Source: a virus. Taken from it: DNA of 64,000 nucleotides. The notes beneath the pieces were generated by a model. The model made no database searches. It saw nothing but the letters and a program-made list of their open reading frames with translations, and was not told the DNA's origin. This document shows, in pieces, positions 1 to 64,000 of this stretch (its first letter is position 1; every line of letters starts with the position of its first letter). Where the stretch lies: IMG/VR virus record IMGVR_UViG_3300045988_115217. One strand, written 5' to 3'. The position numbers and the translations under genes were made by a program.

Positions 1-618
1 CTAAAGTTTCGCAAGTGAAAATTCACAAGCGTGATTTAACGTAATTTTGGAATAAAAAAGGCTCTGAAGTTTGTATAACTCACAGAAAATGAGTATCTTT
101 ATAATCGCTAAACAATAAAGATAACCAATCTTCTCAGCAACCCTGATTGCGGTATCAGCATACTTCTTTGCATTACCCTTAAAAGGTTCTGAGCCATGAT
201 AGGAGAAGCCATTATCAAAGACTAGTTTGAATACCTTATTCTTAGGTAGCTGATACTTACAGAAGTCATCATAAGGAAGAATATTTCCATCAACCTCAAA
301 ACAAATCTGCTTATAATCAAGGAAGGAAACAAAACCTTTATCATTGATAGTAAGATTACTTCGTTTAAGAGTATCTAACACATCTTTCTCCTCTTCTTTA
401 TTAAGAATGCGATAATTAGTAAAGATAATCTTACAGCTCGCTTTTTGTGGTACGTTATCAACGATTGCAATAAGCGGAATAAAGCTGCTAAAAGAGCCAG
501 ATAAAGCTATTCCCTGTTCTCTTAAAAAACGCTCACCATCGCACTTATTAAGATACACGATAGCTAAAGGAAACTCCTTTCTGAACGCTACATATAAATT
601 CTTAAATTCTACGAACAT
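1..618 (-). CDS. hypothetical phage protein (205 aa)
   Basis: Complete ORF (ATG at 618, TAG at 1-3), co-directional and tightly packed with the minus-strand early operon. No motif recognised. Confidence 0.45.
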   Translation of the reverse strand: MFVEFKNLYVAFRKEFPLAIVYLNKCDGERFLREQGIALSGSFSSFIPLIAIVDNVPQKASCKIIFTNYRILNKEEEKDVLDTLKRSNLTINDKGFVSFLDYKQICFEVDGNILPYDDFCKYQLPKNKVFKLVFDNGFSYHGSEPFKGNAKKYADTAIRVAEKIGYLYCLAIIKILIFCELYKLQSLFYSKITLNHACEFSLAKL

Positions 619-629
619 AAGCCTACGTT

Positions 630-956
630 TTAATACATGTCGTTTTCACTAAAACCATTGATGAAGATTGTCTTCTTATCGTGGTCTATCTCCATATCCT
701 GAGCGCAAGCCCAATTCAAGCATTTATTCAGCTCATCATCGAAAGTCCCCATAAACGAACCGCCAGGTCGCAAAATCTTGCGCATACCCTCACGTTTGAG
801 CTCTCTGCCACCGCAAGCACCTTTCCAAGCGAAGCCAGCCAACCAATGAACCTTGTAATCTGGGTGATTGGCTACTTCTTTTCTTACATCTTCATTGCTA
901 CACAAATTAAATTTTACCACATTTCCCATTGTATTGTATCTCCTATATTTAAACAT
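630..956 (-). CDS. hypothetical phage protein (108 aa)
   Basis: ORF packed 3 nt after the upstream stop. Globular-looking composition. Confidence 0.45.
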   Translation of the reverse strand: MFKYRRYNTMGNVVKFNLCSNEDVRKEVANHPDYKVHWLAGFAWKGACGGRELKREGMRKILRPGGSFMGTFDDELNKCLNWACAQDMEIDHDKKTIFINGFSENDMY

Positions 957-959
957 TAA

Positions 960-1187
960 TTATTTCTTATCCATGCATTCTTTTACCGCATACTGGCTTT
1001 TAAGAAGGCATTGCGTTGAATTCAAGCCAATCGGAATAAAGTATTCCACGATAGCGTTCCAACGTCCTCTGAACGTACCCGAGCCTTTAACATTAGCAAT
1101 AAAAGAATCTTTGGTTGATTCACTAATCAAGGCTCCAGAGTATTTTGTAATAACCTCGCCAGTATATCTGTTGATAATTGTAATCAT
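960..1187 (-). CDS. hypothetical phage protein (75 aa)
   Basis: ORF with a 4-nt overlap to the upstream gene (1184-1187). Confidence 0.4.
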   Translation of the reverse strand: MITIINRYTGEVITKYSGALISESTKDSFIANVKGSGTFRGRWNAIVEYFIPIGLNSTQCLLKSQYAVKECMDKK

Positions 1188-1432
1188 TTTCTTATCTCCT
1201 GTTTATTGGTTTTCGGTTTTCGGTTTTCCAAGAACTCAATTATTGTACCCATAACCTTTATAACACTATAGCTTTTGACCATAGTCTTTTCTTCGAATAC
1301 TAAAACAGAAGGAAGAACCTTGCATTCGCCTCGCTTTATAATTTTGTCGTAGAATTGAATAACTTCCTTCCAGCTATTAAAGCTATTAGCTAATACCTGA
1401 AATCTAATTTTGCTGTTTCCTTTTGTTGCCAT
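1184..1432 (-). CDS. hypothetical phage protein (82 aa)
   Basis: ATG preceded by an ATAGGAGATAC box (reverse complement of 1436-1446). Confidence 0.45.
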   Translation of the reverse strand: MATKGNSKIRFQVLANSFNSWKEVIQFYDKIIKRGECKVLPSVLVFEEKTMVKSYSVIKVMGTIIEFLENRKPKTNKQEIRK

Positions 1433-1443
1433 TGTCGTATCTC

Positions 1444-1626
1444 CTATAATTTAATTCCAAAAGATTCAAATTCTGCTTTTAAAACCTTATCAAACTCTGA
1501 AAGGTCATTAATGAAAAGCCCTCTTGCAAAATGCAAATTTGCTTCATAAAACGCTTCTGCGCTATTAAGCTTGTAAAGTACAAGACTTTTTGCGACTTCC
1601 TTCATTGTAATAGTCTTTGTTCCCAT
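1444..1626 (-). CDS. hypothetical phage protein (60 aa)
   Basis: First ORF after the promoter-leader cassette. ATAGGAGATAC box (reverse complement of 1631-1641) lies 5 nt before the ATG. Confidence 0.45.
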   Translation of the reverse strand: MGTKTITMKEVAKSLVLYKLNSAEAFYEANLHFARGLFINDLSEFDKVLKAEFESFGIKL

Positions 1627-1724
1627 TGTTGTATCTCCTATGTTTAATCGTTATTATTAATTTTTATACCGCAAAATTAATAGTTTCTTTTCAGATAGAC
1701 AAATTTTCTATTAACTTTCTATTA
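1627..1724 (-). promoter_or_regulatory. promoter-leader cassette with Bacteroides-type -7 box
   Basis: Reverse complement of 1672-1679 is TAATTTTG (TAnnTTTG). The ~60-nt leader is about 90% identical to the one at 60380-60436. TCTATTA boxes at 1707-1713 and 1718-1724. Confidence 0.55.
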
Positions 1725-1768
1725 GTATTTAATGTTATTTAAGAGTAAACCCAATAAATCGGATATAT

Positions 1769-2170
1769 TTACACGGAAAATTTAGATTTTACCCATTTTT
1801 CTACGGTCATAATAAAATCCTCCAAAGAACGGCAAATGCTGTACTGAAAGCCTAATCGCTCAACGTCAGACTGAAATTTTATCTGTAAATCCGACTGCTT
1901 TCCATCTTTTGTTTTTACCTCAATAAATAAGACATTTCCTTGCGCTATAATAATAAGGTCAGAGAAACCTGCTAATACGCCCTCTCCCTTCATTATCTTT
2001 GCTTCAAGCGAACTTCGTTGTCCTCCGTTTGGGATGGCAGCAATGATATAGCGAGGATATTGTAAGCGAAACCAGCTAACCATCTGTCTCTGTATCTGTG
2101 ATTCTATATGCCGAGGTTTGCTTCTACCTTTCTTCTGTATCTCCTTTTTCAAAAACTCATCGTACTTCAT
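1769..2170 (-). CDS. VRR-NUC domain nuclease
   Basis: ESQIQ...W, GFSDLII and FIEVKTKDGKQSDLQ motifs fit the PD-(D/E)xK VRR-NUC pattern. Confidence 0.7.
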   Translation of the reverse strand: MKYDEFLKKEIQKKGRSKPRHIESQIQRQMVSWFRLQYPRYIIAAIPNGGQRSSLEAKIMKGEGVLAGFSDLIIIAQGNVLFIEVKTKDGKQSDLQIKFQSDVERLGFQYSICRSLEDFIMTVEKWVKSKFSV

Positions 2171-2172
2171 TA

Positions 2173-2925
2173 TTAAAATAATCTTGGTTCAATCTTTGAT
2201 AATACTTTTTCTTTCGCCCCTCTAAAAAACTCCTTATTTACCTCAAAACCATAAGCCTTACGACCTAAATTCGCAGCAGCTCTAAGAGTTGTTCCCGAAC
2301 CTGCGCATGGGTCAATGATTACATCCCCTCTATCTGTGAAGATTTCAATCAACCTTTCAAGCAATGGTACAGGCTTCTGTGTAGGATGCACCTTTGGCGT
2401 TGAATTATCTCTAACCCAATCAAAGCAATTGAATATCATTTGCCCATTATTATTGAATTTCGGCAATTTATCACGATAGAGGATAAGACCATACTCGCAA
2501 TTACCAACAACCTTCATATTTGCTTTCAATACCTGAGCCGAGAAGTTCTTGCGGAACACCAAGGGTATATAGTGCATCAGTCCGTACTTTTTACCAAGCT
2601 GTATAAACTGAAATTGCTGTTCATACTCACAAAACAGAATCATACAAGGTGATTTGCCCGACTGCTTAGGCTCTTTTATAAGCATCTTGCTACAGAAGTG
2701 CATAAATTCGGCAGGGCGAAACTCACTGTCAGAAGAAAAGAACTGCTTACCAGCCAGCTCACTTTCTCCGTTTTTGTTGTCACCATCCTTGTACCAAGTA
2801 GGATTGGAGGCATAAGCGTTTTTACCAAGAACGTAGGGCACGTCAGTTAAAACAAGTTGCGCATGTGGAATACCATAGGTCTTATAATTTTGAAAACTAT
2901 CATTGAATATTTCTATATCTTTCAT
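2173..2925 (-). CDS. DNA methyltransferase, beta-class (N6-A/N4-C family)
   Basis: N-terminal TDVPY (motif IV-like) and C-terminal IIDPCAGSGTT (motif I), in the order typical of PF01555-type phage methylases. Confidence 0.8.
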   Translation of the reverse strand: MKDIEIFNDSFQNYKTYGIPHAQLVLTDVPYVLGKNAYASNPTWYKDGDNKNGESELAGKQFFSSDSEFRPAEFMHFCSKMLIKEPKQSGKSPCMILFCEYEQQFQFIQLGKKYGLMHYIPLVFRKNFSAQVLKANMKVVGNCEYGLILYRDKLPKFNNNGQMIFNCFDWVRDNSTPKVHPTQKPVPLLERLIEIFTDRGDVIIDPCAGSGTTLRAAANLGRKAYGFEVNKEFFRGAKEKVLSKIEPRLF

Positions 2926-2943
2926 ACGTTTTATCCTCCTTCT

Positions 2944-3369
2944 TTAAAAATTTATCGTACTTCGTTGTTGCATTTCTTTAGCCTTAATATCTTTAACGAA
3001 AAATTCAATCATACGTTCATAATATTCTCTTCTTTCAAGATACTTCGTACAATTTATCTTTCGCTTACAGAAATCGACATTATTTTGAGCCATCAAATAT
3101 TTATAGATGTAGAGCATCTTCAAATCATCAGTTCTGATGAACGCCAAAGTCTTTTCCTCGTAAGCCTTTTCAAGTTGCTTATAGGTTTCTTTCAGCTCTT
3201 TATTCTTTTTCTGTAAGTGATAGGCAAATATCCACATGGCGATGAACGGAAAGAATAATATCGCCGCAGACCAACCATCCTTTATCGCACTACTAATACA
3301 GCATCCTAATAGAAAGAATGCACATAGCAACTCTATATGAGAGCCGCACCAAGATAAAATCTTCTTCAT
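2944..3369 (-). CDS. hypothetical membrane/coiled-coil protein (141 aa)
   Basis: Two N-terminal hydrophobic segments followed by a K/E-rich helix. Confidence 0.4.
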   Translation of the reverse strand: MKKILSWCGSHIELLCAFFLLGCCISSAIKDGWSAAILFFPFIAMWIFAYHLQKKNKELKETYKQLEKAYEEKTLAFIRTDDLKMLYIYKYLMAQNNVDFCKRKINCTKYLERREYYERMIEFFVKDIKAKEMQQRSTINF

Positions 3370-3378
3370 ATTGATATA

Positions 3379-3669
3379 CTATTTATCGGTTTCTATTTTT
3401 GAAATCTGACTATTGAAGTATTTGCGCACACCTTCGTAAATCTTCAATTGACGAGAAAGTTCTTTGTTCTTTTGTAGAAGCTCATCACGCTCAGCAACGA
3501 CCTTCTCGTAATCATTATGTTTATTATTTAATTTATTAAGCAACTCACCTTGCTCTTTAACCTTTTTCCGATAACGAGTAAGCTTAGTTTGCATCTGCGA
3601 GTAGTTTTCTAACACTCGAAGCACTACTCTTTCGTAAGGTACATCATTATTATGCTTAGTTTCTTCCAT
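3379..3669 (-). CDS. hypothetical coiled-coil protein (96 aa)
   Basis: ORF with heptad-like K/E/L-rich sequence. Confidence 0.4.
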   Translation of the reverse strand: MEETKHNNDVPYERVVLRVLENYSQMQTKLTRYRKKVKEQGELLNKLNNKHNDYEKVVAERDELLQKNKELSRQLKIYEGVRKYFNSQISKIETDK

Positions 3670-3671
3670 TC

Positions 3672-3917
3672 TTATTCTCCTTTCTTCTTTTGAGTATTTT
3701 CAAATATAGGATACTTCGCTATCTGAGTGATAACGATATTCTCGACATCACGCTGTTCCTTGGTTTTCATCCATTGTAAGCAAGGACGTTGTTTTGACAT
3801 AGTAAGAGACGAAATTAGTCCTAACATTTCATCGTAACCAAGTTCTCCGCTACTTTTATCTCCTTAAAAAACTTCAAAGTAACCATTATTATACTGCTTA
3901 ATAGTTATATCTTCCAT
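3672..3917 (-). pseudogene. 82-codon frame interrupted by one in-frame TAA (3864-3866)
   Basis: Hand translation gives MEDITIKQYNNGYFEVF*GDKSSGELGYDEMLGL...KKKGE*. The downstream part may instead start at ATG 3827 or 3800. Confidence 0.2.
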
Positions 3918-4032
3918 ATTACAAATGTTTTTAGCTTTATCATATACACCAATAATATAATTATCGGTGATAGCTTAAACAAAAGAATTGCTTCTTTATT
4001 AATAAGCTCCAACACCGTATTCTCTTTCAATA

Positions 4033-4605
4033 TCACGGCAGAATAACTTCGCCTCTTTTATATTTCTCCCAAAACTCTTTATCGTACTTAAATCCTTTTT
4101 TGAATCTACGTCCGATGGTATTACCTTTTTGGAATTTACGACCATAGTTATTACCTTCCTTGAATGCGAACCTCTTGCTGCTTGCTTTAGAGATAATATT
4201 CGCCACCTTCATTCTTGCCAATCTCATAGAATAGAGCCATCTTTCGTTTTTTCTCAACCCAAGAGAACGAGCCTTGTTTTTAACCTGTCTTATTTTGCAA
4301 CAGAACTCTTCGGCAACTTCTTCGTTTGTATGAAAAGGAAAGTACTCTCTGAATCTCCTTTCTTCTTCTTCGCTCCAATATCGATAACTGCCACGATAGC
4401 GAATATCTCCAAACTTGGCTATGAATCTCGGTGATGCAGTTCTTGCACCCTTTCCCCTCAATCGCCTACGAACGGTTTCATAAGGTATTCCAGCTTTATT
4501 GCTAATTTCGCCAATCGTAAGCCCCTGTGCGTACATAGCCAGCAATTCGTCATCTACAGAATAAGGGTATTTTAGGATGCAACAGCCTTTATTACTTACT
4601 CCCAT
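4033..4605 (-). CDS. HTH DNA-binding protein (190 aa)
   Basis: LTIGEISNKAGIPYETVRRRLRGKG helix-turn-helix, with a basic C-terminal half. Confidence 0.5.
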   Translation of the reverse strand: MGVSNKGCCILKYPYSVDDELLAMYAQGLTIGEISNKAGIPYETVRRRLRGKGARTASPRFIAKFGDIRYRGSYRYWSEEEERRFREYFPFHTNEEVAEEFCCKIRQVKNKARSLGLRKNERWLYSMRLARMKVANIISKASSKRFAFKEGNNYGRKFQKGNTIGRRFKKGFKYDKEFWEKYKRGEVILP

Positions 4606-4835
4606 ACGATAGCCTTTAATTGTTCAATATTTCTATAAGAGATTTTACATTTCTTATTTTCGTAACACCCATCTTTTGCGAGCGCATTCCAAAGGGCATT
4701 AAGGCTAATGCCTATTATATTTTTGTCGTACCTTAGATAAATCTCTGGGCAAGTAAGGAAAGGCTCTGGTTTCTTTCCTTTTAGTTGAAGAACAACTACC
4801 CTTTTTGCTCTTGTCGGTCTTTCGTTTCTAATCAT
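4596..4835 (-). CDS. hypothetical phage protein (79 aa)
   Basis: ORF overlapping both neighbours by a few nt. Confidence 0.4.
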   Translation of the reverse strand: MIRNERPTRAKRVVVLQLKGKKPEPFLTCPEIYLRYDKNIIGISLNALWNALAKDGCYENKKCKISYRNIEQLKAIVWE

Positions 4836-5026
4836 TTGTTTACCTCACTTTCTATCTGTTTCTGTGACTCACGGATAAGCAAATCAAGCACCTTGCTTAT
4901 GATATTAGCATTCTTAATTGTATAGATACCAATACCAGTCAAGAGGTCAACCTTGATAACCATTCCGTTCTTTCGCAGGAGCTTATACTGCGTATTCAAC
5001 TCTTTAATTTTATCCAACTTATCCAT
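4832..5026 (-). CDS. hypothetical phage protein (64 aa)
   Basis: ORF with a 4-nt overlap to the downstream gene. Confidence 0.4.
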   Translation of the reverse strand: MDKLDKIKELNTQYKLLRKNGMVIKVDLLTGIGIYTIKNANIISKVLDLLIRESQKQIESEVNK

Positions 5027-5028
5027 AT

Positions 5029-5181
5029 TTATAATTTATTATAAGCATGTGCATACAACCTACGCTCTTCCTTATGCGCCGCATAGTAAGCTTTAGCCCT
5101 ATTGATGCAATCTTCACGATGTCTCAGATAATAGGTTTTATTATATGCACTTTTACGGAGAGATAACTCTATTTGTGTCAT
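5029..5181 (-). CDS. small hypothetical protein (50 aa)
   Basis: Hand-translated ORF MTQIELSLRK...AYNKL, below the ORF-track cutoff. It fills an otherwise empty gap. Confidence 0.3.
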   Translation of the reverse strand: MTQIELSLRKSAYNKTYYLRHREDCINRAKAYYAAHKEERRLYAHAYNKL

Positions 5182-5234
5182 GGATTTATAATTTTATAGA
5201 AAGCAGAGGGAAAATTCCCTCCGCATTCAATATT

Positions 5235-5771
5235 TTACAATTTGAAAATCATAATCTCGGCAAGTGGAGTCCTCTTAGGAATGAAAAGATTACGAGAATG
5301 AGAACCGAAGCTGGTCTGTTCATGAATCATAGTTTCATCATTAATAGAAAGCACAAGCCTGATTTCCTTGCCTTCTTCTGCTTGTAATGAAATTACATCA
5401 GAATTACTTAATCGATAGTCCGATTCTGTCGGAAGCCCTGATATTGCGTTATCAATAACCGGCAGAACGATACCACGATACCCTTGATTAAGGATAACAC
5501 CAGTATCTACAACAATACGACCTTTGCGAGCTTCTATATCGGCAGGAGCATAGACAACAAAAGAACCATCACAGCAATATGTAGGATAGAGAATGGCATC
5601 ATTCTTCAATGTAAAAAGCAAATCACTCTTAGCGGAATCTTCTGCTTGTTCTTTACCTTCCTGTTTATCCGCTTTTTCTTCGCTCTGCTTGGCGTTATTA
5701 TTTTCCGCCAATAATTTATCGTTATCCAGTCCTAAAGGCTGTTCTACGGCAGTTTTCTTTGGTCTTGCCAT
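5235..5771 (-). CDS. hypothetical protein, possibly a degenerate dUTPase-like barrel
   Basis: Acidic low-complexity N-terminus. TGVILNQGYRGIV resembles dUTPase motif III (GxIDxxYRG) but lacks the Asp residues. Confidence 0.45.
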   Translation of the reverse strand: MARPKKTAVEQPLGLDNDKLLAENNNAKQSEEKADKQEGKEQAEDSAKSDLLFTLKNDAILYPTYCCDGSFVVYAPADIEARKGRIVVDTGVILNQGYRGIVLPVIDNAISGLPTESDYRLSNSDVISLQAEEGKEIRLVLSINDETMIHEQTSFGSHSRNLFIPKRTPLAEIMIFKL

Positions 5772-5774
5772 AAT

Positions 5775-6266
5775 TTACTCCTCCTTCTTTTCTTCGTTAA
5801 ACTTCTGTTCCTTCTCCTCCTTTGTCTTATGCTCGAATACATCGTACACGTTAGTTTTGCTGAGACCGACGATTTCATAGTCTATCATGGTCTTCCCCAT
5901 CACCTCATCAATATTACTTATTGCTCGGTGCATAGACTTTGCTTGCACGAGGTAAGTCACATTGCTACGCTTCTCCTTATTAGACTTTTCATCAATGAGG
6001 ATGAATTGTAACTTGGCTTTATACCAGCAATCATCATCATCCTTATCAGAAAAGAATACCTCTCTGTACGAAGCTTCTTGCATTGCCTTAACTTTGAACT
6101 CGCCGCTAATATAAGCAGCCATTTCCTCCGTGATTGCGCTCTCACCTTCCGTAAAGGATAAGGCATCAATCGCATACTTTTCGGTCACAGATTTCTCTGA
6201 ACCATCTTCTTGTGTCTTTTGGTAGCGGATTCCTACCTCAAACCAATTACTCGTTCTAATACGCAT
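5775..6266 (-). CDS. DUF4494 family protein
   Basis: WFEVGIRYQK...VTEKYAIDALSFTEGE...ISGEF...WYKAKLQFI...EKRS matches my recollection of the Bacteroidota DUF4494 pattern. Confidence 0.65.
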   Translation of the reverse strand: MRIRTSNWFEVGIRYQKTQEDGSEKSVTEKYAIDALSFTEGESAITEEMAAYISGEFKVKAMQEASYREVFFSDKDDDDCWYKAKLQFILIDEKSNKEKRSNVTYLVQAKSMHRAISNIDEVMGKTMIDYEIVGLSKTNVYDVFEHKTKEEKEQKFNEEKKEE

Positions 6267-6318
6267 ATTTCTAATAATTTAAAACTAACTTAAAACCATT
6301 ATCTAATAATACCTTTGC

Positions 6319-6705
6319 TCAAAATGGTAAATCGTCTAAATTCTGTGTCTGTGCAAAAGGTGCATCGCAAGTAGCAGCCGCATTCTGAGCTTCATAGTTC
6401 GCTGGTCTCAGACCACCAAGAATCGGCATCGCCTTCTTTTCTTCATCTGTCATTTTCTCACGAACCTCTTTAGGTAGCGACTGTTTAATCATGTGAGTTT
6501 CCTCATACTTAGGATTTTGTAACTCCCAAGCGGTAAAATCAAGGTAAGCGCCTTTTGGATGATTGTTTTCATCAGAACTAATGAAGATATTATTATCCTC
6601 AATAGGAATAACCAAACAGCGAAGCACCTCGGTTCGCCCTTGGATTTGCATAACGCCAGCTCTTTTGAGCTTCAGTAAATTCAGTTTACCATTAAAATTT
6701 GTCAT
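6319..6705 (-). CDS. putative ssDNA-binding protein (non-canonical)
   Basis: C-terminal acidic tip ...NLDDLPF resembles the SSB interaction tail (DDDIPF). The gene sits in the recombination module. Confidence 0.45.
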   Translation of the reverse strand: MTNFNGKLNLLKLKRAGVMQIQGRTEVLRCLVIPIEDNNIFISSDENNHPKGAYLDFTAWELQNPKYEETHMIKQSLPKEVREKMTDEEKKAMPILGGLRPANYEAQNAAATCDAPFAQTQNLDDLPF

Positions 6706-6726
6706 ATTGTATATTTTTTAAAAACA

Positions 6727-6946
6727 TAGCCCCAAGGGAGGGAATCGAACCCTCGCCAACCTCCGCTTATTAAGAACTGCTTATTACGGAGTATCTTCGC
6801 ATATACCCATAGAATAAAATGCAATAACCGCACCTCCTTTTATTGTAAGGATTTGATAAGAATTTGGTATCACTACCATACAGTTCACGCACCCTGTGCG
6901 ATTGGTGTTCCTTGAGAGGTAAAAATGCCCCACCGCCGTAGGGCTA
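6727..6946 (-). ncRNA. candidate structured RNA with a tRNA-like T-arm and acceptor 3' strand (not a canonical tRNA)
   Basis: Minus strand has GAGGGTTCGATTCCCTC (6754-6738) followed by CCTTGGGG. An 11-bp closing helix is possible between 6946-6936 and 6737-6727. A GTGA-tetraloop hairpin lies at 6878-6865 and another hairpin at 6900-6888. The surrounding 420 bp are ORF-free. Confidence 0.3.
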
Positions 6947-7035
6947 CTACTTAGCGAACATTTTAATATTCTAACTAAAACAAATTATGAACTTGCCTCA
7001 CGGCAATATATCATTATAAACTGAGAAAATAATCT

Positions 7036-7076
7036 ATAAATAAAGAGCCGACACCTCACGGCGGCTTCATGGCTCT
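7036..7076 (-). terminator. hairpin terminator after the DUF932 gene
   Basis: AGAGCC...GGCTCT stem with a CCGTGAGG loop, followed by a T-rich run on the minus strand. Confidence 0.5.
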
Positions 7077-7126
7077 AAAAATCGACTTTTATATGACTTC
7101 AATATTCAATCTTATGTAGTTATATT

Positions 7127-8101
7127 TTAAATCAATGTATTCTGAATGAAGCTACTCATTGCCAAATTCTGTGAAAGAATCATTGGCTGGTCGAGCTGTG
7201 TTGACTTATACATATCGGTAGCCGCATTGTACAAATCCCAAGCGGTAACCATATTGCGCTCGTAGTAGGCAATCATCATTTTCTCGGTCAAGCGACCAAT
7301 CTGTGCCTGATTGAGAGGAATGACTTGAAGATTGCGAATACCTTTGTATTTCGTTTCAGCAGCAACACGGAGCGAAGTCAGCATACCGATGATAGTAAAC
7401 ATTTCCTGTGCCTTAATCTCACGATTTTTCATACGCTCAATCATTTCATCATTGGCATCAATGATGCCTCTTAGATTAGCGAGCCAAGCATCGGCACGTT
7501 GAAGAAGCTCATCGAGCTTGAAAGCTCCTCTTCTGCTATTGAGGTCTGAGTAAGTAGCACCATAATGCTCGGCATTAAGTAAGCACTGATTATGACAGAT
7601 AACTACGTTTCTACCAATACCTAACTGAATACCCTTCTGATGAAATGATACCGCCATATTGGTTGTAATCTCATCATTACCATCACCCTTATCAAAGTCA
7701 CGCAAGCGGATATTACAGAATACTCGGCGAAGGATATGAGCCTCTACAGCTCTATCACCCATCAAAGCTTCCTTCTCAGGCAAACGGGTAACACCTGGAG
7801 TATTGCGGTCTTTGTTATTCGCCGCAAAGAGGTCGTAAATCTCAGCCTTATAGCCGTGCTTTTCGCACAAATCTTCCACCTGATGAATGAGGTCAAAATG
7901 ATAGATGCCCTTCAAAGGCTTTCCGTACACATCATTCTCCTTCTCCGTGCGTTCAAGCTGGTCGATTGTCAGAATCTGTACCTTGGATGTCTCAAAATCC
8001 AAGAACTGATTCATATTATCGCTCTTCAACTCTGGCTGCTTTGCAACCGCTACCTCTGCTACCTTTGGCTGTGCCATCAAATTCATTGCCATTGTGTTCA
8101 T
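7127..8101 (-). CDS. DUF932-like protein
   Basis: GIGRNVVICHNQCLL resembles the DUF932 G-x-N-V-x-V-C-x-N core. First gene of the minus operon, with an ATAGGAGATAC box at 8106-8116. Confidence 0.55.
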   Translation of the reverse strand: MNTMAMNLMAQPKVAEVAVAKQPELKSDNMNQFLDFETSKVQILTIDQLERTEKENDVYGKPLKGIYHFDLIHQVEDLCEKHGYKAEIYDLFAANNKDRNTPGVTRLPEKEALMGDRAVEAHILRRVFCNIRLRDFDKGDGNDEITTNMAVSFHQKGIQLGIGRNVVICHNQCLLNAEHYGATYSDLNSRRGAFKLDELLQRADAWLANLRGIIDANDEMIERMKNREIKAQEMFTIIGMLTSLRVAAETKYKGIRNLQVIPLNQAQIGRLTEKMMIAYYERNMVTAWDLYNAATDMYKSTQLDQPMILSQNLAMSSFIQNTLI

Positions 8102-8184
8102 TGTTGTATCTCCTATTTTTTAAAATTAATATTTTATATCTTATTATATTAGCATCAAAAGCTATTTTATTAACTTTGATACCG

Positions 8185-8192
8185 CAAAATTA
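8185..8192 (-). promoter_or_regulatory. -7 box TAATTTTG (minus strand)
   Basis: ACCGCAAAATTAAT motif, as at 1672, 49794 and 58832. Confidence 0.5.
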
Positions 8193-8240
8193 ATAATTTC
8201 TTTTCATTCTACCAAAATTTTTATTAGTGTTTTAATAATC

Positions 8241-8307
8241 ATTATTAGTTTTCTATTAATTTTTAAGAGATTTTAAAACAGAATATGAATAATTCTTTTT
8301 AATTTTG
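8241..8307 (+). promoter_or_regulatory. divergent plus-strand promoter with a TCTATTA box
   Basis: ATTATTA (8241-8247) and TCTATTA (8252-8258) lie upstream of TAATTTTG (8300-8307). Confidence 0.5.
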
Positions 8308-8402
8308 CGGCGTGAAAGAAAGTGCTAGTTTCAAAATAAAGAAAAGAATCATATGTGCCCAATCAACATAAGTGAAAGGGTTCAATATATAAACCAAACG
8401 GA

Positions 8403-9245
8403 ATGATTGCTAGCACCTTTCATCTGTTTGGTTTTTTACTTTATATAATGATGAGAAGAATAAGAATAGGAATACAGGAAGCTAAGTTTGCTCTGAGCGA
8501 TAAGAATCGCTTGGATGCCTTCTGTTTGCTTCTTAAAATAAAGCTCTTATTCCGCTCATCAGACCTTAACCTTGTATCATACAACCATTGCGCCAAGCTA
8601 TTACATATCGATAATAATAAATTGAAAAGGCTGCTTGAATATGGTTGCAAGATAGGGTATTTCCGTTTTGAGGAGAAAAACGGAAAGAAGAGGTTCATTG
8701 CACGCAGCATCCATTCCAATGATGGATATAGTTATAAACTTCGCAAGGATGATTTAACGAAGATGACATTTCCTTCCATCAAAAACCTTTTGAGAAGGAT
8801 TGTTATGGAGAACCAAGTTAGAATGCAAGAGGATGTAATCAATACGCATAATAAGGGGACGAATGGGAGAAATGCGAAGATTATTCGCAAGGCTCTTAAA
8901 CGTGAAAATCGTATGTTGAGGAAGAAATTTAGCGATAACAAAGGTTTATCTTATGACAGAATCAAGGATGTTATCTATGGCACGATGTACCAAGCATTCA
9001 AAGTTACAAATCAGCTTGTAAGCAAAGGCATCATCAATAAGCGCACAAGAATCAAGGAAATAAGGTGCGATGCAAAGGTATGTACCAATAATATGGCTAT
9101 CACGGATATTGAAGGTTCTGTCATAGTGATAAGCGCAAAAAAAAGAAGTGCATTTTCTGTTGAGTCAAATATCTATCGTATGCAGATAGATGATGCTATA
9201 TCAATATCTCGTCATGGGATGAGAAGAAAGGAGGCAAAAATGTAG
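8403..9245 (+). CDS. winged-helix DNA-binding protein, paralogue of 57890-58672
   Basis: N-terminal wHTH-like segment and a second HTH (GLSYDRIKDVIYGT...QLVSKGII) that parallels GISYKYIAEKLSVS...FAVKNEIL in the other ORF. Confidence 0.5.
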   Translation: MIASTFHLFGFLLYIMMRRIRIGIQEAKFALSDKNRLDAFCLLLKIKLLFRSSDLNLVSYNHCAKLLHIDNNKLKRLLEYGCKIGYFRFEEKNGKKRFIARSIHSNDGYSYKLRKDDLTKMTFPSIKNLLRRIVMENQVRMQEDVINTHNKGTNGRNAKIIRKALKRENRMLRKKFSDNKGLSYDRIKDVIYGTMYQAFKVTNQLVSKGIINKRTRIKEIRCDAKVCTNNMAITDIEGSVIVISAKKRSAFSVESNIYRMQIDDAISISRHGMRRKEAKM

Positions 9246-9392
9246 TTTATGTAAAATCAAAAACAATAAAATAAGGGATGAAAGCTTTAATTAAATTTAT
9301 TTCCTTATAGGGGCGACAGCCCCAAGAAATAATTAACTAACGGGCGCACATACGCCCCCAACCCGATTATATAATAACACAGGAGATACGAA

Positions 9393-9836
9393 ATGGAGAA
9401 AAAGAAAAATTGGCTCGATACTTACCTCACACCAGCAAAAGAACTTGTTGGATATGAGTGCTATGTAAGTTGTGATTATGAAGATAGGTTCGCAATAGGA
9501 AAATTTTCGGTTATCATCATTAAGAACGGAGAAGTTGTAGCAAAAGAGAAAAATCACATCTATTGCGCTTCAAAGGCAGTCGTTATCGTAGAAGCGACAC
9601 TCTTTATGATGCAAAAATGCGAGAATGCCGATATTATCACAATACATTCGGAATACTTTAAAAATTACTTTGCCTTTTTCAATGAGGCAAGAAAGGCTTA
9701 CGCACAAACAAAGAAAAACTATATGAGCTCATACAAGAGCTTTAGAAAGGATGCGGAAGTAATCTTTGACCTCACTACTTGGTATAAAAGAAACAAATAC
9801 GATGATGAGGTTGAGAAAATGTTAAGCGATAACTAA
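9393..9836 (+). CDS. hypothetical protein (147 aa), weak RNase H-like pattern
   Basis: AGGAGATAC box at 9382-9390. The D...E...S/E spacing is only suggestive. Confidence 0.45.
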   Translation: MEKKKNWLDTYLTPAKELVGYECYVSCDYEDRFAIGKFSVIIIKNGEVVAKEKNHIYCASKAVVIVEATLFMMQKCENADIITIHSEYFKNYFAFFNEARKAYAQTKKNYMSSYKSFRKDAEVIFDLTTWYKRNKYDDEVEKMLSDN

Positions 9837-9855
9837 ACTACAGGAGATATGCAAG

Positions 9856-10191
9856 ATGAAAAATGAAACGAAATTAAAGAAGTTGATGGGTTGGCTGGAT
9901 AAGAATAATATCGAGTATAGATGTCCATCAGGAGAAATGAGCAAATATAAAAGAAGAAAACGTAGTGACCTCTTTATTCCTCGTTTTACAGTATCTGTAC
10001 GAATAGATGATGATTATACGCAGAAATGGTACAGAACGCATTATAACAGGAATCCAGTTGTAATTCGTGATACTGACACACCGAAATTTCTGATAGAGAA
10101 AATACAAAACACTATCACAAGGGTTATGGTCAATCAGCAAAAGCATTATATGAGAGAACAGGATAAAAAGAAAACAAAACTAAAAAGATAG
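9856..10191 (+). CDS. hypothetical basic protein (111 aa)
   Basis: ORF preceded by AGGAGATAT. Confidence 0.45.
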   Translation: MKNETKLKKLMGWLDKNNIEYRCPSGEMSKYKRRKRSDLFIPRFTVSVRIDDDYTQKWYRTHYNRNPVVIRDTDTPKFLIEKIQNTITRVMVNQQKHYMREQDKKKTKLKR

Positions 10192-10197
10192 CAATGT

Positions 10198-10428
10198 ATG
10201 GAAAGACTTAATTTTAAGGTAGAGTTTGCTGATAATGGAGTTGTTGTCACGGATAATAACAAGGATTTCGTAAATGTTTACGAAGAGAACGAACGTGGTG
10301 ACTCTTCTGAATATACGAGAAGAGCTATCAGTGACTCTATAGCAGATACGATTGCTCATTTATTGCTTAATGGTTCTGATAGATTAGAGCCAAAGTCGAT
10401 TTATAAAATTAAAATAGAGATAAGATGA
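10198..10428 (+). CDS. hypothetical acidic protein (76 aa)
   Basis: ORF tightly packed with its neighbours. Confidence 0.4.
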   Translation: MERLNFKVEFADNGVVVTDNNKDFVNVYEENERGDSSEYTRRAISDSIADTIAHLLLNGSDRLEPKSIYKIKIEIR

Positions 10429-10658
10429 ATTTTTTGAAAAAGAAAGAAAAGAAGCCGAATACGGCAGTTAAATATGAGGTACGTGAGTTTATTCACGGTG
10501 GAATTGAGTATATTACAGACTGTCCTTTCGGCGAGTGTGGGCGATATACGCATGTCATAAATAAGGTTGGAGCACTTGAATGCAATATCTGTTGCTATCA
10601 GAAGAAAAATAAGACAGAAGAAGGGATTGTAAGATGCTCGCACCCTATTGAGCAGTAA
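10425..10658 (+). CDS. hypothetical Cys-rich (zinc-ribbon-like) protein
   Basis: CPFGEC...CNICC pattern, with a 4-nt overlap to the upstream gene. Confidence 0.4.
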   Translation: MNFLKKKEKKPNTAVKYEVREFIHGGIEYITDCPFGECGRYTHVINKVGALECNICCYQKKNKTEEGIVRCSHPIEQ

Positions 10659-10692
10659 ACCAAGGTTAATGAACTTTTAAAAAAATAAAGTT

Positions 10693-11166
10693 ATGATAGA
10701 ATCAATGAAGATACGTGAAGGATTGGTGTTTATTTTTTCCAAAAAAGATGCCGCAGCTTTACATATCAACACAGATAAGTATTTACTAAAATTTAAAGTT
10801 ATTAGTGTTGAGAAAAAAGAAGTAAAATGCCTAATATACGGGGTAGATAATGAAGAATCCGAAGATATAACAGTATTCGATTTTGAGTATGTGAGCAGAT
10901 ATGGCAATAGTTACAATGCAGAGCAGCCAAAGAGTGAAGCGGTTAATCATCCAAATCATTACGCTTGGTTAAAAGAACTCTGCGGCATAGAGCCGATTGA
11001 TATTTGCCGCCACCTTGATTTTAACTGCGGCTCGGCAATAAAATATCTCTTACGCAAGGGAAAGAAGGAAATGAATCTTTCCGAGCAAGAACAGAGAGTG
11101 CAGGATTTGAGCAAAGCAATCTTCTATCTACAAGATGAGATAAAAATGTTAAAAAATCAAAAATAG
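10693..11166 (+). CDS. DUF3310 family protein
   Basis: NHPNHY...IEPIDI...FNCGSAIKYLLRKGKK is the DUF3310 core. Confidence 0.7.
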   Translation: MIESMKIREGLVFIFSKKDAAALHINTDKYLLKFKVISVEKKEVKCLIYGVDNEESEDITVFDFEYVSRYGNSYNAEQPKSEAVNHPNHYAWLKELCGIEPIDICRHLDFNCGSAIKYLLRKGKKEMNLSEQEQRVQDLSKAIFYLQDEIKMLKNQK

Positions 11167-11173
11167 TAAAGAT

Positions 11174-11932
11174 ATGAAAGAGTTGATAAAGAAAGAAACC
11201 ATGACCTCGCTTGAAATTGCCGAGGTTACAGGTAAGCGGCATTCTGATGTTCTTGAAGCTATCAGAAACATGGAAGCTGCTTGGGAAAAAGTAGCCCAAC
11301 GGAAATTTCCGCTCGGCTCATACAAGGACGCAAACAACCAAGACCGCCCTTGCTACATCCTAAACAAAACCGAGTGCTTGTATGTCGCCACTAAGTTCAA
11401 TGACGAGGCAAGAGCGAAATTGATTCTTCGTTGGGAAGAACTAGAAATCAAACAATGTGAGCAATATCAAGTGCCACAGTCATTTGCCGAGGCTCTGATG
11501 TTGGCTGCAAAACAGCAACAAAAAATTGAAGAGCAACAGAAACAACTTGAAGCAAGCTCAAAGGAAATCGTAGAGTTGAACGGCGCTATATCCAAGATGC
11601 AACCAAAGGTAACTTATGTAGATAAGATTCTATCAAGCAATGAGACTGTAACGACAACGCAAATTGCACAGGACTACGGTCAGTCAGCAAAGGCGTTCAA
11701 TGTCTTGCTTCGTAATTTTGGCATTCAACATAAGGTTGGCGGTCAGTGGATATTGTACGCAAAATACCTTCCTTATGGTTATGTGCAATCTGATACTGTA
11801 CCTATCGTTCATCGAAACGGAACGAATGGCTCGGTGATGCACACAAAATGGACTCAGAAAGGAAGATTGTTTCTTTACGAGGAGTTGAAGAAGCATGGCA
11901 ACTTACCTCTCATAGAGCAAAATCAGCAATGA
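11174..11932 (+). CDS. Rha-family regulator with a KilAC antirepressor domain
   Basis: N-terminal TSLEIAEVTGKRHSDVLEAIRNM (Rha). C-terminal TTTQIAQDYGQSAKAFNVLLRNFGI (KilA-C). Confidence 0.75.
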   Translation: MKELIKKETMTSLEIAEVTGKRHSDVLEAIRNMEAAWEKVAQRKFPLGSYKDANNQDRPCYILNKTECLYVATKFNDEARAKLILRWEELEIKQCEQYQVPQSFAEALMLAAKQQQKIEEQQKQLEASSKEIVELNGAISKMQPKVTYVDKILSSNETVTTTQIAQDYGQSAKAFNVLLRNFGIQHKVGGQWILYAKYLPYGYVQSDTVPIVHRNGTNGSVMHTKWTQKGRLFLYEELKKHGNLPLIEQNQQ

Positions 11933-12288
11933 AGATAAGCAAGGCTCTTATCAGACAAATTCGCTGCGACCTTCTTTCACATACAACCGATGCAGAGAAG
12001 GCTGCGGCGAAAATCTGTACTTTATTAGGATATAAGGTGATATCACAGCAACCAATAGTCACGGGCAGAAAGCTATACTTCGCTGATATATATCTGCCCG
12101 AGATAAAATTGATTATAGAGGTAGATGGTGGCTATCATTTTACTAAAGACCAAAAGCGCAAGGATGGTAACCGCTCATCTGGTATATGGCGACTCGGGTA
12201 TCATGTAGTAAGATTGAATAATCACGATGCAAGGAACCCGAAGAAAGTAAAAGCAAAGATAGATATTATATTACATAAGGCAAAATAG
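11929..12288 (+). CDS. DUF559 / Vsr-like endonuclease-domain protein
   Basis: YFADIYLP...LIIEVDGGYH...VVRLNN pattern. I place the ATG at 11929, overlapping the upstream TGA (ATGA), rather than at the track start of 11848. Confidence 0.65.
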   Translation: MKISKALIRQIRCDLLSHTTDAEKAAAKICTLLGYKVISQQPIVTGRKLYFADIYLPEIKLIIEVDGGYHFTKDQKRKDGNRSSGIWRLGYHVVRLNNHDARNPKKVKAKIDIILHKAK

Positions 12289-12325
12289 CTGATAATTTCG
12301 GTTATTTTGCCTTTTCTTTTTTATT
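12279..12325 (+). terminator. rho-independent terminator
   Basis: GGCAAAATA / TATTTTGCC stem followed by a T-run. Confidence 0.65.
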
Positions 12326-12402
12326 TTAATTATCTATTCATTTATTAAAAGAAAATCGCTTATAACGCAAGAAAACTACCTAAAAACGCATTTGTTTACA
12401 CA

Positions 12403-12447
12403 GCTATTAATAATTTCTATTCATTATTTATTAGAAATATTAATTTT
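12403..12447 (+). promoter_or_regulatory. promoter of the structural (late) operon
   Basis: TAATTTTG at 12440-12447, with GCTATTA / TCTATTC / TTTATTA boxes upstream. Confidence 0.5.
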
Positions 12448-12493
12448 GCAAGCAGAATCATTTTTAAGTATAACGTTTTAACAGGAAATTACT

Positions 12494-13165
12494 ATGACAA
12501 TAAAAGACAGAGTGCTTTCTTCTGCCAAAACATCATTTGCAAAGTATGGTTTGAAGAAGGATGAACTTTCAAAGCTGGTTGACCTGATTATTGCAAGTCG
12601 TGGTCTAACAGATGAGTCAAAGGACGAGAATGTAACGAGTGCTATCACGGCAGTTGAACCTTATGTTGGTATGATGCAATCATCATTCAATCGTGCGGTC
12701 AGCGAAACAACGAAGAAATTCGATGGCTGGATTGACCCTAACGACCCTAACAATAAGCCTACACCTCTAGTGCCTCCAACAGGACTTACACAAGAGCAAG
12801 TTCAGCAGATGATTGCCGAAGCAAGTGCAAATAATCAGAAAGCTATTTCTGATGCCGTAGCACAAGCTCTCGCTCCCTACAAAGAGAGAGAAGAGAAGGC
12901 ACGCTTGATGAGTCTTTTGCAAGGCAACGAAAAACTGAAGGACATTCCTGAAATATTCCGTACACGTTATCAGCTCGACAAGGAGGAAAATCTCGATGCT
13001 ACAGTACAGAAGATTGTTGACGAGTGGACTGCACTCAAACAGGGGCTTGTGTCAAGTGGTCAGTACGTGGAAGCACCGAAAGCAACCTCTAAGGCAGATG
13101 AGCAGAATGATTTTATCAAGGCGATGCAAGGCTACTCTGAGCGAAATGCTCCGAAACCAGAGTAA
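12494..13165 (+). CDS. putative scaffolding protein
   Basis: First gene of the late operon. Helical, charged, 223 aa, positioned two genes before the capsid gene. Confidence 0.4.
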   Translation: MTIKDRVLSSAKTSFAKYGLKKDELSKLVDLIIASRGLTDESKDENVTSAITAVEPYVGMMQSSFNRAVSETTKKFDGWIDPNDPNNKPTPLVPPTGLTQEQVQQMIAEASANNQKAISDAVAQALAPYKEREEKARLMSLLQGNEKLKDIPEIFRTRYQLDKEENLDATVQKIVDEWTALKQGLVSSGQYVEAPKATSKADEQNDFIKAMQGYSERNAPKPE

Positions 13166-13216
13166 CCCTTTACTGCCTTAAAGAAACATTTTGTCGAACC
13201 TTTTAAAAAAGAAAAG

Positions 13217-13792
13217 ATGTCAAACAAAGGCTATTTTATGAAGAAAAGCAAGCCTACTGATATTAAGGAAGCAGTATGGCTTGAAGAACAATGCCTTCGC
13301 CGTCAGGGTGGTTATAATCTTGACCAGTCTAATCTTCCTGCGTCACTCAAATGGTTACCAAAGGGTACTGTATTGAAGCTTACTTCTAACGGTAATGCTA
13401 TTGCTGTTAAGACTGCACGAGTAACAGAAAAGGCAGAGAAGAGTGCAACGACCTTGAAGATTGCAAGCGGTTCTCTGTTCGCCATTGGTGATAAGATTGC
13501 TGGTGCAACTATCTCTGCGATTACATCCGAAAGCGGCATTGATACCTTGACAGTTTCCGCACTCGGAAACGCTGTTGAGGCAAAGGCTGTTGTTTCAGAT
13601 TATGATAAGACCAAGGATGTCCTTCTTGGCTTTTCGTATGATACTCTTGACTTGGATAAGGATGCTTCTATTCCAGCAACTCCTACCTTACAGGTAATGG
13701 AGGTTGAGGAAGATTCGCTTCCATATCCTATCAATGAAGAGATTAAGTTAGGTATCAACGCTGTTGGTATCGCTTTGTTCAAAATTCAGTAA
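13217..13792 (+). CDS. putative head decoration/accessory protein
   Basis: Sits between the scaffold-like and capsid-like genes (lambda Nu3-D-E order). The start may be the ATG at 13238. Confidence 0.35.
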   Translation: MSNKGYFMKKSKPTDIKEAVWLEEQCLRRQGGYNLDQSNLPASLKWLPKGTVLKLTSNGNAIAVKTARVTEKAEKSATTLKIASGSLFAIGDKIAGATISAITSESGIDTLTVSALGNAVEAKAVVSDYDKTKDVLLGFSYDTLDLDKDASIPATPTLQVMEVEEDSLPYPINEEIKLGINAVGIALFKIQ

Positions 13793-13816
13793 CCTATAAA
13801 GTGGAGATTTAAAGAT

Positions 13817-14911
13817 ATGAATAGTATTTTGAAAAGTCTGCAAGACCCTCTGTCTTTCCAGACATATATCGACGAAAATATGAAAACTTCCACTTACAAG
13901 GCTTTGTGGAAGAACGAGATTAAGCAGGTTGATTTCTGCGCTGCGAAATCTTATAACGAGAACCTCGCTGAGTATAACGCTGCGATGGTTGCATCTGTAG
14001 TTGCCAAGAACGGTGAACGCCCATTGCATCAGTTGCCTGACTTTGGTCAGCTTACTGGTTCTATCGGTCGCATGGCTGATGAATGGGAACTTGATAATGA
14101 TTATCTTGACCAGTTGCACCTTTTGGAGGGTAAGTATAATGATATCAAAGGTCGTGATAATTATACGCAGTCGCAGCTTAATGCGGCTTATGACAAGTTG
14201 ATTTCATTCTCTTTCCGTCCAATGGAGAGAGCTGTCATTGCTCCGCATAAGCGTTTGGATATGCTCTATTTTGAGGGTCTGTACAAGGGCACTCAGACTG
14301 TATCACGCAGCAATAACAAGAAGGCGAATGTATCTTACACCTTCAATCTTGGCACCAAGAAGATTAAAACAAGTGTCAACTGGGGAGCAGAGAACGCAAC
14401 TCCATTCAAGGATATTAAATCTTTGAAGGATGAGACAAAGAAGAAGGGTCGTAAGATTCTTAAACTCCGTATGTCAGAGAATACCTTCTACGCAATGTGT
14501 CAGGCGAAGGAGATTAAGGACACCTTCAAGCTGAATCTTGGTACGGTTGCGATTAACCCTGCTGTTCCTCTTATCACCGTTGAGCACATGAATACGTATC
14601 TGCGTTCCATCCTGCTGCCAACCATCGTTATTGACGAAGACCAGTTCGTTACTCTCGCTGATGGTACAAGTGTGAACCTTATCCCAGACAATCGTGTTGT
14701 TGCCCAGTGTGCTGAGACTGTCGCTGTAATGAAGGAGGCAGAAGGCTTGGAGGCAGTTGACCCATTGCCTAACGTATCTTATGCCAACCATGACGGTAAT
14801 CTTGTCGGTTATTGGCGTGATAAGACTGGTTATCATATCACTACTGATATGTGGGCACAGCCAGTTTTCAATGGCGTTAACGACTACTATATCCTCGAGG
14901 TTGGCGATTAA
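13817..14911 (+). CDS. major capsid protein (lambda E-like position)
   Basis: 364 aa, with synteny after the scaffold and decoration genes. No motif-level proof. Confidence 0.55.
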   Translation: MNSILKSLQDPLSFQTYIDENMKTSTYKALWKNEIKQVDFCAAKSYNENLAEYNAAMVASVVAKNGERPLHQLPDFGQLTGSIGRMADEWELDNDYLDQLHLLEGKYNDIKGRDNYTQSQLNAAYDKLISFSFRPMERAVIAPHKRLDMLYFEGLYKGTQTVSRSNNKKANVSYTFNLGTKKIKTSVNWGAENATPFKDIKSLKDETKKKGRKILKLRMSENTFYAMCQAKEIKDTFKLNLGTVAINPAVPLITVEHMNTYLRSILLPTIVIDEDQFVTLADGTSVNLIPDNRVVAQCAETVAVMKEAEGLEAVDPLPNVSYANHDGNLVGYWRDKTGYHITTDMWAQPVFNGVNDYYILEVGD

Positions 14912-14981
14912 TCGCCACCTTGATGGAACTATGTAATAAGTAAATATTATCTTCTTCTTATATTGATATAACAAGGAAAGT

Positions 14982-15335
14982 ATGACAATTTCAGAAGCCA
15001 TAGCAAGCGAGATTCAGCCATATTCTACATCAGACGAGGCTATTGAAAAGATGTTCATCGATGCTGCCGACAAGTTCGGTGTACCGTCATCTGTTGGCGA
15101 CGAATATTCTGTAGGAATGAAAAAACCTGTCGCATACAGTGCAATGCGCATACTTTACAAAATGAAAACCCTCTCAAATGAGAATATCGGAGGCATATCG
15201 CAAAGCTATAAGGATAAAAACTCCGTTATAGACGATATGATTAAATCTATTGCTAAGGATGCTGGATTGGACGCTTCCCTTGTTATTGATAATAACTCTG
15301 ATGGTTTTTGGGTTACGAGTGCAAAAGTTTGGTAA
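14982..15335 (+). CDS. putative head-tail connector protein
   Basis: Small ORF between the capsid and tail genes. Confidence 0.4.
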   Translation: MTISEAIASEIQPYSTSDEAIEKMFIDAADKFGVPSSVGDEYSVGMKKPVAYSAMRILYKMKTLSNENIGGISQSYKDKNSVIDDMIKSIAKDAGLDASLVIDNNSDGFWVTSAKVW

Positions 15336-15349
15336 AGGAGGGATGATGT

Positions 15350-15778
15350 ATGAATTTTGAAGATTCGCTTAAAATCGGTGCAAATGTCTATGATATTGGT
15401 TATGCAGAAGTTGGCGGAAAGTATTATTCTTTAAACGATGATGGTACACTAAACCTTTCTGATAACGCAAATGAGGCATTAAAATCAGGCTTCGATGAAG
15501 AGGGAAATCCTCTAACACCAGAGGCGTTTATCTTTATCGATTTCGGAAAGTGCGTTATTCTACCTAACACCAAGGCGAGCGTTATTACTTTGGCAGATGG
15601 ACAAAAATATACATACATGTATGAGATATATGCTCCGCTCAATAAAACAAAATACCCACTCATCCCGAAAGAAGGCGACAAGGTGTATATAACTAAAAAG
15701 GATGGTACTATTGATAAGGAAATGGAGGTTAAAGGCTTTGTTACTTACAAGAAACGCTATCTCAAAATCTGGCTTTAA
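15350..15778 (+). CDS. putative head-tail joining protein
   Basis: Assigned by synteny only. Confidence 0.35.
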   Translation: MNFEDSLKIGANVYDIGYAEVGGKYYSLNDDGTLNLSDNANEALKSGFDEEGNPLTPEAFIFIDFGKCVILPNTKASVITLADGQKYTYMYEIYAPLNKTKYPLIPKEGDKVYITKKDGTIDKEMEVKGFVTYKKRYLKIWL

Positions 15779-15780
15779 AA

Positions 15781-16257
15781 ATGGCAAACGTCAAATTGCA
15801 AATAAGAGGTCGTGAGGCTTTACAACAGAAGTTAAACGAAAAGAGAGAACAACTCATCAAAGCTCTTAATGTGCGTTTGATGCAACTTGCCGAAGAAGCC
15901 GTTATTTATTCTAAGGACAACAAAGGTTATCAGGATAGGACGGCTAACTTAAAAAACTCAATATCTTTCGCTCTATATTTAGATGGCGAAATCGTTGTAT
16001 CTAAAATAGGTGCGATACCTAAAGCGGAAGAAGTCGTAGGAGGACAGGATGCGGTAGGAGAAGCATTACAAAATTATGCACAGCAAGAGGGCGTTGTCGC
16101 ACCTAAAGGCTATTCTCTTATCATTGTGGCTGGCATGAACTACGGAAAGTATGTTGAGGATAAAGGCTATAATGTTCTGCACCTTACAAAGTATTATCTT
16201 AGGAGCGAAATGAAGAAGATTTTTGAAGAAGTTATTGAAATGATAAAAGGCGTATAG
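15781..16257 (+). CDS. putative HK97 gp10-like head-tail protein
   Basis: Synteny plus a loose N-terminal resemblance to HK97 gp10. Confidence 0.35.
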   Translation: MANVKLQIRGREALQQKLNEKREQLIKALNVRLMQLAEEAVIYSKDNKGYQDRTANLKNSISFALYLDGEIVVSKIGAIPKAEEVVGGQDAVGEALQNYAQQEGVVAPKGYSLIIVAGMNYGKYVEDKGYNVLHLTKYYLRSEMKKIFEEVIEMIKGV

Positions 16258-16263
16258 TTAGAT

Positions 16264-16668
16264 ATGATACTCGGAGATAAAGCGGTAACGGCATTATTTA
16301 AGTATCTCAATGATAATATTGAGAGTATAGGCATAAAGAAAGGTCGTATCTTTAAGTATGAGATACCCGAAAAATTGGCTGCTGGTGATTATATCGCCAT
16401 CAATCATCTTCCCTTTGTGTATAGTGATGCCATTAATGAAGGTGTAGTGAATCTGAATATTCATTGCCATAAGACTTCATCTAACTTACCTGATACAAAG
16501 AAGCTCTCTGATTACTCAGAAAAGATTCTTTCTCTGTTTGATAATGATACTTATCTTGGTGGCTGCTACTTTGATTTTTACTCTATCTCTCGCCCAACTC
16601 GTGATAATGATGACACTTATTACATTAATATAAAATTTACAGTAACATACAACAATTTAAAAGATTAA
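16264..16668 (+). CDS. putative tail completion/terminator protein
   Basis: Lies immediately upstream of the major tail gene. Confidence 0.35.
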   Translation: MILGDKAVTALFKYLNDNIESIGIKKGRIFKYEIPEKLAAGDYIAINHLPFVYSDAINEGVVNLNIHCHKTSSNLPDTKKLSDYSEKILSLFDNDTYLGGCYFDFYSISRPTRDNDDTYYINIKFTVTYNNLKD

Positions 16669-16672
16669 AGCT

Positions 16673-17227
16673 ATGAAGAATGGTGTATATGGATTGGAGA
16701 GTTTCTCCTTTGCCGACTGTGTAGAAAACGGCGGCTATCCAACCACATGGAGCGATAAGATTAAGGCTGTCGTATCTGGTAGCCTTACCTTTAATGACCA
16801 GGCAGCGCAGACAAGCGATGTGGAAATTGAGGATTCAGACGAACCTTACGCAACGCTTAAAACCTCTGCGGCAACCAAGGGCTTTACGCTGCAAACTTAC
16901 GACCTTTCTGAGGAAAATTTCACAAAACTCCTCAATTATACAAAGGATGAAGGTACTGGCGGAAAGAATGCTTGGTATAACGAACTTCCGCAGGAAATTG
17001 AGGTTCACAAAGCAGTTCAGATTGTCACAAAGAAGCTGGATGATATCCCTTCTAAGACCTTCCAGTGGTCAAAGATGAAGCTGACTATCACACGCAGCGG
17101 CTCTATTGGAAAGGGTGGTTTGCCTAACCTTAACATCGAATTCCGTCAGATGGCGGTATTTGACGCTAAGGGCGACCCAAAGAGCGGTCACCGATGGATT
17201 CTTACTGATAATATCAGTGAAGGCTAA
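16673..17227 (+). CDS. putative major tail protein
   Basis: 184 aa, located just before the chaperone pair and tape measure, and followed by an attenuating hairpin. Confidence 0.5.
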   Translation: MKNGVYGLESFSFADCVENGGYPTTWSDKIKAVVSGSLTFNDQAAQTSDVEIEDSDEPYATLKTSAATKGFTLQTYDLSEENFTKLLNYTKDEGTGGKNAWYNELPQEIEVHKAVQIVTKKLDDIPSKTFQWSKMKLTITRSGSIGKGGLPNLNIEFRQMAVFDAKGDPKSGHRWILTDNISEG

Positions 17228-17277
17228 GCAAATGTGTCATTCATTACATATAAATTAATTAAACATCAACTACTAAG

Positions 17278-17320
17278 AGCGGTGAGGTAAGGGGACTTTC
17301 CCAAGCCGCACCGCTTTTTC
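17278..17320 (+). terminator. hairpin terminator/attenuator after the major tail gene
   Basis: AGCGGTG / CACCGCT stem followed by TTTTT. Confidence 0.55.
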
Positions 17321-17346
17321 TATGCATTATAAAACATATTAACAAT

Positions 17347-17793
17347 ATGAGAACAACAGAAAAGGAAAAGGTTGCAAAAACACTTGCCGAAGCATCTATA
17401 AAGATTAAGGTTGGTAAGTTTTACTTCAAAGTAAAGCCTCTCACATTTATGCAGATTTACGAAATGGGTGTCTTTGCTAATGATATTAAAAACCCTACGT
17501 GGAAAGAAGGCGATAAGCTTAATATCGTAGCATTATTGCTAAAACACTCTGATAGCGCAAGACTTATGAGTGAAATCTTTATTGTTTGTGCTTTTCGTAA
17601 GAGCTGGGCACGCAGAATATTCGGGCGATACATTCGCAAGCATCTTGATATTATAGCATTCAATGAGCTTATAAAATTTATCAGCACCTCTTTTAATGCA
17701 AATTTTTTCTTGACCTCTATCACTTTCCTGACCCAAACGAAGATAATGACGGAGAAGAAAACGATTCTCCGTGGGCAGTCGTCGGAGGCGTGA
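17347..17793 (+). CDS. tail assembly chaperone (G-like)
   Basis: Positioned before the tape measure. Contains the slippery heptamer T_TTT_TTC at 17703-17709. Confidence 0.55.
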   Translation: MRTTEKEKVAKTLAEASIKIKVGKFYFKVKPLTFMQIYEMGVFANDIKNPTWKEGDKLNIVALLLKHSDSARLMSEIFIVCAFRKSWARRIFGRYIRKHLDIIAFNELIKFISTSFNANFFLTSITFLTQTKIMTEKKTILRGQSSEA

Positions 17794-18005
17794 TGAAATA
17801 CTTCCGTATGAGTTACGAAGAGGTCGTATTTAATCGCTCATACATTAACATAATGCTGCTTAATCGCTCTATCCCTACGTTTAATACTAAAAAGGATAAA
17901 GGTGGCGAAAATGATAACATAAATAATAAAAAATATACACAGAAAGAACATCATAATATAGAAAAAGCGCAACACGCTAATGATTTCTTTATGGGTATGA
18001 TGTAG
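17703..18005 (+). CDS. -1 frame extension of the tail assembly chaperone (GT-like product)
   Basis: The -1 frame is open from the heptamer to the TAG at 18003-18005 (hand translation FFLDLYHFPDPNEDNDGEEN...). Confidence 0.45.
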   Translation, partial: FFLDLYHFPDPNEDNDGEENDSPWAVVGGVMKYFRMSYEEVVFNRSYINIMLLNRSIPTFNTKKDKGGENDNINNKKYTQKEHHNIEKAQHANDFFMGMM

Positions 18006-18026
18006 AACTTATAAACCTTTATTATT

Positions 18027-21000
18027 ATGGCAGAAGATATTTTGGGTATATCAGCGCATTTTGACGCAAACGATATGTTGCAAACATTTGATACGCTGAC
18101 AAAACGACTTGATAAGCTAGGTATTGACACAACAAACTTGCAAAACAAGTTAAATGGTGCGTGGAACGAAATCACAACAAGCACAAACTTGAATAGCGAG
18201 AAAACGCAAAAAGCGTTTAAGGTGATAGCTGACGCAATGGCTACCTATCAGAAGCAGATGGAGAATACTCCGCAAGCCATAAAGCAAGTAAATGAAGAGA
18301 TAACCAAGGCGATGTCTTCAATAGAAAGCTTGAAATCTCGCATTTCTAAAACTCAGACAGGTACGGCAGAATGGAACGATTTAAACAAGACGTTAGAGGG
18401 ACACGAGAAAACACTCGGACGCTTAACTAGCACTTACGACAATTTGCAATCCACCTTCTCCGAAACTCAGCAGATGGTTTCGACACTTAATTCTGCTTTT
18501 GACCTTTCAAACGCTGGCAGAAGCATTTCAAACGTAGCCACGGGCGTTAATGCTGGAGCGCACGCAGCCGCAGCCGCAGCGATAGGTACAGAATCAGCCG
18601 CACACGGCGAGAATACCACGAAGATAGGCGAGGAAACACAGAAGGTGCAAGAGAACACCGCGGCAGTACAACAAGCAGCAGAAGCTAGCAAGCAACGAGT
18701 TTCAAACTCAGATGCCGAGGCAGAAGCCATAAAGCGAGTTACAGAACGCTTGCAAGAGGGAAAGGTTTCTGAGGATGAGTATTTGCGCACGAAAGAGGCA
18801 GCAGAAAAATATTTGGATCAACTCAGCCAAGAACGTATTGAGCTATATGAGAAGCAACAACGAGCATACGAAAGATACCAAGACGCATTTAATGAAGGTA
18901 TTGGCGCAGATGATGCAACAAAAGCCGCAGCAAATGCGAAAGCTCACACGTATATTTCTGCTTACAATAACCTTGGAGGACAGGTTAAGGATGCAGATGC
19001 GCAAATCAGAGCAATACAAGAAAGTTTGACCTCATTAAATAGCGCATACGAGAAACTCAACCAGACTAAGCAACAACAGGCACAAGCAACCTCGCAGACG
19101 CAGCAACAGGAGAAAGAGCAGACAGACAAGGAAGCCGATGCCATCAAGGCAAAGACCGAGGAGATTAAACGCTTACAATCTGAATATGCGAAACTTTCAG
19201 AGCAACGTCCGAACTTTTGGGGACTTGGCACAGATATAAAGGAGCAGAAATTTCCTTTTGAAACTCTTATAGAGTGGAACAAACAGACGGGCGAGGCTAG
19301 ACAGAAGATTTACGAAGCAGAAGCAGAACTTGAAAAAATGAAAATCGCCGCCGCCGATGTAAAGAACGAAACCGCCGATATGTGGGCAGGAATGACGAAA
19401 GAAGATATTGCTGGAGTTATCAAAGAGAACGTGGAACAGCTAAAAGTCTTGAAAAGCGAATATCAAGATATTACGAAGGTTTACGGCTCAAATTCTGACG
19501 AGGCGAAGAAGAACAAGCAACAGCAAGAAGAGATAACAAAGGAAATACTTGAAGGCAAGGACCGCTTGAAGGAAATGGGCGTATCTTACGAAGATGTCAC
19601 GAAGCAAGCGAAGAACGCAGCGAAAGCCACAAAAGATATTGGCGATGAAGCGAGCAAGGCAGACGACAAAGCAAAGGGTATCTTTGATAAGTTGAAGTCC
19701 TTTGCTTCAAAGGGCTTGAATCCCGAGAATATTCTTTCCCTTGTTTTCTCGCCAAAGGGAGCAACAATGGCGGGTATTACAGCCGTAGCCGCTGGCTTAA
19801 AGAATCTTTCACAGATTAACGAGCAGTTAGCGGAATCAATGATACCGCTAAAGGCTTACGTTGATGGCGGCACGCTTGAAGAACTGAGAGAGCAGTTTGT
19901 TGCACTTGAATATGATAGCAGCCACTCAGCGGAGGAGATGGCAGCAGGAGCAACACGATGGGTAAAGTACTTTGAGGGTTTGCGTGGAAATGCCGACGCA
20001 ATAGCAGATGTTACAAAGTCTTCAAACGACTTTGCAACCGTGCTTGGAAAAACCTCAAACGAGGCAGCAAGCTATCAGTTGAAGATAGCTGGAGCGTACC
20101 ATCAGACGGCACTTCAAGCGAAAGAGAATAGCACGATTATTATTAATGCTACAAAGAAGAGTACCACAACGTATGACGAAATGGCGCAAGCCTTGGCACA
20201 GACGGCTAATAGAGCACAAAACGCTGGCGTTTCTTTTAAAGAACTCGCAGCCGCCACAAGTTATGGTACAAGCACGTTTGGCAGCGCGAGCGAGGCGGCA
20301 AGCGCATACGTTATGATGATGACCCGACTTTCCGCACAATCAAAGAACGAGTACAACCCGAGCGTAGTGGGTGCGACAAAGGCACTGCAAAACTTGGCGA
20401 AATCTCACGAAATGAATGCACTCCTTACAAGTCTCCTTGGTAAAAGACAGGCTTCCCTTTCAAAAGTATTTGTGCAAGGCGCAGCAAATATTAAGCAGAT
20501 GCAACAGGGTTTGGATGATGAGACAAGCGCAGCAAAAACACTTGCAGGAGCAGAAAGTAAAATTGAAGAACAAGAAAAACGACTTGCAAATGCAAAGAGA
20601 GCACTTGCGCATGAAATAAATGTAAACCTTACACCAGCTTACGCAAATTTTTTGGAGGATTGTAGTAGTGTTATTAAGACTATCGGAAATTGGGGTACAA
20701 CAATTAAGAACTCGTTAAAATCCACGCTGCAATGGATTAATTCGGTGGATAATGCCATCAAAGATAGTACTATCTATAAATTATTCGGTACATCAACCGC
20801 TGAATTAAAAAAAACATCAAAAGGAGGTTTGCGCTTGAATATTGATAAGATATTAAGCGGAAAGGATGAAAATAGCTTTTGGGATAATCATTTTAATGGT
20901 TTTACGGGTAATTTAACTTTGAAAGAATATAATGATAAAAGAAGAAAGAAAATACAAGAAGATTTAAAAAAGATATATAATCAGAATTTGAAGAAATATG

Positions 21001-23858
21001 GCGCAAATTCAGCAGGAAAAGCCATGATGGCAACAATAAAAGCGTACAATCATAATTCAGAGTTTGATTACAAAAGAGGGCTTTTTACAGGAAAAGAAAT
21101 AAATGATTATGTTGCAAAGATGGTAGCAACAACAAGACTGGAGAATAAATCAAAGGTTAGAGGTGAGTCGCTTGCAATCGGCAGCTTTAACGGCATACCT
21201 GACTCTAAAGGCGAAAATAAATTAAAGCAGTTACAGGAACAGCAAAGAAAATTTAGAGAACAAGAAGCAGAGCAAGAAGTAAAAGACCTTGCAAATACCG
21301 AAAAGGTGAAATGGGATTTATATGTCGCAGAAAAGGAAGCAGGAATCGCACGCATGGAGAGCGCAACAGAGAAAGAAGTGGCTCAACACAAGTTAGATTA
21401 CGAAAAACAAAAGCACGCAATCGAAGAAGAGGCGAAGAACCTGCTGCAAACGAATATCGCAGCCGCAAAACAAAAATACGAGAAGAACCCCGACAACAAG
21501 AAAAAGGAGGGTTTTTATGCAAGTGGACTGGATAAGCAAGTCTCTTTAACAAGCGACCAAAAGGCACTCATACAAGCGAAATACGATACACTGAACGCAC
21601 AAGAAAAAGCATACGACCTGCAACAGTTAAAAGCAAAAACACAAAGCCTTTATGATTACTTGAAGGAATACGGAACTTTCAAGGAGCAACAACTTGCAAT
21701 CGCAAAAGAATACGACGAGAAGATAAGAGCCGCAGAATCGCAGGGCGACACATATAAAGTAAAGTCTTTGCAAGCTGAGAAGCAAAAGCAAATTGGCGAT
21801 ACGAAAGCAAAAGAGATAGAAAGCAGAATTGACTACACTAAGGTGTTTGGAGATTTTGGTGTTATTCTGAGAGAGCAGATGGACGATATTTTGAAAAACA
21901 TGAAGGCTTTTTCAAAAACGGACACTTTCAAGGCAAAGCCTATCAATGAGCAAAAGGATTTTCTTTCCCGTATGAATGAGTTATCCAATCAGTACGGCAC
22001 AAGCAAGTGGAAAGATATTAATTTCTCACAACTTGGCAAGCTGATTAATGACTATAATCAGAAGTTAAAGAAGAGAAACGAAGCAGAGGAAAAACTCAAT
22101 GTATCAAGTAAGAATTTGGCAGAAGCACAGGAAGCCTATGAAAATGCGATGAAGAGCGGAAACGATATGCAAAAGCTTGATGCAAAGGGAAAACTCGGAA
22201 ATGCGCAGATAGAGAATGACAACAACAGAAAAGCCTTGGCAGATGCTGATGCCAACCTCGTAGGCGCACAAAGCAACGTAACAGACTCAGCGCAGAAACT
22301 TAGCGGTACTTTAAATTCGCTTGATGCGCTTTTAAACAATATGAAAAGCGGTTCTATTTCTAACGTATGGAACTCTTTCGTGGATTTTGATAAAAAAGTG
22401 AATGGTGGTAAGGCAACACAAGCAGTTACCGACACGGTAGGAAAGGTACTTGGTAAAGCATTTGCAGGCAAATCTGACTTAATATCTCAGATTATCGGAG
22501 CAGTTCTTACTTTGCTTGATACAATCGCAGAGCAAGGAATCGGTGGTATTGTTGGTGGGTTGATAGATAGCGTTTTGGGAGCTATAAATGGTTTGCTTGA
22601 TAATTTATTGAGCGGCAAATTTATGGAGCAAATCGGAGAATCACTCATTAACGGTATTGGTGGAATTATTGATAATGTTATTGGAAAGCTGGGAAGTGTT
22701 CTGTCATTTGGTGCTTTATCCTCGAAAGGTCCGAGCGCATGGTTTGAAAACTCAAACGCAGAAAAGGTAGAGGAAGCAATCAACAACCTTTCAGACAGAA
22801 ATAAGAGTTTGCAACAATCAATAGATGACTTAAACGACACGATGAAGAATAGCAGTGGCGCGAAGTCTGTTGAAGCGTACAAAGAAGCTTACAAGTTACA
22901 GGAAGAGCAAAATGAGAACTACAAAAAGATAGCACAAGAACAGGCTGGTTATCATGGCGCACACGGTTCTTGGAATAAGTATTGGGGCGGTTTTTCGAGC
23001 GAAGAAATAAGTCGAATAAAGGAGATTACTGGTAGAAATGATTTTAGCGGTAACCTTTGGGACTTATCACCCGAAGAAATGAAGAAACTTCGTGGAGGTG
23101 CGATTGATATTTGGGAACGTATCAAAAACACAGGTAAGGGCGGCTACGGTAGTAGATTAACAGATAAACTGGATGATTATATCGACCAAGCCGATAAGTT
23201 GCAAGAACTCACAGACCAAATAAATGAAAGTTTGACACAGGTTTCTTTTTCATCAATGAAAGATGATTTCGTCTCTAATCTGATGGATATGGAAAAGAAT
23301 GCCGAAGATTTTGCAAACGACTTTAGTGAAATGATGCAAAAGTCCGTCTTGCGCTATGATTTGGAGAACCTCCTTAATACTGACTTAAAAAAGTTGTACG
23401 AAAAATGGGGAGCAAAGATGCAAGAGGGTAATTTATCAAAAGATGATATTGATAACCTCAAAAAAGAGTATGACGATTTAGTAAAGAAGGGTATCGAACA
23501 ACGTGATTATTGGGCAAAGATTACTGGCTATACTGGCGAAAGCTCTCAGTCTCAACAAACGGCAACGGGCAAGGGTATTGAGGCTATCACCGCAGACCAA
23601 GCGAGCAGCCTTATCGGTATCGGCTATGCTGTTCAATCTGCTATCGAGGTGGGTAATGAGACAAGAAAGCAAATATCTGTTGATATTTCTTCCTTGCGTA
23701 TCTTCGCAGAACAGACAGCAAACAATATCTCAGAAATGAGAGATATTCAGTATCAAGGGTTGGAACAACTGGAGGCGATAAATAAGAATACTGCACCAAT
23801 TATTCTTATTCGTGAAGACATCGCAAGTATGTATAAATTAATGAAGGAAAATTATTAA
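18027..23858 (+). CDS. tape measure protein (1943 aa)
   Basis: Very long coiled-coil, A/K/E/Q-rich ORF directly after the chaperone pair. Gly-rich hydrophobic segment near residues 1490-1560. Confidence 0.85.
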   Translation: MAEDILGISAHFDANDMLQTFDTLTKRLDKLGIDTTNLQNKLNGAWNEITTSTNLNSEKTQKAFKVIADAMATYQKQMENTPQAIKQVNEEITKAMSSIESLKSRISKTQTGTAEWNDLNKTLEGHEKTLGRLTSTYDNLQSTFSETQQMVSTLNSAFDLSNAGRSISNVATGVNAGAHAAAAAAIGTESAAHGENTTKIGEETQKVQENTAAVQQAAEASKQRVSNSDAEAEAIKRVTERLQEGKVSEDEYLRTKEAAEKYLDQLSQERIELYEKQQRAYERYQDAFNEGIGADDATKAAANAKAHTYISAYNNLGGQVKDADAQIRAIQESLTSLNSAYEKLNQTKQQQAQATSQTQQQEKEQTDKEADAIKAKTEEIKRLQSEYAKLSEQRPNFWGLGTDIKEQKFPFETLIEWNKQTGEARQKIYEAEAELEKMKIAAADVKNETADMWAGMTKEDIAGVIKENVEQLKVLKSEYQDITKVYGSNSDEAKKNKQQQEEITKEILEGKDRLKEMGVSYEDVTKQAKNAAKATKDIGDEASKADDKAKGIFDKLKSFASKGLNPENILSLVFSPKGATMAGITAVAAGLKNLSQINEQLAESMIPLKAYVDGGTLEELREQFVALEYDSSHSAEEMAAGATRWVKYFEGLRGNADAIADVTKSSNDFATVLGKTSNEAASYQLKIAGAYHQTALQAKENSTIIINATKKSTTTYDEMAQALAQTANRAQNAGVSFKELAAATSYGTSTFGSASEAASAYVMMMTRLSAQSKNEYNPSVVGATKALQNLAKSHEMNALLTSLLGKRQASLSKVFVQGAANIKQMQQGLDDETSAAKTLAGAESKIEEQEKRLANAKRALAHEINVNLTPAYANFLEDCSSVIKTIGNWGTTIKNSLKSTLQWINSVDNAIKDSTIYKLFGTSTAELKKTSKGGLRLNIDKILSGKDENSFWDNHFNGFTGNLTLKEYNDKRRKKIQEDLKKIYNQNLKKYGANSAGKAMMATIKAYNHNSEFDYKRGLFTGKEINDYVAKMVATTRLENKSKVRGESLAIGSFNGIPDSKGENKLKQLQEQQRKFREQEAEQEVKDLANTEKVKWDLYVAEKEAGIARMESATEKEVAQHKLDYEKQKHAIEEEAKNLLQTNIAAAKQKYEKNPDNKKKEGFYASGLDKQVSLTSDQKALIQAKYDTLNAQEKAYDLQQLKAKTQSLYDYLKEYGTFKEQQLAIAKEYDEKIRAAESQGDTYKVKSLQAEKQKQIGDTKAKEIESRIDYTKVFGDFGVILREQMDDILKNMKAFSKTDTFKAKPINEQKDFLSRMNELSNQYGTSKWKDINFSQLGKLINDYNQKLKKRNEAEEKLNVSSKNLAEAQEAYENAMKSGNDMQKLDAKGKLGNAQIENDNNRKALADADANLVGAQSNVTDSAQKLSGTLNSLDALLNNMKSGSISNVWNSFVDFDKKVNGGKATQAVTDTVGKVLGKAFAGKSDLISQIIGAVLTLLDTIAEQGIGGIVGGLIDSVLGAINGLLDNLLSGKFMEQIGESLINGIGGIIDNVIGKLGSVLSFGALSSKGPSAWFENSNAEKVEEAINNLSDRNKSLQQSIDDLNDTMKNSSGAKSVEAYKEAYKLQEEQNENYKKIAQEQAGYHGAHGSWNKYWGGFSSEEISRIKEITGRNDFSGNLWDLSPEEMKKLRGGAIDIWERIKNTGKGGYGSRLTDKLDDYIDQADKLQELTDQINESLTQVSFSSMKDDFVSNLMDMEKNAEDFANDFSEMMQKSVLRYDLENLLNTDLKKLYEKWGAKMQEGNLSKDDIDNLKKEYDDLVKKGIEQRDYWAKITGYTGESSQSQQTATGKGIEAITADQASSLIGIGYAVQSAIEVGNETRKQISVDISSLRIFAEQTANNISEMRDIQYQGLEQLEAINKNTAPIILIREDIASMYKLMKENY

Positions 23859-23861
23859 AGC

Positions 23862-24308
23862 ATGAAGAATCAGGCATTTATAAAAATGGTTGGCGAGGCT
23901 GATACAGCCTACGCTGACCTTGATACTTTCGGAGTAACGCTTATTAAAGGATGGAGAGAGGCATTATTAACTCCGACATCTGTTAAAAGCTATGTAACGA
24001 ATGATAGCAGATTGGAACATGGAGAAAGCATTATTGCTACGAAAAAGTATGCAAAGAAAGCAAAGCGTGATGTAAGTATATCTTTCTTCTTGGAAGGTTC
24101 TTCGGAAGAGGATTATCTCGCAAAATACGAAACATTCCTTGACACAATTGCATATTCGGGGCAATTTTGTCTAAAAGTTCCCTGTTTAAAGAGGGTCTTT
24201 AAACTTGTTTATTCACAATGCTCACAATTTGGCGATTATGGATTAAAAAAAGGTAAATTTGTCCTTAAATTGACAGAGTCTAATCCAAATGATAGAGAAA
24301 AGTTATGA
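23862..24308 (+). CDS. putative distal tail protein
   Basis: Immediately downstream of the tape measure. Assigned by synteny only. Confidence 0.35.
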   Translation: MKNQAFIKMVGEADTAYADLDTFGVTLIKGWREALLTPTSVKSYVTNDSRLEHGESIIATKKYAKKAKRDVSISFFLEGSSEEDYLAKYETFLDTIAYSGQFCLKVPCLKRVFKLVYSQCSQFGDYGLKKGKFVLKLTESNPNDREKL

Positions 24309-27300
24309 TTAATATCTATGATGTGAACGGTAAAGTGCTTATGCAAGCAGAGATAACCAGCTCGGCTATTAGAGTGGAAGAATTATCTAAATCAGATTAT
24401 ATCTCCCTCTCATGGAATAGTGCTGAAAAGGTTATCTTGCCTGCTGGAGCATACATTGTACATAAATACAAGATTGATAAAGTAAGAGAAGTTACCCGTC
24501 AGTTTCTTCTCTTGGAATCTTACGAGCCTACACAGAGCGACGAAATGTCTTGGAAATATACGCCAGAGTTTCAGCACCAGAAGATGGTTCTTTCTAAAAA
24601 GCCTTTCTTTATTCGCACAAGAAACTCAAAGAATGAAGTTATAAAGCAATATGACTTCGATTTCTTCGGAACAATGGTTACGATAGCCGATAGGCTCAAA
24701 GATTTTTTGAATAATGAGCTTAAATTCGGTAACGCAGGATGGGTAATCAATTACGACATAACTAATACGAATGCTATTAATGTATCCTTTAGCGATAATG
24801 ATTTTATGTCAGCGCTTACGGCTATCACAAATGCTATCGGAGATAATTGTGAATGGCATATTGATTACGATAACGAAACTATACATATCGGTAATGTGCT
24901 TCGTGATGATTTACCTATCGTTACATTAAAGGTCGGAGAAAATGTAGGTATTCCTTCTATTACTAATAGCAAGGAGGATTACTATAACGCTTTTGCTGTG
25001 TTTGGCGGCACTCGCAATATTACACAAGTTAACGATAAGGGGGAAAATATTTCTTCTTCGGATATAAAATTGCAACTATCTAAAGGTAGTGGAACAACAG
25101 AAATTGACGGAAAGAAGCTTTCTTATTCTATTGACGAGTTCTCTACTATCGATATGAGACAGAATAAGAATGAGCAACTTTTTATTAAGATACTCAATTT
25201 TGCTCAGATATACCCTTCGCTTAATACTTATGTGTATAATGTGCGAGGGAGGGAAAAATATGTGTTACAAGATGGAAATAAAATACCTCTTACGTATAAT
25301 GCTGACGGGTCAGTAAAGACATATAAAACGTTTACTGTATGGTATGTTCGTATGGCTTATCCAACAACCGAAAAGATAGCAGACAAGAAGCTTGTTAATA
25401 CAACTGTTGACAATGGTGTTACTCATTATTGGTACGACTTTGAGGTAACCGATGATTTGCTTATTAATGGCAAGAATATCGGATGCTCCTTTGAGGCGAA
25501 TTTTAATGAAGGAGCATTATCTACTCCTCTTGCAGGTCGTGGAACTAATGGTGATTATGTAGGCTTTGAGCTTACATATCACAAAGAAGCATCATCTACT
25601 CATACGACAGACGATGTTGATAGCTCTAATTTTGCAGTTCTGGCTGGTGATTTTGAGATTATCTATCAGGAGGATAATGACCTTATCATACCTACGAATG
25701 CAAAAGATATGATAATTCCGAAAGGCGAAAGTCTGCCATCTTACAAGTGTAATATTACTGTGCTTTACAATATCGCAATGACAGAGAGTATTTATACAGA
25801 AGATGCTCAAAAAAGGCTTTTAGATGCTGCAATGAAGGAAATAAAAAGGTTGCTTTCCGACTTGAATAACTATTCAGTTAAGTCTTATCCGCAAGTATTT
25901 GAAGCAAAGAATCCTTGCTTACAGATTGGTCAGAAGGTTGTGTATGATGACGGAAACGGCTATCAGCTTAATACTCGTGCTCAAAAGATTACTACGAATA
26001 TCGATTTTGAATTTGTGCAAGAAATCACGGTAGGAAATGAGGTTATCAAAGGTAATACGGCACAGCTTAAAGAAGATGTAAAGGAGATAATTGCATCAGG
26101 TGGCTCTGGTTCAGGGGGCGGTGGAAATTATACAACCTCGCAATTAAAGAATCTTATCGGTAAATATGGTACTGGCTATTTTGTTTCAAAGCTTTTTGAT
26201 GACACCGCAAATGGCAAGATAACCTTTATTAAAGGTCTTGTTGCCAAAGCTCTTGCAGATTTGGCGATGGGAGCGACGTTCGGCAACAGCGCTAAGATTA
26301 CGGAGCTTGGCGAGGCGGTATTTAGCGCTATCAAGTCTCTCGATTACGATAATGCGGCTGAACAAGGCTTCTCTGTCGAAAAGGAGAAGAACGGCAAGTA
26401 TCATGCGTTTTTCACCAACCTCACAATTTGGGGTAAGGCGATATTCCACGAATTAGAGATACGCAAGCTGTCTTATTCGGGGGGCAACATCTATTTATCT
26501 GGAGCAGGAAGTAAGCTTGTCAGAGTTGTGCCTGTCAAGAAATTGGTATCTGATGGTGGTGTGACAACTTGGGTGAAAACGACTGAGGATGATGTGGAAT
26601 GTGTTGGTTGGAAATGCTACCTCTTAGCTGACAACGGAACTACTGCTACAATGAATTACTGGCAGGAGGGCGACCAAGTGCGCTGTCAGACTATTGGAGA
26701 GATTGCGGCTGGAGGAACATATAGTGATGTAAGTAATAAGAGCTATTGGCGTACTATCCCTGATGGTGGTGTATCTACACAAAATGAGAAGATATACGGC
26801 ACGAAGCTGGAAACTTACCTTGATGAGGATGGCAACGAGCAGACGAAAGAAGTACAGGTGGAATTGTACGATGGACAGGCGTTTGCTTGGATTGTGATAG
26901 GTAAGCATTGTGGTGACATTGATGGTTACGACGATGAGTTTAGTGTGGGTTACAATGGCTCTAACCCTGCACCTTTGGAGACGAGAGACATTCCTTCGGC
27001 TGGCGATACTATTGTGCTTGACGGTAACAGACATCGTAATGAACACGGTGAGTATGACAAGACAGACAGACAGAACGTGATTATCTTAGAGACAACTGGC
27101 GAATATGCTCCTCGTATCGCTTGTTATGCTAATATCTCTGAGTATAAGCATACTATCACTAAAAGCGTGAATGGTAGTGATAAAGAGGTATCTCTGTCGG
27201 TATTTGAGACTTCACCAAAAGGTGGAACGAAAATCAACTCATCACGCTTTGAATGGATTTCGGATGATGGCAGTACTATCAACATCATCAACTATCGTGG

Positions 27301-30300
27301 TGACTGGGAAGAAAACAATACCTATCATAAGAACGACCAAGTAAATTACAATAACGCCGTATGGGTGTGTGTTGCTAATTCAGGGGTTGATGTCGCTGAC
27401 AAGCCTTCCGAGGGTTCATCTAACTGGAAAAAAGTCCTTTCTGGTGGCAAAGGCGAGAAAGGTGATGATGCAGTTAGCTATTCCGTGAGCCTTATGAAGG
27501 AATTGAGAACAATCGCAGGTCATAGCAATCAATCCGCTGTAACTGTTAGTTTCCGTAAGCAGGAAGGCAGTAAGAGTACCGTTTCTGGAAACATTGCGAC
27601 TTTTGGTGATTCGGCTTCTGTAAAATGCTATATTGATGGTGAGCGTAGCGATAATATGACAGATTGGATAAATAGCGGAAATGATTACTTCGGCTATTTG
27701 AATTATGAGGATGCTTGGACTGGAAAGTCTGTTATTACTGTCGTTATGTATATCGGTGATAATATCGTTGCTTCTGCCAACTTCTCTCTTGGTCAGAGTG
27801 GTGAGGGTGTCGTAATGGCGTACAAAAATGCTACGTCTCGCCCTTCAAAACCAACTGTTGAAGACTTGTCCCAATTATCTGACGGATGGTCTCGCACACC
27901 TCAGAAAGGTGGGTCTTATCTCAAGGTGGATAATATCAGCTACGGAAGCTTTGATAATGGCGCCAGTTCGTTTGTTGATTCTACATCTAAAAGCTGGACT
28001 GACGTGACAGAAGGTGGTAATTCGTGGAAGAAGTCTCCTTCTGGGCTGTCTGATAACTACGGATGGGCAATAATGAAAGTATCATTTACTACGAATGTAG
28101 ATAATTCGGACGTTAAAGTTACCATCAAGGCTTATTCCGAAGGTAACTATGACTTCGTTCAAGTTCATGCACTTGATACGGAGATAACAGGTTCAAGCAG
28201 CCTTAGGAAGACGGGTGTAGCAGATATATCAGGTAACGGAATAGAAACTTCATATTCTTACCACGTCACTACGACAGGACAGCATTTTTTCTATGTCTCC
28301 TATTGTAAGGACGTCAGCGGTAATAGCAACGGAGACTACGGCTTATTCCGCTTTGACCTATCCGACAATCTTGTCACCTTACCATCAACGGTGTGGATGA
28401 GCCAAGCCACTTTGAAAGACGGAAAGGCTGTACTTCCTTGGTCAGAACCTGTGAAGATAACAGGTGAAGATGCCTACAGAGTCGTGGTTTCTCCATCGGT
28501 GCTCATCTTCGACACTGACGACTACGGAAAAGTTGCTGAGTCATCCCTTGGTGACAAGAAGACTGCGACGATACGAGTGTATCAAGGCGACAAGGATGTC
28601 TCTAAGCAGTTCTCAAAGTATGACAGACTTCCAAGCAACTATTATAATTGCAACGGTAGTCTGAAGGACTTGAATACGTCTCCGTTAGAGATACAGGTGA
28701 CTGAAATAGAAACACAGGTTGTCACTGATACAGAGGGAAACGAAAGTACAATATCCAAGACTAACGGTTTTTTGGAGTTTATTCTCACGAATGCTTCTGC
28801 AACCGTCACGGCTCATGTGGACGTGCAGGTCAACGTTGCCAAGTTCGCTGGTCAGATGGTCAACACCAACAAGCGATTCTCCAACACCTTAACGGAGGTC
28901 GGCAACAAGGTGGATAACAAGATGGATAGCTTTGACCTCAACGAGTTTAAGGCTGAAATTACGCAGACAGCAAGGGAAATCTCACTCTCGGTGAGCGAAA
29001 AGGCTATCGGCAGGAGAAACCTACTTATAGGTAGTGCGGCGAGAAGACAGGGCGAAGGATGGACGTTCATGAGTGGTGATTACTATAACAATCTTCCTTG
29101 TGAATCCATAGAGATAAACAGCGGACACGAGGGCGTGAATGCAATACATTGCCGAACCAAGCAGACGGGAACTAATTCATATTACATGTGCGGTTTCCGA
29201 TGGGTAGGCACGTCTTCTTCACAAGGCAACATCAAGCTAAAGAAAGGCAAGAGCTACACTTTGTCCTTCTGGGCGAAGGCGTACAACTCTGGCTATGTCA
29301 AATTTATATCGGAACTGATATGGCAAGGGAGCGCAACCGACAATTCCCGACCTGCTGGTTATACTGGTCCTAAAGGATTCTTAACGACGCAGCAAGCGAC
29401 GAAAAGCAACACTTGGACGCAGTTTAAGGTAAACATCGAGGTTCCTTCCTCCGCATCCTATGAGTATGTAGAGGTCAACATCTTTGCGAGAGCAACAAAC
29501 TACACCTTGCAGGATGCCTACATCTGCAAGCCTATGCTCGAAGAAGGTGATTATAATGGCTGGACGCTATCGGAACAGGATTACGACTATGTGGGAGGAA
29601 ACTTACTCGATAATACGAGGACGCTGACTGTGGGCGGAAATCTTAACGACGTAAGCGAAAGCACCATTATCTCGCAAGGATATGGGTACGATAGTGCCGT
29701 AGCCCATGCGGACAACAGCAGCGGCTCGTCTTACAAGGAGATATTGAGATGGGGAACCACGTCTGGCGGCAATGTGTCATTCCAGAAAGGAAAAGACTAT
29801 CTCTTGTCGTTCTTGGCAAATGGCAGCGGTAGGATGACCTGTTATCTCTATTGTAGTGCGAACAACACATCCAGCATCTACTCGGAGAACAACCAAGGGT
29901 ATGTGACGAACAACGCCGCCGACGGAGCATCGAATTTTACCCTATCATCGGGGTGGAAACGATACTGGGTGCATTTCCGTGTATTGACGGATTCTCCACT
30001 GCCTACTGATATATTAATGAGAGCAGTAATCGGCACAAACGTCTATGTAGCTCAACCCAAGCTGGAGGAGGGTGCGACCATGACGGAGTACACCGAGCGC
30101 AAAAGTGAGCTTGTGGATAAGGCGAGTCTGAAGGCAGCGGGTATTGTTGTTGACTCTGAATCTGTCACGCTTTACGGCAATCAGGTACACATCAAGAAGA
30201 ACAAGACTGATGCAAACGATACCGTGCTTATCGACAATAATACTGGTACTATATCGGCAGGGCTGATAAAAGCCGATGAAGTCGTGGCGAGAGGTATTAA

Positions 30301-31159
30301 AGCTCAGAATTTGGAGGCGACAAGTCTCAAAGTAACAGGTAATAGTCAACTTGGAATCTTCGAGATACGCACAGCTAAGAAAGATGATAGAGACCAATAC
30401 ACTATCGGTGGTGATGCTATTCAATACAGTGGTGGCTACATGTTCCCGGATGGTAAAACGGAAGCATTCGACGCGGGTAGCTTCTTGATGTATAAGCCAA
30501 TGTTCGTTAGGCAAGGTAGTCCTGATAATTCTGCATATATGCGACTTGGGTATCAATTCACGGAATGGGATGACTGTAATATTTCTGGTGGAAACAAGAA
30601 TTATTTCTTTGTCGGTGCGGCAGCGAGATACGTATGTTCGGGTGATACGGGCTCGTGTAGCAGAACCCTCCTGCCAGTTGACTTGAAATACTCTTTATCT
30701 TATTCAGAACTCAAGCCAGCCGCTTACATTTATTCAGTCAAAACCTTGCAGGATGACCCTGCTTTCGCCATCAAGGTTGTTAAACCAGAGGGTAGCAGTG
30801 GAGAGCGCACGGCAATACAGACTAATGCGGCTATACGAGGAGTGTTTGCTCCGAACGCAACGGACATTTATAAGGACCGGCAAATACCAAACGGCATCGG
30901 AGTAGTTTATTGCTCAAATAATAGTGATATGACGTTAACTCTTCCGGTCAATCCTGTTGATGGACAGACACTGATAATCATACAGGGTTCTAATGGCAGG
31001 GTATATATCATTCCTCCTTCTAATGACGTTAAGATATATTGTGGCGGTTACACAAGAGACAGAAACAATAAATTCTTCTCGGGAATGACGGGTCAGTTTA
31101 ATATCTTTGTTTATGCTAGTGGCGCATGGCAGTTACAATGGATGAATTATAAACCATGA
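24305..31159 (+). CDS. giant tail/baseplate host-interaction protein (2284 aa)
   Basis: Located after the TMP/Dit genes. Has a GGSGSGGGG linker, a GGKGEKGDD stretch and repeated NLL...GW carbohydrate-binding-like segments. Confidence 0.55.
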   Translation: MINIYDVNGKVLMQAEITSSAIRVEELSKSDYISLSWNSAEKVILPAGAYIVHKYKIDKVREVTRQFLLLESYEPTQSDEMSWKYTPEFQHQKMVLSKKPFFIRTRNSKNEVIKQYDFDFFGTMVTIADRLKDFLNNELKFGNAGWVINYDITNTNAINVSFSDNDFMSALTAITNAIGDNCEWHIDYDNETIHIGNVLRDDLPIVTLKVGENVGIPSITNSKEDYYNAFAVFGGTRNITQVNDKGENISSSDIKLQLSKGSGTTEIDGKKLSYSIDEFSTIDMRQNKNEQLFIKILNFAQIYPSLNTYVYNVRGREKYVLQDGNKIPLTYNADGSVKTYKTFTVWYVRMAYPTTEKIADKKLVNTTVDNGVTHYWYDFEVTDDLLINGKNIGCSFEANFNEGALSTPLAGRGTNGDYVGFELTYHKEASSTHTTDDVDSSNFAVLAGDFEIIYQEDNDLIIPTNAKDMIIPKGESLPSYKCNITVLYNIAMTESIYTEDAQKRLLDAAMKEIKRLLSDLNNYSVKSYPQVFEAKNPCLQIGQKVVYDDGNGYQLNTRAQKITTNIDFEFVQEITVGNEVIKGNTAQLKEDVKEIIASGGSGSGGGGNYTTSQLKNLIGKYGTGYFVSKLFDDTANGKITFIKGLVAKALADLAMGATFGNSAKITELGEAVFSAIKSLDYDNAAEQGFSVEKEKNGKYHAFFTNLTIWGKAIFHELEIRKLSYSGGNIYLSGAGSKLVRVVPVKKLVSDGGVTTWVKTTEDDVECVGWKCYLLADNGTTATMNYWQEGDQVRCQTIGEIAAGGTYSDVSNKSYWRTIPDGGVSTQNEKIYGTKLETYLDEDGNEQTKEVQVELYDGQAFAWIVIGKHCGDIDGYDDEFSVGYNGSNPAPLETRDIPSAGDTIVLDGNRHRNEHGEYDKTDRQNVIILETTGEYAPRIACYANISEYKHTITKSVNGSDKEVSLSVFETSPKGGTKINSSRFEWISDDGSTINIINYRGDWEENNTYHKNDQVNYNNAVWVCVANSGVDVADKPSEGSSNWKKVLSGGKGEKGDDAVSYSVSLMKELRTIAGHSNQSAVTVSFRKQEGSKSTVSGNIATFGDSASVKCYIDGERSDNMTDWINSGNDYFGYLNYEDAWTGKSVITVVMYIGDNIVASANFSLGQSGEGVVMAYKNATSRPSKPTVEDLSQLSDGWSRTPQKGGSYLKVDNISYGSFDNGASSFVDSTSKSWTDVTEGGNSWKKSPSGLSDNYGWAIMKVSFTTNVDNSDVKVTIKAYSEGNYDFVQVHALDTEITGSSSLRKTGVADISGNGIETSYSYHVTTTGQHFFYVSYCKDVSGNSNGDYGLFRFDLSDNLVTLPSTVWMSQATLKDGKAVLPWSEPVKITGEDAYRVVVSPSVLIFDTDDYGKVAESSLGDKKTATIRVYQGDKDVSKQFSKYDRLPSNYYNCNGSLKDLNTSPLEIQVTEIETQVVTDTEGNESTISKTNGFLEFILTNASATVTAHVDVQVNVAKFAGQMVNTNKRFSNTLTEVGNKVDNKMDSFDLNEFKAEITQTAREISLSVSEKAIGRRNLLIGSAARRQGEGWTFMSGDYYNNLPCESIEINSGHEGVNAIHCRTKQTGTNSYYMCGFRWVGTSSSQGNIKLKKGKSYTLSFWAKAYNSGYVKFISELIWQGSATDNSRPAGYTGPKGFLTTQQATKSNTWTQFKVNIEVPSSASYEYVEVNIFARATNYTLQDAYICKPMLEEGDYNGWTLSEQDYDYVGGNLLDNTRTLTVGGNLNDVSESTIISQGYGYDSAVAHADNSSGSSYKEILRWGTTSGGNVSFQKGKDYLLSFLANGSGRMTCYLYCSANNTSSIYSENNQGYVTNNAADGASNFTLSSGWKRYWVHFRVLTDSPLPTDILMRAVIGTNVYVAQPKLEEGATMTEYTERKSELVDKASLKAAGIVVDSESVTLYGNQVHIKKNKTDANDTVLIDNNTGTISAGLIKADEVVARGIKAQNLEATSLKVTGNSQLGIFEIRTAKKDDRDQYTIGGDAIQYSGGYMFPDGKTEAFDAGSFLMYKPMFVRQGSPDNSAYMRLGYQFTEWDDCNISGGNKNYFFVGAAARYVCSGDTGSCSRTLLPVDLKYSLSYSELKPAAYIYSVKTLQDDPAFAIKVVKPEGSSGERTAIQTNAAIRGVFAPNATDIYKDRQIPNGIGVVYCSNNSDMTLTLPVNPVDGQTLIIIQGSNGRVYIIPPSNDVKIYCGGYTRDRNNKFFSGMTGQFNIFVYASGAWQLQWMNYKP

Positions 31160-31181
31160 TTTTAATAAATATCATAAGTTT

Positions 31182-33980
31182 ATGAAAAAAATAGTAAAAG
31201 GTAACGACTTCACACTGAAGATACCAGTGATGAAGATGGTAGAGGGGCGACCACAGACTTTTCCTCTGCCAGCCTGTACAGATGTGGTGGTACAGGTTTG
31301 TAATCAATTCAGACGCATCCCTCTTGCGTTTGAAATTGACGTAAAGGAGGACAATGTTATCCTTGCGAGAGTAGAGGGTGACAAGATGAGCCTTGGCACT
31401 TATGCCATCGAGGTAAGGGGTAAGATATTCGGCAATGACTGGCGAAGCAGCGAATACCCTCAGTTTTCCATCGTAGCCAAGAATGCCGATGCCGATACCG
31501 AGTTTGTTGAGACTGACGAGGGCGACAACAGCGTGGAGATGGATACCGCTATGGTTATCCTCCCTCCTTCCGTGGAGTTGAGTGACCTCATTAATAAGGC
31601 TAACGAGGCTTTGAAAAACAACAAGGAAACAAACGATACCCTCAATATTAACGAGGAAGCGAGAAAAGAAGCAGAGACGCAACGAGTATCTGCCGAGTCC
31701 GAGCGAGTATCTGCCGAACAGACGAGAGTATCTGCTGAGGATGCTCGCATGAAGGCAGAGGTCAGTCGTGTAAGTGCAGAATCCGACCGTGCAAGAGCGG
31801 AAGATGCACGCACTAAAATCGAGATTGAGCGACAGGCAAATGAACTTACCCGAAAGGATAACGAGACGAAGCGTGTCAATGCTGAAACATTAAGGAACAA
31901 TGCCGAGAAGTTGCGTGTCTTGCAAGAGAATGAGCGCAAGGGTAACGAGGACGTTCGTAAGTCAGATGAGGATGCACGTATCAAGGCTGAAAGCGCACGT
32001 AGCAAGGCTGAGACCAAGAGAGAGGAAGATTTCTCTGCATCCAAGGAAGCCGCTGACAACGCAACCGAAAAGGCTTTATCTACTTATTCCCACCCTCCTT
32101 ATGCTGATAGCGATGGTTTCTATTACAAGTGGAATCCTGACACGCAGAGTTACGACAAGACGGATGTGAACTTGAAGGCGCAGCCTAGCAAACCAGCCTT
32201 TGTCTTTAAGTCGGTTGAAGAAATGGAGACTACGGACATAAATAACTTCGACCTGTATGATTATGTTATCATCAATACCGACGATACAGAGGATGAGGAC
32301 AATGCGAAGCTGTACCTCATAGACAAGAACGAGGATGGTACAAAATATTACCATTACCTTGTTGATATGAGCGGTTTCCGTGGATTTGCTGGCAAGACAC
32401 CTCAAATCTCCATCGGAACGATTACCACCCTACTTCCTAGCGAGAAGGCTAGTGTAGCCATGACCAGCGACGGTATGGATGAGCAAGGAAACCCCAAATA
32501 CGTCATTAACTTCGCTATTCCGCAAGGACGGAAAGGCGATAAGGGTGATTCATTTTCTTACGCTGACTTCACGGCAGAGCAAATCAAGGAGCTACAAAAA
32601 CCTGCTACTGATGCTATTGCAACACTTGGTCAGACTAAGGTGGATTGTGAGAATGCTACAAAGGCAGCAAACGATGCTGCTTCTGACGCTACCGTAGCTA
32701 AGACCAAGGCAGAGAACGCTGCTTCTGGGGCAGAGAAGTGTAACGTCATCCTTGAAGGCTCTACCGTCAAGGTGACTGACAGAAACGGAGAAACCAAGTC
32801 TGTAGATGTTATTAATACGAATGAGGAAGTGACCGTCACCATCGCCTCTTCCGTGGAATCCATCAAGGTAGCTGGCATTAAGATTAATGTATTCTTGAAT
32901 AACGGCAAGACCCCCCAGACCTATACAACAGATACAGAGGGTAAGGCGACCTTCACTATCGACAGAGGTAACTATTATCAGGTGACGTTTCCTGAGTATG
33001 GCAATGCGCAGCCTATCGCTCCTCAAGGCTATACAGCAGTATTGGGTAGCCGTAATATCAATGTGGAGTATCTGCCATACGATGAGGATAGTATGGAGAA
33101 GGTGATTATCACGGCTACTAAATACGATGATAACGTGGGGACGGCATGGGAAGGTATTCCTGTTATCGTGACTGTTGATAGAAAGGCTACCACCTATCAG
33201 ACGGATGCAAAAGGTCAGGTAACGGTATTCGTACCATATAAGAAGGAATATACTGTAAGAATTGATAATCAGGATGGCTATAACGTTAGCTTTAACAAAA
33301 ATTCAAGAACTAATACAGCGAATGTTCCCCAGAGACTTATCGACTACAGATTCTATCAGTTTAAGGCGGGTATTTTTGTAGTAGATGCAAACAAAAACGA
33401 ATATTACATCGAGGACTGGGTGGCAGCAGGTAAGAGCTCTGATGATGCGGTAGCTATCAAAGTGGCGGATGCCTCATTATCTATCAATCATGGCACTTTC
33501 TGCATTCGTACAAGTGACATTAAGAACGTGTCGCAGTTGGTCAGCAAACAATGGTGTACACAGAACTTACAGTTCGATTCTATCGCCCTGAATGGTAATA
33601 ATGTAAAAGATGCGAATTACTACAACGGAGAATCTTCATCATACCTTATCAGACAGGAGGCTCAGGAGCGAAGTTTATCTGTGCCTGCTTTTGATTATGC
33701 GTATGAACAGATATTCACAATCGGTGGTGAAGAACTTCATGGTTTCATCATGTCGGTAGGTCAGGAATACGTACATGTAGCTAATATCGGTATCATCAAG
33801 CAGGTGCTGGAGACCCTGTATGGCGAGGAAGTAGCTACTAATTATTACGACTTTGTGATGAAGAGATACAGATGGACTTCTACGCAGGACAGCGCTACGT
33901 ACGCTTGGTTCTTCAGTAGTAGTGCAAACTTCAACCTCAAGTGGCTCAGTTTCGTGGTCCTGCCGGTTTACGCTTGTTAA
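31182..33980 (+). CDS. tail fibre-like DGR target protein (932 aa) with a C-terminal variable region
   Basis: Coiled-coil AE..R repeats, two CarboxypepD_reg-like beta domains, and a C-terminus ...WTSTQDSATYAWFFSSSANFNLKWLSFVVLPVYAC encoded by the VR. Confidence 0.8.
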   Translation: MKKIVKGNDFTLKIPVMKMVEGRPQTFPLPACTDVVVQVCNQFRRIPLAFEIDVKEDNVILARVEGDKMSLGTYAIEVRGKIFGNDWRSSEYPQFSIVAKNADADTEFVETDEGDNSVEMDTAMVILPPSVELSDLINKANEALKNNKETNDTLNINEEARKEAETQRVSAESERVSAEQTRVSAEDARMKAEVSRVSAESDRARAEDARTKIEIERQANELTRKDNETKRVNAETLRNNAEKLRVLQENERKGNEDVRKSDEDARIKAESARSKAETKREEDFSASKEAADNATEKALSTYSHPPYADSDGFYYKWNPDTQSYDKTDVNLKAQPSKPAFVFKSVEEMETTDINNFDLYDYVIINTDDTEDEDNAKLYLIDKNEDGTKYYHYLVDMSGFRGFAGKTPQISIGTITTLLPSEKASVAMTSDGMDEQGNPKYVINFAIPQGRKGDKGDSFSYADFTAEQIKELQKPATDAIATLGQTKVDCENATKAANDAASDATVAKTKAENAASGAEKCNVILEGSTVKVTDRNGETKSVDVINTNEEVTVTIASSVESIKVAGIKINVFLNNGKTPQTYTTDTEGKATFTIDRGNYYQVTFPEYGNAQPIAPQGYTAVLGSRNINVEYLPYDEDSMEKVIITATKYDDNVGTAWEGIPVIVTVDRKATTYQTDAKGQVTVFVPYKKEYTVRIDNQDGYNVSFNKNSRTNTANVPQRLIDYRFYQFKAGIFVVDANKNEYYIEDWVAAGKSSDDAVAIKVADASLSINHGTFCIRTSDIKNVSQLVSKQWCTQNLQFDSIALNGNNVKDANYYNGESSSYLIRQEAQERSLSVPAFDYAYEQIFTIGGEELHGFIMSVGQEYVHVANIGIIKQVLETLYGEEVATNYYDFVMKRYRWTSTQDSATYAWFFSSSANFNLKWLSFVVLPVYAC
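33881..33976 (+). repeat. DGR variable region (VR)
   Basis: Ungapped 96-nt alignment to 34565-34660. There are 15 mismatches, all opposite TR adenines. Confidence 0.85.
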
Positions 33981-34091
33981 TCTCTTTATCTCTTCAAAAT
34001 CTCTTCCTCTCTCCATGCAAGCAGCGAGCAAGCGGCGAGCAATGAGCAGGGAGGGATATAAGAGCAATTTTTAATTTCATTCCCTTAAAAA

Positions 34092-34700
34092 ATGGCATTT
34101 GCAGAGGATTTGTACATATATAAAGATACGCTACTCTTGTGCAAGATATTACTCAGGTATAGCAATAGCGTGAGTAGAACCGTCAGGTTTACAACCTACA
34201 ATGAAGCGGTCGTCAAGTCTTGTACAGCTCTTGACTTGGTTAGGAGAATTAACGAAAGTTGGGAGAATAGAGAGGAGCGTATGCACGATTATATTCTGCT
34301 TATGTCGGAAGTCAAGTCAAGAATCAGCCTCCTCACGGATGCCGAGTTCTTAAACAAGAAACAGGCAACCAACCTTAATATGATGTCAGACAAGGTACTG
34401 AAGGAGGTGTATGGCTGGCGGAAGTCTGAGCGGAAGCGCAAAGGCGAGAATTGCAGAGTCAACGACAATGCAAGAGTGTCGTCACTGAATGTGACAAGGG
34501 GTACAATCACGCAACTCACTTATGTGAGAAGTGAACAGACTGGAAAACAGAGAATGTACCGAGATACGCAGAACAGCGCTACGAACGCTTGGAACTACAG
34601 TAGTAGTGCAAACAACAACAACAAGTGGAACAGTAACGTGGTCCTGCCGGTTTACGATTATCCAACAGTGGCGAATGCCTCTGTATTTGCTATTTTTTAA
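34092..34700 (+). CDS. avd: Avd-like accessory variability determinant; ORF reads on through the TR
   Basis: The N-terminal ~120 aa are helical and end in a basic WRKSERKRKGE, like bAvd. There is no stop until 34700, so the TR is inside this frame. Confidence 0.6.
   Translation: MAFAEDLYIYKDTLLLCKILLRYSNSVSRTVRFTTYNEAVVKSCTALDLVRRINESWENREERMHDYILLMSEVKSRISLLTDAEFLNKKQATNLNMMSDKVLKEVYGWRKSERKRKGENCRVNDNARVSSLNVTRGTITQLTYVRSEQTGKQRMYRDTQNSATNAWNYSSSANNNNKWNSNVVLPVYDYPTVANASVFAIF
34565..34660 (+). repeat. DGR template repeat (TR)
   Basis: A-rich with AAC codons. The 3' block GTGGTCCTGCCGGTTTACG is identical to the VR. Confidence 0.85.
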
Positions 34701-34705
34701 GGGAT

Positions 34706-35872
34706 ATGAAATTTGAGAAAGAGTATGTTACGATAGAAGAGGTGTATGCCGCCTATTATGACTGCTGTAAGCATAAAGGTTCGACACCGGGCTGTATCGA
34801 ATACCAGATGAATTATATTGCGAATAATTATCAACTGTATGTCGAATTAAATTCGATGTCATACGAGATAAGTAAAAGTAAGGCATTCTGTGTGACGAGA
34901 CCAAAGCTTCGGGAGGTGTTTTGCGCAGACTTCCGTGACCGCATCATTCACCATCTGCTTGCTATCAAGTTCACGGATATACTCGAAGGCGAAATGACAG
35001 ATAAGGCGTATGCCTGCCGTAAGGGTAAGGGTACTGATTACGGTATCGCTGATGTCAAGAAGCAAATAAAGCGAGTGAGCGATAACTATACTAAGGAAGC
35101 ATGGATATTGAGAGGTGATTTACAGGGCTTCTTCATGAGCATCAATCGCGCGCTCCTTTATAGCCTCCTTGAGAAAGTTATCAGAAAAAAGTATCATGGA
35201 AGTGATATGGAATGGTGGCTGTGGTTATGGAAGAAAGTTGTCTTGCATGACCCGACAAAAAACTGTGTCCGAGTAGGCGATTTGAGTTTGTGGGATAAGC
35301 TTCCTGCTAACAAGTCGCTCTTTACATGCGGTGAGGGCAAGGGACTCCCTATCGGCAACCTACCGTCACAACTTCTTGCCAATCTCTTGCTATCTCAATT
35401 CGATAAACTGATGATAGAGCGAGTGGGCAAAGATGGTGGATATGGCAGATATGTAGATGATTTCCTGGTTATCAGTAGGGATGAAAAGCTACTTCTGAAT
35501 ATTCTGCAAGAGGCAAGGAGCTATCTGTTGGAAGAGCTTGGTCTTACGTTGCATCCTCATAAGGTTAGCCTTCAGAGGGCAGCAAGCGGAGTAAGGTTTA
35601 CAGGCGCATTAATTCGCCCAGGCAGGATGCTTCCAAACTTGCGAACGATAGAACATCTGTATGACGTGATTGATAGGTTTGGGATAGAATCTGACCCGAA
35701 AAGCGAAGTCTTACAGAGGTATGTGAGTCGTATCAATAGTCTGATGGGTGTACTTGTGCATTACAACACCTATAATATCAGGCGTAAGACATGGGCGATG
35801 ATGCCCTATAAGAACAGAGTTTTCTGTGTCAATATGAAGAAAATTAGAATAATGAATAAATATAAAACGTAA
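34706..35872 (+). CDS. DGR reverse transcriptase
   Basis: GRYVDDF catalytic box, a PIGNLPSQLLANLLL (DGR-type [ILV]GxxxSQ) box, and adjacency to the TR. Confidence 0.9.
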   Translation: MKFEKEYVTIEEVYAAYYDCCKHKGSTPGCIEYQMNYIANNYQLYVELNSMSYEISKSKAFCVTRPKLREVFCADFRDRIIHHLLAIKFTDILEGEMTDKAYACRKGKGTDYGIADVKKQIKRVSDNYTKEAWILRGDLQGFFMSINRALLYSLLEKVIRKKYHGSDMEWWLWLWKKVVLHDPTKNCVRVGDLSLWDKLPANKSLFTCGEGKGLPIGNLPSQLLANLLLSQFDKLMIERVGKDGGYGRYVDDFLVISRDEKLLLNILQEARSYLLEELGLTLHPHKVSLQRAASGVRFTGALIRPGRMLPNLRTIEHLYDVIDRFGIESDPKSEVLQRYVSRINSLMGVLVHYNTYNIRRKTWAMMPYKNRVFCVNMKKIRIMNKYKT

Positions 35873-35878
35873 AAGATT

Positions 35879-36469
35879 ATGGAGAAAATTAATTTTATCA
35901 AAGCCTTTATCCCTAAAGGCGATTTTAATGAAAAGTATGAGCACGGAGGAATGATGGTTCGTCATCTTGCTGCTGTGCTTGACGAGAAGATGGGAGCGTA
36001 CGAATGCTACGAGTGTACCGTGCCTATCGGTGAGTACGATGAAAACGGGGTACAGAAGGCATTTACTGAGTTTTCGGCTAAGATGGATGCCTTAAAACTT
36101 AAACAGGCAAAGGTTGACAAGATAGCCGAGATAACAGCCTACGACACATCGGACAAGGTGAACGGCTTTGTGTTGAATGGGTTACTGGTGTGGCTCGACA
36201 AGGCGACACGTGTAGGATTGATGAACTCAACTACCATTGCTAAGGCAGCAGGCCAAGAAACGACAACTCTGTGGCTTGGAGGACTGAAACTGGTGGTGGA
36301 TTGTGATAAGGCTATTCAGTTACTCTCTGCGCTTGAGATGTATGCCCTGGAATGCTTCAATGTGACGGCAAGTCATAAGGCAGCAGTAAACGAACTGACG
36401 ACCATCGAAGAGGTGGAAGCCTACGACTATAAGGCTGGCTATCCGAAGATGCTTGAGATGAGTGTGTAA
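35879..36469 (+). CDS. hypothetical protein, possibly DUF4376-like fibre accessory
   Basis: Positioned after the fibre/DGR genes. The family call is from memory only. Confidence 0.35.
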   Translation: MEKINFIKAFIPKGDFNEKYEHGGMMVRHLAAVLDEKMGAYECYECTVPIGEYDENGVQKAFTEFSAKMDALKLKQAKVDKIAEITAYDTSDKVNGFVLNGLLVWLDKATRVGLMNSTTIAKAAGQETTTLWLGGLKLVVDCDKAIQLLSALEMYALECFNVTASHKAAVNELTTIEEVEAYDYKAGYPKMLEMSV

Positions 36470-36473
36470 TAAT

Positions 36474-36568
36474 ATCATTTTCCCATTATCGGGAAAATGA
36501 TAGCACCATATTCCTGATGTCACGAAAATGGTAATACCATTTTGTTGACGTCGATAAAATGGTAGCAA
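36474..36568 (+). promoter_or_regulatory. AAAATGGTA motif cluster upstream of the lysis cassette
   Basis: Hairpin at 36474-36499, palindrome AAAATGGTAATACCATTTT at 36524-36542, and further copies at 36493 and 36555. Confidence 0.3.
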
Positions 36569-36596
36569 CGTGTAACTAATTTAAATTCTAAAGATT

Positions 36597-37121
36597 ATGT
36601 ATGTATTAAGTATTATTTCTTTCCTTCTGTGGGCAGGATTTCTCTTGCTCGCAGCCATGCGGTTCGGCATTCCCGACATGATGAGTGATGTGTATTACCA
36701 GTTGCAGAAATGCACGGGTAGCGAAGTGATAGGCGATAAGCATAAGCGAAACTATGGCTGGGTGTTCACGCTCGTCATGTTTGCGAGTGCCTTGCTTATG
36801 CTTGTTTCTCTCCTCGACTCGGGTAAAGGTATTCAGTTCCTCGCGTTCCTCGGGTGCGCAGGACTGATGTTTGTGGGTTTTGTTCCTCATTATCTTGATA
36901 ATGCAGAACATGCAATACATAAAGCAGCAGCTATCACAGCGGCTATCGGATGTGTAGGATGGTGTTCGAGTGTTAATCTCGCTCCTACCCTATTGTTAGC
37001 TATTGCGGTGCTCATCATCTATTTCCATCCAGCTAAAAAGCCGGATTCCGTTGGGTATTACTGGGCAGAGTTGGCGGCATTCTTAGACGTATATTTGACT
37101 TACTGGATTTTTGCGCTATGA
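36597..37121 (+). CDS. multi-pass membrane protein (holin/lysis-associated?)
   Basis: Several hydrophobic helices. First gene of the amidase cassette. Confidence 0.4.
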   Translation: MYVLSIISFLLWAGFLLLAAMRFGIPDMMSDVYYQLQKCTGSEVIGDKHKRNYGWVFTLVMFASALLMLVSLLDSGKGIQFLAFLGCAGLMFVGFVPHYLDNAEHAIHKAAAITAAIGCVGWCSSVNLAPTLLLAIAVLIIYFHPAKKPDSVGYYWAELAAFLDVYLTYWIFAL

Positions 37122-37348
37122 AAAATTTATTCAAACTCAACAAGCGAGACTGGATTGGTCTTGCTTGTTGGCTGCTGGTAAGCATATTGGTAGGTCTGCT
37201 TGCCTTGCCGATAATGGTAGGCAGAGAGATATACCAGTACAAGCACTACAATTTGTCTAAGTTCGAGTGGGAAGATATTGTGAGGTATTCCGTAGTAATC
37301 TTACTCGGTAGTATTATTAATTACTTAATTTTAGATTCATTATTATGA
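37118..37348 (+). CDS. small two-TM membrane protein (holin-like)
   Basis: 76 aa with two hydrophobic segments, overlapping both neighbours by 4 nt. Confidence 0.45.
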   Translation: MKNLFKLNKRDWIGLACWLLVSILVGLLALPIMVGREIYQYKHYNLSKFEWEDIVRYSVVILLGSIINYLILDSLL

Positions 37349-37767
37349 GACAGATAAAAAGAATTTTTGTTCATTGCACTGCTTCTTCTCAGAAGTGGGG
37401 AGTTAAGGAACTGCTGGCAGAGTTTAAGGCGAAAGGTTGGAAAAATCCCGGTTATCACAAGGTAGTGACTGCGGATGGCATTGTGCATCAGTTGCTTGAC
37501 TTCAAGAATGTTAGTAATGGGGTGTATGGCTACAATTCGACCGCTATCAATATTGCATACGTGGGCGGTATTGATAGCAAAGGTAAGCCTATCGACAACA
37601 GAACTAAGGCTCAGAAGGTAGCTCTGAGGTCGTTACTTGTAGAGTTGCATCGTCAATATCCTCACGCAACCATCATGGGTCACAGGGATATATGGGGAAG
37701 TGACAGCAGAAAATGGAAAAAGTGGTGTCCTTGCTTTGATGCTAAGTCGGAGTATAAGGATATATAA
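37345..37767 (+). CDS. N-acetylmuramoyl-L-alanine amidase (Amidase_2/PGRP-type endolysin)
   Basis: IFVHCTAS...GYHKVV...DG...HRD...CPCFD pattern typical of T7-lysozyme-like amidases. Confidence 0.8.
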   Translation: MRQIKRIFVHCTASSQKWGVKELLAEFKAKGWKNPGYHKVVTADGIVHQLLDFKNVSNGVYGYNSTAINIAYVGGIDSKGKPIDNRTKAQKVALRSLLVELHRQYPHATIMGHRDIWGSDSRKWKKWCPCFDAKSEYKDI

Positions 37768-37788
37768 TAATGAGGATATATAATAATA

Positions 37789-37833
37789 ATGTGGTTATAA
37801 TGCCGTTAAAAAGCGGTTATAACCACATTTTTT
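37789..37833 (+). terminator. rho-independent terminator
   Basis: Perfect 12-bp stem ATGTGGTTATAA / TTATAACCACAT followed by TTTTTT. Confidence 0.75.
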
Positions 37834-38112
37834 GTAGGAAGCGTTATAGATGGCTTACTTATGTATTGTAGAAAGACAAGGCGGTTTACTACATGTAGCC
37901 GCCTTTCTTGTTACCATTTTATGCCATTTTGGTAACAAAAAAATTGGTAACATAACTTTCAGATTGTTACTTTAGCAAAGTTTAACTCTAAAAAGTTGCC
38001 CAAAATTATTCATTTTGAGCAAAAATTGTTTATTTTTACATCATTTTCCTTATTATTAAGAATGAGGAACTAAGAATAAATAATAAACACAAAAACAAAA
38101 GGAGAAGAATTT

Positions 38113-38664
38113 ATGACTAAAGAGGAAGAAGATGAAGTCCATCGGTTAGTTCAATCAGTCGGTGTTGTACAGTTGTCAAGAGTAATGTTTAAGGGTATGG
38201 ACGTTAGCGAAATGATTAACGTAATTATCCTTGCAGGTAGAGGCTACAGCGTGAAGCTACTCACTTGGTTCAAGCATTATTGTGAAGTGATGCCTCTGTT
38301 TATCATGCTTTTTCATATTGCATGCATGGTAACATTTGCGTCTCATGAAAAAGAAATGTGCGTATGGTTTAAGGAGAATTGGGTATCGGCAGCATTTATC
38401 TATTTTTCCGTTTACATCCATCCGCTTGTGCTTATAATTGCGAGCAGATTCTTTTGGCTCTGCTACAGATGGCGTATTCCGATGATCATCTACCTATTTG
38501 GGATAAATGCTATTCATATCGTATACTGGAATGTTTTTACCACCAACGAAATGGTGGAAGCTAATGTTGTAATACTTGTAATGACCATTATATTTTATGT
38601 ATATGGTTTTGCCGATAAGTATTTCTCAGGCAAGGGCTGTCAAAGTTTAATCTCTAGATTATAA
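38113..38664 (+). CDS. multi-pass membrane protein (183 aa)
   Basis: Four or five hydrophobic helices. First gene after a 343-bp non-coding gap. Confidence 0.45.
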   Translation: MTKEEEDEVHRLVQSVGVVQLSRVMFKGMDVSEMINVIILAGRGYSVKLLTWFKHYCEVMPLFIMLFHIACMVTFASHEKEMCVWFKENWVSAAFIYFSVYIHPLVLIIASRFFWLCYRWRIPMIIYLFGINAIHIVYWNVFTTNEMVEANVVILVMTIIFYVYGFADKYFSGKGCQSLISRL

Positions 38665-38668
38665 TGAT

Positions 38669-39013
38669 ATGGGAAAGTTATTTGGTTATCACACCTTGGG
38701 AGTGTTATTAAAATCGTTGTCTGACTCTTGCTTTCGAGCAGACGAGCAAGAGAAGAGAGGGGAGAAGGTAACTGCTTGCGGAATGAGCAGCGATGAGATA
38801 GAAGACCTTTGTGAGAACTATCTGCCGTATGCTCTTAACCCTATGTTGAGCACCGAGGAGGTCAAGGAGAGGCTGCACGTTTCTGATGCTACACTCAATC
38901 GTATGGTTGCAAGGGGCGATATTCCGAACGGAGAATGCAAGAAGCGTGGGCACTCCCGATATTGGAAGAAGTGGGATATACTACACTACATAAAAAGCAA
39001 GAGAGGTAAGTGA
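38669..39013 (+). CDS. HTH (excisionase/AlpA-like) DNA-binding protein
   Basis: LSTEEVKERLHVSDATLNRMVARGDIP helix-turn-helix. Confidence 0.5.
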   Translation: MGKLFGYHTLGVLLKSLSDSCFRADEQEKRGEKVTACGMSSDEIEDLCENYLPYALNPMLSTEEVKERLHVSDATLNRMVARGDIPNGECKKRGHSRYWKKWDILHYIKSKRGK

Positions 39014-39028
39014 TTACCTCTCTTTTTT
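39000..39028 (+). terminator. rho-independent terminator
   Basis: AGAGAGGTAA-GTGA-TTACCTCTCT hairpin followed by a T-run, overlapping the stop codon. Confidence 0.7.
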
Positions 39029-39125
39029 GTTATTTATGACACTACCTACTATCACCTTAAACTACTGATAATCAACCACTAAAAGAAAGTGTGATAGAGT
39101 TATATTTGCTCTCCCCTATTCTTTG

Positions 39126-39133
39126 TACCTTTG
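39126..39133 (+). promoter_or_regulatory. -7 box TACCTTTG (second promoter class)
   Basis: TTCTTTGTACCTTTGCATCAGTAA is nearly identical to 60097-60120. Confidence 0.5.
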
Positions 39134-39192
39134 CATCAGTAACGTTACAATAGTGTTAGTTAATATTAAGGATAACTTAAAAAGATTGTATC

Positions 39193-39918
39193 ATGGAGAT
39201 GACAGATGCAAAAGTAGTAGAGAAGAAAATCTACGAAGAGGGAAAGAAGCACGATGATTATGCTTCTAAGGCAACAGGTAATGCTGGTCTTACCCTTGGT
39301 ATCATCGGCACAGCACTCGGTGCTGGTGCTTGGTTGCTTGGCGGTAACAACCGCAGTGTGTTTGGTTCACTCGGTGGCAGCAATATGCCTGAGAACGTGA
39401 ATATCAACGCCTATGGGGCTAACGCAAGTTCAAATCAGCCAACTGCCTTGCAGGTCATGGAGAAGGAATGCGATGATGAGGTGAAGTTGCTTACCTACAT
39501 GTTCGGTATGAAGCTCGACACCGCTAACAAGTTCTACGCTATGCGAGAGACAGACATCGCTGAGAAGTTCTCTATGTATAAGGGTGCTAACGATGCTATC
39601 AACGCCGAGAACCGCCGTGCAATGCAGGCTGAGTTCGGTCTTTACAAGTCTCAGGTTGATGCGGACTTCGGTCTGTACAAGAATCAGAGAGACCAGTACG
39701 ATGCGTTGCAAGCAAAGTATAGCGACCTCGACAAGAAGGTAGCCGTTATGGAAGCCCTCACTCCTTACAAGGAGAAGCTGATGATGGCTTACGTGAACGA
39801 GAAGTGCTGCCGCAAGATTGATGGTCAGCTTGTGCTCCCTTCTACGCCAGTAGTTACTGGTTACGGCAGTTACGGCTGTAATTGCACCGCTCCTTCAACT
39901 CCCACTACAGGAGCGTAA
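39193..39918 (+). CDS. hypothetical protein with an N-terminal TM segment (241 aa)
   Basis: GLTLGIIGTALGAGAWLLGG hydrophobic segment, a coiled middle and a Cys/Thr/Pro-rich C-terminus. Confidence 0.45.
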   Translation: MEMTDAKVVEKKIYEEGKKHDDYASKATGNAGLTLGIIGTALGAGAWLLGGNNRSVFGSLGGSNMPENVNINAYGANASSNQPTALQVMEKECDDEVKLLTYMFGMKLDTANKFYAMRETDIAEKFSMYKGANDAINAENRRAMQAEFGLYKSQVDADFGLYKNQRDQYDALQAKYSDLDKKVAVMEALTPYKEKLMMAYVNEKCCRKIDGQLVLPSTPVVTGYGSYGCNCTAPSTPTTGA

Positions 39919-40041
39919 CAGAGCAGTAAGGAAGTCTGTAAAAAGGACTAAGAAAAAATGAGTTGGTGAGGGGTGTTTGCCCTCGTTGGCGGATGCCCTC
40001 TCACCTCTCTATAATATATCACCAACTTAAAGATATTGATT

Positions 40042-40533
40042 ATGATGAATTTCGGAAACAGCCCATTATTGGATATGGGTACAAGTCAGCAGCAGCCGCA
40101 GATGATGGATGCCGAGCTACAGAAGATGTATGAGGCGATACAGCAGAAGCGAGCATCTATCAATATGCAAGCGCAGCAGTCACCCACACCACTCTGGGAT
40201 GAGATTGATAAGATTGAGGACAATCTTACAGGCGCACAACGTCAGTACTTGATGCAAAATCAGGAATACGTCAATAGCTTGCAATATGTGTCAAAGCTCG
40301 TACAAGACGAGGAATTGCGCATCATACGCCCTCGCATTGAGAGTACTCAGCAAGGACAGGAAGCATTGAAGAAACATTTGTCTTTGATGCAGCGTTTGAG
40401 AAAAGAAGTAGCGCAAGCAGAGGAACAAAAATCTGCTATGCTTAACGACTACATGACAAATCATAGCGACAAAACTTGGCAAGAGTATCTCGCTATGGTT
40501 CAAGGGACAAAGAAGGGAGGAACTAAGAAATGA
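40042..40533 (+). CDS. hypothetical Q-rich coiled-coil protein
   Basis: I take the ATG at 40042 rather than the track's TTG at 40036. Confidence 0.45.
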   Translation: MMNFGNSPLLDMGTSQQQPQMMDAELQKMYEAIQQKRASINMQAQQSPTPLWDEIDKIEDNLTGAQRQYLMQNQEYVNSLQYVSKLVQDEELRIIRPRIESTQQGQEALKKHLSLMQRLRKEVAQAEEQKSAMLNDYMTNHSDKTWQEYLAMVQGTKKGGTKK

Positions 40534-40961
40534 ATGTAACAGAATTGAAAGAGAAACTGCTTACATCGCTTGACTTGTGGGCAGACGCAAGAATTAGCGA
40601 TATGGTGAAGGAAAACCCTGCATTGGCTATTCCTTCCGTGTATATGAAGCGAGCTTCACATAACATCATTGCAAAGCACAAGGATAGCTGGGGCAAGAGC
40701 ATTGACAACGCTACCCTATTCATTGCCGATGAAAACGGGAACATAGATGCCAACACGATATTTGAAGATATGATGCAGATGCTAAAATCCGTGGAAGATT
40801 ACAAATTCGATGTGGGTTTTATTCACGGACATATCGACAAAGGAGTTGTGTCTATTGACCTGCCAGATGGAATTGCCACTGCTATCCTATTTGGAAGCAA
40901 GCGAAGCATCAACTTCACAGAGGAGGACTTTGTAGAGTTGAAAGATTTGATAATAGCTTAA
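40530..40961 (+). CDS. hypothetical protein (143 aa)
   Basis: 4-nt overlap with the upstream gene. Confidence 0.45.
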   Translation: MNVTELKEKLLTSLDLWADARISDMVKENPALAIPSVYMKRASHNIIAKHKDSWGKSIDNATLFIADENGNIDANTIFEDMMQMLKSVEDYKFDVGFIHGHIDKGVVSIDLPDGIATAILFGSKRSINFTEEDFVELKDLIIA

Positions 40962-40974
40962 AAATATATAAGAT

Positions 40975-41481
40975 ATGGAAGCAAAAGACATTATGAGCAA
41001 GTTTGATGAGCTGTATGGAATGATGGCTTCATCAGCAAACGTAAAGTACATGCACGTATTCGGAAACACGATGCGCTGCATGATGAAGGATATGGCTGCA
41101 AAGCACCCAGAGTTGGCGCAAGAGTATCTTGATGAGTTGTGTGCAATCAAGTGGAAGAACTATCTAACAAAAAACGAGGTTTCTGAGATTATAAACGAAA
41201 TGAATCCTCCAGCAACTTGGAGTAAACAAAATTGGCTTGATGTGATGGAGAAACTCGGTTATCCATTAGAAGATAAGCCTTATTATAATGATTATGCCTT
41301 ATATGTCGCAATGAACCAGGTTGTAAGTGACCATGGTGAAACAATTGCATCTATCCTTAACAAGGATTCTATTGCATTGGTAGAACCTACAGAACTTGCC
41401 AAATATGCTTACAAATTAGCATTAGACCTTCTTAAAGATAAGGATGGGGTGTATGATATAAGAGAGTACTTTTTAAAATAG
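40975..41481 (+). CDS. hypothetical protein (168 aa)
   Basis: ORF followed by the terminator at 41503. Confidence 0.45.
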   Translation: MEAKDIMSKFDELYGMMASSANVKYMHVFGNTMRCMMKDMAAKHPELAQEYLDELCAIKWKNYLTKNEVSEIINEMNPPATWSKQNWLDVMEKLGYPLEDKPYYNDYALYVAMNQVVSDHGETIASILNKDSIALVEPTELAKYAYKLALDLLKDKDGVYDIREYFLK

Positions 41482-41502
41482 AAATACAGTTTTATCATTC
41501 CT

Positions 41503-41540
41503 AAAGAGAGACTTTTTAATAGGTCTCTCTTTATTTGTTT
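41503..41540 (+). terminator. rho-independent terminator
   Basis: AAAGAGAGAC / GTCTCTCTTT stem followed by a T-rich run. Confidence 0.65.
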
Positions 41541-41583
41541 ACAGCCAATATCATTATTTCTTTAAATATTCACTTTTAAAAGC

Positions 41584-41591
41584 TATCTTTG
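41584..41591 (+). promoter_or_regulatory. -7 box TATCTTTG
   Basis: Matches TAnnTTTG, 16 nt before ATG 41607, in a CTTTGCATCA context. Confidence 0.5.
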
Positions 41592-41606
41592 CATCAAAAA
41601 TAAAAT

Positions 41607-42152
41607 ATGGTAGGACAAGTAGGAAATACAGGTACAAGAGCGGCAGGGATGATGCTATTCGGGGATGAGTTGAGTTGTATGTTACTCGATACCCGATGGA
41701 TGCTTATTGCTATCGTTCTACTTATAATCGCTGACTATCGCTTTGGTTGTGAAGAAAGTAGCCTTCGTCATAAAAATGCTTTAGAAAGCAAAAATCCTCT
41801 GCTTGCTGATAGATATGAATTCAGAGCATCACGAGCGAGACGTAGAACTGCAAATAAATTTGTGGATTACCTTATCTATATAATGGTAGGTGTAGCACTT
41901 GGTAGAGCGTTATTGCCGCCACTCAATATTGATTATATATGGGGAGGATGGGTTGTTACTGCATTTATTGCGGCAAGAATAGAAATCCCAAGCATAGTAG
42001 GACATTTCTTATTTGCTCGTGGTGTGTCGGTCGAGAAGAAAACAATAACGGGCTTCGTTAAAGCCTTTGTCGTAGCCCTTGCAAAATCTAAGAGCGAAGG
42101 TGTTGGCGATGCTTTAGAAGAAGGATTTAAAGCGACGGAGGGTAAAAAATGA
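41607..42152 (+). CDS. holin-like membrane protein
   Basis: Three or four hydrophobic segments. Overlaps the lysozyme gene start by 4 nt. Confidence 0.4.
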   Translation: MVGQVGNTGTRAAGMMLFGDELSCMLLDTRWMLIAIVLLIIADYRFGCEESSLRHKNALESKNPLLADRYEFRASRARRRTANKFVDYLIYIMVGVALGRALLPPLNIDYIWGGWVVTAFIAARIEIPSIVGHFLFARGVSVEKKTITGFVKAFVVALAKSKSEGVGDALEEGFKATEGKK

Positions 42153-42703
42153 AAGTAACAAAGGAACAAATGAAAGCCATCATGCCGAATGCTGGAGAAA
42201 GGATTGATATATATCTTCCTTATATCAACGATTACGCAGATGCTTTCAATATCAGTACGCCTATACGCATGGCTAATTTCCTTGCGCAAGTGGCTCACGA
42301 AACCGCAGAGTTGGTACATTTACGAGAAATCGGTAATGCTGACTACTGCCATAAATATGAGGTTGGTAAGCTCGCAAAGATGTTGGGTAACACCCAGAAA
42401 GGTGACGGCTACAGATATAAAGGTCGTGGCTTTTTACATTTAACAGGAAGGGCGAATTATAAAGCTTACACGAACTCAAAGTACTGCAAAGGTGATGTTG
42501 TAGCAGAGCCAAAGCTCTTGGAGCAACCGAGAGGAGCAGTAAAAAGCGGTATGTGGTTTTGGCTAATGAAAGGACTGAATGCTTTAGCTGACAAAAATGA
42601 CATTATTGCTATAACAAAGAAAATTAATGGTGGAACTAACGGCTTGACGAGCAGAACCAAATATTGGAAGAGAGCTTTGAAAGCCTTTAATATAACAACA
42701 TAG
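42149..42703 (+). CDS. glycoside hydrolase family 19 lysozyme/chitinase-like endolysin
   Basis: ANFLAQVAHETAEL...YKGRGFLHLTGRANY is the GH19 (COG3179) signature. Confidence 0.8.
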   Translation: MKVTKEQMKAIMPNAGERIDIYLPYINDYADAFNISTPIRMANFLAQVAHETAELVHLREIGNADYCHKYEVGKLAKMLGNTQKGDGYRYKGRGFLHLTGRANYKAYTNSKYCKGDVVAEPKLLEQPRGAVKSGMWFWLMKGLNALADKNDIIAITKKINGGTNGLTSRTKYWKRALKAFNITT

Positions 42704-42706
42704 CTT

Positions 42707-43288
42707 ATGAAAAGGATTAGAGATTTGTTTTATTGTTTGTCGATTTCAATGCTTCTGTTTCTTATGACGCAGATAGTTATCGGATGTACGGCTACCCCGA
42801 AGGTGGTTACCCGACAGACTTACGTTAAAGAAAAGCGGTCAAACTTGGATTCGATATTCAATGCCCGATTTTTAGCAACACTCGAACTTTATCAAAGAAA
42901 GCAGAGTGAACTGAAAGAAACGAGCAAGTCAGAAACAAACCATATCAGAGATAGCACTTCTGTAACGGTTGATAAAGAAGGAAATATAATAAGAAAAGAT
43001 AAATATCACTACGAAAGTCATAACTACTCTGAGAGCTTTGTACAAAAGCTTAGAGACAGCATTTCTTGCTACAAAGCATATAAGGATAGTCTAAGCAAAT
43101 ATCGACTCAAAATCGATTCCTTAGATAATATTAAACAGGATTCTGTGCCATATCCTATATATATACAAAAACCAATGAGTAGAATAGATGCTATGTTCTT
43201 AAATTTTGGTAAAGATATAGCTATATTCGTAGTGGGTTTCATAATAGGAATTATTATTTTGATGACAAAAAAGAAGAAAAAGACATAA
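42707..43288 (+). CDS. lipoprotein with a C-terminal TM anchor (u-spanin-like)
   Basis: Signal peptide with lipobox VIGC, plus a C-terminal hydrophobic helix followed by KKKKK. Lies directly after the endolysin. Confidence 0.5.
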   Translation: MKRIRDLFYCLSISMLLFLMTQIVIGCTATPKVVTRQTYVKEKRSNLDSIFNARFLATLELYQRKQSELKETSKSETNHIRDSTSVTVDKEGNIIRKDKYHYESHNYSESFVQKLRDSISCYKAYKDSLSKYRLKIDSLDNIKQDSVPYPIYIQKPMSRIDAMFLNFGKDIAIFVVGFIIGIIILMTKKKKKT

Positions 43289-43350
43289 ATTTTTTGATTG
43301 TTCTTAGTTTTCAATAGGTTATGTTTAAGTAAAAGATTGTTAGGATAACA

Positions 43351-43388
43351 AAGGCGGTTACTCGTGAAGAGCAGCCGCCTTATTTTTT
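43351..43388. terminator. hairpin between convergent operons
   Basis: AAGGCGG / CCGCCTT stem, a loop containing CTCGTGAAG, and a following T-run. Confidence 0.65.
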
Positions 43389-43974
43389 AGTACTTCTTGC
43401 CTCCGTGATGATATTCACGAGTTTCGTTATAGCGCATCTTTAAGTTGATATGTTGAACGAGGTCGATATTTAATGCTTCTGCCCATTCAAAAATACTATC
43501 CAATGCATATAAACAACAAGAGAGCAAAGTCACTTTATTGTTCTTATTATTAATAATATCAATAATACGCTCTGTTACACAGAAAGCTACTCCAGTAAAA
43601 GTTAAATCGGTATAGCATGATGGTTGAATTTTTATATCCGATTTAACTTTAAGGTAGTTTACTCCCATAAAATCAAACAGGCGAATACAAATATCAGCAA
43701 TCTCGCTCTCAACTTTCCCATCTATGTTTTGTCTATAGAAACGTTCTACCAAACCTCCGTGATGGTCGTTTGCAAGCACACATTTAAGTCCGCTTTTATC
43801 TAAATCATCCATCCATCTGCCTTTGCGGTCAGCTTGTATCGCTTCGGATACCTCGATTATAATCATCATTAACCAATGGATTGTTGGCTTTTTCTCTTCG
43901 TGCCAACCATGACTAACGGCGTTTTTAAATGCACGTTCTATCCATTCATTTATTTGCTTTCCTTCTATTACCAT
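43387..43974 (-). CDS. MazG-like nucleotide pyrophosphohydrolase
   Basis: IIEVSEAIQADRKG and ESEIADICIRL fit the MazG EExxE/A pattern. Confidence 0.5.
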   Translation of the reverse strand: MVIEGKQINEWIERAFKNAVSHGWHEEKKPTIHWLMMIIIEVSEAIQADRKGRWMDDLDKSGLKCVLANDHHGGLVERFYRQNIDGKVESEIADICIRLFDFMGVNYLKVKSDIKIQPSCYTDLTFTGVAFCVTERIIDIINNKNNKVTLLSCCLYALDSIFEWAEALNIDLVQHINLKMRYNETREYHHGGKKY

Positions 43975-43976
43975 AA

Positions 43977-44117
43977 TTATCTGTATTTATGCTTATCACA
44001 CCAATCCCAACAATTTGTACCTTCTTCTTTGTTGCAGCAAATGCCTTCTCCGTAAACACTTTCATTAGAGAACGAAATACAATTACCACAACAAGGCTCT
44101 TCATTTTCTTTCTTCAT
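43977..44117 (-). CDS. small Cys-rich protein (46 aa)
   Basis: Hand translation gives MKKENEEPCCGNCISF...CWDWCDKHKYR. Below the ORF-track cutoff. Confidence 0.3.
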   Translation of the reverse strand: MKKENEEPCCGNCISFSNESVYGEGICCNKEEGTNCWDWCDKHKYR

Positions 44118-44232
44118 GCAAATAACGTTTTATTGATTTACGCAATAACTTATTTTCCTCTGTAAGCAATCTAACTTCTTCTCGTAGCTGCTCTATGGTA
44201 TGCAAATAAGATATTTCTTCAAGAGTTTTCAT
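44101..44232 (-). CDS. small coiled-coil protein (43 aa)
   Basis: Hand translation gives MKTLEEISYLHTIEQLREEVRLLTEENKLL... ATGA overlap with the MBL gene stop. Confidence 0.3.
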   Translation of the reverse strand: MKTLEEISYLHTIEQLREEVRLLTEENKLLRKSIKRYLHEERK

Positions 44233-44963
44233 TTTATCAACTCCAATGAGAATCCTTTCTTCGCAACGTGAACCGCTTTACCAGTAGCTTTTGCTACCTC
44301 AGAAGAGAATAATTCGGCATCGCCATTATTTGCACTCATGTGAATAAGTACAATTGCTTTTGTTTTCTCTAATCTATTTTCCTTCAAGCAATTTAAGCAC
44401 CTTTGTAAGCTCATGTGAGTAGCCTTTGCTCTGATGCCAACTTTTTTAGGGATAACGCCCTCTTTTATACTCTTTTCAACCAACGAATCGGTATGATTAC
44501 ATTCGATAAGAATATAATCGAGCGGAAAAGATAACTTATATTTGATATGATGGCTATCCGTAAGAAAAAGCATATCTCCCATATCGGGATGATAAATGAT
44601 AAAACCGCAAGGTTCTTTGGTGTCGTGAACAGTATCGAAAGCCTTTATAACGAAGTTACCAATACGAAACTCTTTAAGCATCGGTATGGCATTGTAATGA
44701 AAATCCTCTTCCTTAATCTTCTTTTCTTCCAAAGTTCCTTTGGTTGCAAAGATGTTGAAAGGTCGTGCATACTGACGAATAAACCCTGCGTGGTCGCCGT
44801 GGCTATGAGTAATCAAGCAACCAACAACCTTTTTAAGATTTCCTCCAAGTGCTTCTACGGCATCTTTTAAGGGCATTCCGCATTCTATGATAAGTGCTTC
44901 GTCATCATTCTGTAGGATATACCCATTACCAGAACTTCCGCTACCTAATGTAATTAATTGCAT
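44229..44963 (-). CDS. metallo-beta-lactamase-fold hydrolase
   Basis: ITHSHGDHAG (HxHxDH) motif. Lies next to the recombinase. Confidence 0.75.
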   Translation of the reverse strand: MQLITLGSGSSGNGYILQNDDEALIIECGMPLKDAVEALGGNLKKVVGCLITHSHGDHAGFIRQYARPFNIFATKGTLEEKKIKEEDFHYNAIPMLKEFRIGNFVIKAFDTVHDTKEPCGFIIYHPDMGDMLFLTDSHHIKYKLSFPLDYILIECNHTDSLVEKSIKEGVIPKKVGIRAKATHMSLQRCLNCLKENRLEKTKAIVLIHMSANNGDAELFSSEVAKATGKAVHVAKKGFSLELIK

Positions 44964-45018
44964 ATTCTATACTTTTATATATATAGGAGAGAGATTTCTC
45001 CCTCTCCTATATATCATT

Positions 45019-45855
45019 CTACTGCTGTTGCTTAAATATATCAGGCATTTCCTGCTTACCCATCGGCTGAGCTTTAGGCTTGGTTTGAGCCGCATTTTTT
45101 GCGGTCTGGGCGGTTTTCTGCTCATCACTTGGGGAATTATCAGCAGCCCTATTTTCTTCCTTATTCTCGCCGTTATTCATATCGAGCGACTGAGTATTGG
45201 CTTGCTGTTCCTCTTGCTGCTGAGCTTGTGCGAGCTTCTCTTCGGCAGAAAGCTGCTCAGTAGAGGTATTAGTAACAGAAATCTCTTCATAATCGGCATC
45301 TTCTGCCTCATCTTTCGTCTGAAAGCCCATCATTATACCTGGGTCGGTCGTTCTGATAAACCAAGAAGCGGAACGATAACGAAGCATCAATTCTGGGATA
45401 TTCTTCCATTTAGGGTTACGGGAATACCAACCTTCATCCTTTGCCATCTGAATTGTTACGACAGGACCTTTCTTTACCTCTCCTGTTTTTACCTCTATGG
45501 CGTAAGCGTACATACCCCAATTATCCTTGCCTCTTTCGCCAACTTCCGCATAACTAAGCGTTGAGTATTTGCCCGTTGCGTTAAAGCAAGCAATAGCAAA
45601 CTTTGCTTCAAAGGTAGGAGTACCATGAACGGCTACGAGGTTCTGTAAAACCATCAAAGGGTCAGCATTCATGCGAATAGCCATATTAAGACCAATCAAA
45701 CAGTTACCAATGTTTCCCTTGTAGGCATCAGGTACAAATGAAGATTGAGTAAATACTTTTGCGATTCTCTGCCCTGCTTCAAAACCTTCAATAGAGCCAA
45801 AGATGTTAATACCTTTCTGTGGCTGAATTACAGCCAATTCTTTTGTTTCTTCCAT
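45019..45855 (-). CDS. recT: RecT-family single-strand annealing protein
   Basis: LIGLNMAIRMNADP..., W...IPELMLRYRSASWFIR and an acidic/Q-rich tail. I place the start at MEETKEL (45855), not the track start of 45960. Confidence 0.55.
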   Translation of the reverse strand: MEETKELAVIQPQKGINIFGSIEGFEAGQRIAKVFTQSSFVPDAYKGNIGNCLIGLNMAIRMNADPLMVLQNLVAVHGTPTFEAKFAIACFNATGKYSTLSYAEVGERGKDNWGMYAYAIEVKTGEVKKGPVVTIQMAKDEGWYSRNPKWKNIPELMLRYRSASWFIRTTDPGIMMGFQTKDEAEDADYEEISVTNTSTEQLSAEEKLAQAQQQEEQQANTQSLDMNNGENKEENRAADNSPSDEQKTAQTAKNAAQTKPKAQPMGKQEMPDIFKQQQ

Positions 45856-45859
45856 AATT

Positions 45860-46429
45860 TTAATTTTTAAATTTCCATTTATAACCACCTGACGATTTAG
45901 ATTGCCCATCAATACAATGATATATGGCAAAAACTGAAACGTTTGCAAATGAAGCAGCATCTTTCATCGTCAAAAATTCTTTTATAAATTCCCCTTCCTT
46001 AGAAAGACATATAACAGGCTTAGATTTTGCTAAAGATATATTTTTCTTTCTCTCTTCGCTCATTATATATTTTTCTCTATGCTTTCCAGTTTGTCCGTCA
46101 GAAATATGCAAACGAGTTAATGGGTTATTTGAATTTTCTGAATGAGTTACCCATCTTAAATTAGAAACCTTATTATTAAAAGGATTCGTATCAATATGGT
46201 CTATACATGGTTTATTATGCGGATTAGGAATGAAAGCATTCGCAACAAGTCTATGAACACATACAGTTTTTTCTATCCCTTTACGAGTAAGACAAACGGT
46301 ATAATAGCGTTGCTTTTGCAATTTAAATAATTTACCACAATTTTTACCACATATAATTCTTACATTTCCCATATTGCTAACTTCATAAAGTTTTTCGTAC
46401 CCAATAACAGGTTTCCATATTTCTTCCAT
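45860..46429 (-). CDS. HNH homing endonuclease (NUMOD4 + HNH_3 + NUMOD1-like)
   Basis: EEIWKPVIGYEKLYEVSNMGNVR (NUMOD4) and HRLVANAF...IDHID...NLRWVTHSEN (HNH). Confidence 0.8.
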   Translation of the reverse strand: MEEIWKPVIGYEKLYEVSNMGNVRIICGKNCGKLFKLQKQRYYTVCLTRKGIEKTVCVHRLVANAFIPNPHNKPCIDHIDTNPFNNKVSNLRWVTHSENSNNPLTRLHISDGQTGKHREKYIMSEERKKNISLAKSKPVICLSKEGEFIKEFLTMKDAASFANVSVFAIYHCIDGQSKSSGGYKWKFKN

Positions 46430-46451
46430 ATTATCTTATCTATACGATTTA

Positions 46452-48380
46452 TTAAATTGATTTTATCTCCAATGGCTGTCCGTAGATGCATTGCAAGTAG
46501 ATAATCTGCTGCTCAACGGGCACGATGTGTTCTGCTGATTCCTTGCGGTCAACGAACAGAGGTACGAAGATATCTGAAGCCTTAGATATACCACTGATAA
46601 TATCAACGCCCATATCAATGACAGTTCCATCATTCGTATTATCGTAGTCAATACCATCTTTATCAATAGCGGTGCAGATTTCCTTCTCATCATCATTGGT
46701 CTTATTCTGCTCATAGAACTTCCAACGAATGAGTGAGAAGTATGAATTCACCTTTTGCTCAACAAGATTAATCTTTGCCTTCTTGTAAGCTTTGATTTGG
46801 CTGATAACTTCACCACAATCAGCGATAATCTGAGATAACTCAACAGAGCGATTATTGAGCTTTTCCTTCTCAGCATCAATACGCTTATTAGTCTCCTCAC
46901 CTGCGATTTGGTTAACTAATACATCACGCTGAGAAGTAAGGGTCTTCTTTTTCTCCTTATTCTCTTCGATTGTAGTATCAACCTTCGCAACAGGCTTACT
47001 TGCCTCAATATCGGCGAGTTCTTTATCAAAGACCACCTTTCCCGCAGCAGCTTCCCAAGTTTGGTTTTGCTTCTCTGTGCGCTCGTCAATTAACTTCTGA
47101 TACTCAGATTTGGCATTCTTTACCTTATCCTCATCTTGCGCCTTGGTAATCTGCTCATAGGTATTGATATTACCTTTGAGGATAGTCATCTGTTGCTTAA
47201 TCTGAGCAGCCTCATTCTGTAACTTCGTAAGTTTTTCAGATTTGTTCTTGTTAAACTCGGCAACGGCGTTTTCATACTCCTTTGCCTTCATTTCGTCCGT
47301 ATAAGGACGACCACAAACTGGACAAACATCTGTTTGCTTATAGTTAAATTCCTTTTCGTTAGCATTATTCCACTCTTTAATCTTGTTATTGAAATTAATA
47401 GTAACCTCTGCTAAAGAAATCTTATTCTTCTTATATGCCTCCATATTTGTAGTATATGCAGATTTAGCGTCATTAAGTTTCGTTGAAGCCGTAGAAATCT
47501 TCTTCGTAAACTCATCAATCGCCTTAATCTTAGTATCTTGCCACACTTTCTGCGCATTCGCAACCTTTACGTTATGTGCTTGCAATTTACTGAGGTAATC
47601 TTCCATAGCAGGGTCTTTTTCTGTCGTTCCTTCCAATGCCGCATCTATAGCAGCAATATCAGCATCAATCTTTGCTTTCTGTGCCTTGAGAGCAGTAAAA
47701 TCGGCATCAACTCTAAGAGCTTCTTGTGCTTGAACCTTTGCAGGTATTAAATTCAATTCCTCTTCTGCTTTTTTCTTTGTTGCCTTTTGCTGGATAAGCA
47801 TATCGGAGAGCTCTTTCTTTTCTTCAATTACGCCCTTATACACCATAGGATAAGGCTTCATCAATTCTTCCTCATTGATTTCGCCAGCCAGCGACATAAG
47901 CATTTTTCTGCGGTTATCAACCTTATAAGACATGAAGATGTTGATATTAGATAGAACGAGCCATTTATTGAGCGGACATAATTCTTCAAGTTTAGCGTTA
48001 AAATCTTTCTGAGAAAGAGGAACGTCATTGATAAGTCGCTCCTGTGTGGTACTTTGTAACTTCTCATCTGCTGTACCCTTATTCTTCCAATTCTCAGAAA
48101 GAATACGCTGTACCTTAACCTCTCGCTCATCATTGTAGTTAAGTACTACGGTGACAGAAGTTTCAAGATGATGAATAACATCATTATTAATATCAAGAGG
48201 TTGCACGGTGGCATTCTTCTTGCTAATAACACCGAAGATTGCCCAAAGATAGGCATCATAGATAGTAGTCTTGCCCACTTTATTTGCGCCACTAATAACC
48301 ATATTGTGGCTAAAGTTAATTTTTTGACTCCGAACCTTCTTAAAGTTCTGTAAAGTCATTGATTTGATTTCAATTTTCAT
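46452..48380 (-). CDS. SbcC/Rad50-like AAA ATPase
   Basis: P-loop GANKVGKTT, a long coiled coil with a CPVCGRPY hook-like motif, and a C-terminal Walker B-like PLFVDR. I place the start at MKIEIK (48380). Confidence 0.65.
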   Translation of the reverse strand: MKIEIKSMTLQNFKKVRSQKINFSHNMVISGANKVGKTTIYDAYLWAIFGVISKKNATVQPLDINNDVIHHLETSVTVVLNYNDEREVKVQRILSENWKNKGTADEKLQSTTQERLINDVPLSQKDFNAKLEELCPLNKWLVLSNINIFMSYKVDNRRKMLMSLAGEINEEELMKPYPMVYKGVIEEKKELSDMLIQQKATKKKAEEELNLIPAKVQAQEALRVDADFTALKAQKAKIDADIAAIDAALEGTTEKDPAMEDYLSKLQAHNVKVANAQKVWQDTKIKAIDEFTKKISTASTKLNDAKSAYTTNMEAYKKNKISLAEVTINFNNKIKEWNNANEKEFNYKQTDVCPVCGRPYTDEMKAKEYENAVAEFNKNKSEKLTKLQNEAAQIKQQMTILKGNINTYEQITKAQDEDKVKNAKSEYQKLIDERTEKQNQTWEAAAGKVVFDKELADIEASKPVAKVDTTIEENKEKKKTLTSQRDVLVNQIAGEETNKRIDAEKEKLNNRSVELSQIIADCGEVISQIKAYKKAKINLVEQKVNSYFSLIRWKFYEQNKTNDDEKEICTAIDKDGIDYDNTNDGTVIDMGVDIISGISKASDIFVPLFVDRKESAEHIVPVEQQIIYLQCIYGQPLEIKSI

Positions 48381-49047
48381 TGTTGTTATTATTAACGTTA
48401 AACGATTTGTATTCATTTCCAGCCTTAGAACCCATAAGCTTAATAGTCAATTTCTTGCGTATCTTGTTACAGATAGCATTAATGGTATTAACATCAGCTT
48501 TTACATTTTTCTTTAGCTCCTTATTTGTATTTTCTTCTATCTCTGATAACTTAGAAGCTCGCTCAGAGTCGAATTTTTGCAAAGCTTCCATAAGGTTCTG
48601 TGGATTGATAGTATCGCCTACATATATCTTTCCATAACCGCCTCCTATTAGCGATTCAAAAAAATAAGTAAGTTCGCTTGGTGATAGATAATAATAGATA
48701 TTTCTTATACGCCTTGCCATAAAAACGACCTGAATGCTGCTTATGGATTTATCAGCTCCAAGAAGCCTGAACGTGTCTAATAATTGAGCTTTGACCCATT
48801 TCAACGCAAGACCATCTTCGTACTTTTTATCTATCGACGCAAGGGAGTTTGTATCTTTAAGCGCAGATAATAAAGAAAGAATTGGCTCTTTACGTTCACT
48901 TATTAAAGGATAATAGGTATCTATCCATTCTTCAATATTAATCTGCGTTAAAGACCTCTGCTGCCTTTCTTGCAAAATCAAGCTCGGTTCGTTGCTGCTG
49001 CTGTTGTATTTCGTCATACTCTGAATAAATTTCGTCCTCCCAAGCAC
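48370..49047 (-). CDS. hypothetical protein (start uncertain)
   Basis: Long ORF. The first ~110 nt overlap the upstream gene, so the true start is probably internal. Confidence 0.4.
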   Translation of the reverse strand: MLGRTKFIQSMTKYNSSSNEPSLILQERQQRSLTQINIEEWIDTYYPLISERKEPILSLLSALKDTNSLASIDKKYEDGLALKWVKAQLLDTFRLLGADKSISSIQVVFMARRIRNIYYYLSPSELTYFFESLIGGGYGKIYVGDTINPQNLMEALQKFDSERASKLSEIEENTNKELKKNVKADVNTINAICNKIRKKLTIKLMGSKAGNEYKSFNVNNNNNEN

Positions 49048-49315
49048 GGGAATTTAAGTAAGTTAACGGGTGTTTTTGATACACCTTTTGTGTGATTGAT
49101 GCAACATATCGAGGTGTAGCAGCTATACAGGCGGCTCTATCCTTTTTCGTCATGTGCATCCATTTCTTTAAGCATTTCTGCTTACCGACACACTTACCAT
49201 ACATCCTCCACCAGTTTTCAAATTCTTCATTAATGACAGAAATTGATTGTGGAGGAATAATCTCGTAGCCTTCGGACTCTAATAATGTGATTGCGTTTTG
49301 TATCTCCTTTTCCAT
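48938..49315 (-). CDS. hypothetical protein (125 aa)
   Basis: ORF in the early minus operon. Confidence 0.45.
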   Translation of the reverse strand: MEKEIQNAITLLESEGYEIIPPQSISVINEEFENWWRMYGKCVGKQKCLKKWMHMTKKDRAACIAATPRYVASITQKVYQKHPLTYLNSRAWEDEIYSEYDEIQQQQQRTELDFARKAAEVFNAD

Positions 49316-49334
49316 ATTTACACCTTATTATATA

Positions 49335-49535
49335 TTATATATATTCTCCACCCCAAAATCGGGTAATCTCTGACCCTGCGATAGCAACTTTTCCGTTAGG
49401 TCTAACAACGCTATTAATAAAGCCACCTTTAATATAGCGATAAATAGTTGTTACACTAACTTGTAGTTTTTCCGCAGTCTCCTTAATTGTGTATCTACCT
49501 TTCGGCTTTACATCAGGCGGTTCATTTATCATCAT
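49335..49535 (-). CDS. HTH_17/excisionase-family DNA-binding protein
   Basis: YTIKETAEKLQVSVTTIYRYIKGG helix-turn-helix. Confidence 0.6.
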   Translation of the reverse strand: MMINEPPDVKPKGRYTIKETAEKLQVSVTTIYRYIKGGFINSVVRPNGKVAIAGSEITRFWGGEYI

Positions 49536-49710
49536 TACCTCCTTTCTCTCTGTTACGTTTAAGGATGCCGTACACAGCAGCCTCCGTTAAATAATTGAAG
49601 TCTCTCATTGTCCGCCGCACGGCTTCTGACTTCTTGACGCCACGCTTCATGTATTTATCAACTGACTGACAAACCATGCTCTCTTTAGCTTTTTGACTAC
49701 TTATAACCAT
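49522..49710 (-). CDS. small basic protein at the Cro position
   Basis: First gene transcribed divergently from the CI-like repressor. Confidence 0.4.
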   Translation of the reverse strand: MVISSQKAKESMVCQSVDKYMKRGVKKSEAVRRTMRDFNYLTEAAVYGILKRNREKGGNDDK

Positions 49711-49793
49711 ATTTAACTATTGTATTATATATAAATTAATATATTATTATTAACTTTGCCACCGATAAAGCGGTTATGATTTTAATCACACCG

Positions 49794-49836
49794 CAAAATT
49801 AATAATTTCTTTTCAGATTCTATTAGTTTTCTATTA
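49794..49836. promoter_or_regulatory. genetic-switch region: minus-strand -7 box plus two TCTATTA boxes
   Basis: Reverse complement of 49794-49801 is TAATTTTG. TCTATTA at 49819-49825 and 49830-49836, spaced 11 bp. Confidence 0.5.
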
Positions 49837-49863
49837 ATTTTTATATTATTTTAAATATTAATT

Positions 49864-50499
49864 ATGAGTACACTGTTAGAAAGAGCGAAAATGGTCGCTA
49901 AATACAAGAGAATGTCGCTTGCCCAGTTGCAAGAGAATATAGGTTTGAGTGTAGGGCACTTCTACAATATTAAATATTTATCTCGCAAGGTAATAAGACT
50001 ATTTGAAGAAAATTACCCTGAGATAAATACGGAATGGTTGGCAAATGGCAAAGGAGAAATGCTCAATACCAACTCTACTACCATACTCGCAACAGAAACC
50101 AAAACCTACAAAGTACCTCTGTTGCCTATTGCAGCACAGGGAGGAACGCCTGATAATTTTGAATGTCAGGTATCAAGACATGATTGTGAAATGATAATGT
50201 CTCCTATAGAAAATGTTGATTTGGCTATCTCTATCACTGGAGATAGTATGTCGCCTGAATATCCAAACGGCAGTAAAGTGATGGTGCAGAAAATAAACGA
50301 AAAGGCTTTTATCGAGTGGGGATGTACTTATGTACTCGACACCGTAAACGGTGCTATTATAAAGAATGTATATCAGTGCAAGGATGATGAGTCTAAAATA
50401 ATCTGTCGCTCCGTAAATCCTAACTTTACAGACTTTATCGTAGATATATCAGATATTAGAGGATGGTATAGAGTGCGTTGTTGTATAACCATAAAATAG
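49864..50499 (+). CDS. CI/LexA-like repressor with an S24 peptidase domain
   Basis: N-terminal HTH (MSLAQLQENIGLSVGHFYNIK) and C-terminal GDSMSPEYPNGSKVMV with a downstream Lys. Confidence 0.8.
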   Translation: MSTLLERAKMVAKYKRMSLAQLQENIGLSVGHFYNIKYLSRKVIRLFEENYPEINTEWLANGKGEMLNTNSTTILATETKTYKVPLLPIAAQGGTPDNFECQVSRHDCEMIMSPIENVDLAISITGDSMSPEYPNGSKVMVQKINEKAFIEWGCTYVLDTVNGAIIKNVYQCKDDESKIICRSVNPNFTDFIVDISDIRGWYRVRCCITIK

Positions 50500-50514
50500 C
50501 GTTAAAATACGTAA

Positions 50515-50755
50515 AACGTGCAAATTTCGTGCAAAGCCACTTTTAAGAAATCGCTAACTATCTGATATTAAACAAGATATGTTTGCTTATATAGATTTTG
50601 TTGGCGTATTATAGAAATATTATATATATTTCAAGGAATACCTATTTTTAAAGGCTATATATGCCATTAAATAGGTGTTTTAAGTATTGTTTGATTTTTA
50701 TAATCTAACGAAAAAATGCTTTACGTTTCAAATAACGTGCAAATTTCGTGCAAAG
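50515..50755 (+). repeat. 22-bp perfect direct repeat pair (candidate attP arm or operator sites)
   Basis: AACGTGCAAATTTCGTGCAAAG occurs at 50515-50536 and 50734-50755. Each copy contains CGTGCAAA twice. Confidence 0.6.
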
Positions 50756-50770
50756 ATAGGAGATACAATA

Positions 50771-51946
50771 ATGATAAAGGTTTCAATAAAACTCGACAAA
50801 AGAAGAAGGCTTAACAATGGGAAATACCCATTAAAGTTTAAGGTTGCCCGAAAAAATAGCGCAATATACATTGCTACTGGCTACGAGCTTAAAGAAGAAG
50901 ATTGGGATGCGAAGAACGAGAAAATTAAAAATCTCCCCGACAAAAGACTCCTTAATATTAAATTAGGGAAACGCTTATCTGAGATTAATGAAAAGGTTAT
51001 TGATTTGCAGGCAGAGGGTAAATTGCGTTATTTTACGAATAAAAAATTATCCTTATACCTCTCTAACGAAGAAGATAAGAAAGAATACGAAAGCCATCTT
51101 TTTAAAACTCAGATGAAGGATTTTCTATCACAGAAAGAAGCAAAAAATACAATCTATATTTACTTGGGAACAGAAAACAAAATTAAAAAATTCTGTGATT
51201 ATGATACGCTAAGAATAGAAGATATAGATATTGAGTGGATAGATAATTTCTGTAACTTTTTAAAAAAAGATAATACAAAGAATACGATTGCAGCACGATT
51301 AAGAAATATTCGTGCTGTTATCAATTTCGCAAGAAAGAGAGGATTGATAAAAGATTATGTATTTAGTCTATATTCAATAAAGATGGAAGAAACACAAAAA
51401 CGCTCTTTGACTGTTGAACATCTAAGAATATTGCATGATGCAAAGCTGCCGTCAATACGTTCTAAACATCGTGACATATTCTTTCTTATTTTTTATCTTA
51501 TGGGTATTAATATCAAAGACCTCTCAGAATTAAAAAAAATTGAGGATGGAAGAATAATCTATCGCCGCTCTAAAACAGGAACGCTCTATAATATTAAGGT
51601 AGAACCAGAAGCAATGGAGATTATTGAACGATACAGAGGTACAGAACATTTAATAAAGCAGTTCGATAAAAATGTATCATATCTAAGTTTTATTCAATCA
51701 ATTAATCATAGTCTTAAGGAAATCTGCAAAAATATAGGAATACCCGAAGTGACGACATATTGGGCAAGACATACCTTTGCGACTATTGCCTACGAGATAG
51801 GAATCAGCATGGACGTTATCGCTGACTGTCTCGGTCATAAGAGTGCGCACAGGATAACCTCTATATATGTACGCAAAGACCAAAATCTTATTGATGAAGC
51901 TAATCGGAAGGTTATTGATTATGTTCTATATAATAAGAAGGGGTAG
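50771..51946 (+). CDS. int: tyrosine recombinase/integrase
   Basis: Bacteroidota-type N-terminal arm-binding segment (MIKVSIKLDKRRR...). C-terminal ARHTFAT...LGH...IYV catalytic pattern. ATG 50771 is preceded by ATAGGAGATAC. Confidence 0.9.
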   Translation: MIKVSIKLDKRRRLNNGKYPLKFKVARKNSAIYIATGYELKEEDWDAKNEKIKNLPDKRLLNIKLGKRLSEINEKVIDLQAEGKLRYFTNKKLSLYLSNEEDKKEYESHLFKTQMKDFLSQKEAKNTIYIYLGTENKIKKFCDYDTLRIEDIDIEWIDNFCNFLKKDNTKNTIAARLRNIRAVINFARKRGLIKDYVFSLYSIKMEETQKRSLTVEHLRILHDAKLPSIRSKHRDIFFLIFYLMGINIKDLSELKKIEDGRIIYRRSKTGTLYNIKVEPEAMEIIERYRGTEHLIKQFDKNVSYLSFIQSINHSLKEICKNIGIPEVTTYWARHTFATIAYEIGISMDVIADCLGHKSAHRITSIYVRKDQNLIDEANRKVIDYVLYNKKG

Positions 51947-51970
51947 AGCTTTCGCCCTACCCTTTCTTGT
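51941..51970 (+). terminator. hairpin after int
   Basis: GGGTAG / CTACCC stem followed by TTTCTT. Confidence 0.4.
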
Positions 51971-51982
51971 AATATATAATGA

Positions 51983-52213
51983 CTATTTCTTACCTCTTTT
52001 TCTTCTTGCTTCTATTCGGATAGGAAAATAATTCTGAATCCTACCATCTATATTTACAAAACAGTAGTCTATCCATTTGGTGCTATAATCTCCAAGCAAA
52101 GACTTTACGGAATATCGGATTATCTTAGCCTTGCGCTTGAACTTATAACCTTGGCTCTCCCAATAAGGACGAGCCTTCTTCATTTGCTTCTTAGCGTGCC
52201 TAATACTATTCAT
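51983..52213 (-). CDS. hypothetical basic protein (76 aa)
   Basis: ORF at the end of the minus operon. Confidence 0.4.
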   Translation of the reverse strand: MNSIRHAKKQMKKARPYWESQGYKFKRKAKIIRYSVKSLLGDYSTKWIDYCFVNIDGRIQNYFPIRIEARRKRGKK

Positions 52214-52226
52214 ACACTATACATAT

Positions 52227-52622
52227 TTAATCATTCTTTTTAAACTTCTCAAAATAGAATACTATAGGCTTGTTAAAAGCAGGGTTGAGCAGACCATAAG
52301 CGATACTCATGCTTACCTGAAACTTTGCAGCACCTTTAAGCAAACCTTTCGCCTGTTCCTTGATAGCTTCACGGAATTGCCCTATACTCATATCTCGCTT
52401 TCGAAAGTTACAAGCTCGGCAAGAAGGCATATAATTCTCCATGCTATCCTCACCATGAGAAACGATATACTTACCTTCTTTATCACTCCAACGTGAATAG
52501 TTTCCACGATTCTTAGGAATAAAATGGTCGATTTGCATATCTTCGAGTTTTATTTCTCTTCCGCAGTATGCGCAATGATGGTCGTATTTCTCCCAAACTT
52601 TGATTCTATCTTCCTTCTTCAT
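52227..52622 (-). CDS. HNH endonuclease
   Basis: HHCAYCG...DHFIPKN...CRACNFRK (HNH/Cys-box). Confidence 0.75.
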   Translation of the reverse strand: MKKEDRIKVWEKYDHHCAYCGREIKLEDMQIDHFIPKNRGNYSRWSDKEGKYIVSHGEDSMENYMPSCRACNFRKRDMSIGQFREAIKEQAKGLLKGAAKFQVSMSIAYGLLNPAFNKPIVFYFEKFKKND

Positions 52623-52625
52623 AAC

Positions 52626-52997
52626 TTATTTCAGTTCGTCAAAATCAAGCCACTCTATCTTATCGTAGCACTCGTACAGAACTTCAATACGCTGTGTTCC
52701 GTCTCCTCTTGTGACAATCCATACATCATCACTCATTGCTCCGTAGTGAAGAGCCGTAGGATTTACGCCATCTCCACTATATCGGAACATTACCCACTTT
52801 TTAAATGGTGGCTTCTCTTCCTTTAGGTCGTGCCATAATGATGCAGCATTCACGTAAGGAACGTTTTTTGTATTGCAATCGGTAACACCAATCTTTTCTG
52901 TACTGAACGTTACCCCGTTCAGCTCATTGTAATCTACCTCATCTTCATTACTACAGATATTGAGATAAATCTTCTTTGGTAAATTCTTTACTTTCAT
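52626..52997 (-). CDS. hypothetical protein, DUF551-like
   Basis: LWHDLKEEKPP motif. A similar LWHPNTEEPD is seen in 56699-57079. Confidence 0.4.
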   Translation of the reverse strand: MKVKNLPKKIYLNICSNEDEVDYNELNGVTFSTEKIGVTDCNTKNVPYVNAASLWHDLKEEKPPFKKWVMFRYSGDGVNPTALHYGAMSDDVWIVTRGDGTQRIEVLYECYDKIEWLDFDELK

Positions 52998-53030
52998 ATC
53001 ACTTAAATTTGATGATAAAAAACTCGGTAT

Positions 53031-53258
53031 CTATCCATTTATCCAAGCAACGTAGTTTGCGTCGGCAAGTCTATATGATACATACCCATTATCTACAACC
53101 ACGTTGGGTGTAAACTTACGAATCCACCCAGTCTCATCCTTGAAACCAAGAATTAGATACTTATCACCACAATATCCTGCTAAAAAAGCACCAATCTCTT
53201 CGCCTTTATAACAAGCGACCTTACCATGATGCTGTTCATAAATCTCTTTCAGTGTCAT
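53031..53258 (-). CDS. hypothetical protein (75 aa)
   Basis: ORF in a packed operon. Confidence 0.4.
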   Translation of the reverse strand: MTLKEIYEQHHGKVACYKGEEIGAFLAGYCGDKYLILGFKDETGWIRKFTPNVVVDNGYVSYRLADANYVAWING

Positions 53259-53261
53259 ACG

Positions 53262-53612
53262 CTACTTAAACTTAATTATAAAAAACTCAGTATCAAGCCA
53301 CTTATCGGGGCAAAGACCTTTTTTAGGCTTGCCGATGGTGATACTCTCAATCTCCTTCTCAATTCGTGGACTATCCTTGCGGTAGCCGTTTATGAAGAGA
53401 ACGTGGGTGTAGGTTTTGTGTTCCAGCTTACCTATCACGCGACAATAACCGCCAAACTCATCGAAAAGCACCTCACCGCTTTCGGCTTGTTGGTTTACCA
53501 GTCGGGAAGCCCAATATGGCTTAATCTCCCGATACTCCTCGGTCTTTTCGCCAGCCACAATCATGTCGAACCATTGCTTGCTGACGTTGAGGGTCAATAT
53601 TTTCTTCTCCAT
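53262..53612 (-). CDS. ASCH-domain-like protein
   Basis: LTLNVSKQWFDMIVAGEKTEEYREIKPYW resembles the ASCH/PUA-like N-terminus. Confidence 0.45.
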   Translation of the reverse strand: MEKKILTLNVSKQWFDMIVAGEKTEEYREIKPYWASRLVNQQAESGEVLFDEFGGYCRVIGKLEHKTYTHVLFINGYRKDSPRIEKEIESITIGKPKKGLCPDKWLDTEFFIIKFK

Positions 53613-53614
53613 CT

Positions 53615-53809
53615 TTACACCTCCTCCCAGTCTGTTGCAAGTATATCCTCAGAGAGCATTCTTTCTTCCTTGTATATATGATGCCCATAATGATAGAATA
53701 TTCCTTCCTCGTCAATACCAAACGGATAAAGCCCATTTTCACGCTTTACGAGCTTTCCTTTTCTCATACGCTTTAAAGCCTCCGAGAAGTCAAATGTTTG
53801 CTTGCTCAT
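53615..53809 (-). CDS. DUF2829 (Tad2-like) protein
   Basis: FDFSEALKRMRKGKLVKR N-terminus and SEDILATDWEEV C-terminus match the DUF2829 ends. Confidence 0.5.
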   Translation of the reverse strand: MSKQTFDFSEALKRMRKGKLVKRENGLYPFGIDEEGIFYHYGHHIYKEERMLSEDILATDWEEV

Positions 53810-53811
53810 AA

Positions 53812-53976
53812 CTACTTGTATTTATATCTGTATCTTACATCTTGGAGAATGTAATACACATCATTAAACATATTGCCCATTGCCTTCCAAAGAAGGTTGT
53901 GCTGAGTAGCACCACTCTTATTGTACTCATCAAGCTGACTAAATGCTTGATTTAAATATTCCTTAATTTTGCTCAT
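53812..53976 (-). CDS. small hypothetical protein (54 aa)
   Basis: Hand translation gives MSKIKEYLNQAFSQLDEYNK... Confidence 0.3.
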   Translation of the reverse strand: MSKIKEYLNQAFSQLDEYNKSGATQHNLLWKAMGNMFNDVYYILQDVRYRYKYK

Positions 53977-53979
53977 TGT

Positions 53980-54138
53980 TTATCTTATTGCTTTTAATCT
54001 TCTAATTAGAATGTTTGCACAATTTATGGAAAGTGATACGGCAGCCTCAATTTTGTATATTTCTGTCTTGTTTAAAATAGTAGGCAAAATCTCTTTCGCA
54101 ATCTCATATCTGCGCTGCTCCCAATCTATTGTTTTCAT
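53980..54138 (-). CDS. small hypothetical protein (52 aa)
   Basis: Hand translation gives MKTIDWEQRRYEIAKEILPT... Confidence 0.3.
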   Translation of the reverse strand: MKTIDWEQRRYEIAKEILPTILNKTEIYKIEAAVSLSINCANILIRRLKAIR

Positions 54139-54186
54139 ATTCTCTTCTTTTTACCCTCTCCCTGTTGCCAAGGAGAGGATGGTTAG

Positions 54187-55251
54187 TTACTCATTAACTT
54201 CAACAAACTTCCCGTTTCTAAGTTGATACCAAGTATCAGCCTTGATGTTTTCTCCGTCAACGTACTCTGTCTTAACGCATACTGGAACATTATGATTTTT
54301 CTCATCGCTCCATTTCCACTCTGCCAGCGTTATCCATGAGCCTACCTTTGCTTTGGCTTTGGATTTGTTTCCAGCACACATAATAACGGAATCTTCTCCA
54401 GTGCTATCAATCTTAGCATAGTCACCGCTTGAACCAATCTGAGCATAGTCACCGCTTGAACCAATCTGAGCATAGTCACCGCTTGAACCAATCTGAGCAG
54501 AGTCACCGCTTGAACCAATCTGAGCAGAGTTACCGCTTGAACCAATCTTAGCATAGTCACCGCTTGAACCAATCTTAGCAGAGTTACCGCTTGAACCAAT
54601 CTTAGCATAGTAACCGCTTGAACCAATCTGAGCATAGTCACCGCTTGAACCAATCTTAGCATAGTCACCGCTTGAACCAATCTTAGCAGAGTTACCGCTT
54701 GAACCAATCTTAGCATAGTTACCGCTTGAACCAATCTTAGCATAGTTACCGCTTGAACCAATCTGAGCATAGTCACCGCTTGAACCAATCTTAGCATAGT
54801 AACCGCTTGAACCAATCTTAGCAGAGTTACCGCTTGAACCAATCTGAGCATAGTCACCGCTTGAACCAATCTTAGCAGAGTTACCGCTACTGCTCAACGC
54901 ATCATCTGTCTTTACTTTAGATGGTGAGGTAATATCTTTCAGCCACTCGACACCAACCTTAATGATGTCTGCCAGCTTCAACTCAGCCTTAATCTTGATA
55001 TGCGAAGAACAAACCTTTGTCGAATTTTCTTCTTCTTCAATCTTGCCAGACTGTTCTACCTCTGCATAGCGAGAGTTAAGCATATCGTAGTACTCCCACA
55101 CTTCAATTGGAGACTTGCAAGCGTGGTAACCTCGGTTACAACACTTGATTTCTCCGTCCATTTCATACTCTTTTCCAACTTCGTACTGGAAATTACGGCA
55201 TTGCATATTCTTGTCGAAAGCCTTGTACGAGGTGATAACTTTTTCACTCAT
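54187..55251 (-). CDS. repeat protein: Cys-containing N-domain + 18 x 9-aa SSGxxAxIG repeats + C-domain
   Basis: The long ORF is consistent across the repeat. N-terminal YKAFDKNMQCRNFQYEVGKEY...CCNRGYHAC. Confidence 0.7.
   Translation of the reverse strand: MSEKVITSYKAFDKNMQCRNFQYEVGKEYEMDGEIKCCNRGYHACKSPIEVWEYYDMLNSRYAEVEQSGKIEEEENSTKVCSSHIKIKAELKLADIIKVGVEWLKDITSPSKVKTDDALSSSGNSAKIGSSGDYAQIGSSGNSAKIGSSGYYAKIGSSGDYAQIGSSGNYAKIGSSGNYAKIGSSGNSAKIGSSGDYAKIGSSGDYAQIGSSGYYAKIGSSGNSAKIGSSGDYAKIGSSGNSAQIGSSGDSAQIGSSGDYAQIGSSGDYAQIGSSGDYAKIDSTGEDSVIMCAGNKSKAKAKVGSWITLAEWKWSDEKNHNVPVCVKTEYVDGENIKADTWYQLRNGKFVEVNE
54406..54891 (-). repeat. 18 tandem 27-bp coding repeats
   Basis: The unit AGCATAGTCACCGCTTGAACCAATCTK is repeated head-to-tail. 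Variation is confined to three codons (D/N/Y, Y/S, K/Q). Confidence 0.9.
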
Positions 55252-55267
55252 ATTACTATCTGATTAG

Positions 55268-55405
55268 TTAATCTTCTACAATAAATCCATTTTCTGTGCA
55301 AGTGTCAATAGCTCTAATTGCTATCCAAATAGCTCGCTTCTGTTCATCATCTGTAAGACTGCTTCTAATTTTACACAATTTTCTCTTTGCTTCTGTTGCT
55401 TTCAT
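55268..55405 (-). CDS. small hypothetical protein (45 aa)
   Basis: Hand translation gives MKATEAKRKLCKIRSSLTDDEQKRAIW... Confidence 0.3.
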   Translation of the reverse strand: MKATEAKRKLCKIRSSLTDDEQKRAIWIAIRAIDTCTENGFIVED

Positions 55406-55432
55406 CTTCTATCTATTTATGCCCGAAGGCGG

Positions 55433-55606
55433 TTAATCAATTTTGCTAAAATAATGTTCTTTTGTACTTTTTAGATATTCACCACACGTCTCTTTAGTAA
55501 GATATTCCGTATCAGAGTAAGCATTAAACTTACCTTCTTTAACTTTTCTAAAAAGGAATCTAATATTACCAATATCATCAGAATATCCTGTGAATTGTAA
55601 ATGATT
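55433..55606 (-). other. 57-codon start-less open frame continuing in-frame after the TAA of the upstream gene
   Basis: NHLQFTGYSDDIGNIRFLFRKVKEGKFNAYSDTEYLTKETCGEYLKSTKEHYFSKID*. There is no ATG, GTG or TTG in frame. Confidence 0.25.
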
Positions 55607-55765
55607 TTAATGTAATTGTACCCATTCCAAGTATATTTCGTAGTCTCTTTTAGAGAATTTGAACCAACGAACATTGTTCTTGCACCATCCAAAGTAACTT
55701 GGATCAATTCTAAGAACCCTTGTAACTTCCATGCCTTTATACTTGCCAAATGTAATTTTATTCAT
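55607..55765 (-). CDS. DUF3820-like small protein (52 aa)
   Basis: MNKITFGKYKGMEVTRVLRIDPSYFGWC matches the FGKYKG...DPxYxxW motif. I prefer this to the overlapping TTG-start track ORF 55471-55749. Confidence 0.5.
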   Translation of the reverse strand: MNKITFGKYKGMEVTRVLRIDPSYFGWCKNNVRWFKFSKRDYEIYLEWVQLH

Positions 55766-55767
55766 AC

Positions 55768-56241
55768 CTACACCTCCATGTTATCATTTATTCCTAAAAC
55801 CCAAAGGTGATGTTGTAATTCATGGACGTACTTAATAAGCCATTGACCAGTGGTATTGTACCGTGCTCCATCAAGGTAAAATGCGTTTATATTTATCAAA
55901 CGTGTGAAGCGACAAGTTCCACCTCTTGTATATATTTCTTCACCATCTCTGCAAGATACAATTTCCCATCCATTCTTCTCCAAAATTGCGGGCACAAGAT
56001 TAATAGGAACAATATCCTTAACCCAAGCACAGCAGTCACCGAAGAGATAGCCTTTGTCTCCAAATTCAACACCTTCAAGATTCTCTAAACGGACAACACC
56101 TTTCAGAACCGTTCCATCGTCTAACTCAAAAGTCTTTGATGGGTCTGATGAGGTTACTTTGTAAACGACACCTTTTGCGGTACCACAAGGTACTCCGTTT
56201 GTCATCACCAAATCTCCTGGAATGTATTCTAACTTATCCAT
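55768..56241 (-). CDS. hypothetical protein (157 aa)
   Basis: ORF in a packed operon. Confidence 0.45.
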   Translation of the reverse strand: MDKLEYIPGDLVMTNGVPCGTAKGVVYKVTSSDPSKTFELDDGTVLKGVVRLENLEGVEFGDKGYLFGDCCAWVKDIVPINLVPAILEKNGWEIVSCRDGEEIYTRGGTCRFTRLININAFYLDGARYNTTGQWLIKYVHELQHHLWVLGINDNMEV

Positions 56242-56246
56242 ACGAC

Positions 56247-56489
56247 TTACTCCTTAACTTCTTTAAATATTACACACTTATTGTCATAACGTTCTCTTTG
56301 TGTCCAATCCCAATATAGTCGATTGTTCAAAACATTCCACCTGTGATTTTTACACTTTAGCGTACCATTAGCACACCATCCACTGGGACACGCAAATGCA
56401 CAATTCCAACAATTTCCTGTGGCATCTTCAACAACAATGTATTTTTTGCCGCAGTAATTAAAATATTCTCCAACTTTAAGCTCTTTCAT
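56247..56489 (-). CDS. hypothetical Cys/Trp-rich protein (80 aa)
   Basis: CWNCAFACPSGWCANGTLKC pattern. Confidence 0.4.
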   Translation of the reverse strand: MKELKVGEYFNYCGKKYIVVEDATGNCWNCAFACPSGWCANGTLKCKNHRWNVLNNRLYWDWTQRERYDNKCVIFKEVKE

Positions 56490-56501
56490 ACGCTATTTAT
56501 T

Positions 56502-56699
56502 TTAAACATAACAATCTGCTTCAAAAGGGCTTCCGAACCTGTCACAGATAATAATATCGGCTCGATCATTGCTTACCTCCTCTCTGATTGCTTCTAATTG
56601 CTGAATAACGTTATCAATCGTCTTTCCGCTATAGTCTATAGCTATCTCTTTCAAGACAGCTATTTTGGCATTAAGCCTTGCGTATTCTCCTACTGTCAT
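56502..56699 (-). CDS. hypothetical protein (65 aa)
   Basis: ORF abutting the upstream gene. Confidence 0.4.
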   Translation of the reverse strand: MTVGEYARLNAKIAVLKEIAIDYSGKTIDNVIQQLEAIREEVSNDRADIIICDRFGSPFEADCYV

Positions 56700-57079
56700 T
56701 ATTCTTCACCTCCTTCCTTTGGCAGTATATCAGACAAATAAGCCCACTTGGTGATTTGGCATCTGCTAATCGAATGTCTCCAAGATTCCTTATTCCAAAG
56801 AATGGATTCTTGAAACTGTAGATAAGCATCGTTATCAAAACCAAGAGTAATAATATCGCTCTTGCTCTTATCTGGCTCTTCTGTATTTGGATGCCATAAA
56901 TCCTTTAGAAGCTCATTGATAGCCCAATTAGCACCTAGTCCAATAGCTTCTTTGATGTCCTCTTTGTAGAACATTTCCTCTTTAGCATCATTGTCGAAAA
57001 CTACTTCTTCGCCATTTAACAGAAATCTATCTTCATAGATTTCTTGCTTGGCTTCTTCTATTTTCTTTTCGTCTATCAT
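56699..57079 (-). CDS. hypothetical protein, DUF551-like
   Basis: LWHPNTEEPD motif. Confidence 0.4.
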   Translation of the reverse strand: MIDEKKIEEAKQEIYEDRFLLNGEEVVFDNDAKEEMFYKEDIKEAIGLGANWAINELLKDLWHPNTEEPDKSKSDIITLGFDNDAYLQFQESILWNKESWRHSISRCQITKWAYLSDILPKEGGEE

Positions 57080-57081
57080 AA

Positions 57082-57267
57082 TTATCTTCCTTTCTTACTA
57101 TTTTTATCCAATACATCTTTAATCTCGAAATATTGAGCCTTTATAAATTTTTCCATCTCTGACTTGGTTATTCTACCAATAACTGAAATATACCCATCCC
57201 TTACAGATACTGAGAAATAATCAGTATTGATAAAATTAATGTTAACATCTATGCTTTCATCATTCAT
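57082..57267 (-). CDS. hypothetical protein (61 aa)
   Basis: ORF with an ATGA overlap to the upstream small ORF. Confidence 0.4.
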   Translation of the reverse strand: MNDESIDVNINFINTDYFSVSVRDGYISVIGRITKSEMEKFIKAQYFEIKDVLDKNSKKGR

Positions 57268-57401
57268 AATCTACCCTTTCTTTTCCTAAGTTGATTCTTT
57301 CTACGCATTCTTCTTTGCGTCTTACCATCTTGTATATCTTCACACTTAAAGTGTGGTTTACAATACCAAGGTATGCAATTCGTTAAATCTTCATTACCCA
57401 T
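57264..57401 (-). CDS. small basic Cys-containing protein (45 aa)
   Basis: Hand translation gives MGNEDLTNCIPWYCKPHFKCEDIQDGKTQRRMRRK... Confidence 0.3.
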   Translation of the reverse strand: MGNEDLTNCIPWYCKPHFKCEDIQDGKTQRRMRRKNQLRKRKGRL

Positions 57402-57447
57402 AATTAGCCCTCCATATCTTTATTGTCCAACAAGTGCTCATTACCTT

Positions 57448-57657
57448 CTATTTTACTCTTTTAAAATGAACATTTTTGCCATCCTTACGCTCGGTACTGC
57501 CGCACTTAAATCCGGTGCAAGTTTCTGCGTACATATCGCTTGCAAACTCGTAAAAGAAGCATCCGTTGCATTCTCCTTTCTTGTCCTCGACCACCTTCAG
57601 GGTAATCTCAGAACCAATAGGTAAATCTTCCATAACTAATTTCTCATTATGTGACAC
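57448..57657 (-). CDS. hypothetical Cys-rich protein (69 aa)
   Basis: ORF with ECNGCFFYEF...CTGFKC. Confidence 0.4.
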   Translation of the reverse strand: MSHNEKLVMEDLPIGSEITLKVVEDKKGECNGCFFYEFASDMYAETCTGFKCGSTERKDGKNVHFKRVK

Positions 57658-57834
57658 TTAATAACCTTGTGAACCGCATTTGGCTGCGATTCATTAAAAC
57701 TATTAATAAACTGACGCTCCATTTCTTTTAGAAAGATGGGCTTTGTCGGCTTCGGCATAGTGAGGACGGCTTGAATCTTTGCCCCCCCCATCCAAAGTAA
57801 GCAGGCATCTGCGACTAATTTGTTCAAATAACAT
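57636..57834 (-). CDS. small protein whose RBS-equipped ATG (57834) is out of frame with the long ORF across a G8 tract
   Basis: ATAGGAGATACGAAAAATG cassette, with the G8 tract at 57782-57789 (C8 on plus). The track ORF needs a TTG start at 57827. Confidence 0.4.
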
Positions 57835-57889
57835 TTTTCGTATCTCCTATTATTTTAAACGTTAAACAAAAATCTTAGTTTTTTATAAT

Positions 57890-58672
57890 CTAATTATATA
57901 CCATACCAGCGAAGCGAGCCGAAGGCGAGCCTTCCATTACCTTATATGTATTAGCATATACCCTACAGATAACTTTTCCTTTAATATAGGTATAGTTATT
58001 GAGTATCATATCCTTTACATAGTCAATAGAGGATAAAAAACGCTTTTCGATGTTTCTATATTTGCATAAAATCTCGTTTTTGACCGCAAATTTTACTAAG
58101 TCAAAGGCTTTCTGTACGCTTACGCTTAACTTCTCAGCTATATACTTATATGATATACCATTTTCTCTGAATTTATCGCCGTAGCCAAAATGATTGCAAA
58201 CCTTCTTAGCCGCCTTCAACTCTTTCAAGCCTTTAGGGTGCTTAGACTGCTGAATCATTTGCTTAGCGTAATTCTTTCGATTCTGTACATCAATGATAAG
58301 CATAGCAGATAAGGTATCTTCTATGAATTTTACATTCTGCGCATAGGCATTCTTTTTAGAATCATTCTTTGAAATAAACTCGATATTAGGAACAATGACG
58401 TTCCTGTGAGAGGTATGACTTTTTAAGGATTTGAAAACGAGGCATCGGTTATTCCTGCCAGTAAACTCAATCAAATCCAGAGCTTTCAAGGTATCAATAC
58501 GCTTACGGACAGCACAGGCACTTACTCCTGTGATTTCGTGAAGCTTATTGATGCTCCATCTTTGCACGGCAGAAGATTTGACCCTTGTCTTTATGAAAAG
58601 GGAAAATGCAATTGCCTTCCTTAACTCGGGATTGCAATACATATCATTCAATATCTTTCTGCGTATCTCCAT
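57890..58672 (-). CDS. winged-helix DNA-binding protein, paralogue of 8403-9245
   Basis: INKLHEITGVSACAVRKRIDTLKALDLIEF wHTH plus a second HTH. First gene after the promoter at 58832. Confidence 0.5.
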   Translation of the reverse strand: MEIRRKILNDMYCNPELRKAIAFSLFIKTRVKSSAVQRWSINKLHEITGVSACAVRKRIDTLKALDLIEFTGRNNRCLVFKSLKSHTSHRNVIVPNIEFISKNDSKKNAYAQNVKFIEDTLSAMLIIDVQNRKNYAKQMIQQSKHPKGLKELKAAKKVCNHFGYGDKFRENGISYKYIAEKLSVSVQKAFDLVKFAVKNEILCKYRNIEKRFLSSIDYVKDMILNNYTYIKGKVICRVYANTYKVMEGSPSARFAGMVYN

Positions 58673-58831
58673 TTTACAGATGCTTTAAAAAGTCAAGAGC
58701 AGCAAAGAAATGGGGATTCTCTGCTGCTCCGTATTTAGTAGGTCTTTCGACCTCACGTAAATCCAAAATCTTACACCTTATAAGCTCCCCATAAGCTCAT
58801 CAAGCGTTGGTGTTATATCTTAAACACACCG

Positions 58832-58839
58832 CAAAATTA
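58832..58839 (-). promoter_or_regulatory. -7 box TAATTTTG (minus strand)
   Basis: CACACCGCAAAATTAATAA, the same context as 49790. Confidence 0.5.
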
Positions 58840-58884
58840 ATAAAAATACTTCAAACACTAAAACTTTTTATTAATTATTTTTAA

Positions 58885-58931
58885 TTTATTAATAAATTCT
58901 ATTAGTGCTTTAAAAGATTTTATTACTTTTG
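58885..58931 (+). promoter_or_regulatory. divergent plus-strand promoter
   Basis: TTTATTA and TCTATTA (58898-58904) lie upstream of TACTTTTG (58924-58931). Confidence 0.45.
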
Positions 58932-58967
58932 TAGCAGATTTTATTAAAAACCAAATTTTAAACGATT

Positions 58968-59285
58968 ATGATATATAACCAAATTAAACAGTATGAGCTG
59001 GCAGATGAGATAATGAGAGCAGTCTGCGATGTTGGAGGTGTTACCTTCATTCAGCTCTGTTCTGCTGTTAAAACCGTAAAGCTCAATACCCTTAGAGGTC
59101 TATATTGTCTTATCAGCAGGGATTATTGCATCCATCCCGACCGCTCGGCTCGCCTACTCTGTCGTACCAGAGCAAACGTAATCAACCAGGCAAGGAAATA
59201 CCTACAATACATACAGACTAAAGATAAATATACAATAACTATATATAACCAAATTATCAACATCTTAAAAGAAAAAAGACAATGA
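58968..59285 (+). CDS. hypothetical protein (105 aa)
   Basis: ORF downstream of the plus promoter. Confidence 0.45.
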   Translation: MIYNQIKQYELADEIMRAVCDVGGVTFIQLCSAVKTVKLNTLRGLYCLISRDYCIHPDRSARLLCRTRANVINQARKYLQYIQTKDKYTITIYNQIINILKEKRQ

Positions 59286-60052
59286 AAAGAACAGATTATG
59301 AGCTTACCCTGCCCGACCAGCTCTTCCCAACGGACAATGACTTAGAGATTCCGACACTCGATATTGATATGCAAGCCAAGGAGTGTCAGTCACCCTTCCT
59401 TTGCTTCGGAGAACAGAAGAGAACCTTTAACCTCAATGGCGAAGGCTCTTTGCACTTCTATACCGATGATTACCGCTTCTCAGCTATCTACGAGCACCCT
59501 GAGAAGATATTGCAGCATCACCCTGCCGTTATCGTTGAACCGAACTTCTCCCTATATAATGAAATGCCCGTATCTTTCGGCTTGCAGGCTATCTACAAGA
59601 AACGTTGGATTGCCCGTTGTATGCAAGGTAAGGGTATCGGCATCTTCGTTGACCTCAACGTGGCACAGAAGTTCTATCGCCTCAATATGATTGGTGTACC
59701 TCGTGGATGGCGTGCCTTCGCTACCCGTGGATATTCGGATAGACTGAATAACCTCGCCTTTGAGTATTCCATCGCAAGCGATTGGGCAGAGGGCAAAGAG
59801 CCGCTATTTGTTATCTACGGCGGCGGTGCTGAGTGTCGGCGGTTCGCCCAGACCCATAGAGGTTGCATCTACATCAACCCCGTTGTCACTACAAAGAAGC
59901 AGCTTGCCGCCTTGCAGAAGATTCACGAAGGTGTTGCCTTTATCGGCGAAGAGTTCTCTGTTAAAGCACAACTCGATAAGCTTACCCCTTTCTCCAAGCA
60001 GATTGAGGATTTCCGAGCAGACAACGTCTCTAAACAGATTGAGGGAAAATGA
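59282..60052 (+). CDS. hypothetical protein (256 aa), possibly DUF4417-like
   Basis: Long ORF with a 4-nt overlap. The family recollection is weak. Confidence 0.45.
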   Translation: MKRTDYELTLPDQLFPTDNDLEIPTLDIDMQAKECQSPFLCFGEQKRTFNLNGEGSLHFYTDDYRFSAIYEHPEKILQHHPAVIVEPNFSLYNEMPVSFGLQAIYKKRWIARCMQGKGIGIFVDLNVAQKFYRLNMIGVPRGWRAFATRGYSDRLNNLAFEYSIASDWAEGKEPLFVIYGGGAECRRFAQTHRGCIYINPVVTTKKQLAALQKIHEGVAFIGEEFSVKAQLDKLTPFSKQIEDFRADNVSKQIEGK

Positions 60053-60103
60053 TATTGTTTATGCGAGATATGGCATTTATTTGCTGTATCTCGCTTTCTT
60101 TTG

Positions 60104-60245
60104 TATCTTTGCATCAGTAATCGGGAATAAGTTATTAGAAATGTTGAAAAAGGTTTTTAGATTTGGTTAGATTTAAAAATTTTATGTTGGTTAAAAGTTT
60201 TATCAGAAAAGCAGCCGCTCGTGAAGGGTAGCTGCTTTTCTTATA
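60104..60245 (+). ncRNA. candidate short transcript (promoter to terminator, ~130 nt) with two mini-ORFs
   Basis: -7 box TATCTTTG at 60104-60111. Mini-ORFs MLKKVFRFG (60141-60170) and MLVKSFIRKAAAREG (60184-60231). Terminator hairpin 60206-60240 followed by a T-run. Confidence 0.3.
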
Positions 60246-60311
60246 TATATAATAGGTATAAAAGGATAAGGTCTAAAAATATCTGAATAAAATCATAAAA
60301 TCGCAATATAA

Positions 60312-60436
60312 TCTATTAATTTCTATTAACACTTTAATAATTTACGAGAAAAATAGTTGGTTATATGAAAAGGATTTATTAATTTTGCGGTATATAAAAT
60401 TAATAATAACAATTAATTATAGGAGATACGATAATG
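60312..60436 (+). promoter_or_regulatory. promoter-leader cassette driving only an 8-codon ORF
   Basis: TCTATTA x2 (60312-60318, 60322-60328), TAATTTTG (60380-60387), and ATAGGAGATAC followed by ATG 60434 (MKYIKLFI*). Confidence 0.5.
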
Positions 60437-60497
60437 AAGTATATCAAATTGTTTATCTAACATATAGCAATTCAATTTCAATCGAATAAGAATTAAT

Positions 60498-60505
60498 TAT
60501 CTTTG
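60498..60505 (+). promoter_or_regulatory. -7 box TATCTTTG
   Basis: Matches TAnnTTTG, 31 nt before ATG 60536. Confidence 0.45.
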
Positions 60506-60535
60506 CACAAAATAACAATTTAAAATTCAAAGAAT

Positions 60536-60922
60536 ATGAGTAAGTCAAGTGGTGGTACTCGCATCATAAGCAGCAATAACGCTGCGCAGAGTAGAACACA
60601 GAGTTCTCTTAGCGGAAAAGTCAGTACAATGGACGAAGCCAATAAGGTTATGGACACATACAAGAACCTCTATAATATGCCAGCGAAGGAACAGAAAGCA
60701 TTTACTGATTCTTTCGGTCAGGCAGTTATGGACACATTCAATGAGAAGAAAAAGGGCTACGATGATTTGATGCTACAGAGAACCAACAAGGCATTCAAAG
60801 AAAACAATAAAGCTGATTATGATTGGGCTGTTCATCAACATACCATACAGGTGGATAATCTGGTACAGGAACAACAGCTTATCACAGAGAAGTATGGTAA
60901 GTTTATCAAGGTAAAGAAATAA
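60536..60922 (+). CDS. hypothetical protein with an MSKSSGGTR N-terminus
   Basis: The N-terminal nonapeptide is shared with the ORF at 63298. Confidence 0.45.
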   Translation: MSKSSGGTRIISSNNAAQSRTQSSLSGKVSTMDEANKVMDTYKNLYNMPAKEQKAFTDSFGQAVMDTFNEKKKGYDDLMLQRTNKAFKENNKADYDWAVHQHTIQVDNLVQEQQLITEKYGKFIKVKK

Positions 60923-61008
60923 GTCGCTGATTCTTAGCACGAAAGATTAAATAATAACTCCAAAGGCTACTCATTATATGGGTAGCTTTTTTATTTGTTT
61001 ACATACAA

Positions 61009-61051
61009 TCTATTATTTTCTATTAAAACCCGAATAATCGCCGTAATTTTG
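61009..61051 (+). promoter_or_regulatory. promoter of the ParB/DpdA/QueC operon
   Basis: TCTATTA x2 (61009-61015, 61019-61025) upstream of TAATTTTG (61044-61051). Confidence 0.5.
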
Positions 61052-61079
61052 CAAATAATAATTATTAATCAGTAAAGTT

Positions 61080-61751
61080 ATGGCAAGAGGAAAGAAAGAA
61101 TCTCAGACCGCAGCCACCGCAAAGGAAGAGCTGTTTAATAAGCTTGGAAGCTATCAGATGATAGATATTACAAAGCTTGAATATAATGAAGGACAAATCG
61201 AAGGCTTGTCGAAAAATCCACGTTATCTAAAAGAGAGCGAGCATGATAAGCTCAAAAAATCCTTACTGGATAGCCCTGAGTTCTTGGAGTATAAGCCATT
61301 GATGGTTTATGCTATGGATAATGGTAACTATGTCACTATCTGCGGTAATATGCGCCTTCGTGTCGCCAACGAGCTTCGCCTTGATGGTCATTCCGAGTTC
61401 GATACCATCCCTTGTGTTATTCTTAAAACAGATACACCGATTCAGAAAATCAAGGAGTATGCTATCAAGGATAACGTGCAAGCAGGTAATTGGGATTGGG
61501 ATGAGCTTGCCAATGGTGAATGGGAAACCGATGATTTGCAGAATTGGGGTGTTGATTGCTCTTTTCTCAATACCGATGAGGATGATACCGATATTGATGA
61601 GCTATTCGAGGATGCCCAAAATACCGAGAGCAAAGTTAAAGATATTAAACTCTCCGTCCATATTCCACAAGAGTTGGAAGATAAGGTAGATGAGATTAAG
61701 GAGATTATCAAGTCTGCCGTTTCCGAATACAATGGTGTGGAAATAAAATAA
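61080..61751 (+). CDS. ParB-like nuclease-domain protein
   Basis: VTICGNMRLRVANEL (ParB GxxRxxA box) and an acidic C-terminal half. Confidence 0.6.
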   Translation: MARGKKESQTAATAKEELFNKLGSYQMIDITKLEYNEGQIEGLSKNPRYLKESEHDKLKKSLLDSPEFLEYKPLMVYAMDNGNYVTICGNMRLRVANELRLDGHSEFDTIPCVILKTDTPIQKIKEYAIKDNVQAGNWDWDELANGEWETDDLQNWGVDCSFLNTDEDDTDIDELFEDAQNTESKVKDIKLSVHIPQELEDKVDEIKEIIKSAVSEYNGVEIK

Positions 61752-61822
61752 TAGAGATATGGAAGTCTATCTTGCGGGGGGGGCTTACTGGAAATCTTAG
61801 TAAGTTTTGGAAAAGTGTTAGT

Positions 61823-62620
61823 ATGGAATTATATATAGCAGGGACTTTAAGCAGACCCTATGTTTATGAAAAGGCTATAGAAGTTTTTTTAGCAGGTGAA
61901 CACCCAGTAAAGAACGGCAAGGATGCCGATTGGGAAGGATTAAATATATTGGAAACTTACTATTATCTACAGAATAATAAAGAGTTTCCTCGATTGATAG
62001 GCAATTTTCAGAATTTCCTATTAGATAGTGGTGCTTTCACATTTATGTCGGGAGCAGGTGTAGTTGATTTCGATAAATACGTAGAAGGATATGCTGCATT
62101 CATTAAGAAATGGAACGTAAAGAATTTCTTTGAGCTTGATATTGATTCAGTTGTTGGTATCAAAGAGGTTGAAAGACTTCGTGAAAAGCTCGAAAGATTA
62201 AGTGGACGTAAGCCTATCCCCGTTTGGCATAAGTCACGAGGGAAAGAGTATTTTGTTGAAATGTGCAAGAATTACCCTTATGTGGCTATTGGTGGCATCG
62301 TAACCAAAGAAATACCTATCAATAAATATGAGAAGTTATTTCCTTGGTTCGTAAAGACGGCACATAAATATGGCTGCAAGATACATGCCCTTGGATATAC
62401 AAATATCAGAGGATTGCATACGTATCACTTTGATTCCGTGGATTCTACAGCTTGGCTTTATGGTAATATGAGCGGTTCTATATATAAGTTCAATGCCAAG
62501 AACGGAACTATGGATAAAACAAAAGCACCTGAGGGCAAGAAACTTCGCTCAAAGTTGGTGGCTGCACATAATTTCGGCGAGTGGGTACGCTTTATGAAGT
62601 ACGCCCGTGCAAGATTATAA
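61823..62620 (+). CDS. dpdA: TGT-fold DNA transglycosylase-like protein (DpdA-like)
   Basis: LLDSGAFTF (compare TGT DSGGFQ), VAIGGIV and FDSVDSTAW boxes, with adjacency to queC. An upstream ATG at 61759 is out of frame across a G8 tract. Confidence 0.5.
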   Translation: MELYIAGTLSRPYVYEKAIEVFLAGEHPVKNGKDADWEGLNILETYYYLQNNKEFPRLIGNFQNFLLDSGAFTFMSGAGVVDFDKYVEGYAAFIKKWNVKNFFELDIDSVVGIKEVERLREKLERLSGRKPIPVWHKSRGKEYFVEMCKNYPYVAIGGIVTKEIPINKYEKLFPWFVKTAHKYGCKIHALGYTNIRGLHTYHFDSVDSTAWLYGNMSGSIYKFNAKNGTMDKTKAPEGKKLRSKLVAAHNFGEWVRFMKYARARL

Positions 62621-62648
62621 AAGATAAATATTTAAATTTTAATTAGTT

Positions 62649-63305
62649 ATGAAAGATTCATTGATTATTGTATCAGGAGGTATGGACTCGGTAACTCTCC
62701 TGTATGAGAAGAAAGAGAGCATTGCTCTTGCTATTTCTTTTGATTATGGCTCTAATCATAATCAGAAGGAGATTCCTTTTGCTAAGTTGCATTGTGAGCG
62801 ACTTGGTATCAAGCATATTGTTATTCCACTCAATTTTATTCACGATTATTTCAAATCCTCTCTCCTCGAAGGAGCAGAAGCTATCCCAGAAGGTAATTAC
62901 GATGATGCAAACATGAAATCGACCGTAGTTCCTTTTCGTAACGGCATTATGCTCTCTATCGCTTGTGGTATCGCAGAGAGTAATGGATTGAAGAAGGTGC
63001 TTATTGCTAACCATTTCGGCGACCACGCTATTTATCCAGACTGCCGCAAGGGCTTCATTGATGCCATGTCAGAGGCAATGAAGAATGGTACTTACGAGGG
63101 TATCAGCATTGATGCTCCTTATACCAGTATTACGAAGACTGATGTTGCTCGCCACGGCAAGGAGCTTGGCATTAACTACGCTGAAACTTGGAGCTGCTAC
63201 AAGGGCGGTGAGAAGCATTGCGGTAAGTGTGGTACTTGTATGGAACGCAAGGAAGCTCTCCGTGATGCAGGCATTTCAGACCCAACCGAATACGAGGATG
63301 AGTAA
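62649..63305 (+). CDS. queC: 7-cyano-7-deazaguanine synthase QueC
   Basis: PP-loop SGGMDSVT and a C-terminal zinc cluster CYKGGEKHCGKCGTCMERK. Confidence 0.9.
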   Translation: MKDSLIIVSGGMDSVTLLYEKKESIALAISFDYGSNHNQKEIPFAKLHCERLGIKHIVIPLNFIHDYFKSSLLEGAEAIPEGNYDDANMKSTVVPFRNGIMLSIACGIAESNGLKKVLIANHFGDHAIYPDCRKGFIDAMSEAMKNGTYEGISIDAPYTSITKTDVARHGKELGINYAETWSCYKGGEKHCGKCGTCMERKEALRDAGISDPTEYEDE

Positions 63306-63837
63306 GGCAAGCGGAGGTACACGAAACTATTCGGGTAACCCTAAGACGATGGCTAAGAGAGAATCAGAATTTCAAGCCATCGTCTCTACGGGCAACTATA
63401 AAGATAGCTACTTCGATAAAAGCGGCGGTTATTATGTGGTACATAACAACCATAATAAGATTGCTGACCCGAATACCAATAAGGAAATGTATGCCGCAGA
63501 AGTTCTTGCTAAAAAGGGTTATCGTGTATATTTGATGAGCGAAATGTCGTATATAACGGGAGCGAAGAAGACTGATGGCTTCAAAGAGCACGCCATGATG
63601 GATATAAAAACCATCAACTCGGCGAGTTCTTATAAAATAGAAAATAGCTTGAAGAGTGCTGCTACACAAGGAGCGGAGGTTGCTATCCTTATACAGAACA
63701 CTAAGGCTATGACAAAAGAATATGTCAAAGAACAGATTTCTATGTACCTCACTCATGCAAAAGGAAATGAAAGAGGTAACTTAAAAGAAGTTATTGTTGT
63801 TGGCTTATCAGGCAATGTTCATCGCCATAAGCTATAA
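63298..63837 (+). CDS. hypothetical protein with an MSKASGGTR N-terminus and a PD-(D/E)xK-like C-domain
   Basis: ATG 63298 overlaps the queC stop. TDGF...MDIKT...QGAEVAILIQ resembles restriction-fold/CdiA-CT-like nucleases (weak). Confidence 0.4.
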   Translation: MSKASGGTRNYSGNPKTMAKRESEFQAIVSTGNYKDSYFDKSGGYYVVHNNHNKIADPNTNKEMYAAEVLAKKGYRVYLMSEMSYITGAKKTDGFKEHAMMDIKTINSASSYKIENSLKSAATQGAEVAILIQNTKAMTKEYVKEQISMYLTHAKGNERGNLKEVIVVGLSGNVHRHKL

Positions 63838-64000
63838 GACAAAGAATAGCAAAGCAGGTACACCTCTTTGCCTTTGAAGAATAAGCGTGAAATCGAGCAG
63901 CCAGTGTACTGACCCACCCGATTTATTCTTCTCGGTCGCAAAATTAAGAATAAAAATTGAAATAACAAAATAAAAGAAAGGAAAATTATGTATTACGTTT

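Follow-up and report, generated by a model that had tools for sequence, protein, structure and literature searches.

A diversity-generating retroelement at the tip of a tail-fibre-like protein gene in a temperate gut phage

The locus at 31182-35872 of the window (the whole 64,000-nucleotide stretch analysed here) pairs a tail-fibre-like gene with a reverse transcriptase (RT) gene and two related repeats, and raises the question of whether these elements make up a working diversity-generating retroelement (DGR) and, if so, what it diversifies. The initial annotation had proposed a complete DGR at the tip of the tail-fibre-like protein, and every part that it predicted was found, in the gene order target-avd-TR-RT. 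This is a DGR of a known kind, which rewrites the last ~25 amino acids of a tail-fibre protein; we hold it very probable that an intact cassette sits among the tail genes of a temperate gut phage, whose host probably belongs to the Bacteroidales, and that this cassette would diversify the fibre tip. The genes and repeats are as follows, where TR and VR denote the template repeat and the variable repeat.

31182-33980, + strand: target gene, 932-aa tail-fibre-like protein (ORF; PHROG virion structural and minor tail matches)
33333-33977, + strand: predicted C-terminal ligand-binding domain, 215 aa, DUF1566/Lcl_C type (AlphaFold and Foldseek)
33881-33953, + strand: mutable part of the VR, with 13 substitutions relative to the TR, every one at a TR adenine
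33954-33976, + strand: IMH-like 3' terminus of the VR: 19 nt shared exactly with the TR, then C at 33973 and G at 33976 as the differing positions
34092-34700, + strand: avd ORF, 202 aa (PHROG 3206, four-helix structure model, Foldseek)
34092 to ~34451 (residues 1 to ~120), + strand: Avd four-helix bundle (PHROG 3206 and structure model)
34565-34660, + strand: TR, 96 nt, 33 adenines, mostly in AAC codons
34638-34660, + strand: IMH*-like end of the TR, within the TR
34706-35872, + strand: DGR reverse transcriptase, 388 aa (IGNLPSQ and YVDD motifs; Pfam RVT_1, PHROG 1423)

The VR (33881-33976) and the TR (34565-34660) form a gapless 96-nt alignment, the two copies are separated by 684 nt, and their likeness ends sharply at either edge. 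On recount, the coordinates, the gapless alignment and the 15 mismatches listed in the initial annotation were all exact. The TR base was adenine at 15/15 mismatches (hypergeometric P = 7.9e-9, given 33 adenines in the 96-nt TR); for the 13 mismatches within the 73 nt 5' of the shared block, P was 1.4e-6. All 15 had been read as DGR-type change, but this holds for only 13 of them: the C at 33973 and the G at 33976 in the VR, opposite A and A in the TR (34657 and 34660), were constant in 10/10 loci tabulated by column. Since these two positions are fixed among relatives, 13 mismatches rather than 15 reflect mutagenesis, and the remaining two mark a putative TR/VR discriminator of the IMH*/IMH type.

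The VR corresponds to codons 900-932 of the 932-aa target ORF and is in frame with it, the stop codon lying 2 nt past the repeat. The 13 substitutions in its mutable part alter eight codons (N to D, Y, F or L, and Y to F), and the earlier observation that mutable adenines sit mostly in AAC codons was borne out. The shared 19-nt block, GTGGTCCTGCCGGTTTACG, occurs as two exact copies in the 64-kb window, with none more at up to three mismatches (0.02 expected), and the window therefore has a single VR. This 3' block had been described as GC-rich and IMH-like; the identity stands, but the GC-richness is only moderate. Together with the two constant TR/VR-specific bases that come after it, the block is compatible with an IMH/IMH* pair of putative function.

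We compared 14 related loci from gut metagenomes, each with an ungapped TR/VR pair (10 from IMG/VR and 4 from ENA). TR-to-VR mismatches fell at adenines in 134/138 cases, comprising 90/94 in the IMG/VR loci and 14/14, 7/7, 16/16 and 7/7 in the ENA loci, so that the VR variation at TR adenines anticipated by the initial annotation is present across related genomes. Clade-specific differences at bases other than adenine (positions 12, 13, 63, 70, 79, 80, 85 and 90) were identical between TR and VR within each locus, and the shared block co-varied in TR and VR between clades at positions 79, 80, 85 and 90. Identical TRs accompanied differing VRs in L001, L003 and L012, and likewise in L032 and L033; between the latter two, the VRs differed by 17.8% and the flanks by 1.5%. 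Among 37 homologous target proteins, hypervariability was confined to the last ~30 residues. The TR adjoins the RT gene and is conserved in all relatives but is not strictly invariant, 22 of its 31 polymorphic sites lying at adenines. Across the related genomes, information flowed one way, from TR to VR, non-adenine changes included, and the VR evolves faster than its flanks.

The RT ORF carries the motifs PIGNLPSQ and GRYVDDF, in keeping with the [I/L]GxxxSQ and YxDD signatures of DGR RTs, and matched Pfam RVT_1 (E 7e-17) and PHROG 1423 (E 2e-74). Its best relative of solved structure was the bRT of Bordetella phage BPP-1 (8ub7; E 1.2e-29, 107 bits, 28% identity), whereas group II intron and retron-type RTs scored 35-37 bits (E 2e-8 or weaker). 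Its top phage matches were the DGR RTs of Bacteroides phages F2, F4 and Bacuni_F1 (40-42% identity). Motifs and best matches thus point to membership of the DGR clade, in agreement with the earlier assignment to the DGR type rather than to group II introns or retrons.

Avd is a basic four-helix bundle found in most, but not all, DGRs. For the Avd-like ORF that had been noted between target and TR, the fold was recovered in residues ~1-120, but the 202-aa reading frame proved over-extended and contains the TR. PHROG 3206 ("Avd protein of DGR") covered residues 1-120 of the ORF starting at 34092 (E 7e-5). The structure model comprises four helices (pLDDT 84.7), and Foldseek matched it to BPP-1 Avd (4dwl and 8ub7 chains B-E; target-normalised TM 0.77-0.83, rmsd ~2 Å); with the S23p/IVS-protein family (2gsc, 2rld) included, target-normalised TM values ranged from 0.77 to 0.88. 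In relatives, Avd is 120-133 aa long and ends 5' of the TR. The ORF is accordingly a ~120-aa Avd whose remainder reads through structured non-coding RNA and the TR. A Pfam search of Avd brought no model, bAvd included, to threshold, and the same search of the target protein returned no match; with both below every Pfam threshold, the Avd and target-domain assignments rest on predicted structures.

The target protein consists of an N-terminal region, a coiled-coil middle, prealbumin-like repeats and the variable C-terminal domain, and its N-terminal and middle regions match virion structural and minor tail PHROGs. The AlphaFold model of the tip domain (pLDDT 87, pTM 0.84) resembled a DUF1566 protein of crAss-like phage cr10_1 and phage tail-fibre proteins in a Foldseek search of BFVD (query-normalised TM 0.66-0.70, E 1e-9 to 2e-8, sequence identity 17-20%). 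The VR maps onto strands E180-214 of this model, its last beta-strands, and a ~35-residue three-helix insertion occupies H142-177. In BLASTP, the tip matched the DGR target of Bacteroides phage F2 (E 3e-4), which itself matched Pfam Lcl_C at E 2.6e-8 with 34.6 bits, slightly below the 34.9-bit cut-off; the best PDB match of the tip was the Lcl C-terminal domain, at a non-significant E of 0.27. Homologous tip domains occur on differing fibre shafts in relatives, in proteins of 673-933 aa. The tip is thus predicted to adopt a DUF1566/Lcl_C, C-type-lectin-like fold with the VR in its C-terminal strands, as the initial annotation had anticipated.

Tape-measure, capsid, amidase and integrase genes are present in the window. 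The target gene lies downstream of the tape-measure gene; upstream it is flanked by the gene (24305-31159) for a tail protein of 2284 aa that bears a CBM, and downstream by the DGR accessory genes. A DUF4376 tail-fibre-like gene directly follows the RT gene. A tyrosine integrase at 50687-51946 upholds the temperate part of the earlier proposal of a temperate Bacteroidota phage, and the Bacteroidota part is inferred from the nearest isolate relatives, Bacteroides phages at 24-42% identity. A search for a host genome found none, nor was there a nucleotide match to GenBank phages; the host is probably a member of the Bacteroidales.

On the model of BPP-1, which supplies the assumed cDNA intermediate, the complex of Avd with RT and the change in tropism, the avd-TR-RT region would be transcribed, and the RT and the Avd four-helix-bundle protein would copy the 96-nt TR RNA into cDNA, misincorporating opposite adenines. 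The cDNA would then displace its homologue, the VR, at the 3' end of the gene for the 932-aa fibre, with the shared 3' block and the two TR/VR-specific bases keeping transfer one-way. Such TR-templated replacement would randomise, in the final beta-strands of the tip domain, ~10 codons of which most are AAC (Asn), and so would alter receptor binding.

The template RNA of the BPP-1 type consists of an avd segment, TR and Sp, with a long structured spacer. Here, the TR lies among the following RNA elements.

34451-34560, + strand: structured RNA domain directly 5' of the TR (RNAalifold, 11 loci)
34451-34459/34465-34473, + strand: P1 helix (RNAalifold)
34481-34485/34491-34495, + strand: P2 helix (RNAalifold)
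34500-34505/34555-34560, + strand: P3 helix (RNAalifold)
34507-34517/34526-34534, + strand: P4 helix (RNAalifold)
34073-34117, + strand: 5' arm of a long-range helix (inverted repeat I1), spanning the avd start codon at 34092 and the first ~8 codons
34668-34713, + strand: 3' arm of the long-range helix, comprising almost the entire TR-RT spacer and the RT start codon at 34706

In the P1-P4 domain, 94% of cells were paired, compared with 22-45% when partners were slid; 15 of 26 pairs showed compensatory change, and none of 500 shuffles reached the observed values. An Rfam search matched no family to the P1-P4 RNA and revealed no intron RNA. The long-range duplex extends over 42 bp at -52.3 kcal/mol (shuffles, -18.0 +/- 3.6) and is kept with compensatory changes in four sequence types. 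In six lineage representatives, pairing of the avd start with the spacer gave z scores of -3.6 to -6.6. For the spacer, here only 45 nt long, no consistent BPP-1-like pairing with the pre-TR segment was found in the same six (z +0.4 to -2.8). A stem-loop or cruciform downstream of the VR is not universal among DGRs; there was none of the BPP-1 type 3' of this VR, where folding of 33950-34095 equalled that of shuffles (z = -0.03), and an inverted repeat around the VR was neither significant nor conserved.

What is new at this locus is that the TR is embedded in conserved RNA, with a covarying four-helix domain upstream and a helix joining the avd start to the spacer. This lineage seems to arrange its template RNA differently from BPP-1, and this appears to be the sole unusual feature of the DGR. 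The long-range helix would enclose avd and the TR in a ~600-nt loop, burying the avd and RT start codons. We put forward only tentatively, as a possibility that we lean against, that P1-P4 is a protein-binding and priming scaffold 5' of the TR and that the spacer is locked in a 16- to 45-bp helix with the avd start, sequestering both starts. If true, this rearrangement would imply a different control of DGR expression or of template definition and priming; the helix could be a stem for RNase III-type processing, by which an avd-TR RNA would be cut out, or instead a translational switch that parts the mRNA and template roles of one transcript.

Three other explanations of the locus have to be weighed. 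Chance placement of a retron, group II intron or defence-type RT beside a diverged direct repeat could draw on NCBIfam matches to group II intron, retron and Drt RT models, but these are weak and far below cut-offs. It leaves the adenine-only mismatches (P 8e-9), repeated in every relative, unaccounted for, as it does the presence of Avd and a BPP-1 bRT that is by far the best structural relative; moreover, neither intron RNA nor any Rfam match was present, and no maturase or endonuclease domain was found in the 388-aa RT. We regard chance placement as vanishingly improbable, and a retron, group II intron or defence RT identity is effectively ruled out by the RT scores and the adenine pattern here and in relatives. 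A harder case to dismiss is a fossil DGR, in which an ancestor's cassette was active and the VR is now frozen, with TR, Avd and RT as decaying passengers. Identical VRs occur in near-identical copies from different samples (L028-L031, 0.1-0.3% divergent; L032/L034, 0.07% divergent), from which it also follows that homing is rare or strongly selected and that diversification is episodic; inactivated relatives exist, with the RT truncated in L008 and deleted in L036/L037; and TRs gather changes, mostly at adenine sites. In the window, however, a full-length RT keeps its catalytic motifs intact, and Avd is likewise intact; the TR still has 33 adenines, and the 19-nt block shared with the VR is free of mismatches. 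Decay would add non-adenine differences between VR and TR, as it has in L008, and the window VR has none; the helices around the TR are also still under purifying or compensatory selection. We therefore consider a fossil quite unlikely.

It is likewise unlikely, if slightly less so, that the DGR is real but its target is not a tip for host receptors, acting instead, for example, as a decoration protein or as an adhesin that attaches to mucus, glycans or the mammalian host, with no switching of tropism. The receptor-binding role is drawn solely from tail-module position and fold, a separate DUF4376 tail-fibre-like gene lies just past the RT gene, and the upstream 2284-aa CBM-bearing protein could be the primary receptor-binding protein. 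Moreover, phage C-lectin proteins targeted by DGRs have been proposed to bind bacterial receptors or, as an alternative, intestinal/immune cells (PMC10743442). Yet in structure the tip comes closest to annotated tail fibres and to the C-terminal tips of long phage proteins, PHROGs for virion structural and minor tail proteins are matched by the N-terminal and middle regions of the target, and the grafting of the tip domain onto different shafts (673-933 aa) is typical of receptor-binding tips. We favour an intact DGR that would diversify a receptor-binding fibre tip.

Compared with the prototype DGR of BPP-1 (mtd-avd-TR-brt), the locus shares the gene order, a VR placed at the very 3' end of a gene for a tail fibre, adenine-specific TR-to-VR change and a 3' common block followed by TR/VR-discriminating bases (here a putative IMH/IMH*). 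The RTs are homologous, the Avd folds superposable, and both target tips fall in the C-type-lectin-like superfamily, although the domain here is of the DUF1566/Lcl_C subtype and not Mtd-like. The TR measures 96 nt here and 134 nt in BPP-1, and the TR-RT spacer 45 nt and ~140 nt, respectively; here, the IMH-like block is moderately GC-rich, with TR and VR differing at two positions after it. Target recognition in BPP-1 involves a DNA stem-loop/cruciform just 3' of the VR (PMC3240598), and its type of template RNA forms a "cPRT Stop" duplex between pre-TR sequence and spacer (bioRxiv 10.1101/2023.10.23.563531). At the present locus, neither a hairpin 3' of the VR nor a consistent pre-TR:spacer duplex was found; the structure lies instead in the domain that precedes the TR and in the avd-start:spacer helix.

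The Bacteroides uniformis phages F1, F2 and F4 also carry DGRs (Hedzet et al. 2021, PMC8143477; GenBank MT806186) and are the closest isolate relatives of the RT (40-42%) and the integrase (35%). They share the order target-avd-TR-RT-...-amidase-integrase and a weakly similar Lcl_C/DUF1566 target, including the W(T/S)ST..SA..AW signature of the VR. In F2, however, the target is a stand-alone 253-aa protein rather than the tip of a 932-aa fibre, and its Avd scores clearly against Pfam bAvd (E 5e-36), unlike the Avd here, which is without a Pfam match and aligned with that of F2 at an hhalign E of only 0.016. F2 also lacks the avd-start:spacer helix, and the genomes are without nucleotide similarity. 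As reported by Benler et al. 2018 (PMC6199706), Hankyphage is a temperate Bacteroides phage of the human gut whose DGR acts on a tail-fibre-type gene, in which it resembles the present phage; because there was no GenBank phage nucleotide match and Hankyphage was absent among the top RT matches listed, we assign it to a different lineage. Finally, DUF1566-tipped tail fibres are known from gut phages, crAss-like ones included, and several are DGR targets (PMC7290462, PMC10743442). Fibres of this kind provide the best fold matches to the tip; common to both are an origin in gut phages and the notion of a lectin-like tip that bears a hypermutable beta-hairpin. The present domain differs from them in sequence, with only 17-20% identity, and in its ~35-residue three-helix insertion.

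The locus is a genuine, complete diversity-generating retroelement (DGR) whose target of diversification is the DUF1566-type tip of a phage tail fibre. It lies in a segment of phage genome with capsid, tape-measure, tail, amidase, tyrosine integrase and methylase genes, and the features considered here are as follows.

18027-23858: tape-measure gene
24305-31159: gene for a 2284-aa CBM-bearing protein, directly upstream of the DGR target
31182-33980: DGR target, 932 aa, in the tail module
33881-33976: variable repeat (VR)
34092 onward: accessory variability determinant (Avd), an ORF of 202 aa of which residues 1-120 form the Avd part (PHROG 3206)
34565-34660: template repeat (TR)
34706-35872: reverse transcriptase (RT), 388 aa, with IGNLPSQ and YVDD motifs
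35879-36469: DUF4376/tail-fibre-like gene, 196 aa, directly after the RT, in a position kept in all relatives
50687-51946: tyrosine integrase with Arm-DNA-bind_5, Phage_int_SAM_5 and Phage_integrase domains

Alignment of positions 33700-35900 showed that VR and TR form a 96-nt repeat without gaps at an offset of 684 nt, with the likeness lost directly outside the repeat on both flanks. The initial annotation had counted 15 mismatches, all at TR adenines, and both the count and the coordinates were exact. Adenine makes up 33 of the 96 nt of TR, and 15 of 15 mismatches at this base would be expected by chance with P = 7.9e-9. As a DGR signature, the claim held for 13 of these positions and failed for two, 34657 (A versus C) and 34660 (A versus G), which lie just 3' of the shared block GTGGTCCTGCCGGTTTACG and had the same bases in each of the 10 loci that were tabulated by column. 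Judged from this sequence conservation, the two differences are a likely discriminator of the IMH*/IMH type (the 3' end blocks of TR and VR) rather than a product of mutagenesis. Since they are fixed TR- and VR-specific bases, it is the other 13 substitutions that reflect mutagenesis (13 of 13 at adenine within the first 73 nt; P = 1.4e-6). In the mutable part, eight codons of the VR frame are altered, seven from AAC to GAC, TAC, TTC or CTC and one from TAC to TTC. The shared block occurs just twice in the whole window, even when up to 3 mismatches are allowed (0.02 copies expected), and the window therefore contains a single VR.

Folding supported no hairpin downstream of VR. A 14-nt inverted repeat that brackets VR (33859-33872 and 33983-33996) is attributable to chance, as it was no better than in shuffled sequences and was not conserved. 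The region between target and avd (33981-34091) contains a CT-rich and then a GA-rich tract, with a possible but non-significant hairpin; it measures 111 nt in the window clade and only about 42 nt in a sister clade (5352-5393 in locus L005). Its CT-rich motif CTCTTTATCTCTT is kept even in the distant clade of locus L032.

The RT matched Pfam RVT_1 (E 7e-17) and PHROG 1423 (E 2e-74), and its IGNLPSQ motif fits the DGR-typical IGxxxSQ. The solved structure most closely related to the enzyme, by a wide margin, was the DGR RT of Bordetella phage BPP-1 (8ub7; E 1.2e-29, 107 bits), whereas RTs of group II introns and of the retron type reached only 35 to 37 bits. Its top matches in GenBank phages were the DGR RTs of Bacteroides phages F2, F4 and Bacuni_F1 (40 to 42% identity), and the BPP-1 brt was recovered there at 28% identity. 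Matches to group II intron, retron and Drt families in NCBIfam all fell far under the cut-offs and were disregarded; the enzyme is thus of the DGR type, as first annotated.

The target protein had no above-threshold family in Pfam or NCBIfam. A confident model of its last 215 residues (pLDDT 87) resembled phage DUF1566 and tail-fibre models in a viral predicted-structure library, with query-normalised TM scores of 0.66 to 0.70 and E values of 1e-9 to 2e-8, in line with the C-type-lectin/DUF1566-like fold that had been anticipated for the tip. The best fold match in the PDB, a DUF1566 domain at the C-terminus of Legionella Lcl, was not significant (E 0.27). A weak sequence alignment (E 3e-4) was also obtained between the domain and the target protein of the DGR in Bacteroides phage F2, a protein that itself scored just under the cut-off for Pfam Lcl_C (E 2.6e-8; 34.6 against 34.9 bits). 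In the model, VR is predicted to encode the C-terminal beta-strands. The middle of the target (31600-32100, residues ~140-300) is a highly repetitive Ala/Glu/Arg-rich coiled coil (...RVSAE...), and at the DNA level it contains short tandem repeats (for example, 21-nt units at 31671-31712) and long spurious antisense ORFs. DGRs of this class are abundant in gut Bacteroidales phages. Systems of this kind, acting on such tail-fibre tips, are well documented in these phages (PMC6199706, PMC8143477, PMC7290462, PMC10743442).

The 2284-aa protein upstream of the target showed weak matches to CBM_4_9 and CBM_5_12, both under their cut-offs, and a match to PHROG 17422, and it is a candidate for the main receptor-binding or depolymerase protein. 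An amidase gene also lies downstream of the RT, and in a set of related loci (L028-L031) an HNH/NUMOD4 homing-endonuclease gene is inserted beyond the DUF4376-like gene and before the amidase. The tyrosine integrase supports the proposal of a temperate phage. The Bacteroidota host proposed with it is a reasonable inference: for capsid, integrase and RT alike, the nearest isolates were Bacteroides phages, at only 24 to 42% identity. A nucleotide search of GenBank phages with the 4.7-kb locus gave no match, and the element was not found in GTDB representative genomes by a scan with RT peptides or by a pattern scan for A-masked TR/VR pairs. In the nonstructural arm of the phage, a 354-aa ORF (54187-55251, minus strand) combines DUF7666 with collagen-like triple-helix repeats.

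Relatives of the element comprised 13 IMG/VR loci, with RTs 85 to 94% identical, and further contigs from ENA and Logan that stem from gut metagenomes of humans (Hadza among them) and pigs. A second scan of viral contigs, based on an RT alignment, recovered the same loci and one more, and the layout was the same in all relatives. Variation in related genomes fell almost entirely at TR adenines, as the initial annotation had predicted: in the 10 IMG/VR loci with an ungapped TR/VR pair, 90 of the 94 mismatches at positions 1 to 92 did so (50 A to T, 32 A to G, 8 A to C), as did 14 of 14, 7 of 7, 16 of 16 and 7 of 7 in four more distant loci and 10 of 10 in MT836212, a still more distant DGR. At the non-adenine positions that differ between clades (12, 13, 63, 70, 79, 80, 85 and 90), each VR has the base of its own TR, which is the signature of TR-to-VR copying since the two main clades split. 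A single TR is common to L001, L003 and L012, yet their VRs differ, and the same is true of L032 and L033, in which the VR core differs by 17.8% and the flanks by 1.5%. Across 37 protein homologues, the scaffold was conserved and hypervariability was limited to the last ~30 residues. The DGR is probably still functional.

Copies that diverge by 0.07 to 0.3% and come from different samples had identical VRs. Among them, prophage copies on human gut contigs of up to 209 kb (L028-L031), and likewise L032 and L034, were 99.7 to 99.9% identical with exactly the same VR. The identity of VRs in near-identical copies indicates that diversification is episodic, and because copies from different samples share it, one clone with a frozen VR is widely distributed. 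The Avd sequence of this clone is recorded on 28 contigs. Other copies have decayed: in L008, the RT has a premature stop after ~194 codons (~6001-6585) and TR/VR mismatches occur at non-adenine positions, while in L036 and L037 (~4110-4260) an internal deletion joins approximately the first 28 to the last 22 RT codons, with target, avd and TR kept. Intact, RT-truncated and RT-deleted copies form a natural series on the retention and loss of a DGR, and the recurrence of the lineage in human and pig gut metagenomes makes it useful in practice.

The TR itself also varies. Of the 31 polymorphic sites in a set of 15 distinct TRs, 22 were at consensus adenines, although adenine accounts for 34% of the sequence (binomial P 2e-5). 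Where TR is altered in L009 and L013, it has the bases of the VR at its own locus; this suggests that mutagenised sequence occasionally leaks back into TR, possibly by self-homing or by VR-to-TR conversion, which would fit the two-base discriminator. The adenine-site excess bears on how faithfully a TR escapes its own mutagenesis. In three loci, VR exceeds its own TR by one codon (3 nt) within an (AAC)n run (L004 5252-5350, L008 5252-5350 and L010 5250-5348), and length variants of VR also occur among the protein homologues; slippage during reverse transcription, or a deletion in TR after the last homing, may account for the longer VRs.

An Avd-like ORF had been placed between target and TR. 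Its residues 1-120 matched PHROG 3206, "Avd protein of DGR" (E 7e-5); no Pfam or NCBIfam family was above threshold. Searches of PDB sequences with the single sequence and with a profile gave no match, and a fold search was therefore needed. A model built from 19 homologues (pLDDT 84.7) was a four-helix bundle, whose best PDB neighbours were the S23p/IVS-protein family (2gsc, 2rld) and the BPP-1 Avd (4dwl; 8ub7 chains B-E), with target-normalised TM scores of 0.77 to 0.88 and rmsd of 1.2 to 2.2 Å. The identification thus stands, but the extent of the 202-aa ORF, which runs through TR, does not. In sister clades, Avd has 120 to 133 aa and stops before TR; in the window clade, a 1-nt indel in the loop of a hairpin, P2, takes the avd stop out of frame, so that the ORF runs on through non-coding RNA and through TR, whose VR frame has no stop. 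The extended call is repeated in many database entries of 202 to 207 aa. An Avd-TR fusion protein made by read-through is unlikely, given that relatives stop before TR, that the extension follows the loop indel and that covariation here is of the RNA type.

With a perfect TR/VR pair, all accessory parts and natural variants that show the process, this is a clean DGR case, and the sole feature that goes past the textbook picture is a covariation-supported RNA architecture around TR. Four helices, P1-P4, occupy the 110 nt directly upstream of TR (34451-34560) and overlap the annotated C-terminal half of the "Avd" ORF. Across 11 loci, 94% of their pair cells were standard, compared with 22 to 45% with slid partners, and 15 of 26 pairs showed compensatory change; the observed values were reached by none of 500 shuffles. 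P3 closes the domain 4 nt before TR. No Rfam family was found for this region.

The avd start region is also base-paired, through a long-range helix, to the spacer between TR and RT and to the RT start. In the window it comprises 42 bp (34073-34117 with 34668-34713) at -52.3 kcal/mol, compared with -18.0 ± 3.6 in shuffles, and its core, which spans avd positions 0 to +15 counted from the ATG, is kept in four sequence versions.

Arms of the helix core in the four sequence versions (avd arm; spacer arm)
Window clade: AUGGCAUUUGCAGAGG; CCUCUGUAUUUGCUAU
L005 type: ...ACAGAGA; UCUCUGU...
L039 type: AUGGCAUACACGGAG; CUCCGUGUAUGUCA
L032 type: CAUGCUCUCAGAUGAA; UUCAUUGAGAGCAUG

With the caveat that the register was fitted separately for each locus, 168 of 220 cells were paired (57 to 110 in shifted registers), and changes on both sides were seen at 10 of 22 positions. 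Duplex z-scores in tight windows ranged from -3.6 to -6.6 in six representatives. G-U pairs outnumbered A-C cells, which points to a helix of the sense RNA rather than of DNA. The helix would close avd and TR into a loop of ~600 nt, covering the avd ATG and abutting or covering that of the RT. The RNA upstream of TR could be a scaffold for Avd-RT binding; there could also be a processing stem that delimits a discrete avd-TR RNA, or a switch that holds down the translation of avd and RT while the transcript serves as template. Single-sequence folding of TR with the 5' end of the RT gene was not significant, and a small hairpin right after TR showed weak G-U-rich pairing with no compensatory changes. 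Neither Bacteroides phage F2 nor MT836212 has the long-range helix, which is therefore a feature of this lineage rather than of DGRs in general.

In BPP-1, most of the essential RNA is located in a 140-nt spacer, which pairs with TR and with an avd segment just upstream of TR to form the "cPRT Stop", and the published survey of other DGRs was confined to 40 nt on the upstream side and 100 nt on the downstream side of TR (bioRxiv 10.1101/2023.10.23.563531). A BPP-1-like duplex between the pre-TR segment and the spacer (ACAGAG/CUCUGU) was considered and not adopted, as changes were one-sided only and the z-score was inconsistent; unlike in BPP-1, a duplex of the "cPRT Stop" type is not consistently present in the window lineage. 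To our knowledge, BPP-1 is the only DGR for which it is known in detail how cDNA synthesis is primed and what this requires of the RNA. The window lineage offers covariation-supported RNA elements that are arranged differently from those of BPP-1.
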